Notes under the pieces: generated by a model | Databases searched by the model: none | Told to the model about the DNA's origin: nothing | What the model saw: only the letters and a program-made list of their open reading frames with translations | Made by a program: the position numbers and the translations under genes | Shown here: positions 1 to 18,835 of the stretch, one piece after another | Layout of the letters: every line of letters begins with the position of its first letter | Position numbering within the stretch: position 1 is the stretch's first letter | From: a virus | Taxonomy: Duplodnaviria; Heunggongvirae; Uroviricota; Caudoviricetes | Length of the DNA stretch: 18,835 bases | Virus record (IMG/VR): IMGVR_UViG_2529292922_000019 | Direction: 5' to 3' (one strand)

Positions 1-1131
1 TCAAATGACCAGTTTTTTCCATTCCTTACCGCGTGCGTCGTTGTAAATATCGGTCATTTTTTGATTCGAATGGCCTAGCAAAATTTTGGTATCAACCCCC
101 TGCTCTCTGAACAATCGCTCTGATAAAGATCTCTGCTCATGGAAAGAGGGAGGGGTGCCATTAGCACGCCAGTTGTAATCCACAGAATCCCGGGCTTTTT
201 TAAATGCAACGGTTAATGTTGCTGGCTTAACCATCCCGCCGCGCTTAGCTGTCCCTTTCGCGTGATGGTGGTGCAATAGCCACGGACTAAGAACGCAATC
301 GCGGCAGGATGACACCACATCATCCAGGGTGAGATTTAATTTATCGCAACGCAGAGCCAGAGGGATGGCAATCCGGGTTCCTGTTTTTTGCTGTTCGACA
401 TGAAGATAACCATCCCGGATATCCGAAAATTGCATTTTGCAAATATCTGAAAGGCGCTGGCCTGTCATCAGTGCCAGCAGCATACCGCGCTGTAAAAAGT
501 AACCATCCTTTTCCGCTGCGTTATAAATCATCATCCACTCATCAAAAGTCAGTCGCTGTCTTGATATCCGCACCTGCGGTTTTTTTGCCGATTCTGCAGG
601 GTTAAAGCCTGGCGGGACATCGCCCGTTTGCTGAGCTTCCCGGAAAACATCGATCAGTACTTTCCTGAAAATTTGTCCCATTCTGTTATGTCCTCTGGCC
701 TTGTACTCTTCCAGTACTGATACCACATCTTTTACGGTTATGGCATCTAACGGTCTGGTGCCAAAACGTTCATCAAATACCCTGAGAGGGGCCGCTTTCT
801 GTTTCAGCGTGTTGAGTTTGATCTCGCCGTTTTCATATCTTTCCTGTTGAATTTTTCTGTAATTATTCAGAAAAATGGTAACGGTTGATGAACCGCCGGT
901 ATCACTAATAATTTTCTCCTGCAGACTGAGCATTTGTTCCATTTGCTGCCGGGCAAGACGGCTGTTCGCTTCTGCTGCAATAGTTTCTGCCAGTTTCTGG
1001 TCAATACTGCCGAGACCGTGATTTTTGCCTGTTATGGGATGCCTGTAACGCCAGTAAACTTTGTTATTTCTTTTGTCAAAATACGGAGATAATCCCGGAA
1101 CATCGGTTTTATATTTTCGCGGGCGCGCCAT
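1..1131 (-). CDS. int: Lambda-family tyrosine integrase (site-specific recombinase)
   Basis: 376-aa ORF, stop codon at 1..3 on - strand. C-terminal region shows the HxxR ... LLGHS ... TDIY arrangement typical of tyrosine recombinase catalytic residues. Position next to xis at the prophage end. Confidence 0.85.
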   Translation of the reverse strand: MARPRKYKTDVPGLSPYFDKRNNKVYWRYRHPITGKNHGLGSIDQKLAETIAAEANSRLARQQMEQMLSLQEKIISDTGGSSTVTIFLNNYRKIQQERYENGEIKLNTLKQKAAPLRVFDERFGTRPLDAITVKDVVSVLEEYKARGHNRMGQIFRKVLIDVFREAQQTGDVPPGFNPAESAKKPQVRISRQRLTFDEWMMIYNAAEKDGYFLQRGMLLALMTGQRLSDICKMQFSDIRDGYLHVEQQKTGTRIAIPLALRCDKLNLTLDDVVSSCRDCVLSPWLLHHHHAKGTAKRGGMVKPATLTVAFKKARDSVDYNWRANGTPPSFHEQRSLSERLFREQGVDTKILLGHSNQKMTDIYNDARGKEWKKLVI

Positions 1132-1357
1132 CTTCCAGTATCCTCTTCAAAGCAGGGTGATCTGTGGCGATCACCTCCGGCTTGTTTACCATTCCGACAA
1201 AGCGAGCTTGCGGATCCACTCGCCAGCGTCTTCCAACTTTTTTGGGGAGAGGAAATATCATTCCGGCTTTAGCGTATTTACTTAACGTACTCGGAGTTGG
1301 GACCGGTTCACTGAATTCCTCTTTTGCCCACTCAGTGAGCAGAATAAGTCTTGCCAT
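1109..1357 (-). CDS. xis: Excisionase-like small DNA-binding protein (Xis/DUF1233-like)
   Basis: 82-aa ORF immediately upstream of int, 3' end overlapping the int start by 23 nt (classic int-xis overlap). Small basic protein with motif KYAKAGMIFPLPKKVGRRWRV. Family assignment from memory only. Confidence 0.6.
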   Translation of the reverse strand: MARLILLTEWAKEEFSEPVPTPSTLSKYAKAGMIFPLPKKVGRRWRVDPQARFVGMVNKPEVIATDHPALKRILEDGAPAKI

Positions 1358-1421
1358 GAGCGTCGTTCGCTAATCATGGTCGCCGCCACTATAGCTGGTG
1401 GGCAACGACCGGGGTTGAACA

Positions 1422-3893
1422 TTAAAAATCAGCCTGATTCGGGATCAGTTTTTGCCAGATAACTGAAACGTATTTTGCTTGGTAACGGGCGTCATCAAGT
1501 GCATTATGGCGCTCACCTTCGAATGGAATAGCCGTTCTGGCATCGAAGTCTATGGCTTTCCCCAGCTCAACGATTGTGCGTACATCGCGATCGTTGTAGT
1601 AACGCCACGGGCAGGGGATCCCCTGCCGTTCGTATGAACGGCGCAAAATCGTGTTGTCGAAGTTGGCTCCATTTCCCCAGACCTGAACAAAAAATTCACC
1701 GGAGTTTTCGTCGATAAATTCCCGCAATTGTAACAGTGCATCATCTAACGGGATTTCATCGGTCATAATGGCAGATTGCGCTTCGCGTGATTGCTTAAGC
1801 CACCATTTAATGGTGTCCCGATCAATGACCCCGCCAGCAGTTTCCAGATCGATAGTCTTACTAAATTCCGGTCCCATATCTCCGGTTTGCGGATCGAAAA
1901 ATATTGCACCTATTGAGATGATCGGGGCATCAGGATTTTTTCCCATGGTTTCAAGGTCGATCATTAGATGGTCACACGTCCTGCTGGTGGATGTGATTTC
2001 GTGATGACCGTTCACCTTAATTGAGTGATCTGCCGTCTCGCCAGTTTCATTATCGCTATCGTGATGCTGATTGCCGTCAGTGTTCTCCTTGTGTGGATGT
2101 TCAGCGCCTTCCATTTCCTCCGGATCATCTTCCTGAACTTCAACCTGATACTCTTCATCGAATGTTTCCTGGTATGTTGCGTCGCCCATCACCGCGCCAC
2201 AATCAGGGCAGTTGCCGCCGCCGGTCTGACCGCAGGCGGTGCAGACTTTTTCCACTTCCTGTTGCGCCACTGGTTCAGGCTGTTTCGTTTCTGGCTCGTT
2301 TTGTAACGCATTTGGGCTGTTTTGTTCCGCTTTCTGGCCGTTCTGTTCCGTTTCTTGCTGGTTCTGATTCACTGAATCGCGGGTTTCAATCCCCTTCACC
2401 CATTTCGGATCATTCTGGTCGCTAATCCCTGCAACAAATTCTCCGCGAGAGGCAGCAAGCAACTTATCGGCGTCAGGCTGGCTGATATTGGCTGCCTGCA
2501 TAATTTTGTTTACTTCGTCAGCGGTAACTTTTACCGGCTCTGGTTGTGCGGTCGTGTCAGATGCACCAGTATTTTGTTGTGAACCTGAGTATGTACTGTT
2601 TTTGCGGGCGAAATATTCTTCTTTCGTGATTTCAGTAGCCCCGGCAGCCAGCGCCTTATCCAGACCAGAAAGTTTGTTTGCGCGACCGTATTTTTCGCCA
2701 TCCTTGTCGGTGAAGAGGAAGTAGAACGGCCCTTCACGCTCTACAGATGGTTCGACTTCCACTTTGCATTCGGTTTTTTCGTTGTCCGGAATTGCCGTTT
2801 CCACTGCATCAGTTTCTGGTACTGGCGACGAGAGAGTATCAGTTGCGCTCTGATTTCTTCCTTCATCTTCAAACACGCCCTTTGTAGTCAGGTATTCAGT
2901 AATGTATTTGTTCAGTGCCACAGGGTCTTTGTGAATGTCGATCGGACGTTCACGGACAAGGCCAAAAATAGTCTGGCGGTCGTAGCGAAGGGCATCAGGC
3001 TGTTTGCGCATTGATGCCGAGATACGCTTCCAGTCTTCGCGGTCGTTGTCGATAACTTCATTTTTTGCCCAGCGATGGATGCTGCCGTCAATGTTTCCGG
3101 CATCCACATCACCAGGCCAGAGAGCGTAGGCCAGTTCGTCATCCAGTGTTTTCCATGTCTGCTTGTATTCGCGATGAATGGCAGCAATGACCGGGCTGAT
3201 TTTTCCTGTTGAATTTTCAGTGTGCTGTTGATTGGCTCTGGCGCGGGCGAGATCAACAACAGACGTGTATTTTCCGGTTTCCTTGCGTTCACCTTCGCGA
3301 CGTTTTTTCCAGATGCGCATCTCTGCCTGAATTTCGGGCCATTTGGCACCAGGCTTACATTTATGCTTAACCCACCCGATGGCATGCAGCTTAAGCTCCG
3401 GATACATGGCGTTAACTTCTGGCATTTTCATCAACGCTTCAACGATATGTCCGTCGAATGTTGCCATGTCTTCCTGCAACAATTCCTGTGCGCTAATAAC
3501 CATATCAACGGTGATGTTTTCACATGTGTCGAACTTAACCATGACAGCGTTCGGTACTTCAGGGGCCAGCTTGTCAAAAGTGACGTTCATCGGATCTGAT
3601 TCAGTCTCAACCGGGACAAAGGAAGCAGACTCCTCATCCCAGCGGTTTTCCTGCATATATTCAGCATCCCAGGAATCGAGGGCAGGGCGGGGTATGCCGG
3701 GTTTATCCTCACAGACAATAAATTTATAAGCGCAGTCCTGAGCTGCAGGGAATTGCTCCAGAAATTGCCAATGAAATTTTGCGCGTGCGCGACGCTCATC
3801 ACCAGCTTCAATGGCAGTGGCCACCGCAACAGCGCTATCTTCTTTTATGGCCTGTTCATCAGGAATAGCAGCGCAAATAAAGACTTTACTCAT
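1422..3893 (-). CDS. Large prophage exonuclease with C-terminal DEDDh (DnaQ-like) 3'-5' exonuclease domain; commonly annotated exodeoxyribonuclease VIII-like in lambdoid prophages
   Basis: 823-aa intact ORF. C-terminus carries Exo motifs (IDLETMG; WGNGANFDNTIL; HNALDDARY). Central Q/N/E-rich low-complexity linker and a CxxC-x7-CxxC zinc-ribbon-like motif. Sits in the exo/bet position of a lambdoid early-left operon. Confidence 0.75.
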   Translation of the reverse strand: MSKVFICAAIPDEQAIKEDSAVAVATAIEAGDERRARAKFHWQFLEQFPAAQDCAYKFIVCEDKPGIPRPALDSWDAEYMQENRWDEESASFVPVETESDPMNVTFDKLAPEVPNAVMVKFDTCENITVDMVISAQELLQEDMATFDGHIVEALMKMPEVNAMYPELKLHAIGWVKHKCKPGAKWPEIQAEMRIWKKRREGERKETGKYTSVVDLARARANQQHTENSTGKISPVIAAIHREYKQTWKTLDDELAYALWPGDVDAGNIDGSIHRWAKNEVIDNDREDWKRISASMRKQPDALRYDRQTIFGLVRERPIDIHKDPVALNKYITEYLTTKGVFEDEGRNQSATDTLSSPVPETDAVETAIPDNEKTECKVEVEPSVEREGPFYFLFTDKDGEKYGRANKLSGLDKALAAGATEITKEEYFARKNSTYSGSQQNTGASDTTAQPEPVKVTADEVNKIMQAANISQPDADKLLAASRGEFVAGISDQNDPKWVKGIETRDSVNQNQQETEQNGQKAEQNSPNALQNEPETKQPEPVAQQEVEKVCTACGQTGGGNCPDCGAVMGDATYQETFDEEYQVEVQEDDPEEMEGAEHPHKENTDGNQHHDSDNETGETADHSIKVNGHHEITSTSRTCDHLMIDLETMGKNPDAPIISIGAIFFDPQTGDMGPEFSKTIDLETAGGVIDRDTIKWWLKQSREAQSAIMTDEIPLDDALLQLREFIDENSGEFFVQVWGNGANFDNTILRRSYERQGIPCPWRYYNDRDVRTIVELGKAIDFDARTAIPFEGERHNALDDARYQAKYVSVIWQKLIPNQADF

Positions 3894-3985
3894 TTTGTTT
3901 TACCTCATTACAGATTTAAGGGTGAACAAATCCCTGCCATTGCTGGCATATAAGAATGAAACCGGATGTTTATTACGGAACTGTT

Positions 3986-4177
3986 TTAAAGACCTGCCGG
4001 GATTTCGTTATTATCCTGGTGAATAACTTTATCGACCGGGTAACAGTTACCGGGAATTTTCTGTTCGGTTGCTGCAGTCACACACTCCTGCATTGTCCTG
4101 TGAACACTGACTGCAATATCAACTGGCTCTCCGGAAACAAGAAAAACTGTCAGAACAAGTGCAAATGCTGTATTCAT
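3986..4177 (-). CDS. ydfD: YdfD-like small lysis/toxic peptide with N-terminal hydrophobic segment (63 aa)
   Basis: Internal ATG of ORF 3986..4231 gives MNTAFALVLTVFLVSGEPVD..., recalled as Qin YdfD. Start overlaps the dicB stop as ATGA (translational coupling). Alternative upstream starts exist at 4186 and 4231. Confidence 0.55.
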   Translation of the reverse strand: MNTAFALVLTVFLVSGEPVDIAVSVHRTMQECVTAATEQKIPGNCYPVDKVIHQDNNEIPAGL

Positions 4178-4362
4178 TGCCAGCATCCTTTTTGTATCGG
4201 ACGTAAACGGGCCAGCATTGAAAGAATGCATATTTTATTTAATAGCTCCCGTTCGTGTTTTCTCTTGTTAATGGCATCTTCAGTAAATACAGGGTTACTG
4301 ATAGTGACACCAATTTCAAAACAACCTTCAGACGTATTAACGTTTGGTAATAACGTTTCCAT
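4174..4362 (-). CDS. dicB: Cell division inhibitor DicB (62 aa)
   Basis: Internal Met of ORF 4174..4467 yields METLLPNVNTSEGCFEIGVTISNPVFTEDAINKRK...KGCWQ, matching remembered Qin DicB almost residue for residue. Lies directly downstream of DicF as in the dicB operon. Confidence 0.8.
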   Translation of the reverse strand: METLLPNVNTSEGCFEIGVTISNPVFTEDAINKRKHERELLNKICILSMLARLRPIQKGCWQ

Positions 4363-4533
4363 TATCGCGTCCTCAACAATGAATTTTGTGATGTGGTGCC
4401 TGGTGCCTCCAGGTGACGTTAACCAGTTAACAATTAACGCCGGATACAGAGAATCCACCCATAACACTGTTTTTGGTTTTAACTGTTCCGCGTGCGCTCA
4501 GCCGCATTCACCGCATCACAAAATTCACTTTAA

Positions 4534-4589
4534 AAACGGCGGCAGAGCAGTCACGGAGTAAAACTGATACCGCCAAACGTCACCAGAAA
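4534..4589 (-). ncRNA. dicF: DicF small regulatory RNA (ftsZ-targeting sRNA) with intrinsic terminator hairpin
   Basis: Reverse complement of 4537..4589 reads TTTCTGGTGACGTTTGGCGGTATCAGTTTTACTCCGTGACTGCTCTGCCGCC, matching the remembered 53-nt DicF sequence, followed by a T-run (A-run 4532..4536 on + strand). Located immediately upstream of dicB. Confidence 0.8.
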
Positions 4590-4920
4590 ATTGATAACAG
4601 AGGGCGTTGCAGCGGGGTTGTCGCTTAAGCGTATGGTCAACCTGACAACCCGGTGTCCTCAACGGGGAAGGAATAACCCCGCCATACTTACCGCCGCGCC
4701 ATTTCGCGGAGTGCCACAACCGGAAGCGCACGGTCGAACTAAATTTAACGACACCGTACAGAGAGACCAATTTCGCCGTGCGCTTTCGCGTTATGCCCTG
4801 ACTTTTCAGGGACATATCCTTTCAGTAAACTGTCAGTGCCGGATGTTCACCCGTGTCCGGCGCACGCACTCCACCTGACCCGTGGAGAACTCCTTAATTA
4901 CCAACCCTCAGGAGGGTGAA

Positions 4921-5178
4921 ATGGATAAAAAGCAAATTGAGGCCCTGCAATCTATTATTGAAAAACAAGATGAAGCTATCAGGATTCTTTCATATCGCAC
5001 TGATATGATACTAAATATGCTTTCTGCATTAACGGCTGCGCTTGGTGGTACAAAAACAAACGTATACCGCGAAGTTGTTATTCAACAGATAGATAAATTT
5101 GAAAAACCATACCAGGTATTAATGCTCATCTTGCAGAACAAGAGAAAGACCATGCTCTTATGGCAATTTCTTCAGTAG
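4921..5178 (+). CDS. Hypothetical small helical protein (about 85 aa), antisense to the leftward early operon
   Basis: Strong SD (AGGAGG, 5-nt spacer) before ATG at 4921. AT-rich. 3' end overlaps the convergent 133-aa gene by 21 nt. No recognisable domain. Confidence 0.4.
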   Translation: MDKKQIEALQSIIEKQDEAIRILSYRTDMILNMLSALTAALGGTKTNVYREVVIQQIDKFEKPYQVLMLILQNKRKTMLLWQFLQ

Positions 5179-5559
5179 CTCTCCCGAAAGTTGAGTAGTT
5201 TTAATTGTTGTTTTGAAATAATCACTGCTTTCACATTTGAGTGATTTCATGGCAATCCAAATGCGGGCCTCTGTGCCTGCATTTGGTTCCAGTTGCTGTA
5301 GACGTTTTGCGTCTTCCAAAAGTAAGGCGATAATGTGTTTCAGCTTCTCATCATTTGCTTGATTCTTGTTTTCAGGCGAATTCTGTCCGCCGAATAGGCG
5401 CTTCTCTTCATACAGACCTATAAAGGCACGACGCACGTTACCGGATATAGTATCGATGGTTTCTTTTTCTACGGTACTCAGGTCAAGAGTCGCCAGTTGA
5501 GAGCGAACCACATTCGATGCCATTTCCTGGAATGGTACTGGTAAATCTTTAAATTCCAT
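5158..5559 (-). CDS. Hypothetical protein (about 133 aa, alpha-helical), second gene of the repressor-proximal leftward module
   Basis: ORF 5158..5571; preferred start ATG at 5559 preceded by GAGG with 6-nt spacing. The ORF-track start at 5571 lacks an SD and overlaps the upstream stop as TGATG. AT-rich. No recognised family. Confidence 0.5.
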   Translation of the reverse strand: MEFKDLPVPFQEMASNVVRSQLATLDLSTVEKETIDTISGNVRRAFIGLYEEKRLFGGQNSPENKNQANDEKLKHIIALLLEDAKRLQQLEPNAGTEARIWIAMKSLKCESSDYFKTTIKTTQLSGELLKKLP

Positions 5560-5570
5560 CGTCAACCTCA

Positions 5571-5723
5571 TCAGTCAGTGTTTCTGGTTAACCAGCGACG
5601 CGCGCCAGCTTCAGTTTTAAACGTTTTGCTTCTGGTATACGTCATCGCGGTAAACGTGCCGTCCTGGTTGGGGAACACGCCACATACCAGAGATTCGTTG
5701 TTGCCAAGATTGAGCATATCCAT
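5571..5723 (-). CDS. ydfA: YdfA-like (DUF1391-type) small protein, about 50 aa
   Basis: Internal ATG preceded by GAGG-N5. Product MDMLNLGNNESLVCGVFPNQDGTFTAMTYTRSKTFKTEAGARRWL resembles remembered Qin YdfA. First gene downstream of the leftward operator region. A longer 77-aa form starting at 5804 is possible. Confidence 0.5.
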   Translation of the reverse strand: MDMLNLGNNESLVCGVFPNQDGTFTAMTYTRSKTFKTEAGARRWLTRNTD

Positions 5724-5904
5724 GTTGACCTCATTTCCCCTTAACGCCGGGGTAGCGGAACAAAAACCTGCTGCATAGTTATTAAAGTTGAACCCTGCCG
5801 TCATGTTCTTACGCCTCGGGCTGGCTACTTAACCCCTGACCACTGCCTGGTAACTCGAAGTATTGCCCTGCATTCTGTGGGGCGGGGTGGGTTGGTATGA
5901 AAAG

Positions 5905-5950
5905 AAGGATACCCATAGGTATTTAAAAGGTAAATACCCATGGGTAAATT
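5905..5950 (-). promoter_or_regulatory. OL-like operator pair (TACC-N4-GGTA palindromes) overlapping a putative leftward early promoter
   Basis: Palindromes ATACCCATAGGTAT (5909..5922) and TACCCATGGGTA (5935..5946, perfect). On the - strand a -35 TTTACC (5948..5943) and -10 TAAATA (5925..5920) with a 17-bp spacer overlap these sites. Confidence 0.45.
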
Positions 5951-5988
5951 TTTGCGGGGTCTTAACTGGTGACTAGTTGTTTGGTGAG

Positions 5989-6407
5989 CTATGATGCGTT
6001 TTGTGCTTTCTTTTTACGGATTTCTTCGTAGATCATATTGTAATACTGTTTTTTCTCTTCAAGAGTTTTTAATAATTTATCCGCTTCACTTTCTGGCAGT
6101 TCGTCTAAGAGATCTAAAAAAATACGTTGTCGTGGCGTTAGAACCCTTGTTTCATAACTGGAGGCTGTGTTCGTTGATGATGAAACGATACCATCCATCC
6201 ATCCCCGGGGTAACCCAAAGGACTCTTCGATAATCTCCACCATATCATCAGCGATCCGTTTTTTCCCTTTTTCCCCTCTGGGTACAACATTCTTGATACA
6301 TAAGAAGGCTCGCGCCCGATCTTTCTGGCCACGTTAACCGCTTTACCATCGCATTTCTCATCACGAATTTTGATGAGTTGCTGTCGTCTAAATTCATATT
6401 TGTCCAT
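5989..6407 (-). pseudogene. DicA/cI-like HTH repressor, reading frame interrupted by a 1-nt deletion in a homopolymer (possibly a sequencing artefact)
   Basis: Two overlapping ORFs (6138..6407 with the HTH; 5989..6243 with a DicA-like C-terminus LTPRQRIFLDLLDELPESEADKLL). One extra T in the T6 run 6259..6264 would fuse them into a single protein of about 139 aa. Confidence 0.65.
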
Positions 6408-6425
6408 AGGTAAATAATAGATGCG

Positions 6426-6478
6426 ATTACCGCAAGGTAAACAACCTGTGGGTATTGACTTTTGTTTACCTGCGGGTG
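6426..6478. promoter_or_regulatory. OR-like operator cluster: three TACC-N4-GGTA-type sites between the repressor and cro-like genes
   Basis: TTACCGCAAGGTAA (6427..6440), AACCTGTGGGTA (6443..6454) and TTACCTGCGGGTG (6464..6476). A -35-like TTGACT lies at 6455..6460. Same half-site architecture as the sites at 5909..5946. Confidence 0.45.
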
Positions 6479-6507
6479 TTCTTTGCTGTGTTTACTAAGG
6501 AGTAGCT

Positions 6508-6789
6508 ATGGAAGAATTAAGAATATTTCTCAATTCTCTTTCGTCAGATGAACAGCGTATGTTTGCATGCGAGTGTGGTACCAGCATCGGTTATCTAAGA
6601 AAGGCATTGAGTAAAGGTCAAGTGTTAGGGGCATCGTTATGTGTCCTTATTGAGCGAGCCAGTAATGGTGAAGTTACACGTCAGCAACTAAGGCCTTTTG
6701 ATTGGATGAATATTTGGCCCGAGCTGGAAGATACCAAAACGTTAACACAACCACTTTCTAGGAGCTTGATTCATGAAAATCAAGCATGA
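6508..6789 (+). CDS. Cro-like / YdaS-family DNA-binding protein
   Basis: 93-aa ORF divergent from the repressor, SD AGGAG upstream. Pattern ...GTSIGYLRKALSKGQ...LRPFDWMNIWPEL resembles YdaS-family Cro analogues (recalled). Confidence 0.6.
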   Translation: MEELRIFLNSLSSDEQRMFACECGTSIGYLRKALSKGQVLGASLCVLIERASNGEVTRQQLRPFDWMNIWPELEDTKTLTQPLSRSLIHENQA

Positions 6790-7198
6790 ACACATCCGCA
6801 TGGCGATGAATGTCTGGGCGCATCCGGACGGCGAAAAAGTGCCGGCTGCGAAAATTACCAAAGCGTATTTCGAGCTGGGAATGACGTTCCCGGAACTGTA
6901 TGACGACAGCCATCCGGAAGCCCTGGCCCGTAATACCCAGAAAATTTTCCGTTGGCTGGATAAAGACACCCCTGATGCTGTTGAAAAAATGCAGGCTCTG
7001 TTACCGGCGATCGAAAAGGCGATGCCGCCTTTGCTGGTGGCCCGTATGCGCAGCCACAGTTCTGAATATTACCGTGAGATCGTCGAACGGAGGGATCGGC
7101 TGGTGAAGGATGTCGATGATTTTGTTGCGTCAGCGGTTGTTTTGTATGACCAGATGAATCGCGGCGGCCCGGCAGGGAATGCTGTGGTGATGCACTAA
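6773..7198 (+). CDS. YdaT-family protein (functional analogue of cII; toxic when derepressed in Rac)
   Basis: 141-aa ORF overlapping the cro-like gene end. N-terminus MKIKHEHIRMAMN...GMTFPELYDDSHPEALARNTQKIFRW matches remembered YdaT. Confidence 0.65.
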   Translation: MKIKHEHIRMAMNVWAHPDGEKVPAAKITKAYFELGMTFPELYDDSHPEALARNTQKIFRWLDKDTPDAVEKMQALLPAIEKAMPPLLVARMRSHSSEYYREIVERRDRLVKDVDDFVASAVVLYDQMNRGGPAGNAVVMH

Positions 7199-7220
7199 AA
7201 GCACGGTGTTCGGGGGTTTT

Positions 7221-8183
7221 ATGAGCAGCAAGCTTCATGGTCTTGTCTGGGAAGGGTGCGCCTTCACCGGCATGATCTTATCCAGGGTGGCGGTTATGGC
7301 CCGTCTTGCAGACTACAGCAATGACGAGGGCGTGTCATGGCCTGCCATTGAAACTATCCGGCGTCAGATCGGTGCAAGAAGTGAATCCACAGTGAAATCG
7401 GCTATTGCAGAACTGGCGAAAGAGGGCTGGCTGACGAAGGAAGAGCGTAAGGTCGGTGGGCGTAATGTAAGCAATATCTATCGGCTTAATGTGGAAAAAC
7501 TCGAAGCAGCTGCGGCGGCGGCGCGTGAGTCATATAAACCGAAAAGAAAAATTAGCCCGGCAAAAAATGACCCGTTAACAGTTGACCCGTCAAATATTGA
7601 CCCCTCAACGGTTGACCCGTCAAATTTTGATGGATCAACTGTTGATAAAAAACTGCCGATTAGGGGGGCGATGATTGACCCCGATCCGTCAGTATTAAAA
7701 CCTGATCCGTCAGATAAAAGATCTTCTTGTCCGGACGCTTCGCAACCGGACCCGCAGACGGCTGAACAGGATTTTTTAACCCGACACCCTGACGCGGTTG
7801 TGTTCAGTGCGAAAAAACGCCAGTGGGGAAGTCAGGAAGATTTGGTGTGCGCACAGTGGATCTGGGGACGAATCGTGAGTCTTTACGAGCAGGCGGCCAG
7901 CTATGATGGCGAGATCGCTAGACCGAAAGAACCCAACTGGACAGCATGGGCCAATGACGTTCGCACAATGCGGATGCTGGATGGCAGAACTCACAGACAA
8001 ATTTGTGAAATGTTTGGGCGTCTCCAGCGGGATTCGTTCTGGGTAAAAAACATCATGAGTCCGGCAAAACTCCGGGAAAAATGGGATGAACTGGTTATCC
8101 GCCTGGGGCGTTCGCCTGCGCAGCGTTGCGTGAATCACATTTCTGAACCGGACACTGAAATTCCGCCGGGCTTCAGGGGGTAA
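7221..8183 (+). CDS. Phage replication initiation protein (O-like; N-terminal winged-helix, internal iteron-encoded linker)
   Basis: ORF 7206..8183 (GTG); preferred ATG at 7221 with G-rich SD. N-terminal HTH-like segment. Contains the direct DNA repeats at 7567..7655 that encode repeated TVDPSN(I/F)D peptides, as in lambda O/ori. Confidence 0.6.
   Translation: MSSKLHGLVWEGCAFTGMILSRVAVMARLADYSNDEGVSWPAIETIRRQIGARSESTVKSAIAELAKEGWLTKEERKVGGRNVSNIYRLNVEKLEAAAAAARESYKPKRKISPAKNDPLTVDPSNIDPSTVDPSNFDGSTVDKKLPIRGAMIDPDPSVLKPDPSDKRSSCPDASQPDPQTAEQDFLTRHPDAVVFSAKKRQWGSQEDLVCAQWIWGRIVSLYEQAASYDGEIARPKEPNWTAWANDVRTMRMLDGRTHRQICEMFGRLQRDSFWVKNIMSPAKLREKWDELVIRLGRSPAQRCVNHISEPDTEIPPGFRG
7567..7655 (+). 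repeat. Iteron-like direct repeats inside the replication gene (putative origin)
   Basis: Four tandem copies of TTGACCC(G/C)T(C/T)AA at roughly 15-bp period (7567, 7582, 7597, 7612), followed by degenerate copies and an A-rich stretch. Further GATCCGTCAG repeats at 7686..7713. Confidence 0.5.
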
Positions 8184-8223
8184 GTGTTAATTTCTGGTCA
8201 TGAGGTAATTTTCAGGAGGGCTT

Positions 8224-8646
8224 GTGGCAAAAGTTTTTACACAAGAAGAGCGGGAAAAAATTAAAGGGCAGGTTGTTGAACTCGTACGCCAGAGTGGGCG
8301 CGAGACGTTACGACAACTGGAAACTAAAACTGGGGCAACAAGATATCTGATGAGCGTTCTGGCCAGAGAGCTGGTTGCCAGTGGCGATGTATACAACTCT
8401 GGTTACGGGTTATTCCCGTCTGAACAGGCGCGTAAGGACTGGCAAAATGCCCGTAAAAAGCTCTCAAGGGCAAAGCTGAAGAAACCATCTGCGGTTGATC
8501 CGGACCTTATCTGGTCATTACCTGACGGAGAAATACGTCGCTACGACAGGCGTCAGAACATAATCTGTCGCGAGTGCCGGAAGAGCGAAGCTATGCAGCG
8601 CGTACTGGCGTTTTATCAGGGGAATTTTGAGGAGGTGGTGCGGTGA
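8224..8646 (+). CDS. Hypothetical phage protein (140 aa)
   Basis: GTG start preceded by AGGAGG. Follows the replication gene in the same orientation. No recognisable domain. Confidence 0.5.
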   Translation: MAKVFTQEEREKIKGQVVELVRQSGRETLRQLETKTGATRYLMSVLARELVASGDVYNSGYGLFPSEQARKDWQNARKKLSRAKLKKPSAVDPDLIWSLPDGEIRRYDRRQNIICRECRKSEAMQRVLAFYQGNFEEVVR

Positions 8647-8889
8647 GTGAATCAAAATGCCAGGTTAATGGCAACAAGATAGAACCATGTGCAGCACTGG
8701 CAAAGTCCCTTGAGCGTGATGCTGAATACACGATGCGAAAAGGTCTGCTGATATACAAAATCTGAAATGAGAGTTTAACTCGCGGTCCTGATTTTGTGAT
8801 GTTGCGTTCCGGTGAATTTTCTAAATTACCAGTTCGGGTTTCATTTTGTCCGTTCTGTGGTGAAAGTCTGAAAACGTGGGAGAACAGAA

Positions 8890-9201
8890 ATGAATGAAAT
8901 TAAAGAAATACCAGTAGTACGTGATGAATATGGCTGCTGGACGCATCCTGAATATGAAAAATTCTGTGACGGTCGGGAATATATTTCAACGGAAGAGTTT
9001 AACGCCTGGATGGAGGAAAATAATCTTCAATACGTCCTCTGCTTCAGAGATGAAGGATGTGCTGACCTTGATGCGTGTGATGCTGATATTTCTGCATGGG
9101 AACCGGAACGACCAGAGGGCAATGGATGGTTTATTGGTTCAATACATGACACCGAAGATGGCCCGGTTTGTGTATGGCTGAGAAATAAGGTCGAAGCATA
9201 A
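8890..9201 (+). CDS. Hypothetical phage protein (103 aa, Cys/acidic-rich)
   Basis: ATG start with upstream GGGAGAA. Same orientation as the early-right operon. No recognised family. Confidence 0.5.
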   Translation: MNEIKEIPVVRDEYGCWTHPEYEKFCDGREYISTEEFNAWMEENNLQYVLCFRDEGCADLDACDADISAWEPERPEGNGWFIGSIHDTEDGPVCVWLRNKVEA

Positions 9202-9333
9202 AGGCTATAAACCGACTAACAACTAAATACTGAAGATTTAAATCAGAAACGATTTTTATTAAATCCTTAACCGGAGGGATTCCTGCACCCTCAAATCATC
9301 AGGAGGCCGCCCGAAAGGGCGGTGGAGATAATA

Positions 9334-9855
9334 ATGGGAATAACTAAAGAACGATTGTTGGAAATAGCAAACCTTAGTGATTGGGCATTAAGTGATGAGA
9401 GAATTGTTTCTCCTCATGCTTATGAGTCAGTTACAAGTATAGAAATAACAACAATGGCTAGAATGCTGCTTGGTTATTTCAAAATAGAAAATAAAAAACA
9501 GATGGATAGTAATGTTGATATATGTGAGATTTTAGACGATTGGGGGGCTTGGGTTGTGGCTGGTAATAGTTCTATTGATTGGCAGGAAATAGCTGATAAA
9601 TATAAAAATGTTGTTCCTCATGGTAAAAAATCACGTCGTCAGTGCAGCAATGATGAAGGGCGAATTATTGACATTAGTATCCTTAGGTTAGAAAGATATA
9701 AGCAACAAGAATATGAGTTAATTGTTGCTCATTTCGTGATTGGTTTATCTCTTCGTGCTATTGCAAAGCAACAAGGATGTTCAGATGGAACAATTCGTAA
9801 AAGATTGCAAAAAGCCTTAGGTTTTTTGACTGGATATATAGCAATTACCAGTTAA
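9334..9855 (+). CDS. HTH transcriptional regulator with C-terminal sigma-70 region-4/LuxR-like helix-turn-helix (possible late-gene regulator or cargo regulator)
   Basis: ORF 9322..9855; preferred ATG at 9334 with GGAG at 6-nt spacing. C-terminus YELIVAHFVIGLSLRAIAKQQGCSDGTIRKRLQKALGFL is a classic region-4-like HTH. AT-rich codon usage. Stop codon overlaps the stop of the convergent nuclease gene (TTAA 9852..9855). Confidence 0.55.
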   Translation: MGITKERLLEIANLSDWALSDERIVSPHAYESVTSIEITTMARMLLGYFKIENKKQMDSNVDICEILDDWGAWVVAGNSSIDWQEIADKYKNVVPHGKKSRRQCSNDEGRIIDISILRLERYKQQEYELIVAHFVIGLSLRAIAKQQGCSDGTIRKRLQKALGFLTGYIAITS

Positions 9856-10493
9856 GAGTCAGCGGTTTTTTTACCAGTGTAATGGTATAAGGATACTCCC
9901 ATGTGTCTTACATGATATGGAAGCGCTGTTGCTGGATGCTTTGTGATACTCTTAAAGCGGAGGGGAGAGCCTTCCGCTTCAATTTCTGCGTCCGAAACGG
10001 TCGTAGAGAAAAATTCTTTCCATTCATTGAATTTTACTGCTGATTTGTCAGACTTTATATAAATTAGAATTCCTCCATGATCGTCACGTGACGTACCCGT
10101 GCCGTAACGTTCGGTTAGCTGAATCCAGCCATTATGAATAGATTTGGGGCCTCTCCATAATTTTGCTTCACCGATCCATTCGAATTTTCCGAATTGATGT
10201 TTAACTAATAAATCAACGTGACCGCCATGTTGAGTATCATGTTCAACATCATAAAACCTACCTTTCAGGAAATTTTTGATCGACGCTGTTAGCTCGTCCT
10301 CTCCCCACTTAGCATCTTGATAGAAGTGTTTGTCATTTTCTAAATTCTGAATAGCGTCGTCTAAATCTTCATAGAGTTGCTTTACAAAAATATTTTTGTC
10401 TGCAGCTAATTTTCTTTGAACCATTCCCCTAAATTCAGGATCCATTCTAATTAATGATTGAAGGTCTGCAGTACAGATGTTTACATCACTCAT
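9852..10493 (-). CDS. PD-(D/E)xK nuclease-fold protein (about 213 aa), last gene of the AT-rich operon
   Basis: ORF 9852..10556; likely start MSDVN at 10493, overlapping the upstream gene stop by 8 nt (ATGAGTGA). Motif ...DVEHD...GGHVDLLVK-x10-EWIGEAKLW fits the D...(D/E)xK arrangement of restriction-endonuclease-like nucleases. Confidence 0.55.
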   Translation of the reverse strand: MSDVNICTADLQSLIRMDPEFRGMVQRKLAADKNIFVKQLYEDLDDAIQNLENDKHFYQDAKWGEDELTASIKNFLKGRFYDVEHDTQHGGHVDLLVKHQFGKFEWIGEAKLWRGPKSIHNGWIQLTERYGTGTSRDDHGGILIYIKSDKSAVKFNEWKEFFSTTVSDAEIEAEGSPLRFKSITKHPATALPYHVRHMGVSLYHYTGKKTADS

Positions 10494-10914
10494 GCAGACT
10501 CTCCAAAAGACTCGAAGGAGTAAAGTATGGATAAAGATACTGGCTAAAATTATCAACCAATTCGCCAGTTTCTGGATGGTAAAAACTTCCTGTGTCTAAA
10601 GCATAGGAAATAAGATCATCTTCAACTGGTATTGGTTCTTCCGTTAAATTATCAATGTATTGAAAATGCATATCCAATAGATGTGCTTTATAGCTAGATA
10701 AATAATCAGTTGCTTTTATTAGCAGGATATAGTCATCTTTCGTATCAGTTAGATAGGTTAAACCATTGATAAGGGTTTTGTATGTAAAGTGATTGATATT
10801 TTTAGCATCTTTACTAACCAGAAAAAGAAAAAGATCACGACACACACTGCGAACAGGATCATTAAAATCCTGCTCTATTTGCGTGATAATGTCGTGATAT
10901 ATACTCTTTTTCAT
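10486..10914 (-). CDS. Hypothetical acidic protein (142 aa), middle gene of the AT-rich operon
   Basis: ATG at 10914 overlaps the upstream frame stop as ATGA. C-terminus overlaps the downstream nuclease start. Acidic, Tyr-rich, no recognised domain. Confidence 0.5.
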   Translation of the reverse strand: MKKSIYHDIITQIEQDFNDPVRSVCRDLFLFLVSKDAKNINHFTYKTLINGLTYLTDTKDDYILLIKATDYLSSYKAHLLDMHFQYIDNLTEEPIPVEDDLISYALDTGSFYHPETGELVDNFSQYLYPYFTPSSLLESLHE

Positions 10915-11201
10915 TTATGGCCTGATGATCTCGCTCTTCTTTTCTCTTCACAGGACTTAACAGAATCCAATATTTTTTCAACAATAAATATAATCGAATC
11001 AATGTTGTTACAGTTCTTCGCAATTGCTTCATGCAACCTAATTCTAGGATTATCAAGCATTGTCCTTTTTCCTGGTAATATTAACTCTACTGATAAAATA
11101 TGTGAAGAACTTTGTGGTAAATCCCAAATTTTTCCCAACTTAAACTTTGTCAATATTGGGCTTGCGGACTCTCCACTATGATGGTAAACATCTTGACGCA
11201 A
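10911..11201 (-). CDS. Hypothetical ORF; probably the C-terminal continuation of the upstream 222-aa gene rather than an independent gene
   Basis: The reading frame is open from 11363 down to 10911 with no ATG or SD (first candidate start is TTG at 11201). It overlaps the stop of the upstream gene, whose frame differs by one base at an A6 run (T6 on + strand, 11352..11357). Confidence 0.35.
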   Translation of the reverse strand: MRQDVYHHSGESASPILTKFKLGKIWDLPQSSSHILSVELILPGKRTMLDNPRIRLHEAIAKNCNNIDSIIFIVEKILDSVKSCEEKRRARSSGHK

Positions 11202-11332
11202 ACACTTTTGACTTGGTTTGAGTTTTAAAGAACTTGTATTGCCATCTGAGGTGATAAAAGATACATGAGAAATTCTGCCATCTACTTTTTCGTAAAGATC
11301 TTGTATTGAACCAAATAATTCAAGAGGATTGT

Positions 11333-12001
11333 TTAAAATAACGCCAGCTTCTTTTTTATAAATTTAGCCACAAGGTATTGTTGAGGCTGTGATTCACTTC
11401 TTGGAAGGATAGATAAATCAATCGTAAGAATTAATATTTTTTCTGCAGGCATTAGCATGATGGTATTAAAGCATTGCGTGACTTGGCGTGTTTTGCATTT
11501 TATTTCTCCACCATTAGCACGTAATTCCATACCCGCATCGCTAAGATGTGTTGGGTCAAGCTCTATCACTTCAGTGTAATACGCTTTGGATAAAAAAACA
11601 GCAGTGTCAATTTGTTTATCACGAATGATATCTTGACGTAGTTCAGCAAAATGCAGCTCAGTATCAGCAACTAACAGCTCCTCTCTGGATAAAGGAATTG
11701 GGTATTTTTCTGAGAAGGGGCTATTGTCCTTTTTCTGATTTGTGAAAATTGTTTGTAATTTTGCTACGTCTTCATCGGTGATTCTATAAATAGAAAGTAA
11801 TCGATTCCCGCTAAAAATTAAACCTTTCCAGAAATCGTCGATTCTGTCTTTTAGGTCGGGATTATGCTGAACTACACTATTTACACGTTCAATAAAAAGG
11901 GGTAATCCTTGGGCCGTTACACCCAGTGATGAACCAAGAAGCTTACGGGTGTTGCGCCAGCCAAAGCGTGAATTGATGTTTTTTACTGTTTGCTCAAGCA
12001 T
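11333..12001 (-). CDS. Hypothetical protein (222 aa), first gene of the AT-rich operon; possible HEPN-like Rx6H motif
   Basis: ATG at 12001 preceded by AAGGAAG (the ORF-track GTG at 12007 is less likely). Contains ERVNSVVQH (R-x6-H). AT-rich. If the homopolymer at 11352..11357 is corrected it would extend to about 365 aa. Confidence 0.5.
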   Translation of the reverse strand: MLEQTVKNINSRFGWRNTRKLLGSSLGVTAQGLPLFIERVNSVVQHNPDLKDRIDDFWKGLIFSGNRLLSIYRITDEDVAKLQTIFTNQKKDNSPFSEKYPIPLSREELLVADTELHFAELRQDIIRDKQIDTAVFLSKAYYTEVIELDPTHLSDAGMELRANGGEIKCKTRQVTQCFNTIMLMPAEKILILTIDLSILPRSESQPQQYLVAKFIKKKLALF

Positions 12002-12347
12002 TAACACTTCCTTAATTTTCCCTTAACAATTTAGGGTGCTAAACTTTTTTGCGCAGTTTACATAAAAAAATAGTGCGTACGCAAAAACTATCTAACATGA
12101 TGAGCTTTAACCGGGAAATTTGTATATGTTGTGAGCATAAAGTTGGCTGAGAAATCTAAAACGGGTAGAATGACTGCGGGTGCTTGAGGCTATCTGTCTC
12201 AGGCATGAACACCAAAAGGCAGATAGAGAAAAGCCCCAGTTAACATTACGCGTCCGGCAAGACGCTTAACATTAATCTGAGGCCATATCTATGCTCTACA
12301 CACGTAGGTTAGCCTCTTACGTGCCGAAAGGCAAGGAGAAGCAGGCT

Positions 12348-12503
12348 ATGAAGCAGCAAAAGGCGATGTTAATCGCCCTGATCGTCATCTGTTTAACCGT
12401 CATAATGACGGCACTGGTAACGAGGAAAGACCTCTGCGAGGTACGAATCCGAACCGGCCAGACGGAGGTCGCTGTCTTCACAGCTTACGAACCTGAGGAG
12501 TAA
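12348..12503 (+). CDS. hokD: Hok/Gef-family type I toxin (51 aa), HokD/RelF-like
   Basis: MKQQKAMLIALIVICLTVIMTALVTRKDLCEVRIRTGQTEVAVFTAYEPEE, near-identical to remembered HokD. AAGGAG SD upstream. An in-frame upstream ATG at 12291 gives a 70-aa extended ORF. Confidence 0.85.
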   Translation: MKQQKAMLIALIVICLTVIMTALVTRKDLCEVRIRTGQTEVAVFTAYEPEE

Positions 12504-12571
12504 GAGACCAGGCGGGGGAGAATCCCTCGCCACCTCTGATGTGTCAGGCATCCTCAACGCACCCGCACTTA

Positions 12572-12596
12572 ACCCGCTTCGGCGGGTTTTGTTTTT
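12572..12596 (+). terminator. Rho-independent terminator downstream of hok
   Basis: Hairpin CCCGC-TTCG-GCGGG (12573..12586) followed by TTTTGTTTTT. Confidence 0.55.
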
Positions 12597-12668
12597 CCTG
12601 GCATTCTGGTTTACAATTCGCACGCCAGCCTGAACAACTGGCACCTGCTGCGCCAGCAGAGACAACCG

Positions 12669-12947
12669 ATGGCGCACGATACCAAATTACACAATTCTGA
12701 TGATTCTGCCGTCTTTGCCAGCAGGCACGGGCGGCGTTCCCGCACTTTCAAATCTGACTGGTTCCAGCATCCCCCATGCACTGAAGAACAGGCCGAGTGG
12801 CTAATTCAGTGCTACCGCAGACACGGATACGAGATTAAGAAAGCCCTCAGCCTCGATTATCGTCACTGGATAATCTCCGTCAGGCTTCCTTACTCCGAAC
12901 GACCACCGCGTCCGTCCCGCACATTCCAGCAACGCATCTGGAGGTAA
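12669..12947 (+). CDS. Hypothetical protein (92 aa) in the position occupied by rem in Qin
   Basis: ORF with ATG start immediately upstream of the DUF968 gene. Identity with Rem not verifiable from memory. Confidence 0.45.
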   Translation: MAHDTKLHNSDDSAVFASRHGRRSRTFKSDWFQHPPCTEEQAEWLIQCYRRHGYEIKKALSLDYRHWIISVRLPYSERPPRPSRTFQQRIWR

Positions 12948-12948
12948 C

Positions 12949-13998
12949 GTGCGGGTATTACTTCGACCTGTTCTGGTACCGGAACTCGGGCTGGTGATCG
13001 TTAAGCCGGGCCGTGAATCCATGCCGGTATTCCACAATACCCGGGTACTGGTGGAGCCGGAACCGAAAAGCATGCGTAATCTGCCGTCCGGGGTCGTTCC
13101 TGCCGTTCGCCAGCCGCTGGCGGAGGATAAATCATTACTGCCATTTTTCAGCGACGAACGAGTGATTCGTGCTGCTGGTGGCGCTGGCGCATTGTCTGAC
13201 TGGTTACTGCGCCATGTTAAATCCTGCCAGTGGCCACACGGTGATTATCACCACAGTGAAACCGTCATTCACCGTTATGGTACCGGCGCAATGGTGTTGT
13301 GCTGGCACTGCGACAACCAGCTGCGCGACCAGACCTCCGAATCACTCGGGCAACTTGCTCACCAAAACCTGTCAGCATGGATGATTGACGTCATACGCCA
13401 TGCAATGAATGGCTCGCAGGAACGGGAATTATCGCTGGCTGAATTATCCTGGTGGGCGGTCCGCAATCAGGTGGCGGACGCGCTACCGGAAGCGGTATTA
13501 CGTCGTTCGCTGGGGTTGCGTGCGGAAAAAATCCGCTCAATGTACCGTGAAAGCGACATCGTACCGGGAGAGCAGACCGCCACCAGCATACTGAAACAGC
13601 GCACAAAAAATCTTGCGCCGCTGCCTCACGCCCACCAGCAACAGAACCCACCACAGGAAAAGACGGTGGTCAGCATTGCCGTTGATCCTGAGTCTCCGGA
13701 ATCTTTCATGAAACGACCTAAACGTCGCCGCTGGGTTAACGAGAAATACACACGCTGGGTGAAGACACAGCCGTGTGCGTGTTGTGGTAAGCCAGCCGAC
13801 GATCCCCATCACCTGATTGGTCATGGTCAGGGCGGAATGGGGACAAAATCTCACGATATTTTCACGCTACCGCTGTGTCGGGAGCATCACAACGAGCTTC
13901 ATGCGGATCCGCTGACGTTCGAAGAAAAGCATGGTTCTCAGGTTGATTTAATTTTTCGTTTTCTTGATCACGCCTTTGCAACTGGCGTGCTTGGGTAA
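12949..13998 (+). CDS. ydfU: DUF968 / YdfU-like protein with C-terminal Cys/His (HNH-like) motif
   Basis: 349-aa ORF, GTG start after GGAGG. C-terminal CACCGKPADDPHHLIGHGQGG...LCREHHNELH. Same length and gene context as remembered Qin YdfU. Confidence 0.6.
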   Translation: MRVLLRPVLVPELGLVIVKPGRESMPVFHNTRVLVEPEPKSMRNLPSGVVPAVRQPLAEDKSLLPFFSDERVIRAAGGAGALSDWLLRHVKSCQWPHGDYHHSETVIHRYGTGAMVLCWHCDNQLRDQTSESLGQLAHQNLSAWMIDVIRHAMNGSQERELSLAELSWWAVRNQVADALPEAVLRRSLGLRAEKIRSMYRESDIVPGEQTATSILKQRTKNLAPLPHAHQQQNPPQEKTVVSIAVDPESPESFMKRPKRRRWVNEKYTRWVKTQPCACCGKPADDPHHLIGHGQGGMGTKSHDIFTLPLCREHHNELHADPLTFEEKHGSQVDLIFRFLDHAFATGVLG

Positions 13999-14010
13999 AA
14001 GAGGTGACTG

Positions 14011-14370
14011 ATGCTCATAGATTTGGTTTTACCTTACCCGCCGACGGTGAACACTTACTGGCGACGCCGTGGCAGCACATATTTTGTATCAAAAGTCGGT
14101 GAGCGTTATCGCCGTGATGTGGCGCTTATTGTTCGCCAGCAGCAACTGAAATTAAACCTGTCCGGAAGGCCGGCAATAGAAATTATTGCAGAGCCACCGG
14201 ATAAGCGCCGTCGTGACCTGGACAATATCCTGAAGGCACCACTGGATGTACTGACGCATGCGGGGCTGCTCATAGACGACGAGCAGTTTGATGAAATTAA
14301 TATTGTGCGCGGTCAGCTTGTTCCTGGTGGGCGGTTGGGGATAAAAATCACAGAACTGGAGTATGCATGA
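14011..14370 (+). CDS. rusA: RusA Holliday-junction resolvase
   Basis: 119-aa ORF with GAGG SD. Motif PPDKRRRDLDNILKAPLDVLTHAGLLIDDEQ and overall pattern match remembered RusA. Typical position just upstream of Q. Confidence 0.85.
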   Translation: MLIDLVLPYPPTVNTYWRRRGSTYFVSKVGERYRRDVALIVRQQQLKLNLSGRPAIEIIAEPPDKRRRDLDNILKAPLDVLTHAGLLIDDEQFDEINIVRGQLVPGGRLGIKITELEYA

Positions 14371-15056
14371 ATAACCAGTATTTACAGTTTGTTCGTGAGC
14401 AACTCATGATTGCCACCGCCGATTTGAGTGGATCAACAAAAGGGCAGCTTGAGGCCTGGCAGGAGAATGCCATGTTTGATACAGGGCGTTACAGGCGTAA
14501 AAAAATCCGGTACCGCGATGAAGTGACTGGAAAAATGATAACGCGGGATAATCCACCAATCCCGGGAAAGCAATCGCTGGCGAAGGGGGCGTCAATTCCT
14601 CTCGTCAGTCCGGTTGAGTTTTTGACATCATCGTGGCGGCGGGCTGTTCTGTCTCTTGAAGAACATCATAAAGCCTGGTTGTTGTGGTGTTACAGCGGGA
14701 GTATTTGTTGGGAATATCAGATCGCGATAACACAGTGGGCGTGGAATGAATTTAATACTCAATCCGGTACCAGAAAAATTGCTGGGAAAACGCAGGAACG
14801 CCAGAAAAAATTAATCTGGCTGGCGGCGCAGGCAGTAAAAGCAGAACTTTTTGGTGGGGAAGGTTATGAATATCAGGAGCTGGCATTACTGGCGGGAGTG
14901 ACAACTAAAAACTGGTCCAAAACATTTACTCGTCACTGGGTTGCAATGAAACACATTTTTCACCGACTGGATAGTGAGGCTTTATTATTTGTAATGAGAA
15001 CACGTTCAAAACAAAAGGCGGCATTTTCAAAGCAAAGTGTTGCAAAAGTAGATTGA
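14367..15056 (+). CDS. Putative late antiterminator Q-like protein
   Basis: 229-aa ORF overlapping the rusA stop (ATGA). Position between rusA and a terminator/tRNA cluster is the canonical Q slot. Family assignment by context, not by motif. Confidence 0.55.
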   Translation: MNNQYLQFVREQLMIATADLSGSTKGQLEAWQENAMFDTGRYRRKKIRYRDEVTGKMITRDNPPIPGKQSLAKGASIPLVSPVEFLTSSWRRAVLSLEEHHKAWLLWCYSGSICWEYQIAITQWAWNEFNTQSGTRKIAGKTQERQKKLIWLAAQAVKAELFGGEGYEYQELALLAGVTTKNWSKTFTRHWVAMKHIFHRLDSEALLFVMRTRSKQKAAFSKQSVAKVD

Positions 15057-15104
15057 AAGGCATATATTTCATGCAAATCTGATATTTTGCCGATTTTGTA
15101 CGTG

Positions 15105-15137
15105 ATGGCAAAATCAAACAAAACCCGCCCACAAGCG
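15105..15137 (+). terminator. Rho-independent terminator after the Q-like gene
   Basis: Stem CCCGC (15114..15118) / GCGGG (15125..15129) with 6-nt loop, followed by T7 and preceded by an A-run (potentially bidirectional). Confidence 0.6.
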
Positions 15138-15213
15138 GGTTTTTTTGTGCCACTTATCTCGGATAGACATGGTGAATGCGCTGGTGGAGGAGATAAGGGT
15201 GATTTTTGTATGC

Positions 15214-15242
15214 TTGCAACATTGATTTCGTAACGTTATTAT
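15214..15242 (+). promoter_or_regulatory. Sigma-70-type promoter upstream of the tRNA cluster (possible pR'-like late promoter)
   Basis: -35 TTGCAA (15214..15219), 17-bp spacer, -10 TATTAT (15237..15242), about 10 nt before the first tRNA. Confidence 0.45.
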
Positions 15243-15251
15243 CCTGCGCCC

Positions 15252-15327
15252 GGCCCTTTAGCTCAGTGGTGAGAGCGAGCGACTCATAATCGCCAGGTCG
15301 CTGGTTCAAATCCAGCAAGGGCCACCA
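15252..15327 (+). tRNA. tRNA-Ile2 (anticodon CAU, lysidine type), ileX/ileZ-like, CCA encoded
   Basis: Cloverleaf folds by hand: acceptor GGCCCTT/AAGGGCC, anticodon loop CTCATAA, T-loop TTCAAAT. Near-identical to remembered E. coli ileX. Confidence 0.85.
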
Positions 15328-15328
15328 A

Positions 15329-15404
15329 CCGCCACTAGCCATCAGGAAAGAGCGTCAACCCTTTAAGTTGAGTGTGCGAGGTTCGAGTCCCCGGTGGTGG
15401 TCCA
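15329..15404 (+). tRNA. Atypical tRNA-like gene (anticodon loop CCTTTAA; weak D-stem); possibly a degenerate Arg/Lys-type tRNA
   Basis: Acceptor CCGCCAC/GTGGTGG, anticodon stem TCAAC/GTTGA, T-arm GTTCGAGTC, CCA encoded. Position 33 is C rather than U and the D-stem has only two clean pairs. Confidence 0.45.
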
Positions 15405-15417
15405 TTATCGGTATTCT

Positions 15418-15491
15418 GCGTTGTTAGCTCAGCAGGACAGAGCAATTGCCTTCTAAGCAATCGGTCACTGGTTCGACTCCAGTACAACGCG
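15418..15491 (+). tRNA. tRNA-Arg (anticodon UCU), argU/argN-like; no encoded CCA
   Basis: Acceptor GCGTTGT/ACAACGC, D-stem GCTC/GAGC, anticodon stem ATTGC/GCAAT with loop CTTCTAA, T-arm ACTGG-TTCGACT-CCAGT. Confidence 0.8.
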
Positions 15492-15507
15492 CTACACTTA
15501 TTTTCCC

Positions 15508-15533
15508 GGCTCGCTTTTGCGGGCCTTTTTTTT
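15508..15533 (+). terminator. Rho-independent terminator after the tRNA cluster
   Basis: Stem GGCTCGC (15508..15514) / GCGGGCC (15519..15525) with TTTT loop, followed by T8. Confidence 0.6.
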
Positions 15534-15619
15534 AAATGTCTCACAATTCAGACGGTTGACAGTTGTCTGTTTTGCGGGGAGTTTGTTAAGTAAGCGACTC
15601 GTCAGAACCGTATTGATAT

Positions 15620-17191
15620 TTACTGAGAGCTCAGATCAACTTTCCAGGGCAACAGATCGCGTACCCGGTTTGCCGGCCAGTCCTGGATATGTTCAATGAC
15701 GTAACGCAGCCACTTTTCTGGCTCCACATTGTTCAGACGGCATGTGCCGATCAGCGAGTACAACACCGCCGCATGTTCACCACCGCTGTCGGAACCCGCG
15801 AACATCCAGTTTTTCCGGCCTACGGCCACTCCCCGTAAGGCGTTCTCTGCGATGTTGTTGTCGATTTCCACCCAGCCATTACTGCAGTACACGTTCAGTG
15901 CATCCCACTGTTTCAGCAGGTATGCGAACGCTTTTGCCGTATCTGAGTGACGCGACAGTGTTTTCATCTGTTGCTGTATCCAGTCATACAGTGACTGCAT
16001 CAGTGGCGCGGCTCTGGCTTTTCTTGCCGCCAGACGCTGTTCTGCTGAACAGCACCGGACCTCTGCCTCGATGGCATACAGTTCACCGATACGCTGCAGG
16101 GCTTCCGTGGTGATGTAGGTGGGCGCTCTTGCATGCACATCGTGGATTTTTCTCCGGGCATGAGCCATACACGCGGCTTCCGTTATTCTGCCGGATTCGT
16201 ATAACGCCCGGTAACCACCGTAAGCATCGGCCTGAAGCACACCGCTGTAACCGGCCAGGTGATTTTGTGGATGGATACCTTTCCGGTCCGGACTGTACGC
16301 GAACCAGACCGCCGGGGGCATCTGTGAACCGGCGTTACGGTCATCACGGACGTAGACCCACAGCCGGGCTGTCCGGGTTTTACCGCTGCCCGGCTCCTGG
16401 ACCGGGACGGGGATATCATCAGCATGGACTTTACCGGGCATCAGCACATACTGGCGCAGGACGTCATACAGCGGCTCCAGCAGTTCAGCAACAGCACCTG
16501 TCCAGCGCCCCAGTGTGGCACGGCTCAGCTCCACGCCCTGACGACGGTATATTTCTGACTGGCGGTATAACGGCAGATGGTCTGCATATTTCCCGGTGAC
16601 AACATGGGCCAGAAGCCCCGCTCCGGCATAACTGCGTGCAATGGGTTTTGAAGGTACTGGTGCCTGCACGATATGGTCGCACCGGCAACAGGCCTGTTTC
16701 GGACGTTGTGTTTCGATAACCTTAAAGGCGCTGCTGATAAGCTCCAGTTGCTCTGACACATCACATCCCAGAGAACTGAGTTCACCACCACAGGCAGGAC
16801 AGCATTCCTCTTCCGGCCGGATAACCCGGGTTTCACGGGGAAGTGAGGCCGGTAACGGTTTACGGGCTGAAGACTGGCGCAGGGCGGATGGCAGTACCGG
16901 GTCATATTGCTCACCCAGCGTTTCCGCCATTTCTTCCTGAAGTGCGCTGATTCGCTCCTGTGCTTCCTGTATCTGCCGTTCGGTTTTTGCACGAAGTTTT
17001 TCTGAGCTTTTACCGAACTGCATACGTTGCAGTTTCGCAACCAGCGCCTTCAGCCGGTTGATTTCGGAAGCATAAGCCGCCACCCGCTGTGAGAGCAGGC
17101 GGTTGTATTCAGCCATCTGGCGGATGGTGTCCTGTTGCGTCTGCAACAGTGCCCGCAGGCGGGCGTTCTCATGAGCAAGTGAGGTGTCCAT
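15620..17191 (-). CDS. tnpC: IS66-family transposase TnpC (orf3)
   Basis: 523-aa ORF with N-terminal coiled-coil/leucine-zipper region and a Cys cluster, typical size and layout for IS66 TnpC. Confidence 0.85.
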
Positions 17192-17210
17192 ATCCTCACT
17201 TTACAACGGG

Positions 17211-17558
17211 TTATATGCGGATTCCAGCGCGTTCCGTTCGTTTCGGGTGCTTCCAGTTGATACCTTCAAGAAGCATGGATAACTGAGCCGGAGTAAGGTG
17301 CACCTTGCCGTCACGGGTGACTGGCCAGACGAAGCGGCCCCGCTCCAGGCGTTTGGTGAAGAGGCACAGTCCGTCACTGTCAGCCCACAACACTTTTATC
17401 TGGTCACCCCGGCGTCCGCGGAAGATGAACAGGTGTCCGGAGAACGGGTCATCCTTCAGGACGTTCTGAACTTTTGATGCCAGGCCGTTAAAGCCATTTC
17501 GCATATCGGTGATACCTGCAACCAGCCAGATACGCGAACCTGCAGGGAGAGATATCAT
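17211..17558 (-). CDS. tnpB: IS66-family TnpB (orf2)
   Basis: 115-aa ORF MISLPAGSRIWLVAGITDMRNGFNGLA..., characteristic of IS66 orf2. Confidence 0.85.
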   Translation of the reverse strand: MISLPAGSRIWLVAGITDMRNGFNGLASKVQNVLKDDPFSGHLFIFRGRRGDQIKVLWADSDGLCLFTKRLERGRFVWPVTRDGKVHLTPAQLSMLLEGINWKHPKRTERAGIRI

Positions 17559-18042
17559 CAGTGGCTGCTCCCTTTTATTTCGCGGATAAGTGTCTGTAAT
17601 AACGCCGGCGTCAGTTTACCTTTAAGCCTGAGAGTTCCGGCCGGCAGAACCAGCTCACAACACAGACTGTCGGACGGTGTATTTATCTGCTCTGGTTCCT
17701 GTGCGGGGGCCGGGATTTTATTATCCGGCTCCGGCGTTAACGTCACGGGAAGCAGTGCCGGCATATTTTTCCGGAAGGCAGCAGGCCACCTTTCCGGTAT
17801 TGATGGCGCCAGTTGAAGAGCAGGTTATCGTTGATTCCGTTTTCCCGGGCGATCTGCGCCACACAGGCTCCGGGCTGCAGTGACTGCTCCACTAAGGCGA
17901 TTTTAAACTCATAAGGGAAGTTGGGCCGCCGGGGACGTTTTTTTACCACGGGGGCTTCGGATATAACGGTGCTTTCAGGACGTACGACTGGTACCGTGGA
18001 AAATTGTCCGTAAAGGCAGGCATCAAGTTCCTGCTCCGACAT
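17558..18042 (-). pseudogene. tnpA: IS66-family TnpA (orf1), apparently split by a -1 frameshift at a T5 run (start codon uncertain)
   Basis: HTH-containing frame (..IARENGINDNLLFNWRHQYRKG..) ends at 17743, and a second frame (17558..17764) overlaps the tnpB start as ATGA. One extra T at 17765..17769 would fuse them. Confidence 0.45.
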
Positions 18043-18289
18043 GCCTGCGGGCAAAGGCCACGAAAGGCCAGCTCTCCGAAAGCGCACGAACATACTACAA
18101 ACTGTTGATTTTGGTACACCCAGGCGACGCCCGGCCACAACCCGGGGTAAATGTTCTTCAAAGTGAAGACGTAAAGCTTCAGTGATCCAGGTCCGGTGTT
18201 TCATACGATAGTGTCCATTAAAAATGATGGACATTATTTTTTGTAGAGCCGGAGGAAACAGACCAGACGGTTTTAAATGAGCCGGTTAC

Positions 18290-18506
18290 GCTCAAAAAGC
18301 CAGTGAGTCATCACAAAGTGCAGCAGAAGCTGAATTGTCAAGAAAGACGGCAGAAAGTGCAGCCGGTAATGCAGCCAGGGATGCAACGACCGCAGCAGAA
18401 AAAGCCCGGGAGTCAGCAGAAAGCGCACAGTCAGCGGAACAAAGCAGGATAGCGGCGGAAGACGCCGTAAACCGAATCCCCACCGTGGTGGGACCTCCCG
18501 GGCCAA
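18290..18506 (+). pseudogene. Orphan fragment of a side-tail-fibre-like gene (Ala/Ser/Glu-rich repeats plus GPPGP), cut on both sides by IS elements
   Basis: Frame open from the IS66 right end, reading ...AESAAGNAARDATTAAEKARESAESAQSAEQSRIAAEDAVNRIPTVVGPPGP, and runs into the IS50-like end, where a stop is created inside the IS terminus. No start codon or upstream context. Confidence 0.5.
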
Positions 18507-18835
18507 CTGTCTCTTGATCAGATCTCCTGATCAAGAGACTTCATCACCAGGTAACCCTCAACCATATCCTGAAGTCTGAACCAGCCATCCCACATGACTA
18601 CCCAACCGGGGCGACCGGTGCGTTTGCTGTCATGCCATCGCCCCAGTTTCGCCAGTTTCAGACAGGCCCATTTCAGTGTCGGCATCTGTGACGGAAGCGG
18701 TTTTCCTTCCAGCTTAACCCACAGCAGTTTCCACTCTGTCGGCGTCAGTATTTTCTCACAGCTGTCATTTTGTGTTTCTTCACTGATACCGCCCTGCCGC
18801 AGGCCCAGCACCCGCACCGCGATAAACGCCTTGAT
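18507..18835 (-). mobile_element. IS4-family (IS50/Tn5-like) element, inside-end terminus and 3' part of its transposase; continues beyond window
   Basis: 18507..18525 reads CTGTCTCTTGATCAGATCT, identical to the remembered 19-bp inside end of IS50. The transposase stop codon lies within it, as in IS50. Confidence 0.7.
18518..18835 (-). CDS. IS50-like transposase, C-terminal portion (partial, 5' end outside window)
   Basis: Frame open to the window edge. C-terminus ...LGRWHDSKRTGRPGWVVMWDGWFRLQDMVEGYLVMKSLDQEI is homologous in pattern to the Tn5 Tnp C-terminus (...LGGFMDSKRTGIASWGALWEGW...) but clearly divergent. Confidence 0.7.
   Translation of the reverse strand: MKAFIAVRVLGLRQGGISEETQNDSCEKILTPTEWKLLWVKLEGKPLPSQMPTLKWACLKLAKLGRWHDSKRTGRPGWVVMWDGWFRLQDMVEGYLVMKSLDQEI

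Follow-up and report, generated by a model that had tools for sequence, protein, structure and literature searches.

The window, namely the whole stretch of 18,835 nucleotides that was analysed, almost certainly carries an intact dicBF cassette (DicF, DicB, and YdfD) within the early-left operon of an ompW-integrated lambdoid prophage of the Escherichia coli E2348/69 type, and the cassette is expected to work by a mechanism like that of K-12. An earlier reading of the letters alone, made without database searches (hereafter the sequence-only reading), had placed a DicF-DicB-YdfD module at positions 3986-4589. These limits turned out to be exact, with DicF, dicB, and ydfD all encoded on the minus strand, and the identification of all three was confirmed by matches that passed the Rfam, Pfam, and NCBIfam cut-offs and by near-identity to K-12. 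The identity, integrity, and arrangement of these genes, as well as their distribution, were established by direct observation. The cassette and its immediate surroundings consist of the following features.

3935-3948, minus strand: weak terminator-like hairpin 3′ of ydfD (hairpin scan; identical in K-12)
3986-4177, minus strand: ydfD, 63-aa DUF1482 putative lysis peptide (PF07358)
4174-4362, minus strand: dicB, predicted 62-aa cell-division inhibitor with GAGGA 5′ of the ATG (Pfam DicB, NCBIfam NF049927)
4537-4589, minus strand: DicF small RNA of 53 nt, terminator hairpin included (Rfam RF00039)
4590-4906, minus strand: non-coding leader and DicF precursor region (approximately 95% identical to K-12 and to phage Tritos)

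A cmscan search matched RF00039 to positions 4537-4588 of the minus strand with a score of 72.5 bits against a gathering threshold of 48 (E = 1.4e-14), in which model positions 1-52 of 52 were covered and no non-canonical pairs were flagged. The RNA was the same as K-12 dicF at 52 of 53 nt, the sole change (C in K-12 to G) being located at the last base, which precedes the U-run (UUUUU at 4532-4536, 3′ of the hairpin). The predicted fold of the 3′ hairpin with the U5 tract had an energy of -16.6 kcal/mol, with a z-score of only -1.36 against shuffled sequences. DicF is situated inside the early-left operon, and its spacer to dicB is 174 nt, the same length as in K-12. When pairing with ftsZ mRNA (-60 to +30) was predicted using RNAduplex, the duplex spanned the ftsZ ribosome-binding site, and 32 of 500 shuffled DicF sequences scored equally well; since the duplex energy was thus not distinct from those of the shuffles, the predicted pairing is based on the sequence identity to K-12 DicF, the RNA that has been examined by experiment (PMC5069750). 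The RefSeq annotation of E2348/69 holds no ncRNA feature for this full-score DicF (positions 16638-16690 of the NC_011601.1 locus, corresponding to 4537-4589 of the window).

Upstream of DicF, the likeness of the leader to K-12 and Tritos breaks off sharply at position 4906. By homology, the leader would hold both the RNase III site from which the 190-nt species arises and, at the 5′ end of DicF, the RNase E site, processing by these two enzymes having been demonstrated in K-12 only (PMC10448788). A 96-aa open reading frame overlapping DicF and the leader (4525-4815, minus strand) was discarded as a gene because three stop codons break the same frame in K-12.

DicB matched Pfam PF05358 over residues 1-62 of 62 (E = 1.7e-37; 127.4 bits against a cut-off of 27) and NCBIfam NF049927 with 132.7 bits (cut-off, 100). 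It was identical to K-12 DicB at 55 of 62 residues (89%); four of the seven differing residues are located within the last eight, and the changes may have an effect. Meanwhile, YdfD matched PF07358 (DUF1482) with 88 bits (cut-off, 25), was identical to the K-12 protein at 59 of 63 residues (94%), and, as read directly from the sequence, contains the N-terminal hydrophobic segment AFALVLTVFLVSG. The junction of the two genes reads TGGCAATGAAT, in which the TGA of dicB and the ATG of ydfD overlap as ATGA, exactly as the sequence-only reading had described. Based on the degree of identity to the K-12 proteins, this DicB would be expected to block division in a MinC-dependent and ZipA-targeted manner (PMC6832061), and this YdfD would probably cause lysis via inhibition of IspG (PMC8835842). 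The interval between ydfD and the next gene is 92 nt and includes the weak hairpin listed above; in K-12, the longest transcript detected stops 3′ of ydfD (PMC10448788).

In the same orientation, the cassette is followed by a complete lambdoid int-xis-exo arm, in which the integrase, excisionase, and exonuclease are all present in full length.

1-1131, minus strand: int, lambda-type tyrosine integrase of 376 aa (Arm-DNA-bind_1 and Phage_integrase)
1109-1357, minus strand: xis, excisionase of 82 aa (Pfam Exc, 1.3e-07; annotated as an excisionase in E2348/69)
1422-3893, minus strand: exonuclease of 823 aa, full length (phrog_2082 over residues 1-823 of 823)

The claim that these three genes are full length was thus verified by the phrog_2082 match and the Pfam domains, and the integrase carries both the arm-binding domain and the complete catalytic domain. 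In the exonuclease, an Rv2179c-like DEDD 3′-5′ exonuclease domain (PF16473, 226 bits) was detected at the C-terminus (residues 642-813), and residues 1-640 are without a Pfam domain. The protein fell far below the cut-off of the RecE/exodeoxyribonuclease VIII equivalog NF007259 (272.6 bits against 1269), and only its middle region was aligned. As judged by this profile, the 823-aa exonuclease is not RecE, the resemblance being limited to that middle region. Such 823-aa exonucleases are often named exoVIII or RecE in phage records.

As for the origin of the window, positions 1-15589 were aligned to the genome of EPEC O127:H6 E2348/69 (NC_011601.1, from 1427475) with 99.85% identity. The differences amounted to 19 substitutions and four 1-nt deletions, and all four indels were one-base losses in A/T homopolymers. 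The 801-nt region including the module was 100% identical in E2348/69 and several other genomes; in these, the corresponding genes are annotated as ‘cell division inhibition protein DicB’ and ‘DUF1482 family protein’, so that a chance match is of no concern. In addition, ompW adjoins the integrase gene in E2348/69. By its sequence, then, the window represents either the lambdoid prophage that sits at ompW in E2348/69 or one very closely related to it.

In E2348/69, the prophage begins on the left with int, xis, the exonuclease, ydfD, dicB, (DicF), unknown ORFs, and a DUF1391/ydfA-like gene, continues in the centre with the repressor, a cro/YdaS-like gene, a YdaT-like gene, and the replication genes, and ends on the right with Q, hokD, DUF968, RusA, Q, tRNAs, IS, and late genes. 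Because IS elements separate the Q/tRNA region from the late genes, it is not evident that the entire prophage is intact. The sequence-only reading had suggested a more complete version of this prophage type. This holds for the left arm only; such an arm is commonplace, being found in 1651 of 5426 complete E. coli genomes and in several isolated phages, and the prophage bears IS elements.

Several further observations were made along the right-hand part of the window. A 2917-bp IS66-family segment (15590-18506; a 523-aa DDE transposase, TnpB_IS66, and an HTH ORF) has taken the place of 32 bp of E2348/69 immediately beside the end of ISEc13, in the stretch that separates the tRNAs from the late genes. 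One of its ends starts with GTAAGCG and the other is not an inverted copy of that end, implying a truncated or nested IS. The one-base homopolymer deletions at 5102, 11352, and 12592 alter an antisense 92-aa ORF and a 363-aa hypothetical gene, and one of them is located in the interval that separates hokD from the gene after it. At 12178-12503, a hokD/sok type I toxin-antitoxin locus was recognized (Rfam sok, 117 bits; Pfam HOK_GEF, 4.3e-23), its hokD being 98% identical to that of Qin. Downstream of Q, a tRNA cluster at 15252-15492 comprises a CAU tRNA (Ile in RefSeq) and Arg-UCU, both supported by Rfam and ARAGORN, together with a third ‘Lys-UUU’ tRNA (15329-15404) that was called by ARAGORN only and is probably degenerate. 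The prophage has two distinct Q-type antiterminator genes (9322-9855 and 14367-15056). Between them, a minus-strand three-gene cluster (9852-12007) had no match in Pfam, NCBIfam, or PADLOC and may represent a moron or an insertion of a defence-like kind. A PADLOC scan of DicB, the unknown ORFs of the operon, and this cluster gave nothing usable.

The early-left operon starts, next to the repressor gene, with the following two genes upstream of the leader.

5158-5571, minus strand: 137-aa ORF in place of the ydfB-ydfC of Qin and Tritos (phrog_1363, 1.1e-44)
5571-5723, minus strand: ydfA-like DUF1391 gene, the first of the operon (PF07151, 97 bits; 89% DNA identity to K-12 ydfA)

The 137-aa ORF had no Pfam match and no homology to K-12 or Tritos. 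It belongs to a mosaic replacement at 4907-5591, where the homology to Qin and Tritos halts at 4906 and restarts at 5592; the same segment holds the antisense 92-aa ORF (phrog_18692; 4921-5199 in E2348/69 terms). A sigma-70 consensus scan of the PL-like region found no promoter with at least 9 of 12 matching positions. A candidate with only 8 of 12 was picked out by eye (TTTACC at 5934-5929, a 17-nt spacer, and TATCCT at 5911-5906), and, overall, promoter-like and terminator-like sites were just as numerous as expected from shuffled sequences.

The region that would control this operon contains a putative repressor gene and three copies of one palindrome.

5909-5922 and 5934-5947: two copies of the palindrome ATACCCAYRGGTAT, candidate OL, overlapping the candidate promoter
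5989-6407, minus strand: putative repressor gene analogous to CI/DicA, with a -1 frameshift that splits it at 6259 (phrog_5736)
6442-6455: third copy of ATACCCAYRGGTAT, candidate OR, between the repressor and cro-like genes

The undivided repressor of E2348/69 (139 aa) matched phrog_5736 (‘transcriptional regulator’) from end to end (6.4e-70) and was 40% identical to the CI of Tritos and 21% identical to DicA. It fell short of the NCBIfam DicA model NF007257, with 24.5 bits against a cut-off of 101 and only its C-terminal 50 residues aligned, and its divergent neighbours are YdaS- and YdaT-like by Pfam, as in Rac. On these comparisons, the repressor is DicA/CI-like by position and not a member of the DicA family, and the immunity is of a different type. 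The palindrome ATACCCAYRGGTAT gave five strand-matches against 0.2 expected, a number reached by no shuffle. Both OL-like copies together form a 16-bp hairpin 3′ of the repressor gene that is terminator-like in look, in which two of the substitutions relative to E2348/69 are located (5939 within one of the palindromes and 5929 between the two). The homology of the transcribed region to Tritos starts at 5892, just downstream of the OL-like sites, as would be expected of a promoter and operator that form part of the immunity-specific segment. Of the earlier claim that the cassette is under repressor control, the control itself is suggested by synteny and by the operator-like palindromes on both sides of the repressor gene, but identity of the repressor to DicA amounts to no more than 21% and its ORF is split here.

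This split results from a run of six A residues at 6259 in place of seven, which leaves an N-terminal product of 89 aa and a C-terminal ORF of 84 aa. If the frameshift were real, the cassette would be present but, for want of its own repressor, would have escaped normal control. The dicBF operon would then be unrepressed, with constitutive or stochastic derepression of the early-left operon, unless another resident prophage of the same immunity held it off. Besides the -1 deletion itself, which divides the 139-aa ORF, this reading is favoured by an independent 2-kb Logan contig (ERR4562137) that encodes the same 89-aa product at 98.4% DNA identity, and by the clustering of the substitutions relative to E2348/69, three near the OL-like and three near the OR-like sites. 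On the other hand, the Logan contig bears further homopolymer indels of its own, and the deletion was absent from the best 15 of the 822 complete genomes having the same immunity region, whose matches span 642 nt against the 641-nt query and hence include the extra base. DicB and YdaS/YdaT are toxic, and losing a repressor of the DicA or RacR type is thus expected to be toxic as well. Considering that all four indels relative to E2348/69 are homopolymeric, that those 15 genomes lack the deletion, and that the Logan contig is error-prone, the frameshift is most probably a sequencing error caused by homopolymer under-calling, and a true escape from control appears improbable. Still less credence is given to the idea that the A7 tract is prone to slippage and that A6, the allele present both here and in an independent public assembly, represents a genuine phase-variable loss of the repressor, by which DicF, DicB, and YdfD would be switched on in a subpopulation; were it correct, spontaneous induction of dicBp, of which K-12 has so far provided a phenotypic description only, would have a genetic route.

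There is very little probability that the cassette has lost its function and is a remnant in decay, as assumed for many genes of cryptic prophages. The IS elements that part the Q/tRNA region from the late genes and the cryptic state of the reference context, K-12 Qin, would fit this idea, but none of the three genes is truncated, ribosome-binding sites and coupled translation are in place, DicF is identical at 52 of 53 nt to an experimentally active RNA, and thousands of genomes, as well as viable phages, have kept the cassette with at least 90% identity.

For an intact cassette with an intact repressor, we propose the following mode of action, in which all activities, the promoter, and the repressor control are derived from how closely the cassette matches that of Qin in K-12. 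A PL-like promoter beside the repressor gene would drive a polycistronic transcript of the ydfA-like gene, the 137-aa ORF, the leader, DicF, dicB, and ydfD, and in the lysogen it would be held off by the prophage repressor. Upon derepression, RNase III and RNase E would excise DicF from the leader; the DicF hairpin and U-run would serve as a 3′ end, and part of the transcripts would read through into dicB-ydfD. DicF would then pair with ftsZ mRNA (and also with manX, xylR, and pykA) to block translation, while DicB would bind MinC and bring it to the septum, so that formation of the Z-ring would be blocked. The DicB-MinC complex may also inhibit ManXYZ, by which DNA injection by lambda-like phages would be prevented. 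YdfD, presumably coupled translationally to dicB via the ATGA overlap, would inhibit IspG and cause lysis at high dose.

Of 5426 complete E. coli genomes, 4662 had matches to the module, the copy number per genome being two at the median and nine at most, and the int-to-DicF arm (window 1-4900) was covered to at least 80% in 1651 of the 5426. Among a collection of phages, 59 records matched, eight of them over at least 80% of the queried 1-kb region, and cover of the full region was seen in the isolated phages Tritos, PhiR42_1, vB_EcoS-640R1, and others. The match to mEp460_ev081 extended over 91% of the query (3900-4900; matched at 3900-4806) with 98% identity. The remark made in 2016 that DicB and DicF were missing from approximately 2,000 sequenced phage genomes (PMC5069750) is therefore outdated given the 59 matching records, which imply that the dicBF cassette belongs to the normal early gene set of active lambdoid phages and is not a peculiarity of cryptic prophages. 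The presence of the cassette in an active phage was pointed out earlier for mEp460_ev081, a functional phage that carries dicB, dicF, dicAC, and rem (PMC10448788).

The dicBF cassette is among the best-studied host-manipulating prophage modules. The targets of DicF and how widely dicBF occurs in prophages of E. coli (PMC5069750), the repression by DicA and the processing of the dicBF transcript by RNase III/E (PMC10448788), the inhibition of ManXYZ by DicB-MinC with the resulting phage exclusion (PMC6832061), and the inhibition of IspG by YdfD (PMC8835842) have all been described. The module is thus already known and extremely common, its operon, control, and a functional carrier phage having been published. 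This exact copy had been annotated earlier in the EPEC reference genome, apart from the DicF RNA, and its occurrence here carries little weight as a discovery.

Among known systems, the closest relatives are the ompW prophage of E2348/69 and the ‘PPompW’ prophages of STEC, with which the gene order from int to the tRNAs is shared; E2348/69 differs in having 32 bp beside ISEc13 where the 2.9-kb IS66-family segment lies here. The isolated temperate lambdoid phage Tritos shares positions 1414-4906 at 94% identity, together with the order of exo (2472 nt, as here), ydfD, dicB, an annotated DicF, ydf genes, CI, and Cro. It differs in possessing another integrase and xis, in retaining ydfB/ydfC (in the order ydfC/B/A), and in its CI, which is only 40% identical to the repressor here.

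The DicA-repressed dicBF operon of K-12 Qin (ydfABC-dicF-dicB-ydfD) shares the leader, the 174-nt spacer, the ATGA overlap, and the ydfA-like first gene, as well as a repressor upstream in the same orientation and a divergent cro-like gene. In the present prophage, ydfB-ydfC is swapped for the 137-aa ORF and the antisense 92-aa ORF, and YdaS/YdaT-like genes stand in place of dicC-ydfX, in keeping with another immunity type. The Rem homologue that adjoins hokD in Qin is absent here; when a Rem-type antirepressor was sought at the syntenic position beside hokD (12669-12947), no similarity to K-12 Rem was found. A BLAST comparison of the window with Qin gave a 1783-nt block (window 3127-4906) with 94.6% identity and unchanged spacing, in which the identities of the cassette genes were upheld and the genes were undisrupted. 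This homology stops at window position 3127, corresponding to position 20845 of the Qin locus, which is the first base of IS2E; the K-12 ydfE therefore corresponds to the first 255 or so codons of the exonuclease gene. The interruption of the K-12 locus after ydfD by an IS and gene fragments, which the sequence-only reading had put forward, was seen to consist of the ydfE pseudogene, the IS2E remnant with insD7, and the intQ pseudogene, whereas the corresponding exo, xis, and int genes are all intact in the prophage described here.

Follow-up and report, generated by a model that had tools for sequence, protein, structure and literature searches.

The window, i.e., the whole 18,835-nt stretch of DNA that was analysed, is an ompW-integrated lambdoid prophage of the DicF/dicB type with 99.84% identity to E. 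coli E2348/69. Its early-left operon runs along the - strand from a gene of the DUF1391 (YdfA/YdaF) family through a 133-aa ORF to DicF and dicB (Table 1); in a permissive Rfam scan of positions 4400-6000, no family other than DicF was detected. The putative early-left promoter is assigned to the region of a 16-bp inverted repeat, and related half-sites adjoin the start of the repressor at 6404-6471. A gene on the + strand, preceded by a leader with three hairpins, converges on the 133-aa ORF.

Table 1. Features of the early-left region (positions in the window).
Feature	Position	Strand	Remarks
dicB	4174-4362	-	Downstream of the 133-aa ORF
DicF	4537-4588	-	Rfam, 72.5 bits; downstream of the 133-aa ORF
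Leader	4795-4920	+	Three hairpins upstream of the + strand gene; conserved; Shine-Dalgarno sequence AGGAGG at 4910-4915
Hairpin 1	4796-4811	+	Leader; CCCTGA/TCAGGG
Candidate promoter	-35 4803-4808; -10 4826-4831	+	TTTTCA and TAAACT; 17-nt spacing; 8 of 12 consensus positions
Hairpin 2	4838-4861	+	Leader; GCCGGATG/TGTCCGGC; fixed by the search pattern
Hairpin 3	4869-4887	+	Leader; CTCCAC/GTGGAG
Cargo gene, intact (92 aa)	4921-5198	+	phrog_18692; predicted three-helix, soluble, mildly acidic protein
A5 homopolymer	5102-5106	+	Frameshift site in the cargo gene; A6 in E2348/69
133-aa ORF	5158-5559	-	N-module, core and tail; phrog_1363 / phrog_30817
Tail	5158-5238	-	Residues about 108-133 and stop; antisense through the 3' end of the cargo gene
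Core	5239-5361	-	Residues about 67-107 (...LKHIIALLLEDAKRLQQLEPNAGTEARIWIA...); stand-alone early protein elsewhere
N-module	5401-5559	-	Residues 1-53 (MEFKDLP...); alignment A1; split PHROG matches; PPompW variant
DUF1391 gene (50 aa)	5571-5723	-	First gene of the early-left operon; PF07151; RefSeq annotation
Left operator and putative early-left promoter	5900-5946	-	16-bp inverted repeat TACCCATAGGTATTTA / TAAATACCCATGGGTA

The original prediction treated 4921-5804 as a single AT-rich module. This stretch instead comprises a conserved core gene (DUF1391), a chimeric ORF with an unconstrained tail and a separate, swappable + strand cassette, and low GC content is confined to about 4900-5400 (0.375-0.415, compared to 0.53-0.575 at 4500-4900 and 0.48-0.52 in the DUF1391 gene). 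The YdfA-like peptide proposed there is indeed encoded by the ORF ending at 5571, which matches Pfam PF07151 with 97 bits (cut-off 27.3, E 4.7e-28, residues 30-75 of the 77-aa ORF), but its conserved length is 50 rather than 77 aa, and neither Rac nor locus L090 shows conservation of the N-terminal extension that reaches 5804. The 133-aa ORF and the 11 nt between the DUF1391 stop and the ATG at 5559 were confirmed. Likewise, the + strand gene does converge on the leftward genes, in antisense orientation to the DicF/dicB transcript, and has a strong Shine-Dalgarno sequence 5 nt from its ATG. Its proposed 3' end had to be revised, however. As read in the window, the ORF spans 4921-5178, encodes 85 aa and overlaps the 133-aa ORF by 21 nt, because one A is missing from the homopolymer at 5102-5106 compared to E2348/69; the intact 92-aa gene overlaps the 133-aa ORF by 41 nt.

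A sequencing error is the probable cause of this frameshift, the other option being that the gene was inactivated recently. Two exact 92-aa variants were found on at least 1000 contigs each and the 85-aa form on three. A decaying prophage in which both the repressor and the + strand gene are true pseudogenes, so that the module would have no present function in this genome, is possible, but we doubt it. The comparison to E2348/69 revealed three -1 indels inside 12 kb, another truncation (27 aa) of the + strand gene occurs in 4 of 48 type-A copies in IMG/VR, and the 85-aa product is identical to a protein deposited from strain DEC2C (WP_000358770.1 / ECDEC2C_1411), all of which would fit genuine pseudogenes. 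However, read errors typically produce indels of this kind: all three fall within homopolymers (A5, T6 at 6259-6264 and a T run near 11351). One of the three would break up the repressor by which a toxic operon is kept silent, and the rest of the 12 kb shows no more than 16 substitutions. Neither the 85-aa ORF nor the split-repressor ORFs should be trusted as they stand in this sequence.

The chimeric ORF of the early-left operon

Alignments show that the 133-aa ORF is an in-frame fusion of an N-module, a core and a read-through tail. The N-module (dN/dS 0.39-0.59) is joined to unrelated C-terminal halves in other prophages. The core of roughly 40 aa is nearly invariant across Enterobacterales prophages from about ten genera, where it also occurs as a stand-alone protein of 44-122 aa. 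In Salmonella it is a separate 71-aa gene, whose convergent partner and 41-nt overlap are the same as in E. coli; between the two, synonymous sites of the core are saturated and nonsynonymous divergence is low (pS 0.84, pN 0.12). K-12 Qin and Rac lack the core gene, and an identity of the core with YdaG of Rac was ruled out by comparison with that prophage. AF2 models the core as two helices (66-90 and 94-107). Within the tail, the substitution pattern indicates that protein-level constraint is lacking: its dN/dS is 1.07 (for the aligned segment past the first 40 columns, which begins a few residues upstream of the tail), tails are unrelated across the family (alignment A2), and pLDDT is below 50 for residues 109-128. 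For the complete ORF (pI 6.6) the mean pLDDT is 60.9, and this model is too poor for a fold search to be informative.

The leftward genes had been described as repressor-proximal, early-left genes of unknown function, and this description held. No significant match to the 133-aa, 92-aa, 71-aa or other cargo proteins was obtained in Pfam, NCBIfam, PADLOC or PDB sequences. In PHROGs, significant full-length or domain matches link the + strand protein, the 133-aa ORF and the core to the families listed in Table 1, and the other cargo proteins also hit families of unknown function only; as phrog_18692, phrog_1363 and phrog_30817 carry no functional annotation, membership is uninformative on function. 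In the literature searched, nothing specific was found on DUF1391, the accession numbers, or ydfC in combination with antisense transcription.

Unrelated genes exchanged behind one leader

The + strand ORF is a real gene under purifying selection at the protein level, as judged from a dN/dS of 0.23 against its Salmonella homologue. Since homologues of both this gene and the 133-aa ORF are under purifying selection, the observed arrangement goes beyond chance. The protein family is very narrow, with 13 matches among 1.84 billion representatives in an exhaustive HMMER search, and a profile search of genome contigs with the protein alignment detected no relatives; members at 33-44% identity retain the length and motifs. 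Distant homologues lie again at the left edge of their immunity regions and are convergent on leftward genes, in one case (locus L111) with an extended -10-like leader and a terminator-like hairpin. AF2 predicts helices at residues 3-41, 46-63 and 69-85 (mean pLDDT 68.6). A Foldseek search with this low-confidence model against PDB and BFVD returned only generic helical bundles with E > 0.1, and no transmembrane segment was predicted.

Upstream of this gene, alignment data show a leader that is conserved and structured. It is found in E. coli, Salmonella and K-12 Qin, where it adjoins ydfC and the + strand gene is absent. In an alignment of 63 closely related leaders, 62 of them distinct (alignment A8), 93.6% of the cells pair, and hairpins 1 and 3 show compensatory changes. 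None of 500 shuffles reached the covariation score, with the qualification that the sequences are closely related and that the search pattern itself prescribed hairpin 2. The leader is probably transcribed in the + direction: the fold z-score is -3.8 on the + strand and -1.6 on the - strand, and U-G pairs on the + strand correspond to A-C mismatches on the opposite one. A promoter of its own may lie within the leader, but the candidate is weak. Its -10 hexamer is nearly invariant among the 63 leaders, and a scan of the + strand yielded no site at the threshold, with this candidate also scoring below it. No intrinsic terminator was detected on the + strand between 4100 and 6600, and the + strand gene ends inside the convergent ORF.

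What follows the leader varies. Half of 170 instances (85) have a + strand ORF at a fixed distance behind it, whereas the other 85 lack such an ORF and the leader is equally conserved. These ORFs belong to at least five mutually unrelated families, all of which start at the same distance, and the strong Shine-Dalgarno sequence at its fixed distance is common to every cargo type. Comparison of these loci thus shows that the slot is polymorphic and that unrelated ORFs are exchanged behind one leader. Among 5426 complete E. coli genomes, 88 contain the full module, parts of the 1.1-kb query match 4398, and the flanks of the slot match in about 80%. As is characteristic of morons, the cassette deviates from its flanks in base composition, with low GC content, and is present, absent or replaced between collinear phages, as the classification of cassette types revealed. 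With moderate confidence, we regard the locus as an accessory-gene hotspot of the moron type that converges on the early-left operon.

Proposed expression and possible function of the cargo

One of the closest known counterparts is the dicBF operon of the cryptic prophage Qin in K-12 (dicA / ydfA ydfB ydfC dicF dicB ydfD), which has the same operon logic and flanks. Shared features are a repressor, a DUF1391 gene in first position, small ORFs, a long untranslated stretch with DicF, dicB, and ydfD/DUF1482, in addition to the leader element. In contrast to Qin, the prophage studied here has the 133-aa chimeric ORF in place of ydfB and ydfC, the + strand gene, and another type of repressor, with YdaS/YdaT-like rightward genes as in Rac. 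Rac of K-12, in turn, provides a positional counterpart of the + strand gene. Just left of the repressor, its sieB runs on the opposite strand towards the DUF1391 gene ydaF, and the 3' ends of the two genes overlap. SieB of Rac, lambda and P22 is a superinfection-exclusion (abortive-infection) protein expressed by the prophage. The earlier suggestion that the region is a slot for cargo or exclusion genes has thus gained strength from both the polymorphism and the equivalent position and convergent orientation of sieB. The proteins themselves differ, however. They share no sequence similarity, and a Pfam scan of the + strand protein gave nothing significant. Rac SieB has 162 aa, is basic and contains a strongly hydrophobic segment (maximum 19-residue hydropathy 2.19), whereas a soluble, mildly acidic protein is predicted for the 92-aa gene (0.93). 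Lambdoid morons and the hotspots of P2/P4 (PMC9122126) show the same replacement polymorphism, deviant base composition and operon-independent orientation. Unlike those genes with their own promoters, the cargoes described here are placed at one nucleotide distance behind one shared leader and Shine-Dalgarno sequence. Moreover, the cassette ends inside the neighbouring ORF, which thereby acquires a variable junk tail, and no terminator was seen.

According to the mechanism that we propose, the repressor-controlled early-left promoter would drive synthesis of the 50-aa DUF1391 protein and then of the 133-aa ORF product, and derepression would be needed before these leftward genes, along with DicF and DicB, are expressed. 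The leader would be transcribed rightward, perhaps from the weak promoter with its -10 hexamer at 4826-4831, and would offer a strong ribosome binding site to a swappable cargo. This cargo would be expressed independently of the early-left operon, most likely in the lysogen, and would be silenced by transcriptional collision and RNase III once the early-left promoter fires. Its likeliest role would be a benefit to the lysogen, for example superinfection exclusion or defence, a function that the analogy with SieB may suggest. In PADLOC, Pfam and PHROGs, the cargo proteins did not match known defence or exclusion families (all PHROG hits being of unknown function), and the best E-values in PADLOC-DB 2.0 were 0.014-0.04 for partial matches. 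A more far-reaching version of this reading is offered as a conjecture that may well fail. The leader could be a dedicated, lysogen-active expression platform, behind which the unrelated small cargoes are exchanged (at least five families, with additional ones behind a related second class of leader in kilR-type prophages); DicF/Rac-type lambdoid prophages would then share a hotspot for exclusion or defence that has gone unrecognised, with the 92-aa protein as a new single-gene exclusion factor.

Alternatively, since the leader is equally conserved without a + strand ORF, it may serve the - strand transcript (the DicF precursor) or an antisense RNA. In strand-specific RNA-seq of K-12 (PMC7373196 Table S1c), where counts are low, the cassette state differs and at least one strand label (dicA) is inconsistent, sense/antisense values were 3.1/7.2 RPM for ydfC of Qin, compared to 5.3/0.34 for ydfB, 6.6/0.08 for dicF and 3.3/0.08 for dicB. 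The dsRNA captured by p19 was also enriched at ydfC (PMC7373196 Table S1b-c); coordinates of a dsRNA cluster near ydfC were not found. These antisense reads come from another prophage with the same leader; they are indirect support for a + strand start in the leader region and count in favour of the hotspot reading too. The main rightward product might then be an RNA that damps leaky transcription of the toxic DicF/dicB operon through collision and RNase III, with the ORFs as passengers. Such a role would agree with the antisense reads and dsRNA found specifically over ydfC, with the high toxicity of dicBF induction (PMC5069750), with the retention of the leader in the half of all instances without a + strand ORF, including K-12 Qin, and with the conservation of the 41-nt 3' overlap between E. 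coli and Salmonella. It is nevertheless rather unlikely, as it would not account for purifying selection on the protein, for distant homologues of the same length, or for the fixed-distance Shine-Dalgarno sequence of all cargo types. Salmonella prophages with the pair of + strand gene and core have no called dicB gene, and an antisense RNA initiated downstream of the small ORFs would be unable to pair with DicF or dicB themselves.

Very unlikely is a cognate pair, similar to toxin/antitoxin or effector/immunity systems, formed by the + strand product and the C-terminal region of the - strand product, with the overlap coupling their expression. Immunity genes of pore-forming colicins have a comparable convergent arrangement, the variable C-terminal half of the - strand ORF and the + strand gene are exchanged together between conserved flanks, and the same pair with the same overlap exists in Salmonella. 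This explanation was dropped in view of exchanged partners and a neutrally evolving tail. For B91, a homologue of the + strand protein, the partner is a - strand protein without the core, further homologues are convergent with a cox-operon gene or with cI itself, and downstream of genes containing the core lie unrelated convergent genes or none. Such swapping was found in types B and C and in loci L110, L111 and L090-L094, so that the partners do not co-occur faithfully, and it is the unconstrained tail that varies together with the cargo. No match to toxin/antitoxin families was better than E 0.013. Finally, it is hardly credible that the - strand genes are core regulators, such as an N-like antiterminator in the first early-left position, and hence ordinary regulatory machinery: they lie directly downstream of the early-left promoter and the core is conserved across genera as strongly as expected of a core function, but neither protein matches N or any regulator in Pfam or NCBIfam, their N-termini (MDMLNLGNNE, MEFKDLPVPF) are not basic, an N-terminal arginine-rich motif is seen by eye in neither, acidic residues abound in the core segment, and Qin and Rac share the operon logic without the core gene. 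An N-like antiterminator was rejected on the strength of these blank searches together with boxA matches that do not exceed chance (15 with up to one mismatch versus 10.5 expected, and none in 5724-5990 between the promoter and the first gene).

For the annotation of related prophages, the variable lengths of the neighbouring small ORFs (106-166 aa) are read-through artefacts into the cassette, and the nearly invariant 40-aa core is of interest as a separate, widely conserved early phage function. Remnants of DicF/dicB- and Rac-type prophages are present in most E. coli genomes, and their small early-left genes are uncharacterised. If the arrangement of leader and cargo is a hotspot expressed in the lysogen, it would provide a short, delimited list of exclusion or defence candidates and a portable leader with its hairpins.

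Prophage layout and sequence integrity

Across 11.9 kb, the window is 99.84% identical to the ompW-integrated lambdoid prophage of E. coli O127:H6 E2348/69. Leftward from the repressor follow the DUF1391 gene, the 133-aa ORF, the small + strand gene (hereafter + gene), a conserved GC-rich stretch, DicF, dicB, a DUF1482/YdfD-like gene, the exonuclease, and then excisionase and integrase, and YdaS-like and YdaT-like genes lie to the right. The arrangement combines the dicBF-operon layout known from K-12 Qin (PMC5069750) with a Rac-like immunity region. The early-left and early-right promoters probably lie at operator-like repeats (ATACCCAT(A/G)GGTA) on either side of the repressor gene; at 5910-5946 these repeats make up an inverted repeat of 16 bp, scored wrongly as a hairpin in the terminator scan.

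Features of the window and of compared loci
Feature	Position	Strand	Remark
dicB	4174-4362	-
DicF	4537-4588	-	Rfam, 72.5 bits
Leader	4795-4920	+	upstream of + gene
+ gene	4921-5198	+	92 aa when intact
133-aa ORF	5158-5559	-	tail 5158-5238, core 5239-5361, N-module 5401-5559
DUF1391 (YdfA-like) gene	5571-5723	-
Operator-like repeats	5900-5946; 6404-6471
Repressor	5989-6407	-	rightmost of leftward gene order
sok antitoxin RNA	12178-12353	+	full-length, hok/sok-type locus, 117 bits
tRNA genes (two)	15252-15324; 15418-15491	+	rightward part of prophage
Second leader class, L090	about 4030-4095
Second leader class, L092, L094, L101
Second leader class, L111	about 240-306
KilS, Rac of K-12 (L089)	4906-5003		annotated sRNA
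Insert, Salmonella relative (L086)	5011-6413		DUF6932
Leader hairpins, viral contig L206	83-242	+	first copy
Leader hairpins, viral contig L206	8709-8868	-	second copy

The ORFs of the original prediction, their 11-nt spacing, the strong Shine-Dalgarno (SD) sequence of the + ORF and its 21-nt overlap with the 133-aa ORF were all found in the window. The AT-richness attributed to the module is real (GC 0.375-0.415) but restricted to about 4900-5400, and the YdfA-like gene is present but its conserved protein has 50 aa; the ORF extension to 5804 is conserved neither in Rac nor in the compared locus L090. Base by base, the window differs from E2348/69 by 16 substitutions and three 1-base deletions. 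One deletion (A5 for A6 at 5102-5106) lies inside the + gene, another shortens a T run (6259-6264) and breaks the repressor, 139 aa in E2348/69, into ORFs of 84 and 89 aa, and the third is near 11351. Because all three fall in homopolymers, read errors are suggested, and a truly dead repressor is unlikely given the high toxicity of an induced dicBF operon (PMC5069750). We consider read errors more probable than real inactivation. The start and SD of the + gene were borne out, but by comparison with E2348/69 the 85-aa length and 21-nt overlap belong to a frameshifted form, the intact gene encoding 92 aa, ending at 5198 and overlapping the 133-aa ORF by 41 nt. The PHROG profile covers residues 1-68 only of the 85-aa product. 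Two exact 92-aa variants occur on at least 1000 contigs each, and the 85-aa form on three, strain DEC2C among them.

The convergent gene pair

On sequence grounds, the 133-aa ORF is a chimera. Residues 1-53 (MEFKDLP...; the N-module) are ~85% identical among homologues, the C-terminal halves beyond are unrelated and differ in length, and PHROG matches divide likewise. Constraint on the N-module is moderate (dN/dS 0.39-0.59). Prophages of Salmonella enterica have the C-half as a 71-aa gene of its own, the first left of the repressor, which converges on a 93-aa homologue of the + gene and overlaps it by 41 nt as in E. coli. A search with this 71-aa protein retrieved ~100 small proteins (40-122 aa) from Escherichia, Salmonella, Citrobacter, Enterobacter, Hafnia, Cronobacter, Sodalis, Mixta, and Erwinia, to which a genome scan added Raoultella, Lelliottia, and Edwardsiella. 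Their first 40 residues are nearly invariant (M.E.ELKHVIALLLEDAKRLQQxEPNAGTEARIW) and precede unrelated tails. This core peptide (alignments A2 and A6) opens small early-left prophage proteins in about ten Enterobacterales genera; the protein is named in no record and its function is annotated nowhere. The core is conserved at the protein level, since pN between E. coli and Salmonella is 0.12 while synonymous sites are saturated (pS 0.84); dN/dS of the tail is 1.07. A low-confidence AF2 model predicts two helices in the N-module, two in the core and a disordered tail. Because the shortest family members are hardly more than the core, we take the tails to be read-through into the sequence that happens to lie downstream.

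The + gene is real, but its family is tiny. Measured outside the overlap against the Salmonella homologue, dN/dS is 0.23. Thirteen related proteins came out of an exhaustive profile search of 1.84 billion representatives; four of them (90-93 aa, 33-44% identity) have the motifs R.D..LN.LSAL..ALGG, EK.H, and a C-terminal SVALP in common. The 91-aa protein encoded by another cassette type is distantly related (Smith-Waterman z about 10). The + protein lacks a hydrophobic segment; its AF2 model predicts three helices, and fold and sequence searches returned nothing informative.

A structured leader and its exchangeable cargo

The leader is kept between E. coli and Salmonella and also occurs in K-12 Qin. 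Over 62 distinct sequences, 93.6% of cells in its three hairpins pair. Hairpins 1 and 3 change on both sides (e.g., CTCCAC/GTGGAG versus CCCAAC/GTTGGG in L110, a locus with a distant + protein homologue), and the covariation score lies above 500 of 500 shuffles and all slid controls; hairpin 2 was set by the search pattern and is therefore uninformative for covariation. A + strand leader RNA is favored by the folding z-scores (-3.8 for the + strand, -1.6 for the - strand) and by several pairs that are U-G on the + strand but A-C mismatches on the opposite one. Hairpin 2 (4838-4861, GCCGGATG...TGTCCGGC) starts like the E. coli REP consensus (GCCGGATGCGGCG...), possibly by coincidence. The best-conserved unpaired element, TAAACT (4826-4831), has extended -10-like counterparts in Salmonella (TGaTAAGCT) and locus L123 (TGgTAAACT). 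With TTTTCA 17 nt upstream it forms a weak candidate promoter (8/12), which the promoter scan did not report.

Strand-specific RNA-seq of K-12 gave 7.2 RPM antisense versus 3.1 RPM sense over ydfC, at low counts (PMC7373196, Tables S1b-c). These antisense reads are at least 20-fold above those over ydfB, dicF, and dicB, and p19-captured dsRNA is enriched at ydfC (PMC7373196). Indirectly, the K-12 reads agree with transcription that starts in the ydfC-dicF spacer, where the leader lies, and runs the same way as the + gene.

Among IMG/VR loci with the N-module, the 133-aa ORF is paired with a 92-aa partner (type A, 48 loci), a 106-109 aa ORF with a 91-aa partner (type B), and a 124-aa ORF with a 73-aa partner (type C); the partner is absent from a deletion form (31 loci). 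PPompW phages have a 135-aa ORF with a 77-aa partner (type D). All partners have a common ATG position and SD. A search for the central hairpin collected 170 leader instances. In 85, a + ORF with SD begins 55-61 nt downstream of the hairpin, and these ORFs represent five or more families unrelated to one another (the 92/93/91-aa family; proteins of 77, 73, 96, and 69 aa); the remaining 85 carry either a ydfC junction of the K-12 type or a deletion. The conserved-to-variable boundary lies directly before the SD. Of 5426 complete E. coli genomes, 88 contain the complete type-A module and 4398 match some part of the 1.1-kb query. These loci mark the slot as a cassette hotspot that follows a conserved leader.

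In contig L206, different cargo ORFs (69 and 96 aa) follow the two copies of the leader hairpin. The second copy belongs to the rightward genome part and is likewise convergent on a neighboring ORF, so the leader platform may not be restricted to the early-left arm.

Recurrence and interpretation

In kilR-/rdgC-type prophages of E. coli, Salmonella, Cronobacter, and Hafnia, a small gene (phrog_8894 family, 95-112 aa, or a 59-aa protein) again comes after the core gene, converging on it with a 3' overlap. A second leader class precedes this cargo, consisting of a hairpin (CCAC..GGTGG), an extended -10-like TGGTAT(A/G/C)CT, a second hairpin with compensatory change (ACTGG..CCAGT; CTTGG/CCAAG in L111, which has a distant + protein homologue), and the SD. 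Where distant homologues of the 92-aa protein are encoded, the convergent partner is either a cox-operon gene, here too with a 41-nt overlap, or cI itself. The corresponding place in Rac of K-12 belongs to sieB, which converges on ydaF, the DUF1391 gene; KilS, upstream of kilR, is placed as DicF is upstream of dicB, with the division inhibitor on one side and the convergent sieB slot on the other. The L086 insert, genes for a 310-aa protein and a 157-aa DUF6932 protein between repressor and core gene, is a further variable accessory site beside the immunity region.

We regard the slot as an accessory hotspot of the moron type. Of the genes concerned, the early-left ones (DUF1391 and the fusion of N-module and core) would encode lytic-phase proteins, and the + gene would be cargo transcribed on its own, most likely active in the lysogen and shut off by colliding early-left transcription. 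Its position, its polymorphism and the analogy to sieB suggest a possible role in exclusion or defense; the cargo proteins matched no known defense proteins. The main rival, a leader that chiefly makes an antisense RNA restraining the toxic operon, accounts for the leader persisting without cargo but leaves the protein-level constraint on the cargo unexplained. The evidence speaks against a cognate protein pair and against an N-like regulator.

The predicted module is thus real, though in part mis-described. Its arrangement matches no known system and fits a known kind, the accessory-gene hotspots of prophages; what is unusual is the structured leader common to the cargos.

Follow-up and report, generated by a model that had tools for sequence, protein, structure and literature searches.

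A lambda-like set of five TACC-N4-GGTA palindromes around the repressor gene of a defective lambdoid prophage of Escherichia coli: probable operators of a decayed genetic switch

The five copies of a 12-bp palindrome that bracket the repressor gene in the DNA analysed here (a stretch of 18,835 bp, hereafter referred to as the window) are in all likelihood the operators of a lambdoid immunity region, to which a dimer of the prophage repressor would bind through its N-terminal HTH. The divergently encoded YdaS-type Cro protein very probably binds the same five sites as well. Two of these sites are located downstream of the repressor gene and three between the repressor and the cro-like gene, just as the initial annotation of this DNA had placed them, and its likening of the arrangement to the OL/OR architecture of phage lambda gains considerable weight from comparative genomics: the repressor, the cro gene and the motif are inherited together, in a fixed register with promoter hexamers, in members of the Gamma- and Betaproteobacteria and in phage contigs. 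The switch carried by the window, itself a defective lambdoid prophage of E. coli, has decayed into a relic, as the repressor gene is frameshifted and a private A-to-G substitution is present in OR1 and the −10 hexamer of PR.

All five of the sites that had been described as TACC-N4-GGTA palindromes are present, but exact matches are found only in three of them, and the other two carry one mismatch each; moreover, the positions had been given one base early, as the two groups of sites start at 5910 and 6428 rather than at 5909 and 6427 (Table 1). When the motif was scanned for across the whole window, three exact copies were found where 0.10 are expected, a number that was reached in none of 200 shuffled sequences; the initial observation is thus confirmed. 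With up to one mismatch allowed, five of the ten sites in the window fall inside a segment of 569 bp in which about 0.11 are expected (Poisson P(≥5) of about 1.4e-7). A weight matrix that was trained on other loci only, without the window, ranked OL2, OL1 and OR3 as the top three sites of the window and OR1 as the fourth; in shuffled sequences, the best score has a 95th percentile of 14.6. OR2 is a weak match by itself; we count it among the sites on the grounds that 29 of 30 related loci have a degenerate site in the corresponding place. The extended consensus of the 12-bp dyad is tTTACC-N4-GGTAAa. Three further candidates were rejected as operators: a copy at 6856–6867, which is situated inside ydaT, scores 9.8 (below 14.6) and also occurs in phage Tritos, a phage of a different immunity type; a copy at 6401–6412 over the repressor ATG, whose score of 6.6 is likewise below 14.6; and a one-mismatch copy at 4338–4349 that we judge to be incidental.

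Table 1. Coordinates of the putative regulatory sites, predicted promoters and neighbouring genes in the window.
Feature	Position	Strand	Description
Possible intrinsic terminator of the repressor transcript	5900..5946	-	OL2-OL1 16-bp perfect hairpin, followed by UCCUUCUUUU
Predicted PL	5906..5934	-	-35 TTTACC (5934-5929), 17-nt spacer, -10 TATCCT (5911-5906); read from the sequence
Putative operator OL1	5910-5921		Exact, TACCCATAGGTA; matrix score 19.0; nearer of the pair to the PL start
Putative operator OL2	5935-5946		Exact, TACCCATGGGTA; 25 bp from OL1; matrix score 23.1, highest of the window
Repressor gene	5989..6407	-	Pseudogene in the window
Predicted PRM	6414..6441	-	-35 TTTACC (6441-6436, inside OR3), 16-nt spacer, -10 TATTAT (6419-6414); promoter scan
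Putative operator OR3	6428-6439		Exact, TACCGCAAGGTA; matrix score 16.0; central four bases not alternating YRYR
Putative operator OR2	6443-6454		AACCTGTGGGTA, one mismatch; matrix score 4.2; repressor-proximal half-site degenerate
Predicted PR	6455..6482	+	-35 TTGACT (6455-6460), 16-nt spacer, -10 TGTTCT (6477-6482)
Putative operator OR1	6467-6478		TACCTGCGGGTG, one mismatch; matrix score 11.3
cro-like gene	6508..6789	+	YdaS family
YdaT main operator (OM)	6766..6783		TTGATT-N6-AATCAA, exact; end of the cro-like gene, same place as in CP-933P
ydaT gene	6773-7198		YdaT-type cII equivalent

The closest matches to the window in complete genomes, among them that of the enteropathogenic E. coli (EPEC) strain E2348/69, are 99.2–99.6% identical over positions 5700–6900, and the E2348/69 copy of the prophage adjoins ompW. 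The early-left genes encode, in this order, an integrase, an excisionase, an 823-amino-acid exonuclease, a DUF1482 protein, DicB, a hypothetical protein and a DUF1391 protein; they are followed by the operator/repressor region. Rightward there follow the YdaS-type cro gene, the YdaT-type cII equivalent, an O-like replication gene, a Ren-like gene, Q-like antiterminators and transposases. The start codons of the repressor gene (ATG at 6407, minus strand) and of the cro-like gene (ATG at 6508, plus strand) are divergently oriented with 100 bp between them, and it is this gap that holds the three OR sites; the OL pair is placed 42 bp past the repressor stop codon.

The intact form of the repressor is a protein of 139 amino acids in strain E2348/69 (WP_000362153.1) and is assigned to PHROG 5736, annotated as a "transcriptional regulator". 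A Pfam search with this 139-amino-acid protein gave no match, a sequence search of the PDB returned noise only (E ≥ 0.08), and Pfam and other domain searches found no curated domain model for its DNA-binding domain. The AlphaFold model (mean pLDDT of 83) consists of an HTH helical bundle (residues 1–72), a disordered linker (residues 77–86) and a C-terminal helical hairpin (residues 92–138), and a fold search with this model retrieved Xre/CI-type repressors, the best match being the Rep protein of a temperate Salmonella phage (PDB accession code 5d50). The recognition helix is probably the segment ...EPSYVSRMLY...; this predicted helix is nearly invariant across the repressor family, and so is the half-site of the palindrome. 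The N-terminal DNA-binding domain is a module separate from the tail. A Peptidase_S24 autocleavage domain is not found in the 139-amino-acid repressor; its tail is helical and DicA-like, being homologous to the C-terminal 46 residues of the DicA protein from the Qin prophage (33% identity, E value of 2e-7), matching the NCBIfam entry PRK09706, and showing homology to the CI protein of phage Tritos as well. Most of the relatives that possess the same DNA-binding domain (65–80% identity), including the repressors of the phages mEp043 and CharmingMan, carry a LexA-like Peptidase_S24 domain. Short-tail repressors combined with the operator layout of the window are found in the window and E2348/69 and in the loci L006, L028 and L035.

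The phages mEp043 and CharmingMan, whose S24 repressors have DNA-binding domains about 65% identical to that of the window, possess three sites between cI and cro, spaced 25 and 15 bp apart, and a further pair downstream of cI whose members are 25–26 bp apart. A scan seeded with the repressor protein, in which one genome per species was considered, yielded 43 loci from Enterobacterales, Aeromonas, Neisseria, Burkholderiales, Xanthomonadales and others; these 43 genomic loci contain 112 exact sites in 218.8 kb of DNA, as against about 3 expected. In 30 loci (the two phages counted in), the sites occupy positions −73, −48 and −33 relative to the repressor ATG, and even in the distant loci, whose flanking DNA is unalignable and whose repressors are 43–80% identical, the site positions are kept within 1–2 bp. 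A second, downstream pair with a spacing of 25–26 bp is present in about 29 of 45 loci (the 43 genomic loci plus the two phages).

Within these 30 loci, each of the three OR positions has its own characteristics. The core is exact in 28 of the sites at the OR1 position and in 21 of those at the OR3 position; at the OR2 position, the repressor-proximal half-site is degenerate in 29. The central four bases alternate between pyrimidine and purine in 24 of the OR1-class and 26 of the OR2-class sites, but in only six of the OR3-class sites, with a chance rate of one in 16 for such a centre. The window obeys the rules of all three site classes. This pattern of the pyrimidine-purine centre, which is a correlation across related sequences, suggests that it tunes the affinity of the sites by DNA shape. 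Phage Tritos served as a negative control in this comparison; its flanking genes and the C-terminal tail of its repressor are those of the window, but this repressor possesses an HTH_3 DNA-binding domain, and the motif is absent. Judged from these comparisons, the specificity of the motif co-varies with the DNA-binding domain of the repressor.

The association between protein and DNA is also recovered when one starts from the motif. Phage contigs were searched with no other query than the 21 bases that are specified in the composite of OR2 and OR3, and this pattern was found in at least 120 of them. Among the matches listed, the DNA-binding domain of the repressor is encoded immediately downstream of the pattern in 112 of 120 contigs and a YdaS-type Cro divergently upstream in 112 of 120; an exact OR1 site is located 24–26 bp from the pattern in 115 of the 118 scorable contigs, again among the matches listed.

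The promoters discussed in the following are all predicted, their assignment being based on hexamers that stand in a conserved register with the sites. Where the initial annotation had seen a plausible leftward promoter overlapped by the palindromes, two are predicted: a PRM-like promoter (TTTACC-16-TATTAT) and a PL-like promoter in the downstream pair. On the rightward side, the register of the putative PR promoter reads GGTA/TTGACT-16-GG/TGTTCT, so that OR2 abuts the −35 hexamer, and OR1 is positioned between the two hexamers and overlaps the −10 hexamer, which reads TATTCT in relatives, by 2 nt. The sequence TCAATACC (the reverse complement of GGTATTGA) adjoins OR2 and is kept in nearly all loci. 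The very same register is found for PL on the minus strand (GGTA/TTTACC-17-GG/TATCCT): OL2 directly abuts the −35 hexamer, and the last two bases of OL1 open the −10 hexamer. Downstream pairs in related loci conform to the pattern GGTA/TTGACn-(about 17)-GG/TAnnnT, TTGACn being the usual −35 hexamer there, with the promoter pointing away from the repressor gene, and the position of OL1 relative to the −10 hexamer is the same in about 29 related loci. PL is absent from the promoter-scan output for the window; it was missed because only eight of its 12 consensus positions match. As read from these hexamers, PL would face leftward into the DUF1391/dicB/exonuclease operon.

The −10 hexamer of the predicted PRM promoter ends 7 nt ahead of the first base of the repressor ATG (6–7 nt in related loci that share the layout), and transcription is therefore predicted to start at position 6407, the A of the ATG, yielding a leaderless mRNA. 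Likewise, there is no room for a ribosome-binding site before the repressor gene in the related loci of the same layout. In phage lambda, CI bound to OR2 activates PRM from a geometry of about −41.5, and relative to the predicted PRM start of the window, the centre of OR2 is located at about −41.5 and that of OR3 at about −26.5. Leaderless cI-type mRNAs have been described both for lambda and for paaR2 (PMC8630535).

We envision a mechanism in which one repressor dimer would occupy each 12-bp dyad. Occupation of OR1 and OR2 would turn PR off and thereby silence cro, ydaT and the replication genes, and the dimer at OR2 might in addition stimulate PRM, given its lambda-like geometry of about −41.5. 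OR3 would serve in the autorepression of PRM at high repressor levels, because it contains the −35 hexamer of that promoter. At the other end of the repressor gene, occupation of OL1 and OL2 would repress PL and with it DUF1391, dicB, the exonuclease gene, xis and int. The order in which the sites become occupied would probably derive from three features: the half-site of OR2, the centre of OR3, and the pairing of sites 24–26 bp apart at each promoter. Binding to OR2 is likely to be dependent on OR1, 24–25 bp away, because one half-site of OR2 is degenerate. OR3 lacks the alternating pyrimidine-purine centre of OR1 and OR2, which suggests an indirect readout of the type known from 434 and P22. 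Cro would presumably prefer these sites in the reverse order, as it does in lambda and CP-933P. Since the same layout serves S24 and short-tail repressors alike, the spacing of the sites seems to be set by promoter geometry and not by one particular oligomerisation domain. The sequences establish the existence and statistical excess of the sites, their conserved register with promoter hexamers and their linkage to both protein families (repressor and Cro); we infer which proteins occupy them, as well as activation, autorepression, cooperativity and the transcription starts.

One might argue that the five sites are bound solely by the Cro-like YdaS protein or by another factor and that the repressor recognises something else altogether, a scenario that we consider improbable. 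The association of the YdaS-type cro gene with the motif is as close as that of the repressor (112 of 120 each, among the matches listed), its homologues are divergent from the repressor gene in most of the genomic loci, and the comparison of linkage does not tell the two proteins apart at individual sites. However, in five Klebsiella loci, which have no YdaS-type cro gene, the −73 (OR1-like) and −33 (OR3-like) sites are kept along with one OL site or a pair, and the motif is therefore tied to the repressor. Furthermore, a near-invariant predicted recognition helix of the repressor is paired with a near-invariant half-site, and in all lambdoid switches characterised so far, that of CP-933P among them (PMC8630535), the operators of repressor and Cro overlap. 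The YdaS-family cro product is the probable second protein on the five sites. The notion that the cluster reflects nothing but chance or base composition, or that it was conserved merely through a recent sharing of DNA between prophages, has next to no probability in our assessment. It is true that copies with one mismatch do occur incidentally, such as those at 6856 and 4338, the former sequence being found in Tritos as well, and that the close E. coli relatives add no independent evidence, because they are more than 99% identical. Yet the observed count was never met in shuffled sequences, and the site positions are held in distant loci that cannot be aligned; the shuffles, the 112 exact sites in 43 loci, the fixed site positions and the linkage seen in the contigs effectively rule out chance and composition.

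A different objection concerns only the downstream pair (5910–5946), which could function mainly as an intrinsic terminator of the repressor transcript, rather than as an operator; we consider this unlikely, but a good deal less so than the two preceding readings. OL2 and OL1 form a hairpin on the minus strand with a predicted RNA folding energy of −22.2 kcal/mol (z-score of −6.0), a terminator scan flags the 16-pair stem followed by TCCTTCTTTT on this strand, the hairpin begins 42 bp past the repressor stop codon, and no other obvious terminator was noticed in this gap when it was inspected by eye only. A hairpin is expected here as a by-product, however, because any two similar palindromes can pair with each other. 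The hairpins of the window and of E2348/69 are the strongest among all loci, whereas those of other loci are weak (−5 to −17 kcal/mol), are often followed by few U residues, and can be as far as 1.8 kb away from the stop codon of the repressor gene; termination is therefore a lineage-specific property at best. The pair itself, its spacing of 25–26 bp and its register with the −35 and −10 hexamers are conserved despite these weak hairpins, and in phage mEp043 a canonical terminator is found apart from the OL pair, upstream of it. We thus prefer to view OL1 and OL2 as operators; in the lineage of the window, a terminator role may have been added to the operator role, but the conserved pair is not explained thereby.

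The arrangement shares with that of phage lambda repressor and cro genes that diverge from a region with three dyad-symmetric sites, a second set of operators on a leftward promoter past the repressor gene, a promoter-bracketing pair with a spacing of 24–25 bp (the OR1–OR2 spacing of lambda is 24 bp), the position of OR2 near −42 of PRM, and a leaderless repressor mRNA, which is a prediction in the case of the window. It differs from lambda in the length of the operator core (12 bp, TACC-N4-GGTA, versus 17 bp), in the number of OL sites (two versus three) and in the spacing between OR2 and OR3 (15 bp versus 23 bp). Moreover, the DNA-binding domain of the window's repressor matches no Pfam HTH model, there is a short DicA-like tail instead of the RecA-sensitive S24 domain, the Cro protein belongs to the YdaS type, and YdaT takes the place of CII.

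Among the switches studied so far, the nearest to that of the window is the PaaR2/YdaS/YdaT switch of prophage CP-933P from E. coli O157:H7, which has been characterised experimentally (PMC8630535, PMC9986795). Both systems have a short non-S24 repressor, a leaderless mRNA (predicted in the window), a YdaS-type Cro protein, PR-, PRM- and PL-like promoters, and operators at both ends. The YdaT protein of the window is identical to the crystallised YdaT of CP-933P (PDB accession code 8bt1, residues 2–141), and the sequence TTGATT-N6-AATCAA, footprinted as the main operator OM of this CII equivalent (PMC9986795), is exactly conserved in the window; OM is part of the same switch, but it is a separate recognition system. 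The repressor operators, in contrast, differ in sequence: those of CP-933P consist of four 18-bp repeats with the half-site GTTTAGTAA. We rejected the idea that CP-933P/PaaR2 operators are present in the window, as GTTTAGTAA occurs there in seven copies versus 3.8 expected, and is thus not enriched, with one copy carrying a single mismatch near OR. The paaA2-parE2 toxin-antitoxin gene pair that follows the repressor gene of CP-933P is missing from the window, where the OL pair begins so soon after the repressor stop codon that no such genes can stand in between. The Cro proteins of the two systems are distant relatives (E value of about 1e-10). Given that YdaT and OM are shared, but that the repressor, Cro and the operators are different, the window represents an immunity swap on a CP-933P backbone.

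Individual traits of the switch can be found in other systems as well. The repressor of the Shiga-toxin phage 933W has five natural sites, three in OR and two in OL (PMC3317979), the same 3 + 2 count as in the window, but the 933W sites are 15 bp long and unrelated in sequence; the 933W repressor is cleavable and has been reported to bind without cooperativity (PMC3317979). DicA, encoded by the Qin prophage of E. coli K-12, has in common with the window the homologous tail and the neighbouring genes DUF1391/ydfA and dicB; it contains, however, an HTH_3/Phage_CI_repr domain, to which the DNA-binding domain of the window's repressor is unrelated in sequence, and it uses other operators. In 434 and P22, affinity is tuned by DNA shape through the central bases of the operator (summarised in PMC3317979). 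The window has in common with these two phages that central, presumably uncontacted bases differ by site class, but the central sequence type that is preferred in the family of the window is a different one.

The kind of switch described here, a classical lambdoid OR/OL switch, is therefore an ordinary one, but its operator motif and its repressor family appear to be uncharacterised: a full-text literature search for a TACC-N4-GGTA operator found nothing, and one for the operators of mEp043 found nothing relevant. We tentatively propose, as a generalisation that may or may not hold, that the HTH family with the N-terminal sequence MDKYE.. and the helix SYVSRMLY, for which Pfam has no model, defines a large immunity group among the phages of Gamma- and Betaproteobacteria in which one 3 + 2 layout serves S24 or DicA-like tails. 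If this is true, the geometry of the switch and the order of occupancy would be written in the DNA, namely in the degenerate half-site of OR2 and in the pyrimidine-purine centres that OR1 and OR2 have and OR3 lacks, rather than in a repressor-specific cooperativity. Phages could then change their mode of induction by swapping the tail alone, i.e., an SOS-cleavable S24 domain against a short non-cleavable tail. The repressor family constitutes a natural experiment with one operator layout and two repressor tails.

From a practical point of view, the analysis provides an operator map (the motif, the order of the sites, the predicted promoters and the predicted leaderless mRNA) for an immunity type of many E. 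coli prophages and proteobacterial phages, including the ompW-adjacent prophage of the EPEC strain E2348/69. Such a map lets one predict which prophages might be mutually immune or cross-regulated, and it accounts for an "imm-swap" relative of the CP-933P switch.

It should be noted that the copy of the switch present in the window is no longer intact. A slip from T7 to T6 at 6259–6264 shifts the repressor reading frame after about residue 49 and thereby truncates the protein. The A-to-G substitution at position 6478 affects two elements at once, the final base of OR1 and the second position of the PR −10 hexamer, and it probably weakens this promoter. Because the OR1 site is an exact TACC-N4-GGTA palindrome in E2348/69, MLI104K2 and ETEC1703, the G in the window is a derived mutation. 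A short-query megablast search, which covers near-identical copies and does not give population frequencies, detected the ancestral 37-mer around position 6478 in 17 of 5,426 complete E. coli genomes and the variant with G at 6478 in none of the 5,426. With a repressor pseudogene and a mutated OR1/PR −10 region, the sites of the window may be non-functional, unless a second prophage supplies the repressor. This decay has to be kept in mind in any inference on whether cro, ydaT and dicB, all potentially toxic, are expressed from the window. The idea that the mutation in the −10 hexamer of PR compensates for the loss of the repressor is not supported, as ETEC1703 and MLI104K2 carry the same T6 frameshift and keep PR intact.

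In the repressor gene of this prophage a homopolymer run is shortened from T7 to T6, and the resulting frameshift cuts the protein off after about residue 49. The T6 allele is shared by two close relatives, E. coli ETEC1703 and MLI104K2, and the latter strain has an additional 2-bp deletion beyond this point. No Pfam or NCBIfam model was found for residues 1-72 of the repressor, the segment that constitutes its DNA-binding domain. This domain is common among Proteobacterial phages, and its C-terminal partner is one of two alternative modules, either a peptidase domain of the S24 type or a helical tail resembling that of DicA.

Features of the control region and their positions in the window
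Feature	Position	Strand	Remark
OL1/OL2 hairpin	5900-5946	minus	
Repressor DNA-binding domain, residues 1-72	6192-6407	minus	lies on both sides of the frameshift
T7-to-T6 frameshift	6259-6264		repressor gene
A-to-G change	6478		OR1 and predicted PR -10
TTGATT-N6-AATCAA inverted repeat	6766-6783		
ydaT	6773-7198		

The rightward side of the switch has changed as well. An A-to-G substitution affects both the last base of the candidate operator OR1 and position 2 of the -10 hexamer of the predicted promoter PR, which is thereby altered from TATTCT to TGTTCT; the G is present in none of the 5,426 complete E. coli genomes that were searched. The predicted PR -35 hexamer reads TTGACT in the window, while it is TTGGTT in the relative E2348/69. 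Further along, an exact inverted repeat covers the 3' end of the cro-like gene together with the start codon of ydaT; its sequence agrees with the main operator (OM) that was footprinted for YdaT, the CII equivalent of the E. coli O157:H7 prophage CP-933P. The YdaT protein encoded by the window is 100% identical to PDB entry 8bt1 over residues 2-141.

On the other side of the repressor gene, the candidate operators OL1 and OL2 together form a perfect 16-bp RNA hairpin (-22.2 kcal/mol) that is located 42 bp past the repressor stop codon and is followed by a U-rich tail. This structure may be a lineage-specific terminator that is laid over the operators.

Wider-spaced versions of the TACC/GGTA half-sites occur in other loci. 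Phage mEp043 (L003) possesses a TACC-N14-GGTA element (3553-3574) immediately upstream of its OL pair, and in two Advenella loci (L042, L046) with distant repressor homologues, TACC-N12-GGT(A/G)-type palindromes replace the N4 sites upstream of the repressor homologue. Five Klebsiella loci (L009, L011, L012, L013, L016) have a variant control region in which the site at -73 from the repressor ATG (OR1-like) is kept in every case and the OR2 position is occupied by unrelated sequence. The -33 site (OR3-like) is degenerate in L009 and L011, while the other three have an exact one; none of the five has a YdaS-type cro upstream.

Two Q-like antiterminator genes, which differ from each other, and two genes for transposases are present in the window (9322-9855, 14367-15056, 15620-17191, 17743-18234). 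The late region appears to have been disrupted by insertion sequences, a state consistent with a defective prophage.

Follow-up and report, generated by a model that had tools for sequence, protein, structure and literature searches.

Homopolymer errors in the E. coli DEC1B draft genome as the very probable cause of apparently broken prophage genes

RESULTS

A lambdoid prophage at ompW and its run-length differences

The stretch of DNA analysed here (the window, 18,835 nt) is part of the Escherichia coli DEC1B draft genome: positions 1333-18835 are 100% identical to AIEX01000028.1 (GCA_000249095.2), a draft whose proteins carry ECDEC1B_ locus tags. The region is a lambdoid prophage integrated at ompW in the enteropathogenic (EPEC) lineage of E2348/69, and EPEC O127:H6 E2348/69 is also the complete genome nearest to the window. 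The prophage contains int, xis, an exonuclease gene, dicB, DicF, a repressor gene, a YdaS-like gene, YdaT and replication genes, as well as a three-gene cargo unit, hok/sok, DUF968, RusA, Q, tRNAs, the insertion sequence ISCro1 and the end of ISEc13. Over positions 1-15589, we found 19 substitutions and four gaps relative to E2348/69. All four gaps are one-base contractions of A or T runs in the window, located at 5102 (A5 against A6), 6259, 11352 and 12592 (T5 against T6).

Among the tRNAs, ARAGORN predicted a third one at 15329-15404 (Lys, anticodon ttt), between a tRNA with a CAT anticodon and tRNA-Arg(tct). Rfam at its gathering threshold reported the two flanking tRNAs only, and the RefSeq annotation of E2348/69 lists only tRNA-Ile and tRNA-Arg.

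The repressor gene is split at a T6 run

The repressor gene lies on the minus strand at 5989..6407, in the cI/RacR position, and is read as two fragments, with an N-terminal ORF of 89 aa (6138-6407) and a C-terminal one of 84 aa (5989-6243), parted at the T6 run at 6259..6264. A preliminary description of this DNA had placed a one-base break in this very run, which proved exact: intact genomes carry T7 here (on the coding strand A7, with the codons GGA AAA AAA CGG), and restoring one T gives a protein of 139 aa that is identical to WP_000362153.1. The missing T is the sole difference between the window and two intact genomes in an alignment of 441 bases. The run should in all probability read T7, and the -1 frameshift would be spurious.

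Could the frameshift instead be real and be offset by transcriptional slippage or ribosomal frameshifting on the A-run, so that the full-length protein is still made? On the coding strand, the surroundings of the run are indeed lysine-rich (AAA AAA). However, no recoding is needed to keep the common allele in frame, six A's are below the length for efficient RNA polymerase slippage in E. coli, and nothing in the data calls for such a mechanism, to which we assign practically no probability.

The same description called the repressor 'DicA/cI-like', a label that holds by position but not by sequence. The intact 139-aa protein matched no Pfam family at E<=0.01, neither HTH_3 nor S24 being found, and its PDB sequence matches were insignificant; PHROG 5736 ('transcriptional regulator') matched it over its full length and PHROG 12107 ('transcriptional repressor') weakly. 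The gene thus named occupies the cI/RacR/DicA position, yet its sequence does not show it to be a homologue of DicA or cI. It is divergent from a YdaS-like gene (6508-6789, plus strand), whose product matches Pfam YdaS_toxin below the cut-off, and from YdaT (6773-7198, plus strand), which matches Pfam YdaT_toxin; DicF and dicB lie to its left. A further profile of unknown function, PHROG 27486 (59 positions), covers only residues 1-50 of the repressor (6258-6407) and ends at the A7 tract, which suggests that enough N-terminal fragments cut at this run have entered the databases to make up a family of their own.

Just downstream of the repressor stop, at 5910-5946 on the minus strand, we noted a hairpin with a 16-bp stem and a T-rich tail that looks like an intrinsic terminator. 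Its arms hold TACCCATGGGTA-type palindromes, which can also be read as operators, and a sub-clade SNP at 5929 falls in its loop.

How widespread is the T6 allele? A 621-base query around the run matched 822 of 5426 complete E. coli genomes, with a match length of 622 bases in all matches listed. When genomes were judged by identity band, T7 was present in 819 of these 822, and it was also found in every assembly of the same clade outside the batch of drafts described below. An exact 80-base query centred on T6 matched 2/822 complete genomes and had zero matches in the phage collection. The remaining records with T6 mostly look like errors themselves, because they show further homopolymer deletions nearby. 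Indeed, MLI104K2 (NZ_CP116925.1), one of the two complete genomes with T6, also carries A7>A5 in the repressor gene and a frameshifted neighbour gene, and the Logan contig ERR4562137 combines T6 with several homopolymer gaps within 2 kb. This contig was the only match in an exact lookup of the 89-aa frameshift product, and on account of its own gaps we rejected it as independent support for that product. We likewise rejected database entries for an 84- or 83-aa C-terminal 'phage repressor' as instances of the frameshift; the contigs that we fetched carry T7, and the entries are, to judge from these contigs, gene-caller start choices.

Run-length variants at 6259 recur in the unrelated MLI104K2, ETEC1703 and ERR4562137, as would be expected if the A7/T7 tracts were prone to slippage, with cultures mixing run lengths, drafts catching the shorter state and a phase-variable repressor; the match of PHROG 27486 to residues 1-50 alone, ending at the tract, would fit as well. 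Against this speak the rarity of T6 (only two of the 822 complete genomes) and the error-like surroundings of the run in MLI104K2 and ERR4562137. Moreover, the variants at 6259 are contractions only, T8 was never seen, no two-way polymorphism was found, and T6 is absent at 11352 from all 14 complete genomes that have that run. A 7-base tract is also short for efficient phase variation, and we regard such switching as extremely unlikely.

The early-right promoter in the window clade

In relatives of the prophage, divergent promoter-like sites lie between the repressor gene and the YdaS-like gene. The one ahead of the YdaS-like/YdaT operon is sigma-70-like (TTGACT, 16 nt, TATTCT; window 6455-6482). 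In the clade of the window, A>G at 6478 turns the -10 element into TGTTCT, and the site is lost to a consensus scan. E2348/69 shows a change of the -35 element from TTGACT to TTGGTT instead, and in the draft AIEY01, position 6478 is A and position 6481 shows C>A (TATTAT). The 6478 SNP is real, as it is present in the independent assembly GCA_900448265.1 (see below) and in all sibling assemblies except AIEY01; an exact 80-mer with this SNP matched 0/816 complete genomes. Taken at the level of sequence, these changes suggest that the early-right promoter of this prophage lineage has been repeatedly tuned or silenced.

We considered the change at 6478 as compensation for a real loss of the repressor and rejected this, because the independent assembly, identical to the window in its SNPs, has the same SNP together with an intact repressor. 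The preliminary description had also reasoned that, if the frameshift were real, loss of the dimerisation domain would derepress toxic genes (dicB/dicF and ydaT-like). This scenario is moot; bearing on it as well, the rightward promoter of the clade already carries the -10 A>G change.

A second T6 run truncates a cargo gene

The first gene of the cargo unit (10911..12001, minus strand; PHROG 12777, unknown function) is truncated to 222 aa at a second T6 run (11352..11357), which should probably also read T7. The frameshift would again be spurious: with one T restored, the protein has 363 aa and is identical to WP_000893384.1 of E2348/69. T7 was present in 14/14 complete E. coli genomes with the cargo gene and T6 in 0/14. 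An exact-protein lookup found the 222-aa product on record only in five NCBI draft assemblies and two Logan assemblies, re-assemblies of the SRA runs SRR070669 and SRR490662 that likewise carry T6 at 11352. If either of these runs were not flow-based (e.g. Illumina), T6 at 11352 would be real in that DNA. The annotated start of the gene is the ATG at 12001, and a fragment read from the GTG at 12007 had no exact match.

The cargo unit as a whole (9852-12001) consists of three minus-strand genes (363, 142 and 197 aa) between a Q-like antiterminator gene and hok/sok. Its three proteins fall in PHROGs of unknown function; PADLOC gave no convincing match for the cargo genes, and neither Pfam nor PDB searches of these genes and of the repressor were informative. 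In other strains, IteA/IteS (MLI104K2) or a kinase/PP2C phosphatase pair (ETEC1703) occupies the corresponding place upstream of hokD/DUF968. Because of these other genes, 9852-12001 looks like a variable cargo hot spot, possibly related to defence.

Run-length changes in ISCro1 and in two further runs

ISCro1 (15590..18289, minus strand, 2700 nt, tnpA-tnpB-tnpC) is 99.7-99.8% identical to annotated ISCro1 copies and shows their tnpA-tnpB-tnpC organisation; the 523-aa product of the element in sibling loci has IS66 domains, as expected of a DDE_Tnp_IS66 transposase. The tnpA gene of this IS66-family element (17558..18234, minus strand) is split into products of 163 and 68 aa. Intact ISCro1 tnpA has 678 nt, encodes 225 aa and carries T6 at the run that is T5 in the window (17766..17770), and the corrected 225-aa product is identical to WP_001339397.1. 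The preliminary description had attributed the splits in the cargo operon and in tnpA to the same kind of event as in the repressor gene. Both genes are indeed one T short, but the tnpA run lies at 17766-17770 and not at 17765-17769. The tnpA frameshift, probably spurious too, is private to this contig, and the exact T5 80-mer was found in 12/1929 records only.

Compared with the closest ISCro1 copies, the element in the window has two substitutions, the contraction at 17766 and two expansions. The latter are T6 at 18237..18242, in the non-coding IS end, and T4 at 18271..18274, also at the IS end, where all other ISCro1 copies examined have T5 and T3, respectively; both would be over-calls. 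These two T runs lie within the last 55 nt before the IS junction. We also observed that the IS copy of JML285 (NZ_AP024114.1) has 13 gap openings relative to that of the window, and that in some RefSeq genomes labelled complete, the short-run alleles are surrounded by numerous further homopolymer indels and by frameshifted genes. As JML285 and MLI104K2 are such genomes, the rare short-run alleles in the complete-genome set are suspect.

No 8-bp target-site duplication flanks ISCro1 in the window (left flank TTTGTTAA, right flank GCTCAAAA). Late genes (for a SASA-domain protein and a holin) come after the element both in AIEW01 and in the independent assembly with the same SNPs as the window; what follows it in the window is a 216-nt fragment (18290-18506), tail-fibre-like by eye, and then the ISEc13 end. 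This junction reflects either a genuine deletion in DEC1B mediated by the IS or a mis-join of the draft at a repeat.

Two more contractions complete the set. An A5 run at 5102..5106, which should probably be A6, breaks a 92-aa ORF (4921-5198, plus strand; WP_000358771.1) by a frameshift that would likewise be spurious, and a T5 run at 12592..12596, probably T6, is intergenic, downstream of hokD/sok. Both are sporadic among the sibling drafts. Thus, the three sites named in the preliminary description were all confirmed, but four more runs (5102, 12592, 18237 and 18271) had been missed.

T6 alleles follow a batch of drafts, not the SNP phylogeny

Are these alleles a property of the clone or of the assembly? 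The decisive comparison came from GCA_900448265.1 (UFZD01000005.1, a 5.1-Mb contig), which shows 0 substitutions relative to window positions 1-13889 and 8369-18289. It differs from the window only at seven homopolymer runs, of which five are shorter in the window (5102, 6259, 11352, 12592 and 17766) and two are longer (18237 and 18271). At all seven sites, GCA_900448265.1 carries the run length of E2348/69 or of other ISCro1 copies. A and T runs of at least 5 bases cover only ~3% of the window by arithmetic from run counts, and for 7/7 length differences to fall inside homopolymers is far beyond chance.

The combination of T6 at 6259 and T6 at 11352 is limited to the drafts AIEW, AIEX, AIFA, AIFB and AIFD. 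Relative to the window, AIEW01, AIFA01, AIFD01 and AIFB01 show mostly single-base homopolymer indels, unrelated to their few SNPs. A5 at 5102 is present in AIEX and AIFB only, T5 at 9822 in AIEW, AIFA and AIFB, and T5 at 12592 in AIEX, AIEW, AFJB and ADUL. These sporadic sites are homoplastic and in conflict with the SNP tree.

The two T6 alleles themselves, shared by all five drafts, show the same pattern as the ~ten SNPs that separate the drafts from E2348/69, and T6 at 11352 is also present in the two Logan assemblies. It could thus be argued that 6259 and 11352 are genuine mutations in five DEC strains and mark real pseudogenes in a decaying cryptic prophage, with errors only at 5102, 12592, 17766, 18237 and 18271. 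Other 7-base runs are mostly correct in the same drafts, and loss of the repressor could be tolerated given the -10 A>G of the clade's PR-like promoter. However, both the SNP-identical 5.1-Mb assembly and AIEV01, which likewise matches the window in its SNPs and carries A6, T7 and T7 at 5102, 6259 and 11352, are T7/T7. So is ADUL01, yet it has the private SNPs 5936G and 8991A in common with the T6/T6 draft AIFD01, and so is JBNHSV, yet it agrees with the T6/T6 draft AIFA01 in 5939T, 9035G and a divergent exonuclease segment. JBNHRT and AIEY01 carry T7 at both sites, and AFJB01, JBNHSW and NJMD carry T7 at 11352, the only site of the two within their fetched loci.

Because SNP-matched sisters have T7/T7, the T6 alleles track one batch of five drafts and not the SNP phylogeny; a real origin would therefore need the same two deletions to have arisen, or to have exactly reverted, several times independently. 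The alleles were neither congruent with the flanking SNPs nor present in independent assemblies of the lineage, as a genuine lineage pseudogene would be. Furthermore, the 222-aa cargo product is confined to the five batch drafts and the two Logan runs. When one base is added at each of the coding sites, the repressor, cargo, tnpA and 92-aa ORF products become 100% identical to intact homologues, and we saw no secondary decay in any of these four corrected genes, nor degenerative changes downstream of the frameshifts. Genuine mutation at 6259 and 11352 is, in our view, very unlikely. Most unlikely, too, is that the A7 tract (codons 48-50) is a slippage hot spot and that a sub-population, or the sequenced DNA stocks, of the five DEC strains are truly A6. 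Were this so, the repressor would be reversibly off, a state that the clade could tolerate given the -10 down-mutation of its rightward promoter.

Miscalls rise with run length

Taking GCA_900448265.1 as truth, we scored the five sibling drafts for miscalled runs. The miscalls amounted to 0/238 for 5-mers (0%), 9/121 for 6-mers (7%) and 12/31 for 7-mers (39%), and all 21 were under-calls. The rate per site was uneven, ranging from 0/5 through 1/5, 2/5 and 3/5 up to 5/5, which indicates a strong context dependence; the 5/5 at the two T7 sites forms one end of this continuum. Indeed, other 7-base runs in the same drafts were miscalled in at most 1/5, and 6259 and 11352 in 5/5, and hence the error at these two runs must be systematic and strongly tied to its context, not random.

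DISCUSSION

Here, we found that the frameshifts in this prophage are very probably consensus errors of the draft assembly and not mutations or pseudogenes. This judgement is based on the independent assemblies, which are identical to the window at every other base and have full-length runs and intact genes. The preliminary description had suspected systematic homopolymer under-calling, and the restriction of all differences to seven run-length sites, the length dependence of the miscalls and the batch-bound T6 alleles bear this out. It had also offered correction to 7, 7 and 6 Ts as the mark of an artefact, and precisely these lengths are carried by the SNP-identical independent assemblies.

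We propose that long A and T homopolymers in the DEC1B draft were called one base short. The chemistry would be flow-based, with a signal per base that flattens as the run grows; the drafts of the DECA collection were reportedly made with 454 Titanium (DECA genome announcement). Under-calling would have turned T7 into T6 in the repressor and cargo genes, T6 into T5 in tnpA and A6 into A5 in the small ORF, and gene callers would then have split or truncated the affected genes. Pure under-calling is countered by the differences at 18237 and 18271, which are over-calls. The corrected sequence, as read from the independent assembly and the other ISCro1 copies, would be T7 at 6259, T7 at 11352, T6 at 17766, A6 at 5102, T6 at 12592, T5 at 18237 and T3 at 18271.

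The frameshifts themselves hold no new biology, and their value is one of caution. Four seemingly broken genes of this draft (repressor, cargo gene, IS accessory gene and small ORF) are probably artefacts, and conclusions on pseudogenes, loss of immunity or IS inactivation drawn from drafts of the DEC1A/1B type call for a comparison with later assemblies of that clone. As a rule for these assemblies, runs of up to 5 bases can be trusted, and A or T runs of 6 or more cannot.

How does this case compare with known systems? In 454 consensus sequences, errors favour A/T runs, become more frequent in longer runs and give rise to artificial frameshifts (Luo et al. 2012, PMC3277595). The miscalls described here resemble those of 454 and Ion Torrent data in being confined to homopolymers, A/T-biased and length-dependent, and in splitting ORFs that are mended by one base. 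They differ in that two sites are wrong in 5/5 drafts, beyond the usual stochastic picture, and in that two short runs near the IS end are over-called. Slipped-strand pseudogenes and contingency loci likewise involve a single-base change within a mononucleotide run, but the alleles found here are spread without regard to the SNP phylogeny, and independent assemblies of the clone lack them.

In the immunity region, the position of the repressor recalls DicA/DicC of the Qin prophage and lambda cI/Cro, that is, a lambdoid immunity region controlling transcription on the dicB/DicF side and on the replication side. Unlike these, the repressor of the window has neither an HTH_3/XRE nor an S24 peptidase domain, and its PDB matches are insignificant. 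The arrangement is also that of the RacR-YdaS-YdaT module of the K-12 Rac prophage, with a leftward repressor divergent from a YdaS-like/YdaT pair, here in a lambdoid prophage with dicB and DicF. In K-12, silencing of RacR is lethal through YdaS/YdaT (PMC5700377, PMC5700373), and for this reason a genuine break in the repressor gene would have come as a surprise. The 139-aa repressor lacks a Pfam domain and is likened to RacR by its position; once the error is corrected, its gene is intact.

Follow-up and report, generated by a model that had tools for sequence, protein, structure and literature searches.

The window analysed here is a stretch of 18,835 nucleotides from a virus of the Caudoviricetes (IMG/VR record IMGVR_UViG_2529292922_000019), and it matches AIEX01000028.1 exactly, a contig of GCA_000249095.2, the draft genome of a DEC1 strain in the Escherichia coli DEC collection. 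The DEC1 clone is EPEC O55:H6. Within this prophage a cassette of genes is located, in antisense orientation, between the gene for a Q-type antiterminator and a hok/sok locus. The first gene of the cassette (gene 1) is broken into two overlapping ORFs on the minus strand. The upstream ORF (11333..12001), of 222 amino acids, starts with an ATG at 12001, 5 nt downstream of the SD-like sequence AAGGAAG (12007..12013), and its last codons read GCT AAA TTT ATA AAA AAG AAG CTG GCG TTA TTT TAA, with the TAA stop at 11335..11333. These codons contain a run of six adenines (11357..11352), which is the T6 run on the plus strand (11352..11357) pointed out in the original prediction. The second frame, offset by -1, contains the ORF at 10911..11201, whose first own start is the TTG at 11201. 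This frame stays open upstream to 11363, where it is preceded by a TAA codon (11366..11364), and it overlaps the 222 amino acid ORF over 11333..11363, or about 10 codons, matching the overlap described beforehand. The extension between 11202 and 11363 contains neither an ATG nor an SD sequence, again in agreement with the earlier description, and it has no GTG. Insertion of a single A into the A6 tract produces a continuous ORF of 363 codons (10911..12001); the single protein that had been proposed is therefore obtained, but at 363 rather than approximately 365 amino acids. Relative to this restored gene, the 5' fragment consists of 217 native residues followed by five out-of-frame residues (KLALF) and a stop, while the 3' fragment (10911..11363, -1 frame) encodes native residues 218-363.

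The two ORFs are halves of one 363-residue prophage gene. Residues 1-348 of the restored protein match positions 1-352 of the PHROG 12777 profile from end to end (E value 5e-147). A search of 5.8 billion proteins yielded 32 matches, 30 of which have 359-408 amino acids and align with 96-100% of the restored protein, the remaining two being fragments of 219 and 305 amino acids. Full-length homologues occur in Salmonella, Klebsiella, Kosakonia, Cronobacter, Pantoea, Erwinia, Rosenbergiella, Enterobacter and Yersinia, and the unsplit orthologues from Salmonella, Yersinia, Klebsiella and Erwinia share 39-75% identity with the restored protein over lengths of 359-366 amino acids. In an alignment of 23 homologues (39-99% identity) the junction between the two fragments is ungapped, and more than half of the invariant columns (35 of 62) come after residue 217, among them DGRxS, DGN, CLRxDxYH, LGKxWD and LPGKRxMxD. 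The start-less extension at 11202..11363 encodes residues that are invariant in these 23 sequences (for example, DGRxS..F.T.DGN.S.L.L.P...CL), which indicates that it is not a chance open frame. Both fragments are collinear with unsplit orthologues and the break is a one-nucleotide change in length relative to close relatives (A7 to A6), as in a single frameshifted gene. The original prediction of one split gene is thus borne out by the A7 run of the complete genomes and by homologues, down to 39% identity, that continue across the junction. The intact gene is already known, and its RefSeq annotation is that of a hypothetical protein.

The whole gene 1 protein is spanned by a single AF2 model (pLDDT 83.5, pTM 0.81). 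The top Foldseek match of this model is RdgC and spans most of its length (350 columns), and the model resembles the RdgC/RexA-like fold across the base and centre domains. Gene 1 is therefore predicted to encode a protein with an RdgC/RexA/IML3-type fold. Proteins sharing the RdgC, lambda RexA and IML3-CHL4 fold are non-specific DNA-binding proteins, RexA being one component of the Rex exclusion system. Unlike these proteins as a group, gene 1 has no sequence-level relation to them: searches of Pfam, NCBIfam and PDB profiles did not place it in the RdgC or RexA families. The cassette also differs from the lambda Rex system in its partners, which are a 142 amino acid protein and a nuclease rather than a RexB-like membrane protein.

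The operon consists of gene 1, the 142 amino acid gene 2 and gene 3, which encodes a PD-(D/E)xK nuclease, and the three genes are translationally coupled. Gene 2 (10486..10914, minus strand; PHROG 11490) has an ATG that overlaps the stop codon of gene 1 (ATGA at 10911..10914). It has no known fold or family, and relatives beyond PHROG 11490 could not be recognised. Gene 3 (9852..10493, minus strand) overlaps gene 2 by ATGAGTGA (10486..10493) and encodes a 213 amino acid protein, predicted to be a nuclease of the BamHI/BstYI/BglII-like PD-(D/E)xK type from its restriction-endonuclease-like fold and a conserved D...(D/E)xK motif; E65, D94, E109 and K111 are invariant. The RefSeq start of gene 3, which gives 197 amino acids, is probably too short, as the 213 amino acid form fills PHROG 9664 and in Salmonella and Yersinia, too, gene 3 begins within gene 2, 8 nt from its end. 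Given the ATGA and ATGAGTGA overlaps, a premature stop in gene 1 should also lower the translation of genes 2 and 3. Pfam, NCBIfam, PADLOC, and PDB sequence and profile searches gave no family assignment for any of the three genes. PADLOC v2 matched no system to the cassette and returned only a weak PDC-S54 hit for gene 3 (E value 0.0016), which sets it apart from defence nucleases such as McrC, HamA and NucC, and tblastn against GenBank phages found two weak Acinetobacter matches only. Gene 3 further differs from the type II restriction endonuclease-like nucleases (BamHI, BstYI, OkrAI, BglII) in having no adjacent methyltransferase gene. The hok/sok type I toxin-antitoxin locus (12178..12503, plus strand), identified by Rfam (sok, 117 bits) and Pfam (HOK_GEF), is the immediate upstream neighbour of the cassette and is divergently oriented.

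The same three-gene cassette recurs in Salmonella and Yersinia, in line with the original prediction that restoring one base would change the operon from four genes to three. Elsewhere the layout is one of 360-365, 140-144 and approximately 210 amino acids. In Salmonella lambdoid prophages (L017-L019) the cassette is located between the Q and holin genes, while in Yersinia (L020-L022) it is located between a gene for a 2753 amino acid MuF/LPD polyvalent protein and the tail genes. Since it occupies different accessory slots in different genera, the cassette behaves as a mobile moron. A putative role in phage exclusion or defence is plausible.

The segment 9800..12100 was used in a megablast search of 5,426 complete E. 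coli genomes. The cassette was present in 14 of these at 99.3% identity or more, and 12 of the matches were one base longer than the query. All eight complete genomes that were fetched and aligned have A7 at the gene 1 site, and the other six show the same additional base in length; compared with the eight aligned genomes, the window has no private indel other than the contraction to A6. Where gene 1 is undisrupted it is annotated as a single 1092-bp CDS (WP_000893384.1 or WP_000893387.1), followed in E2348/69, RM9154-C1, 2013C-3181, STEC367 and CFIAFB20190172 by CDSs of 429 bp and 594 bp. Among contigs picked by the presence of a flanking 37-mer, A7 was found in all four from metagenomes and in 15 of 16 from IMG/VR. 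One IMG/VR locus (L043) was considered as a DEC1-like haplotype with A7 and was rejected, being E2348/69-like. In total, the 28 fetched loci from outside the DEC-project data all have A7, and neither these loci nor an exact look-up of the shortened proteins revealed A6 outside those data. The existence of homologues split at this same point, which the original prediction had named as telling against a single gene, was thus seen inside the DEC collection only; elsewhere the gene is unsplit.

The exact 222 amino acid product was found only in five NCBI drafts (GCA_000249075, GCA_000249095, GCA_000249155, GCA_000249195 and GCA_000249235) and in two Logan SRA re-assemblies, and one of its source names is "Escherichia coli DEC1B". 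The gene 1 tract is A6 in all five DEC1 assemblies. It is also A6 in a DEC6B-type genome, and three independent Logan re-assemblies of raw runs show A6. A shortened protein of a second haplotype carries the name ECDEC6B_1764, which belongs to the DEC project and to an unrelated clone. The two haplotypes are distinguished at nt 305 of the gene, which is T in DEC1A-E and C in ECDEC6B_1764, and the prophage with nt 305 = C is otherwise 0.9-4% diverged. Logan run SRR094137 and IMG genome 2529292907 both carry the C haplotype with A6 and do not differ from each other. Against its near-identical relatives, this second A6 carrier (L037) shows indels in homopolymer length only. All four combinations of C or T at nt 305 with A6 or A7 exist, and contigs from other sources carry the full-length proteins of the two haplotypes (62 for one and at least 1000 for the other). 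The presence of A6 on both haplotypes within one project suggests either that the same deletion occurred twice or that the chemistry and the assembler of the project under-call this run.

Homopolymer lengths elsewhere in these assemblies were compared as well. Over 15 kb, the window differs from the Sanger-sequenced E2348/69 by 18 substitutions and four indels, and each of the indels (at 5101, 6258, 11351 and 12591) takes one base from an A/T run of 6-7 bases in that genome. The five DEC1 assemblies have sporadic length changes in approximately 10% of assembly-by-site cases (runs of six or more), including a shortening of A6 to A5 that three assemblies show in the Q gene and, in one assembly each, changes of T7 to T6 and of A7 to A5. 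For the other four 7-base runs within 6.7 kb, the DEC1 assemblies give the right length in 18 of 20 assembly-by-site cases. The DEC drafts look like flow-based (454-type) data, a platform that we infer. In a sister paper, which came out of the same laboratory and centre in the same year, 454 Titanium 3-kb paired-end libraries were assembled with Celera (PMC3491183), and 454 assemblies are known to contain A/T homopolymer frameshifts that rise with run length (PMC3277595).

Gene 1 is also independently disrupted in unrelated E. coli sources (L002, L003, L008, L024, L025, L029 and L044). Two of the breaks are single-base losses, one at nt 173 (JB2) and one of the T in the ATG (N51). A metagenome has an extra A at nt 832, one isolate and one metagenome have A6 shortened to A5 at nt 560, and IS1 has inserted at nt ~58 and at nt ~748. 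Gene 2 is never broken, and gene 3 has an indel in two loci only (L013 and L044).

These comparisons establish that there is a single gene, where the indel lies and how long it is, and that it is confined to DEC-project data, whereas its origin in a base-calling error and not in a mutation is inferred. The reading that we prefer, at a probability of about 0.65 that is a judgement and not a computed value, is that A6 is an under-called A7 homopolymer, a base-calling error of the DEC drafts. If so, gene 1 is probably intact in the real genome, with A7; it is in the sequence as assembled, where the A7 found elsewhere reads A6, that a ribosome would stop five codons later, at 11333, and that the conserved C-terminal domain (residues 218-363) would be thrown into the -1 frame. 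The case resembles the homopolymer frameshifts of 454-type drafts, and equally a slippage pseudogene, in that an A/T run of seven is shortened by one and a conserved ORF is split; as in such drafts, discrepancies of the same class occur in neighbouring assemblies. It differs from sporadic 454-type errors in its unusual consistency, six genomes and three re-assemblies all giving the same call. Purely random sequencing error can be rejected, since A6 occurs in five of five DEC1 assemblies against an error of approximately 10% elsewhere, and this leaves either a systematic, site-specific error or a real allele. An artefact that shortens the run in every DEC1 assembly, in the DEC6B type and in three Logan re-assemblies would require a strongly site-specific bias, and this same reproducibility, in assemblies where other long runs vary only sporadically, speaks for a rival that we consider unlikely and yet worth serious attention, namely that a replication-slippage deletion within A7 inactivated gene 1 in DEC1, and independently or by recombination in DEC6B, leaving a pseudogene. 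True loss would not be out of character for a gene that is disrupted at other sites in unrelated E. coli, while gene 2 is never broken and gene 3 rarely, and a 206 amino acid C-terminal remnant of gene 1 is found on 130 contigs. Furthermore, no run in gene 1 is longer than this A7 and only a T7 at nt 404 equals it, which places it among the sites of the gene most prone to slippage. Against a real deletion are the lack of any A6 copy among the 28 loci and in the protein look-up outside the DEC project, the evident homopolymer noise of the DEC assemblies, and the sharing of A6 by two unrelated DEC lineages, which would need two events, both of them within one project. The run does not show the pattern of a phase-variable contingency locus either, the A6 length being confined to DEC-project data and the 28 other loci having A7. 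It is improbable that all parts of a more elaborate version hold together, in which A6 is real and arose separately in DEC1 and DEC6B, A7 is the most mutable of many off-sites in gene 1, the cassette is an uncharacterised prophage exclusion system, and -1 slippage allows a trickle of the full-length protein. If A6 were real and recurrent, it would mean that E. coli repeatedly turns off gene 1 of a cassette made up of an RdgC/RexA-fold protein, a 142 amino acid protein and a BamHI-like nuclease.

Both remaining explanations take the A6 sequence at face value and ask how its two frames could be translated. The A6 allele, and only that allele, creates the heptamer A_AAA_AAG (11351..11357, minus strand), which has the -1 slippery-site form X_XXY_YYZ and lies in the 0 frame (11357..11351), and a -1 slip upon it would give exactly the wild-type ..FIKKEAGV... 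One could therefore imagine a decoding device, either a -1 slip of the ribosome on this heptamer or stuttering of the RNA polymerase, yielding both a 222 and a 363 amino acid product. The heptamer is identical to that of dnaX and IS3-IS911 -1 frameshifting and in the correct frame, and A_AAA_AAG is among the most efficient motifs in E. coli when stimulators are given, whereas heptamers without stimulators reach only 2-10 times the background of 0.055% in this organism (PMC4066793). Here, unlike in dnaX and IS3-IS911, stimulatory elements are absent, and conservation extends neither to the heptamer nor to the two-frame layout: no SD-like sequence was found in the 20 nt upstream of the heptamer; no downstream structure was detected, the 131 nt around the site giving z = 0.35 and 126 of 200 shuffled sequences folding just as well; every homologue has one uninterrupted ORF; and neither the Salmonella (GTAAGAAATG) nor the Yersinia orthologues have the A tract. 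Because the site is unconserved and lacks stimulators, programmed frameshifting and transcriptional slippage were rejected as very improbable; even with a real A6, slippage would provide at most traces of the full-length gene 1 protein. The idea that the two ORFs are separately translated genes of a four-gene operon is more remote still and hardly deserves belief. Two gene callers do list the 96 amino acid product from TTG 11201, but this TTG has no SD before it, the 54 codons upstream of it encode invariant residues of the family, and the layout exists in no homologue; on account of the missing SD and the conserved coding sequence upstream of the TTG, independent translation of the 96 amino acid ORF was rejected.

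The split in gene 1 is best described as an ordinary one-base homopolymer discrepancy, probably an artefact, and not as a special coding device. It follows that the 222 and 96 amino acid products of the DEC drafts should not be treated as proteins, and that homopolymer indels in these drafts should be confirmed at the read level before any pseudogene is called. The cassette, for its part, is uncatalogued, pairing an RdgC/RexA-fold protein with a PD-(D/E)xK nuclease in several enterobacterial genera. This uncatalogued pairing, together with the varied prophage slots and the frequent breakage of gene 1, makes the cassette a reasonable candidate for phage-exclusion assays.

Several other features of the window may be recorded. 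The contraction of T7 to T6 at 6258, relative to E2348/69, splits a 139 amino acid gene (5989..6407, minus strand), divergent from a cro-like regulator, into ORFs of 89 and 84 amino acids; the same contraction and the 89 amino acid fragment are also present in the unrelated Logan assembly ERR4562137. The contraction at 5101 alters the end of a 92 amino acid ORF, while that at 12591 is intergenic and, being present in two of the five DEC1 assemblies only, is probably noise. ARAGORN reports a tRNA-Lys(ttt) at 15329..15404 (plus strand) that has no Rfam support, is not annotated in the RefSeq record of E2348/69 and is possibly degenerate; it is flanked by Rfam-supported tRNAs at 15252..15327 (anticodon CAT) and 15418..15492 (anticodon TCT). 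Just past the prophage tRNA genes, in a position where E2348/69 lacks it, is an IS66-family element (15590..18506, minus strand) that encodes a 523 amino acid DDE transposase, a 115 amino acid TnpB and a 163 amino acid HTH protein.

Follow-up and report, generated by a model that had tools for sequence, protein, structure and literature searches.

A tRNA(UUU) gene with C33 in the argN slot of a lambdoid prophage is probably a damaged tRNA

Three adjoining tRNA genes on the plus strand were found with ARAGORN in the window, the whole stretch of 18,835 nucleotides that was analysed, as seen in Table 1. A lambdoid prophage of E. coli O127:H6 E2348/69 carries the tRNA region with 100% identity, and its record gives the order hokD, DUF968, RusA, Q antiterminator, tRNA-Ile, tRNA-Arg and ISEc13 transposase. 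The first and third genes, read by ARAGORN as tRNA(CAT) and tRNA-Arg(TCT), are the standard tRNAs that the initial annotation had taken them to be, and both are recognized by Rfam. The middle gene of 76 nt lies exactly where it had been placed by hand, and ARAGORN calls it tRNA-Lys(UUU). PGAP gives no annotation of this gene in the identical E2348/69 prophage.

Table 1. Features of the tRNA cluster and its surroundings, in positions of the window
Feature	Position	Strand	Basis
Q antiterminator gene	14367-15056		annotation of E2348/69 at the identical locus
Candidate pR'-like late promoter that overlaps the Q gene end	15040-15068	+	consensus scan, TTGCAA-17-TATATT
tR'-like terminator, hairpin and T run, between Q and the tRNA cluster	15120-15150	+	sequence AAAACCCGCCCACAAGCGGGTTTTTTT
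Sigma-70-like promoter of the tRNA operon	15214-15242	+	TTGCAA-17-TATTAT, 9/12 matches
tRNA, anticodon CAU, annotated as tRNA-Ile (ileZ-type tRNA-Ile2)	15252-15327	+	ARAGORN; Rfam, 72.5 bits; PGAP in E2348/69
Probably damaged 76-nt tRNA(UUU): C33, U12 deleted, A51.C63, G3.U70	15329-15404	+	ARAGORN, Lys(ttt); no PGAP annotation
D arm, U12 missing after 15339	15338-15353	+	alignment to 77-nt alleles
Anticodon loop CCUUUAA: C32, C33, U34-U35-U36, A37, A38	15360-15366	+	read from the sequence
tRNA-Arg(UCU), argO-type	15418-15492	+	ARAGORN; Rfam, 68.1 bits; PGAP tRNA-Arg in E2348/69
Intrinsic terminator closing the tRNA operon	15508-15535	+	GGCTCGCTTTTGCGGGCC then TTTTTTTT

The sigma-70-like promoter match ends 9 nt upstream of the first tRNA, is followed by a GC-rich discriminator (CCTGCGCCC) and is conserved in phage Evi and in strain C8 of E. 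coli. Since the three tRNA genes have a promoter and a terminator of their own, they form one small operon. The match at the end of the Q gene is a candidate pR', going by lambdoid gene order, and by analogy with such phages the tRNA operon would also lie within the path of Q-dependent late transcription. The hairpin of the tR'-like terminator was reported by the scan on the minus strand; it is symmetric, and its T run is on the plus strand. Three overlapping ORFs (15154-15342, minus; 15335-15544, minus; 15372-15593, plus) cross the conserved tRNA genes and were not taken as genes. Rfam matches to Plastid-ycf2 (antisense of the Ile tRNA), AaHKsRNA20, RyhB and others were far below their thresholds, overlapped the tRNAs or the terminator, and were attributed to chance.

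The 5' end of the 76-nt element is 1 nt past the CCA of the tRNA-Ile. Its acceptor stem, CCGCCAC (15329-15335) with GTGGTGG (15394-15400), has seven pairs including G3.U70, and its anticodon stem, TCAAC (15355-15359) with GTTGA (15367-15371), has 5 bp. The anticodon loop is CCTTTAA, with seven nucleotides, A37 present, C33 at 15361 instead of U33, and the anticodon UUU; this loop and its nominal anticodon, pointed out at the outset, can be read directly and agree with the ARAGORN anticodon ttt. The T stem, CGAGG/CCCCG, has four pairs and an A51.C63 mismatch that is common to all C33 alleles. All three stems had been described as good, and this is correct for the acceptor and anticodon stems but not for the T stem. 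The T loop (TTCGAGT) is canonical, the G18-G19 and 36-UAA-38 motifs are intact, and the 3' end consists of the discriminator T73 and an encoded CCA. In the D region, GCC...GAGC, only G10-C25 and C11-G24 are paired, or three pairs are formed if A23 bulges, and the element lacks the canonical D stem of three to four pairs. The weak D stem first noticed by eye is thus real, and it is due to a 1-nt deletion, of U12, as seen by comparison with near-identical 77-nt alleles that have GCTC/GAGC.

The gathering threshold of Rfam is 29 bits for the tRNA family RF00005 and 47 bits for the tRNA-Sec family. Searching 15200-15550 at the gathering threshold and E<=10 gave no RF00005 call for the 76-nt element, and its best match in the tRNA clan at E<=10 was tRNA-Sec with 15.7 bits. 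Neither program returned a confident call with a fold other than the one first derived by hand, as ARAGORN gave the same fold and Rfam made no call. Scores of the relatives were 46.0 bits for the 77-nt C33 allele, 43.0 bits for argN of phage 2851 and 53.2 bits for a lysine-type relative with U33. The window allele differs from the 46-bit 77-nt gene at only three positions (U12 missing, G48 for A48 and U70 for C70) and, therefore, the missing U12 explains most of the drop of about 30 bits. By nearest-neighbour energies, which leave out tertiary contacts and modifications, the cloverleaf of the window allele is at -15.4 kcal/mol and its minimum free energy (MFE) at -23.3, a gap of 7.9, compared to -22.5 and -23.9 kcal/mol, a gap of 1.4, for the 77-nt allele. 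Going by sequence identity, the element is not a chance fold, because it has 96% identity to a gene accepted by Rfam at 46.0 bits and 84% to argN of phage 2851.

Unconstrained MFE folding gave the cloverleaf in none of the family members, accepted ones included; the z-score of the window element was -1.36, and argN itself folded poorly in silico.

Identity of the 76-nt element was 52% to the neighbouring tRNA-Arg(UCU), 57.5% to host lysT, 84% to argN (UCG) of the Stx2c phage 2851, 88% to the U33 lysine-type relative (locus L128; loop CUUUUAU, perfect T stem) and 96% to a 77-nt gene of E. coli strain C8 (NZ_CP010125, 2617298-2617374), which is annotated as tRNA-Lys in RefSeq. The 77-nt allele has the same CCUUUAA loop and, therefore, C33 is not peculiar to the window. 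In 5,426 complete E. coli genomes (20,395 records), the 76-nt sequence was present with at least 99% identity in 222 records, in several serotypes and on at least three haplotypes. Among the matches listed, all seven copies with 100% identity were without an annotated feature. Another 534 or so of the 20,395 records fell in the band of 95-99% identity, where the sampled genes (11/11) were 77 nt long and annotated as tRNA-Lys, and the more distant matches were mostly argN (tRNA-Arg). A tRNA-Lys label is placed on the 76-nt element in some GenBank phage records and in none from RefSeq.

The same C33 loop, with a variable position 32, was found at more than 110 IMG/VR loci and on 38 metagenome contigs, and a U33 version of this anticodon arm was found in neither collection. 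Judged from these sequences, the absence of a U33 version fits selection for C33 and too little time alike. Among GTDB species representatives, E. coli and Shigella flexneri are the only ones with this anticodon arm.

By position and homology, the element belongs to the family that fills the argN slot. A comparison with the ileZ-argN-argO clusters of Stx-type phages had been suggested; there, the counterpart of the middle gene is argN, and phage 2851 has the same gene order. In Stx-converting and other lambdoid phages (933W, 2851, Min27 and others), argN is likewise flanked by tRNA-Ile(CAU) and tRNA-Arg(UCU) within the late-gene regulatory region; the slot follows Q in phage 2851 and the window, whereas in some relatives it follows a DNA methyltransferase gene. 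Both genes have a scaffold with the acceptor CCGCCA-, the D loop ATCRGGA-A, the T arm and an encoded CCA, and from 15376 onward the 3' acceptor strand, the spacer and argO of the window are identical to those of phage 2851. The element has the anticodon UUU instead of the UCG of argN, and it differs further in C33 instead of U33, in the deletion of U12, in A30-U40 and U27-A43 instead of G30-C40 and U/C27-G43, and in C7-G66 instead of U7-A66 (U7.G66 in phage 2851). In addition, argN is recognized by Rfam and PGAP, and the window element by neither. In the open literature, no paper was found that names ileZ, argN and argO together, and none with the sequence of the anticodon arm.

The 77-nt tRNA-Lys of strain C8, part of an Ile-Lys-Thr-Gly cluster, has the same anticodon arm, C33 loop, A51.C63 T arm and Q-promoter-Ile context as the window. 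However, its D stem is an intact GCUC/GAGC, its acceptor stem has G3-C70, and copies of host thrU and glyT come next, whereas the window allele has no U12, has G3.U70 and is followed by argO.

IMG/VR was sampled twice, with a scan for the T-arm sequence and then with the 3' end of the Ile tRNA, which is unbiased for the middle gene. Clusters were counted over 124 loci (120 from IMG/VR, the window and three reference loci). The C33 Lys-type gene is usually set in the order Ile(CAU)-Lys(UUU)-Thr(UGU)-Gly(UCC), found in 89 of the 124, with Thr and Gly partner genes that are 100% identical to host thrU and glyT. The order of the window, Ile-Lys76-Arg(UCU), was found at 14/124, and the 76-nt gene was followed by Thr at two loci (L020 and L078). 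Since the U12 deletion is also present on these Lys-Thr haplotypes, at least one recombination event came after it or was independent of it.

When 47 distinct family sequences were aligned, cloverleaf positions were 96.3% paired, compared to 29-53% in slid controls, and the window element aligned with one gap. Three pairs differ between the Arg and Lys types by double changes that keep the pairing: U-A to C-G at 7:66, C-G to U-A at 27:43 and G-C to A-U at 30:40. These changes and the high level of pairing show that the Lys-type lineage was a structured tRNA during its evolution, not junk. From argN, with the loop CTTCGAA, to the window element the changes are U33C, C35U and G36U together with G30-C40 to A30-U40 and G43 to A43. 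The anticodon arm UCAAC-CCUUUAA-GUUGA and the T arm CGAGG-UUCGAGU-CCCCG of the window are those of the majority C33 allele. The locus is a mosaic, as the window matches the C8 type over 15100-15397 and the phage 2851 type from 15376 onward. These ranges overlap and, therefore, the breakpoint, placed at 15376-15398, is in the shared T arm. Recombination brought in U70, and with it G3.U70, the 13-nt spacer and argO. The hybrid order Ile-Lys-argO is also found in phage Evi, with an undeleted 77-nt gene and an extra C7.A66 mismatch.

By sequence comparison, the locus went through a history in four steps. The scaffold of an argN-type tRNA-Arg(UCG) gave rise to a lysine-type sub-lineage with the anticodon UUU, with the stems kept by compensatory changes, and the commonest branch of this sub-lineage fixed C33 and A51.C63. 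The window allele then lost U12, with collapse of the D stem. Recombination in the conserved T arm with an argN-argO cluster also supplied the argN-type 3' acceptor strand and the argO downstream.

Decay of the middle slot is frequent. Among the clusters newly sampled by the Ile tRNA alone, 34 of 102 had no callable tRNA in the slot. Decayed forms include a recurrent 81-nt form, which PGAP annotates as tRNA-OTHER, remnants without an anticodon arm (L131 and L091) and copies with degenerate T loops, and a common C33 variant (C4U, U8C, C11U) is below the Rfam threshold and unannotated. The C33 lineage has six kinds of pair-preserving C-to-U change and six pair-breaking changes (G24A, G24U, G42A, G52A, G72A and the loss of U12), the latter mostly rare except for the loss of U12. 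This pattern fits weak constraint on the slot and is no proof that the 77-nt gene is dead. Nucleotide diversity was 0.005 for the Ile gene, 0.017-0.023 for Lys and 0.009 for Thr, which hints at a weaker constraint on the Lys gene but carries little weight, as the mosaic flanks give no neutral yardstick.

We propose, with moderate confidence, that the 76-nt element is a genuine but damaged tRNA of the argN slot, hypomorphic or dead, which persists because it lies between two useful rare-codon tRNAs. It departs from a canonical tRNA in the D stem, U33 and the covariance-model score, and it is this structure by itself that argues for non-function of the 76-nt allele. The initial annotation had offered a decaying tRNA-Arg paralogue as one possibility; decay is close to the reading preferred here, but the parent is not of the argU/argO type, as the relatives are argN and its sub-lineage with the lysine anticodon. 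The element would be transcribed together with both neighbours from the operon promoter and the Q-dependent late promoter. With intact acceptor and T arms and a 5' end 1 nt after the Ile CCA, it is probably excised by RNase P with 3' trimming. LysRS would be the expected synthetase owing to U35, and ArgRS would be excluded by the loss of C35, according to the E. coli identity rules. Without a stable D stem and U33, the product would be a weak decoder at best and is likely unstable. [quoted passage not shown] The bacterial t6A synthase recognizes 36-UAA-38 and the shape of the D-stem pairs 10:25, 11:24 and 12:23 (PMC13276492), and the damaged tRNA is likely to be under-modified at position 37, as t6A37 needs the geometry of the D stem.

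Like remoulded tRNA genes and tRNA pseudogenes, the element has the anticodon of another family and later damage that defeats detection by covariance models. Unlike typical remoulded genes, it went through a two-base anticodon shift with compensatory stem changes, and the lineage spread widely in E. coli prophages before the damage. Some points speak against this reading. Substitutions of U33 reduce tRNA function without abolishing it. The allele is common (222 records) and without further damage, which would also fit a gene that is tolerated and still useful. Moreover, the acceptor stem, anticodon stem, T loop, G18-G19, A37 and 36-UAA-38 are intact, and a D stem of 3 bp with a bulged A23 is possible.

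Another explanation, which is conceivable though we consider it unlikely, is that the element is a working tRNA-Lys(UUU) on a rebuilt argN scaffold that AriB (PARIS), P2 OLD and PrrC do not recognize, with a window allele that still decodes lysine. tRNA-Lys(UUU) is the target common to AriB, OLD and PrrC. AriB cuts host tRNA-Lys(UUU) at U36AAUC|A41, U39A alone abolishes the cleavage, and phage T5 evades PARIS through its own tRNA-Lys(UUU) (PMC11464382, PMC12409363). P2 OLD requires paired CNG motifs in the anticodon stem (PMC12445682). The predicted RNA reads U36AAGUU41 where the host has U36AAUCA41, in a stem wholly unlike that of host lysT. [quoted passage not shown] However, the host cleavage motifs would be absent from any foreign scaffold and, therefore, their absence is no evidence of selection. 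AAA and AAG are common codons already served by the host tRNA-Lys(UUU) genes lysT and lysW and, therefore, codon supplementation does not explain a phage tRNA-Lys.

It is more doubtful that the C33 tRNA(UUU) family as a whole would be a counter-defence device of lambdoid prophages, with an arm that escapes AriB and OLD for want of UAAUC|A and CNG and with C33 itself under selection. C33 adjoins the PrrC/RloC cut site and, on this reading, would be selected and not accidental; in that case the 76-nt allele may be a minimal form that is still active, or a copy that was disabled recently. In favour of a nuclease-resistant tRNA-Lys, C33 is fixed: no U33 arm accompanies the more than 110 IMG/VR and 38 metagenome copies, whereas position 32 varies. 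The usual partner, tRNA-Thr(UGU), is the other prime target of AriB and OLD, but the Thr and Gly partners are 100% identical to host thrU and glyT, and extra host ThrU gives little or no protection against OLD, which weakens an anti-defence role. Against a working nuclease-resistant tRNA-Lys, pair-breaking variants in the C33 lineage are also about as numerous as pair-preserving ones, the D stem is lost in the window allele, and the sequence of the element was found in no paper of the literature searched. The tRNA-Lys(UUU) of T5 is likewise phage-borne, with the anticodon UUU of the host target and an altered AriB site at 39-41. However, the T5 tRNA has an unrelated scaffold and is proven to work and to resist cleavage, whereas the window element, known from its sequence alone, has C33 and a damaged D stem.

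The element could also be a tRNA-like processing element, in which the stack of the acceptor and T arms provides an RNase P site 1 nt after the Ile CCA and so parts the Ile tRNA from the Arg tRNA and the late leader; we find this improbable. The best-kept parts are the seven-pair acceptor stem and the T arm, the damaged parts are the D arm and the loop, and the 1-nt gap to the upstream CCA is constant across Lys-type clusters. After Q, a Yersinia lambdoid phage also carries this scaffold, there with a different non-canonical loop (A33, UUG). However, further-decayed copies in the slot, with the T loop or whole arms lost, lie beside intact neighbour tRNAs, which argues that the neighbours do not need the element. 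The 3' ends of E. coli tRNAs can also form through RNase E and exonucleases without a downstream tRNA, which speaks against this role.

Very improbable, in our estimate, is a mischarging tRNA that receives alanine through G3.U70 and inserts it at lysine codons. G3.U70, present in the window allele, argN of phage 2851 and phage Evi, is the main AlaRS determinant and marks alanine identity. The acceptor context (C1-G72, C2-G71, U73) is, however, far from that of tRNA-Ala, a working Lys-to-Ala mistranslator should be harmful and yet 222 records carry the allele, and the damaged D stem speaks against efficient use of the RNA. The origin first proposed for the loop, a C/T swap from CTTCTAA to CCTTTAA in a decaying argU/argO-type tRNA-Arg(UCU), was rejected as scarcely credible: the loops differ only by swapped letters at 33 and 35 and an Arg(UCU) gene lies 13 nt downstream, but the body is 52% identical to Arg(UCU), against 84% to argN(UCG) and 96% to the 77-nt Lys-type allele, and in the family alignment it groups with argN and the Lys type.

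For annotators, 15329-15404 would be better marked as a pseudo-tRNA than as tRNA-Lys; for the window itself, the finding is of little importance. Since host tRNA-Lys(UUU) is a main target of PARIS, P2 OLD and PrrC, the 77-nt allele could be tested cheaply as a candidate nuclease-resistant tRNA of prophages, and it merits an experiment more than the 76-nt copy, which can serve as a natural D-stem mutant for comparison. More generally, the argN slot holds a fast-changing family and not one gene, with a switch from UCG to UUU, recombination in the T arm and frequent decay.

The C33 lysine-type gene was usually accompanied by tRNA-Thr(UGU) and tRNA-Gly(UCC), which were its partners in 89 of the 124 sampled clusters, mostly IMG/VR loci. 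In a sequence comparison, the partner genes showed 100% identity to host thrU and glyT, so the Ile-Lys-Thr-Gly prophage cluster has taken up tRNA genes of the host. In the host order, tyrU stands between thrU and glyT. PARIS AriB and P2 OLD both have Thr(UGU) and Lys(UUU) as their two main targets.

A sub-variant of the C33 gene carrying C4U, U8C and C11U was common, occurring at L130, the locus listed in the table, as well as at 12 IMG/VR and 8 metagenome loci. C4U and C11U result in G.U pairs in the stems, and U8C replaces the nearly invariant U8. Two of the metagenome copies have an extra T-stem mismatch (G52A). The sub-variant scored under the Rfam threshold and had no annotation.

An 81-nt form in the argN slot recurred at L129 and at about 25 IMG/VR loci (e.g. 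L140, L145 and L149). Its acceptor strands are kept, and the anticodon arm is enlarged and different (…GAGCAGACGACACGATAACAGGGTTGTTGG…). The T loop is degenerate in most IMG/VR copies; TTCGAGT is retained in L129. Rfam made no call for this variant, which recurs so often and varies so little that it should not be set aside unexamined.

The argN-type scaffold was also found immediately 3' of the Q gene in a Yersinia lambdoid phage, YeP1, with the acceptor CCGCCAC/GTGGCGG. Its anticodon loop, CAUUGCC, is again non-canonical (A33, anticodon UUG, C37), so abnormal position-33 bases occur on this scaffold in two genera.

The window holds further prophage features, including sok and DicF RNAs, both of which defective lambdoid prophages typically carry. 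In this prophage the late region is interrupted, because the ISEc13 transposase gene, about 130 nt 3' of the tRNA operon terminator, occupies the place of the holin and lysis genes, or of a DUF6645 gene, in related prophages. One to three copies of the STnc100 sRNA lie shortly 3' of the tRNA cluster in related prophages, together with AgvB in one case; neither RNA had a match in the window.

Features of the window and of the compared loci
Feature	Location	Strand	Remark
DicF antisense RNA	window 4537-4588	-	Rfam 72.5 bits
sok antitoxin RNA	window 12178-12353	+	Rfam 117 bits; adjoins hokD toxin gene
ISEc13 transposase gene	window 15620-17191	-	IS4-like
C4U/U8C/C11U sub-variant	L130 1489-1565		unannotated
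tRNA-Thr(UGU) and tRNA-Gly(UCC)	L002 3209-3362		E. coli C8
81-nt argN-slot variant	L129 1122-1202		PGAP: tRNA-OTHER
argN-type scaffold	L236 601-678		Yersinia phage YeP1; annotated tRNA-Pseudo-TTG
argN	L003 2117-2193		Stx2c phage 2851
77-nt Lys-argO hybrid	L238 1501-1577		phage Evi; C7.A66
STnc100/AgvB regions	L128 2203-2905; L131 1266-1535; L003 3691-3902		related prophages

The argN of phage 2851 also looks recombinant, since it has G3.U70 and U7.G66 together with a T stem that carries A51.C63, as in the lysine-type genes. Phage Evi carries a Lys-argO hybrid. Members of the argN-slot family seem to recombine commonly within their conserved T arm.

Follow-up and report, generated by a model that had tools for sequence, protein, structure and literature searches.

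What became of the late genes of a lambdoid prophage whose sequence leads from the antiterminator gene Q and a tRNA cluster directly into an insertion sequence, and from there into a piece of a tail-fibre gene? The window (the whole stretch of 18,835 nucleotides that was analysed) is part of draft contig AIEX01000028.1 of assembly GCA_000249095.2, and this contig ends 2 bp past the end of the window. We consider it probable that the window records the deletion of the lysis, head, and tail genes of an ompW prophage, anchored on a copy of the insertion sequence ISCro1.

Positions 1-15589 of the window, which run from the integrase to tRNA-Arg, are collinear with NC_011601.1 1427475-1443067 of strain E2348/69 over 15.6 kb at 99.85% identity, and the match stops exactly at the IS. 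Sequence comparison identifies the host prophage as lambdoid, integrated at ompW, and Stx-phage-like but without stx, in an EPEC lineage close to E2348/69. The corresponding prophage of E2348/69 (NC_011601.1, about 1,427,475-1,480,700) carries nleA, nleH, and nleF at its right end. Unlike the window, it retains a full set of lysis, head, and tail genes and lacks ISCro1 at this site, whereas an ISEc13 element lies 32 bp further on. A first-pass annotation of this DNA had placed Q and a tRNA cluster to the left of the IS, and both assignments were borne out, by Pfam for Q and by ARAGORN for three tRNA genes. At the homologous positions of the tRNA cluster, the RefSeq annotation of E2348/69 lists tRNA-Ile and tRNA-Arg. 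The features on the left-hand side are as follows.

14367 to 15056, + strand: Q, late antiterminator (Pfam Phage_antiter_Q, E=4e-90), inside the 99.85% match to E2348/69
15252 to 15492, + strand: cluster of three tRNA genes with anticodons CAT, TTT, and TCT, 3' of Q (ARAGORN)
15508 to 15535, + strand: terminator-like hairpin and T-run 3' of tRNA-Arg (consensus scan; 7-pair stem with 6 G-C pairs, then T8)
15582 to 15589, no strand: TTTGTTAA, the 8-bp left flank of the IS and the kept left copy of the ancestral target-site duplication, which flanks both ISCro1 ends in the sister assembly L005

Over about 2.7 kb, the element itself matches copies carrying the RefSeq PGAP label 'IS66-like element ISCro1 family' at 99.6-99.8% nucleotide identity. 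It also resembles ISCro1 in its tnpA-tnpB-tnpC gene order, its 2.7-kb length, and its GTAAGCG-type termini. Three consecutive genes on the minus strand encode an HTH protein, TnpB, and a DDE transposase with zinc finger and leucine zipper, as the IS66 family demands. The presence of an IS66-family element, already proposed from the letters, is thus confirmed by Pfam domains in all three ORFs and by near-identity to ISCro1. ISCro1 was first catalogued in Citrobacter rodentium ICC168, where 24 copies occur (PMC3072379). The element and the sequence to its right comprise the following features.

15590 to 18289, − strand: ISCro1 (IS66 family), 2,700 bp, tnpA-tnpB-tnpC, 99.6-99.8% to the RefSeq-labelled copies, ends taken from five other copies
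15620 to 17191, − strand: tnpC, DDE transposase of 523 aa (Pfam DDE_Tnp_IS66, E=4e-103; zf-IS66, LZ_Tnp_IS66, DDE_Tnp_IS66_C)
17211 to 17558, − strand: tnpB, IS66 accessory protein of 115 aa (Pfam TnpB_IS66, E=5e-40)
17558 to 18234, − strand: tnpA, split into ORFs of 163 aa and 68 aa (Pfam HTH_Tnp_1 in the 163-aa part, 17743-18234)
18290 to 18506, + strand: tail-fibre fragment of 217 bp, in frame, codons 184-255 of 425, first 8 bp GCTCAAAA
18507 to 18835, − strand: end of ISEc13 (IS4 family) with terminal repeat CTGTCTCTTGATCAGATCT and the last 105 transposase codons, 329/329 bp identical to the E2348/69 copy

Comparison with five other copies places the ISCro1 termini at 15590 (GTAAGCG...) and 18289 (...CGGTTAC). 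The first-pass boundaries need correction at both ends. The start given as 15534 lies 56 bp too far left, just past the T-run of the tRNA-Arg terminator, and the end given as 18297 takes in the 8-bp right flank. The terminal inverted repeats are imperfect and open with GTAAGCG; the left one reads GTAAGCGACTCGTCAGAACCGT and the right one, reverse-complemented, GTAACCGGCTCATTTAAAACCGT. The repeat-finder output for the window did not contain these IS66 terminal repeats. The split of tnpA coincides with a T-run at about 17760-17764 that is one base shorter than in the sister copies, which carry the extra T and encode an intact 225-aa TnpA. Because all differences from the sister copies are changes in homopolymer length, and these are the 454-type errors of the draft contig, the frameshift is probably a sequencing error.

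With the ends fixed to the base, the flanks remain unequal, as had been observed before: TTTGTTAA at 15582-15589 stands against GCTCAAAA at 18290-18297. The window copy therefore lacks a target-site duplication. Perfect 8-bp duplications surround other ISCro1 copies, namely TTTTCTTT in DE17, GAATGACA in AUSMDU00014361, and TTTGTTAA in GCA_900448265.1. Since all three of these undisturbed copies are perfectly duplicated, the lack of a duplication in the window is meaningful. Whereas undisturbed copies carry their 8-bp duplications, the window copy has none and, as sequenced, has its tnpA frameshifted in the T-run. The missing duplication is a footprint of the insertion history and not a property of the element, and a later deletion predicts it.

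Sister genomes reveal the state from which the window arose. The left junction, ...GGGGAGTTTGTTAA followed directly by GTAAGCG, is identical in seven assemblies. They make up a tight clade, differing by 0-2 substitutions in 11.2 kb, versus 12-13 to E2348/69, where the TTTGTTAA site is uninterrupted. In L005 (GCA_900448265.1), ISCro1 occupies the same site with TTTGTTAA on both sides and intact late genes. Its right flank is 99.97% identical to the late region of E2348/69 and encodes DUF1737/SASA/DUF6645, holin, lysozyme, lysis protein, and terminase; the genes past ISCro1 are named as esterase, holin, lysozyme, Rz-like, and terminase. At an undeleted locus, TTTGTTAAAAGAAACTGG would be expected between the right end of ISCro1 and the esterase and lysis genes. 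The ancestral state is a single ISCro1 insertion with a TTTGTTAA duplication.

The same IS end has acquired another partner in two further members of the clade. L006 and L007, two independent assemblies, have it fused to nleA (position 11039 of L004) in the same orientation, with a deletion of about 29.4 kb and an unchanged left junction. The window element has two lineage-specific SNPs in common with the copies of L005, L006, and L007, and differs from them otherwise only in homopolymers. Because L005 is intact, L006 and L007 are fused to nleA, the window is fused to a tail fibre, and the left junction is common to all, we infer that one ancestral insertion came first and that deletions then started from this IS end at least twice independently, an order of events that the junctions suggest. 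Three sister assemblies break inside this ISCro1, so the clade evidently harbours multiple copies of the element.

In the window, the very first base after the right IS terminus belongs to a tail-fibre sequence whose counterpart in E2348/69 lies 28.3 kb (28,269 bp) downstream in the same orientation. Window position 18290 corresponds to position 8338 of L004 on the + strand, at 96.8% identity to E2348/69. The + orientation of the fragment fits a deletion and not an inversion. The interval missing from the window is NC_011601.1 1444618-1471336 of E2348/69. Alignment of the flanks to related prophages, a check proposed in the first-pass annotation, gives a deletion of about 26.7 kb that reaches from the nanS-p-like esterase gene as far as codon 183 of the tail fibre. 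The view that the lysis, head, and tail genes were lost through an IS-mediated deletion or recombination gains support from the duplication and late genes of L005 and from this base-exact distal junction.

The following course of events would account for these observations. A single ISCro1 insertion, which duplicated the 8-bp target TTTGTTAA, would have landed in the spacer that separates the nanS-p-like esterase and lysis genes from the Q/tRNA cluster. Later, the tnpA-proximal end of the element would have been joined to codon 184 of a downstream tail-fibre gene in the same orientation. The loss of about 26.7 kb would have comprised the second TTTGTTAA, the esterase, holin, lysozyme, Rz-like, and terminase genes, the capsid, portal, and tail genes, gpJ, lom, and the first 183 tail-fibre codons, leaving the IS and its left junction untouched; the lost genes would then presumably be absent from the rest of the genome as well. 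The resulting prophage would keep integrase, immunity, replication, dicB, hok, Q, and the tRNAs, and would be incapable of host lysis and of building particles.

The favoured route is a one-ended 'adjacent deletion', in which a transposase-bound IS end would attack a target in cis (intramolecular transposition) and the intervening DNA would be lost. By analogy with other elements, this is the most likely mechanism. Alternatively, a second ISCro1 could have inserted in the same orientation at GCTCAAAA, and homologous recombination between the two copies would have yielded an identical product. The junction of ISCro1 with GCTCAAAA occurs in none of 5,426 complete E. coli genomes, so no insertion at the distal site is known among them. 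This absence is the one hint that favours intramolecular transposition over IS-IS recombination.

The origin of the tail-fibre piece bears on how far this deletion reached. The parent gene is a 'prophage tail fiber N-terminal domain' gene of 425 codons, and the homology starts and stops exactly at the termini of the two IS elements, ISCro1 and ISEc13. The earlier statement that a 217-bp tail-fibre fragment abuts the IS proved exact in length, position (18290-18506), and strand (+). From codon 256 onward, beyond the fragment, the gene reads AGGGGGAAC…. The fragment shows 96.8% identity (7 mismatches) to the tail-fibre gene of the E2348/69 prophage and 99.1% to an EHEC allele. It is 100% identical in 10 complete genomes, and in other strains this allele belongs to prophages that occupy three further chromosomal sites. 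E2348/69 is missing from the records that match the fragment at 100% or 99.5%, and a search along its chromosome for a better-matching tail-fibre allele found no prophage at the yegI/dgcE site. Because the fragment reaches 96.8% versus 99.85% for the rest of the window, its source may have been a different allele of the tail-fibre gene, or another prophage, instead of this prophage's own gene.

This mismatch invites an unlikely alternative. A second ISCro1 would have sat at GCTCAAAA in the tail fibre of another lambdoid prophage, and homologous recombination between the two elements would have linked the early half of the ompW prophage with the tail end of that other prophage. The intervening chromosome would then have been deleted or relocated by reciprocal exchange, and the ompW late genes might survive elsewhere. 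Besides the gap in identity, the alternative draws on the exact 217-bp allele in nleB2/nleC-type prophages of RM14723, 2015C-4136CT1, and 2022H047, and on the fact that ISCro1 enters tail-fibre genes in this orientation, as in L002 with its GAATGACA duplication. However, no complete genome among the 5,426 has ISCro1 at this tail-fibre site, and tail-fibre alleles are exchanged among prophages, so that divergence from E2348/69 is no proof of another origin. Moreover, the deletion from the same IS end in the sister strains stays within the same prophage. A deletion anchored on the ISCro1 end is the reading we retain as probable.

The junction could also have been made by the assembler, with the left flank of the Q-proximal ISCro1 joined to the right flank of another copy in a tail-fibre gene; the Q-proximal copy would then really possess its TTTGTTAA duplication and intact late genes. 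We regard this as quite improbable. The element is a 2.7-kb repeat present in multiple copies, the window forms the final 18.8 kb of a draft contig in which homopolymer-type errors occur, and the junction appears in this one assembly only. The three sister assemblies that break inside the same IS behave as a repeat predicts. Yet L006 and L007, which belong to the same series of assemblies, both read through the IS into one and the same non-ancestral right flank; because they agree, real deletions from this IS end occur in the clade, and reading through the element is no ground for suspicion by itself. Furthermore, the ISCro1 copy at GCTCAAAA that such a misassembly calls for is known nowhere else. 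A simple ISCro1 insertion with misplaced ends, its duplication present and nothing deleted, is favoured by the imprecise first-pass left coordinate of 15534 and nothing more, and it is refuted by ends set to the base by five independent copies, by the empty site of E2348/69, which goes on AAGAAACTGG... and not GCTCAAAA, by the sister-genome junctions, and by a right flank made of tail-fibre coding sequence, so that it has virtually no chance of being right. A matching duplication, which sharper end definition might have brought to light according to the first-pass annotation, was sought and not found, and the simple insertion is not rescued.

The proposed deletion has known counterparts. IS-adjacent (one-ended) deletions are known for IS1, IS26, IS903, and IS629 in E. 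coli, including the decay of O157 prophages. The window resembles them in that the IS and one junction are kept, the duplication is lost, and distal DNA follows the other terminus with its orientation unchanged. In the sister strains, two different distal endpoints are reached from the same IS end. We know of no established chemistry for IS66 transposition. In the portions of the IS66 literature available to us, adjacent deletion or intramolecular transposition led only to work on a Pseudomonas megaplasmid and on Acinetobacter AbGRI3, apparently unrelated to the mechanism. The case for the mechanism therefore draws on analogy to other IS families. It is a possible, though tentative, extension that an IS66-family element generated a natural series of deletions by intramolecular transposition, represented by the three states in the clade (intact with its duplication, deleted to the tail fibre, and deleted to nleA), which all have the tnpA-proximal ISCro1 end as their anchor. 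If so, ISCro1 would have a strand-transfer route able to attack in cis, replicative or one-ended, and the series could help to define how IS66 elements transpose.

The ISCro1-anchored loss of late genes would be ordinary prophage decay, in which a known insertion sequence leaves the usual footprint of an IS-mediated deletion. It would explain the defect of this EPEC prophage, which would be locked in the chromosome with its early genes, and probably its effector cargo, retained. More than once in this clade, the Q-adjacent ISCro1 appears to have eroded the late region, and in the sister strains one such event cost part of the effector gene nleA. The deletions that start from one IS end constitute a small natural data set on the movement of IS66-family elements. 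Genome annotators can rely on a missing target-site duplication as the sign of a deletion once a sister genome has been compared. Beyond strain-level annotation, the significance is small.

Some candidate parallels were discarded during the comparison. Many EHEC genomes had seemed to have the same IS-to-tail-fibre junction, but direct BLAST puts the tail-fibre piece upstream of a different ISCro1, inserted about 550 bp further into the tail-fibre gene with its own GAATGACA duplication. APEC DE17 had been taken to carry the IS at the same site; its copy inserted independently, within a few bases of another tRNA terminator, and is flanked by a TTTTCTTT duplication.

The right edge of the window belongs to a second element. 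The late region had been described as ending at the IS66 element, and that element does lie there; the description omits that ISEc13 and then the end of the contig, which falls inside ISEc13, come after it. One end of ISEc13 is inside the window, with the Pfam domain Dimer_Tnp_Tn5, and the matched E2348/69 copy is annotated as ISEc13. A separate ISEc13 insertion, 217 bp further into the tail-fibre remnant, would account for this arrangement. We rejected the view that this ISEc13 is the copy seen in E2348/69 and that ISCro1 plus 217 bp took the place of the 32 bp before it. This reading is unparsimonious because the undeleted sister L005 has no ISEc13 there and because two extra breakpoints exactly at IS termini would be needed. 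The other end of ISEc13 reads …TGTGTATAAGAGACAG, and past that end a simple insertion into the remnant would be expected to show the 8-bp repeat CGGGCCAA.

The IS66-family element near Q belongs to a catalogued insertion sequence. Megablast against 5,426 complete E. coli genomes returned it as "IS66-like element ISCro1 family", an IS present in 24 copies after expansion in Citrobacter rodentium (PMC3072379). Its limits, defined by comparison with copies in APEC DE17, AUSMDU00014361 and four sister assemblies, are 15590-18289 (2,700 bp, GTAAGCG…CGGTTAC). Three consecutive minus-strand genes of IS66-family type lie within it, according to the ORF listing and Pfam.

14367-15056: Q, upstream of ISCro1 (Pfam)
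15252-15492: three tRNA genes, upstream of ISCro1 (ARAGORN)
15508-15535: terminator-like hairpin and T8 run, upstream of ISCro1
15620-17191, minus strand: tnpC, with DDE_Tnp_IS66, zf-IS66, LZ_Tnp_IS66 and C-terminal domains (Pfam)
17211-17558, minus strand: tnpB (ORF listing and Pfam)
17743-18234 and 17558-17764, minus strand: tnpA (HTH), in two ORFs (ORF listing and Pfam)
18290-18506, plus strand: tail-fibre fragment of exactly 217 bp, in frame, codons 184-255 of a 425-codon gene

The 8-bp flanks of ISCro1, TTTGTTAA and GCTCAAAA, do not match. This mismatch is informative because undisturbed copies carry perfect 8-bp duplications, namely TTTTCTTT in DE17, GAATGACA in AUSMDU00014361 and TTTGTTAA in the sister genome GCA_900448265.1. 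The first-pass annotation, which had described an IS66 element with unmatched 8-bp flanks and a 217-bp tail-fibre fragment, was right almost to the base. Its statement that the late region ends at this element holds only in part: element and fragment are present, but a second IS, ISEc13 (IS4 family, terminus starting at 18507), and the contig end follow.

The ancestral arrangement is preserved in relatives. Window 1-15589 is 99.85% identical to the lambdoid prophage integrated at ompW in EPEC E2348/69 (NC_011601.1), and the match ends precisely where the IS begins. No element interrupts the site in E2348/69, TTTGTTAA running directly into AAGAAACTGG. ISEc13 follows 32 bp on, then a DUF1737/SASA/DUF6645 esterase, holin, lysozyme, an Rz-like gene and terminase, and beyond these capsid, portal and tail genes, gpJ, lom and tail-fibre genes. 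An exact-protein look-up with Q recovered eight loci. The left ISCro1 junction of the window is common to seven assemblies, which form a tight clade (0-2 substitutions in 11.2 kb, versus 12-13 to E2348/69), a pattern that argues for one insertion of ISCro1 in their common ancestor. On the right flank three states occur, with L004 denoting a stretch of E2348/69.

L005 (GCA_900448265.1): IS right flank TTTGTTAA, then the late region at 99.97% to E2348/69; undeleted, duplication intact
Window: IS joined on its right to tail-fibre sequence (L004 8338); deletion of 28,269 bp by E2348/69 coordinates
L006 and L007 (independent assemblies GCA_000249175.2 and GCA_000249055.2): IS right flank GCAGCATT inside the type III effector gene nleA, L004 11039; about 29.4 kb deleted

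The window deletion becomes about 26.7 kb if the ancestor was free of ISEc13; the 29.4-kb figure already discounts ISEc13, which is private to E2348/69. The deletion in L006 and L007 is larger than that of the window and has another endpoint at the same ISCro1 end. It cuts nleA after codon 289, and the first 289 codons are kept (L006 13923-14788; L007 13925 onward). Both derived right flanks begin at the first base past the IS terminus and are oriented as in the reference. Such a pattern is the hallmark of an IS-end-anchored deletion; an inversion would not leave it, nor would a random illegitimate event. The earlier proposal of an IS-mediated deletion thereby gains support from the undeleted L005 with its duplication, the exact breakpoints, the orientation and the second deletion in sisters.

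Two routes may account for such deletions. The tnpA-proximal ISCro1 end could have undergone intramolecular transposition into a downstream target, with loss of the DNA between; alternatively, a second ISCro1 insertion could have been followed by recombination between the two copies. Both routes give identical products. Intramolecular transposition is slightly favoured, since one and the same IS end has given rise to deletions that stop at two different points, and since none of the 5,426 complete genomes carries ISCro1 at the distal tail-fibre site. ISCro1, ISEc13 and the E2348/69-type ompW prophage have all been described before and carry annotations in RefSeq relatives, and IS-driven decay of late regions is one of the textbook ways in which prophages become cryptic. 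Judging by their titles and abstracts, the papers found on IS66 with adjacent deletion or intramolecular transposition do not seem to deal with such a mechanism. The three-state series might report on IS66-family transposition, although this angle is only mildly novel.

The origin of the 217-bp fragment leaves room for a rearrangement between two prophages. Aligned to the tail-fibre gene of the E2348/69 prophage itself, the fragment shows 7 differences. Alleles 100% identical to it occur in only 10 complete genomes, and the three inspected all have them in lambdoid prophages that carry effectors and sit elsewhere in the chromosome. However, tail-fibre alleles clearly move between prophages, and the mismatch is no proof of foreign origin. 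An assembly misjoin across ISCro1 is possible, given a draft contig with homopolymer errors and a repeat at which sister assemblies break, but two sister assemblies read through the IS and show the same deletion, which argues that such structures are real in the clade. Under the preferred reading of an IS-anchored deletion, we infer that the late genes (26.7-kb interval) were lost from the whole genome.

Every indel that separates the window from the sister assemblies alters the length of an A or T run (five to seven bases) by a single base (window 5102, 6260 and 11354, approximate positions from alignment columns 736, 1894 and 6988; and 17765, 18237 and 18271). L008 and L010 share the three left-arm indels, yet L010 groups with L009 at the only clade-splitting substitution. 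This pattern suggests systematic pyrosequencing errors, and frameshifts in the window should hence not be read as pseudogenes. The IS copies of all three right-flank states have two lineage-specific SNPs in common and otherwise differ only in homopolymer length, so the tnpA frameshift is most likely a sequencing error.

Over window 4367-18835, identity is 100% to the last 14,469 of the 14,471 bases of the AIEX01000028.1 contig stretch (GCA_000249095.2). The window stops 2 bp before the contig end, inside ISEc13, and the sequence beyond is unassembled. The accession series of such assemblies probably belong to the diarrheagenic E. coli (DEC) reference collection, as draft genomes. Because L005 has no ISEc13 near Q, the window copy most plausibly inserted independently into what was left of the tail-fibre gene. 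Genomes of the E2348/69 lineage carry roughly at least 30 copies; another copy interrupts dgcE (yegE) in E2348/69 (L015 48679-50000; 2,263,678 onward), illustrating high ISEc13 activity in the lineage. At the E2348/69 prophage site (L003 20183-21732), ISEc13 measures 1,550 bp when one copy of the 8-bp duplication CTGTGCGG is counted. Its terminus CTGTCTCTTGATCAGATCT (window 18507-18525) appears identical to the 19-bp IS50/Tn5 inside end, and the other end, CTGTCTCTTATACACAAAT, resembles the Tn5 outside or mosaic end.

The short spacer between the Q-tRNA cluster and the esterase/lysis genes (window 15531-15589; L003 20151-20182; L001, the DE17 locus, 7480-7492) corresponds to the location of stx in Stx phages. 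Three independent insertions have struck it: ISCro1 in the window's clade; ISCro1 again in DE17, where a different tRNA terminator is a few bases away; and ISEc13 in E2348/69, at a distance of only 32 bp from the site that ISCro1 targeted. Amid the CAT and TCT tRNAs, ARAGORN calls a tRNA-Lys(TTT) at 15329-15404, a position at which RefSeq annotates a tRNA in DE17 and none at the E2348/69 homologue; the CAT tRNA is Met per ARAGORN and Ile per RefSeq. Further upstream, an antisense module of three genes (213, 142 and 363 aa) occupies 9852-12007 on the minus strand, flanked by a second Q-like gene (9322-9855) and hokD. Pfam gives no match and PADLOC only a marginal one (PDC-S54, E=0.0016) for this uncharacterised cargo operon of the prophage. 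In the window its 363-aa gene is broken at a T-run, probably through a sequencing error, and intact versions of the module are found at L005 5484-7634.

Follow-up and report, generated by a model that had tools for sequence, protein, structure and literature searches.

An IS50-identical terminus in a prophage side tail fibre gene as the inside end of an ISEc13 copy, and the conservation of that end across the IS50 subgroup

The DNA at the right edge of the viral sequence analysed here (18,835 nucleotides, referred to as the window) is the end of an already named insertion sequence, ISEc13, which is common in E. coli, and it does not represent a new element. We are highly confident that positions 18507-18835 are the inside end (IE) side of an ISEc13 copy inserted in a prophage side tail fibre gene (stf), that the exact terminus is conserved throughout the IS50 subgroup, and that the neighbouring element, ISCro1, has been rearranged. 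As a known ISEc13 lies in a decayed prophage beside a known ISCro1, the region can be viewed as a case of ordinary genome decay. The layout is given in Table 1.

Table 1. Features of the window, with positions counted from its first nucleotide
Feature	Position	Strand	Remarks
Lambdoid prophage, left part	1..15589	+	integrase, then RusA, antiterminator Q and tRNA cluster
ISCro1 (IS66 family)	15590..18289	-	99.9% identical to annotated ISCro1 copies; NCBIfam NF033517
ISCro1 genes	tnpC 15620-17191, tnpB 17211-17558, tnpA 17558-18234	-	
stf internal fragment	18290..18506	+	about nt 549-766 of a 1,314-nt gene; ends in collagen-like GPPGP region
ISEc13 copy, IE-proximal 329 bp	18507..18835	-	runs on past the window end; 100% identical to annotated ISEc13 copies
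19-bp transposase-binding end (predicted)	18507..18525	+	identical to IS50 IE; contains complement of the tnp stop codon
GATC (Dam) sites in the 19-bp end	18516-18519, 18521-18524		
Terminal hairpin	18509..18539	.	13-bp perfect inverted repeat, 5-nt loop
ISEc13 transposase gene, 3' end	18518..18835	-	105 codons plus stop, residues 353-457 of 457 aa

Two sequences are regarded as the same IS when their DNA identity exceeds about 95%, and 18507-18835 is 100% identical to copies annotated as 'IS4-like element ISEc13 family transposase' (the name ISEc13 being that of ISfinder), so that the visible part of the window copy differs from ISEc13 at no position. A 636-bp query (18200-18835), in which the ISEc13 part is preceded by the stf stump and a portion of ISCro1, gave matches in 4,615 E. 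coli records, and the ISEc13 annotation was carried by the matches listed over the ISEc13 part of that query. In the EPEC strain E2348/69 the query matched 34 places, and the genome holds about 30 ISEc13 copies. Within the literature searched, ISEc13 appeared only in catalogues or lists of mobile elements, and no experiment on its transposition, Dam-dependence or binding was found.

A complete reference copy (locus L001, 2503-4052) is 1,550 bp long with both ends present; it opens with an IE-type end and closes with ...GGGGATTTGTGTATAAGAGACAG, which gives CTGTCTCTTATACACAAAT as the outside end (OE). This OE agrees at 17 of 19 positions with the canonical IS50 OE, CTGACTCTTATACACAAGT, as read from an IS50 copy (L066), the differences being at positions 4 and 18. 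The window copy shares its terminal 19-mer, 13-bp hairpin and C-terminal peptide with three ISEc13 copies (L001, L003 and L004), which are flanked by the 8-bp direct repeats cccgaaga, ccgggcgg and ctgtgcgg. When the empty site was rebuilt with a single copy of the repeat, it gave a single ungapped match of 300 bp, at least 80% of which was found in 5,394 genomes, and because the reconstructed site matches without a gap, the boundaries of ISEc13 and its 8-bp target duplication must be real. As only 329 bp lie within the window, the copy there could be truncated or rearranged beyond the window end.

The IE, CTGTCTCTTGATCAGATCT, has a single match in the window, with 0 mismatches, at 18507-18525 of the plus strand; about 0.01 chance matches would be expected even with 3 mismatches tolerated. 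The same 19-mer is the IE of the IS50L that adjoins aph(3')-IIa in a Tn5 remnant (L125), where IS50L ends ...ATCAAGATCTGATCAAGAGACAG directly upstream of the resistance gene; it also closes two IS50-like copies on a Citrobacter plasmid (L128), and it is the IE of IS50 copies of 97-98% identity in Aeromonas and Macromonas (L066, L084). An initial sequence-only reading had matched the terminus to the IS50 inside end, and the 19/19 agreement with real IS50 copies shows that this match was correct. That reading had also placed the transposase stop codon within the terminus, and indeed a TGA lies at 18518-18520 on the minus strand, corresponding to IE positions 12-14, where it closes an open frame that runs from the window edge (18835) to 18518 and ends ...KSLDQEI*, that is ...GYLVMKSLDQEI*. 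The terminus reads CTGTCTC and thus has the 5'-NT (CTG...) form; such ends have been described for the IS10 and IS50 subgroups of the IS4 family (PMC2266710). By analogy with the established biology of IS50, the GATC-bearing end may be under Dam regulation.

The 457-aa transposase of ISEc13 could be aligned over its full length with that of Tn5 (E=6e-84), with an identity of 42% overall (HMMER), 39% by tblastn and 41% over the part encoded in the window; IS50 itself would show essential identity. The initial description of the encoded C-terminus as only loosely similar to Tn5 Tnp therefore holds. The catalytic residues fall outside the window and were read on a full-length copy that is identical to the window in the overlap: the DDE triad, D93/D193/E323, aligns with D97/D188/E326 of Tn5, and Y316/R319/E323/K330 aligns with Y319/R322/E326/K333, so that the protein has the triad as well as the Y(2)R(3)E(6)K motif expected of the IS50 subgroup of the IS4 family. 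The full-length protein scored 514 bits against NCBIfam NF033590 and 70 bits against Tnp_DNA_bind (PF14706), with DDE_Tnp_1 also above the Pfam cutoff, while Dimer_Tnp_Tn5 (PF02281, cutoff 26.7 bits) scored 28.1 bits on the window fragment and 24.1 bits on the full protein. The fragment encoded in the window is the Tn5-type dimerisation domain, and the protein has both the N-terminal DNA-binding and the C-terminal dimerisation domain that define the IS50 subgroup. By transposase, domains and ends the element is thus a member of the IS4 family, IS50 subgroup, in agreement with its first description as IS50-like. Relative to Tn5, the transposase is best kept in its N-terminal end-binding domain (56% identity) and around YREK (57%), identity elsewhere being 25-42%; the DNA-contact residues compared were those reported in the Tn5 co-crystal work. 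At the position where the IS50 inhibitor starts, the alignment to Tn5 transposase shows no Met in the ISEc13 protein.

The combination of an exact IS50 end with a divergent transposase, which was what first drew attention to this sequence, was borne out (19/19 for the IE against 42% for the protein), yet it is a trait of the whole IS50 subgroup and is not peculiar to the window copy. A scan for the exact 19-mer in one genome per bacterial species returned at least 120 loci. Among the matches listed, the exact IE accompanied transposases with the following identities to that of ISEc13: 98-99% in E. coli and E. whittamii, 77% in Scandinavium, 76% in Phytobacter, 73% in Pantoea, 70-73% in Budvicia, 62% in Serratia nevei, 56% in Xenorhabdus and 44-46% in uncultured Gammaproteobacteria. 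The 19-mer is likewise carried by IS50 proper and by a Parashewanella element with a transposase that is 56-58% identical to that of IS50. The conservation is broad and not absolute, as two Vibrio relatives (L126, L127) have a variant that agrees at 16 of 19 positions. The end of ISEc13 can be identical to that of IS50 in spite of a 42% identical transposase because the end and the parts of the protein that read it are conserved across the IS50 subgroup.

The alternative scenario, that ISEc13 is a hybrid that recently acquired its IE from IS50 by recombination, would account for a perfectly matching end on an element with so different a protein, but it is very improbable for a number of reasons. 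The identity between the two elements stops exactly at position 19, where IS50 continues with TGATCCCC and ISEc13 with CCTGATCAAG, which argues against a recent recombination tract. Moreover, the same 19-mer is present in lineages of Enterobacterales, Aeromonas, Shewanellaceae and uncultured Gammaproteobacteria with transposases of 44-77% identity, the other end is conserved too (17/19), conservation within the protein is highest in the end-binding domain, and the slight variation of the IE in the two Vibrio relatives is what gradual divergence predicts.

A further scenario, to which we assign almost no probability, is that of a true IS50/Tn5, or of a mini-Tn5 inserted in the laboratory; the 19-mer is the IS50 IE, as used in mini-Tn5 vectors, and such constructs do occur in public assemblies (L023, L027, L053), where the end is followed by GGCCGCCTAGGCC. 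This is refuted by the window sequence inward of position 19, which from position 20 reads CCTGATCAAGAGACTTC... and neither the TGATCCCCTGCGCC of IS50 nor the SfiI linker of mini-Tn5, and by the 310 bp inside the end, which are 100% ISEc13 and whose protein product shares only 41% identity with the Tn5 transposase. The three assemblies deserve a comment of their own: in Bradyrhizobium (L023), Paraburkholderia terricola (L027) and Herbaspirillum frisingense (L053) the IS50 IE is followed by GGCCGCCTAGGCCGAATTC..., the SfiI linker of mini-Tn5 vectors, and either mini-Tn5 insertions made in the laboratory or vector sequence seem to be present in these assemblies.

The scan yielded two other observations on the distribution of the end. 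In a draft genome of Parashewanella hymeniacidonis, dozens of contig ends lie about 100-120 bp from an exact IS50-type IE; the element concerned is 1,536 bp long, with the OE CTGACTCTTCTACACAAAT, a 9-bp duplication and the 56-58% identity to the IS50 transposase already noted, and this is a large IS expansion that has fragmented the assembly. A clade with transposases at about 45% identity to that of ISEc13 (L031, L045, L050, L123) has the exact IE without direct repeats, its flanks being inverted repeats; in one case (L045) an element of 1,484 bp has the IE-type 19-mer at both ends and perfectly inverted flanks (tctcccctcgcggg / cccgcgaggggaga).

Compared with IS50, ISEc13 is thus alike in its IE (19/19), in its OE as read from the reference copies (17/19), in the stop codon and the two GATC sites within the IE, in its domain architecture with the DDE/YREK residues, and in its length (1,550 versus 1,534 bp). 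It differs in its 42% identical transposase, which has no Met at the inhibitor start position, in a T at OE position 4, in the possession of a 13-bp terminal hairpin, in duplicating 8 bp where IS50-like copies duplicate 9 bp, and in its strong preference for C-rich hairpin loops, of which the flanks of IS50 show no sign. ISVa18 and a related element of Vibrio parahaemolyticus, both of the IS50 subgroup, have transposases 51-52% identical to that of ISEc13 and share its OE-type end, including the CCCC that follows; their IE, CTGTCTCTTGATCACAAGT, agrees with that of IS50 and ISEc13 at 16 of 19 positions, their duplication is 9 bp, and the C-rich motif was found in neither of the two flanks seen.

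The insertion preference of the ISEc13 clade is pronounced. Of 25 distinct flanks of ISEc13-clade elements, 19 (counted by eye) have a CCYCYC-type motif 5-8 bp beyond the end, whereas it was present in 0 of 39 Parashewanella-type flanks and 0 of 12 IS50 flanks. Elements of the clade follow a motif of the CCCTCTCCC type (L001, L003, L004 and many among L005-L124), and their targets appear to be the loops of CCCTCTCCC...GGGAGAGGG hairpins, either REP-like or terminator hairpins (...CCCTAACCCTCTCCC-loop-GGGAGAGGGTTAGGG...). The window flank (18487-18506), ggtgggacctcccgggccaa, carries the C-rich motif as well. Intact stf reads cctccc-gggccaaa-ggggga at the ISEc13 breakpoint, and the window is broken as cctccc-gggccaa|a-ggggga; the stf site thus resembles the C-rich hairpin loops that ISEc13 favours, as if imitating them. 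The target duplication was 8 bp in all three ISEc13 copies and 9 bp in the other members of the IS50 subgroup that were examined (L128, L126, L127, L061, L069). As a separate observation, elements of the Serratia nevei type follow stems of the AAAAAGGGGC type.

The terminus had also been noted as part of a 13-bp perfect inverted repeat with 18527..18539, and this was confirmed, the outer arm lying at 18509-18521 and the loop comprising 5 nt. The predicted hairpin has a folding energy of about -24 kcal/mol (z about -4.6), whichever strand is taken; its inner arm encodes the C-terminal K-S-L-D-Q and contributes a third GATC at 18529-18532. Positions 20-33 are conserved at 14 of 14 nucleotides in six lineages, against an identity of only 71-75% over the 200-300 nt next to them; five codons that could vary freely in their third positions are invariant, which points to selection on the nucleotide sequence. 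The repeat is degraded in the lineages at 62% and 56% protein identity; within the ISEc13 clade it is an integral and conserved part of the element. A role as an intrinsic terminator was rejected, as there is no T-run and the hairpin remained unscored in the terminator scan; our best guess is that it serves to stabilise the tnp mRNA at its 3' end or to modulate how the IE-side end is used.

Stand-alone palindromes of 35 bp were also encountered, each a back-to-back pair of complete IE-type termini (CTGTCTCTTGATCAG-ATCTC-CTGATCAAGAGACAG). They are present in many E. coli genomes, mostly once per genome, and outside E. coli in Rahnella, Serratia and others (L009, L059, L082, L085, L091, L103, L108). 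The three E. coli palindromes examined (L131-L133, 701-735) are all located between lldD and trmL; in K-12 this place is taken up by about 80 bp of a different sequence with two hairpins, and there is no empty site. No target duplication was seen at the 35-bp palindromes, and their flanks are often inverted. The absence of duplications and of an empty site in K-12 disfavours active micro-MITEs, and a simple internal deletion through the AAGAGAC repeats predicts a retained duplication, which was not seen; extra steps, such as two insertions followed by recombination, would therefore be needed. The palindromes are probably relics of ISEc13-like elements and not mobile units.

One possibility is that the ISEc13 clade constitutes an undescribed, structure-directed branch of Tn5-like elements, with GC-rich hairpin loops as targets, duplications of 8 bp and not 9 bp, and a conserved terminal 33-bp hairpin that survives in 35-bp relics, and that it might cross-mobilise Tn5-based transposons; as a whole we consider this proposal rather unlikely and put it forward tentatively. 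The insertion into hairpin loops, the nucleotide-level conservation of the terminal hairpin and the 35-bp double-terminus relics may be unreported. If confirmed, a hairpin-loop preference in relatives of Tn5 with near-identical ends could show how transposases of the Tn5 type gain target selectivity. The possible cross-mobilisation of Tn5-based tools follows from the near identity of the ISEc13 ends with those of IS50 and the mosaic end, and, if confirmed, transposons of the Tn5 or mosaic-end type used to mutagenise strains such as E2348/69 might be acted on by the ISEc13 transposase already present there. The OE of ISEc13, CTGTCTCTTATACACAAAT (L001, 4034-4052), has a T at position 4, as does the engineered hyperactive Tn5 mosaic end, CTGTCTCTTATACACATCT, and the two sequences disagree at positions 17-18 only.

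By analogy with IS50/Tn5, ISEc13 would move by cut-and-paste DDE transposition, in which the transposase would bind the two 19-bp ends, one of the IE type shared with IS50 and one of the OE type, excise the element and insert it through a staggered cut, with 8 bp being duplicated in the case of ISEc13. The window copy landed in the collagen-like part of the prophage stf gene, at cctccc-gggccaa|a-ggggga. A simple insertion predicts that about 1,221 further bp of ISEc13, ending ...TGTGTATAAGAGACAG, would be followed by cgggccaa-agggggaacagg and the rest of stf.

The remnant of the interrupted gene is 100% identical over 218 bp to E. coli genes annotated as 'prophage tail fiber N-terminal domain-containing protein' and 99.5% identical to the side tail fiber gene of phage 434, which identifies it as a lambdoid side tail fibre gene. 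Its position was correctly recognised from the outset as a stump sandwiched between two IS elements, as 217 bp of stf lie between ISCro1, which ends at 18289 (a base that can be assigned to stf or to ISCro1 alike), and ISEc13, with the latter junction reading ...gtgggacctcccgggccaa|CTGTCTCTTGATCAGATCTCCTGATCAAGAGACTTCATC... The accompanying claim that the stump records two independent insertions in one gene could be upheld only in part. It stands for ISEc13, where the junction fits the target preference of the element, but not for ISCro1, which lacks a target duplication and has a different sequence, not stf, on its other side. The neighbouring element has 99.9% identity to ISCro1, the tnpA-tnpB-tnpC layout and the ends GTAAGCG... 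and GTAACCG...; it differs from other copies in its split tnpA and in the missing 8-bp duplication typical of the IS66 family (flanks tttgttaa versus gctcaaaa), and the latter implies rearrangement. One or more IS-mediated rearrangements must therefore have occurred later on.

The block of ISCro1, stump and ISEc13 recurs at 99.9% identity on a draft contig (AIFB01000050.1, GCA_000249195.2), where the left flank is unrelated and consists of an IS21 fragment; in both genomes with this block the other flank of ISCro1 is not stf. This is the only public contig with the stf/ISEc13 junction, and it ends 69 bp past the point corresponding to the window end, still within the IS. Neither this insertion site nor any of the three junctions was found in 5,426 complete E. 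coli genomes, and the exact junction of stump and ISEc13 had no match in one genome per species. Because the block recurs beside unrelated DNA, the stf/ISCro1 and stf/ISEc13 junctions are likely to be older and shared. A later recombination or deletion through ISCro1 would then have brought the block next to the Q-tRNA region, with loss of the lysis and morphogenesis genes. Prophage deletions bordered by IS elements in this way are very common in pathogenic E. coli.

Whether the two sides of ISCro1 were once part of the same prophage is a finer question. The prophage in the window (1..15589) is 99.9% identical to one of EPEC E2348/69, in which an ISEc13 (L004, 3601-5150, duplication ctgtgcgg) lies 32 bp downstream of the point where ISCro1 starts in the window (15589/15590), and at that place the E2348/69 prophage has neither ISCro1 nor an stf stump. 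It is conceivable, with a probability that we would put just short of even, that the stump is flanking DNA brought in by recombination between IS copies of different prophages, so that the stump and the Q-tRNA region would derive from different prophages. The ISEc13 of E2348/69 without an accompanying ISCro1, the lack of a duplication around ISCro1 (tttgttaa versus gctcaaaa) and the same block beside an IS21 fragment on AIFB01000050.1 all agree with this possibility, as does the richness of EPEC genomes in stf-bearing prophages (a median of 8 places per genome). However, Q, the tRNAs and stf are all on the plus strand, as a simple internal deletion within one prophage would leave them, and under a different-prophage origin, too, stf would have to adjoin the two IS elements at two different positions; such an origin refines the main explanation, an ISEc13 insertion in stf beside a rearranged ISCro1, more than it contradicts it. 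For annotation, the gain is that the 217-bp stf pseudogene fragment of this degraded EPEC-type prophage can be labelled as flanked by ISEc13 and ISCro1, which is of little wider importance.

Some minor observations were made on this region. The window differs from AIFB01000050.1 by three single-T changes in homopolymer length and one SNP (17765, 18237, 18271, 18775); the 1-nt change in the T-run at 17765 splits ISCro1 tnpA into two ORFs (17558-17764 and 17743-18234) and may be a sequencing artefact. Directly behind the tRNA cluster, the prophages of the two strains, that of the window and E2348/69, have been entered by different IS elements at points about 30 bp apart. Downstream of Q, ARAGORN predicts three tRNAs in the window (15252-15492) with the anticodons CAT, TTT and TCT, whereas RefSeq lists two only (Ile and Arg) for the 99.9% identical prophage of E2348/69, the middle tRNA (15329-15404) being unannotated there.
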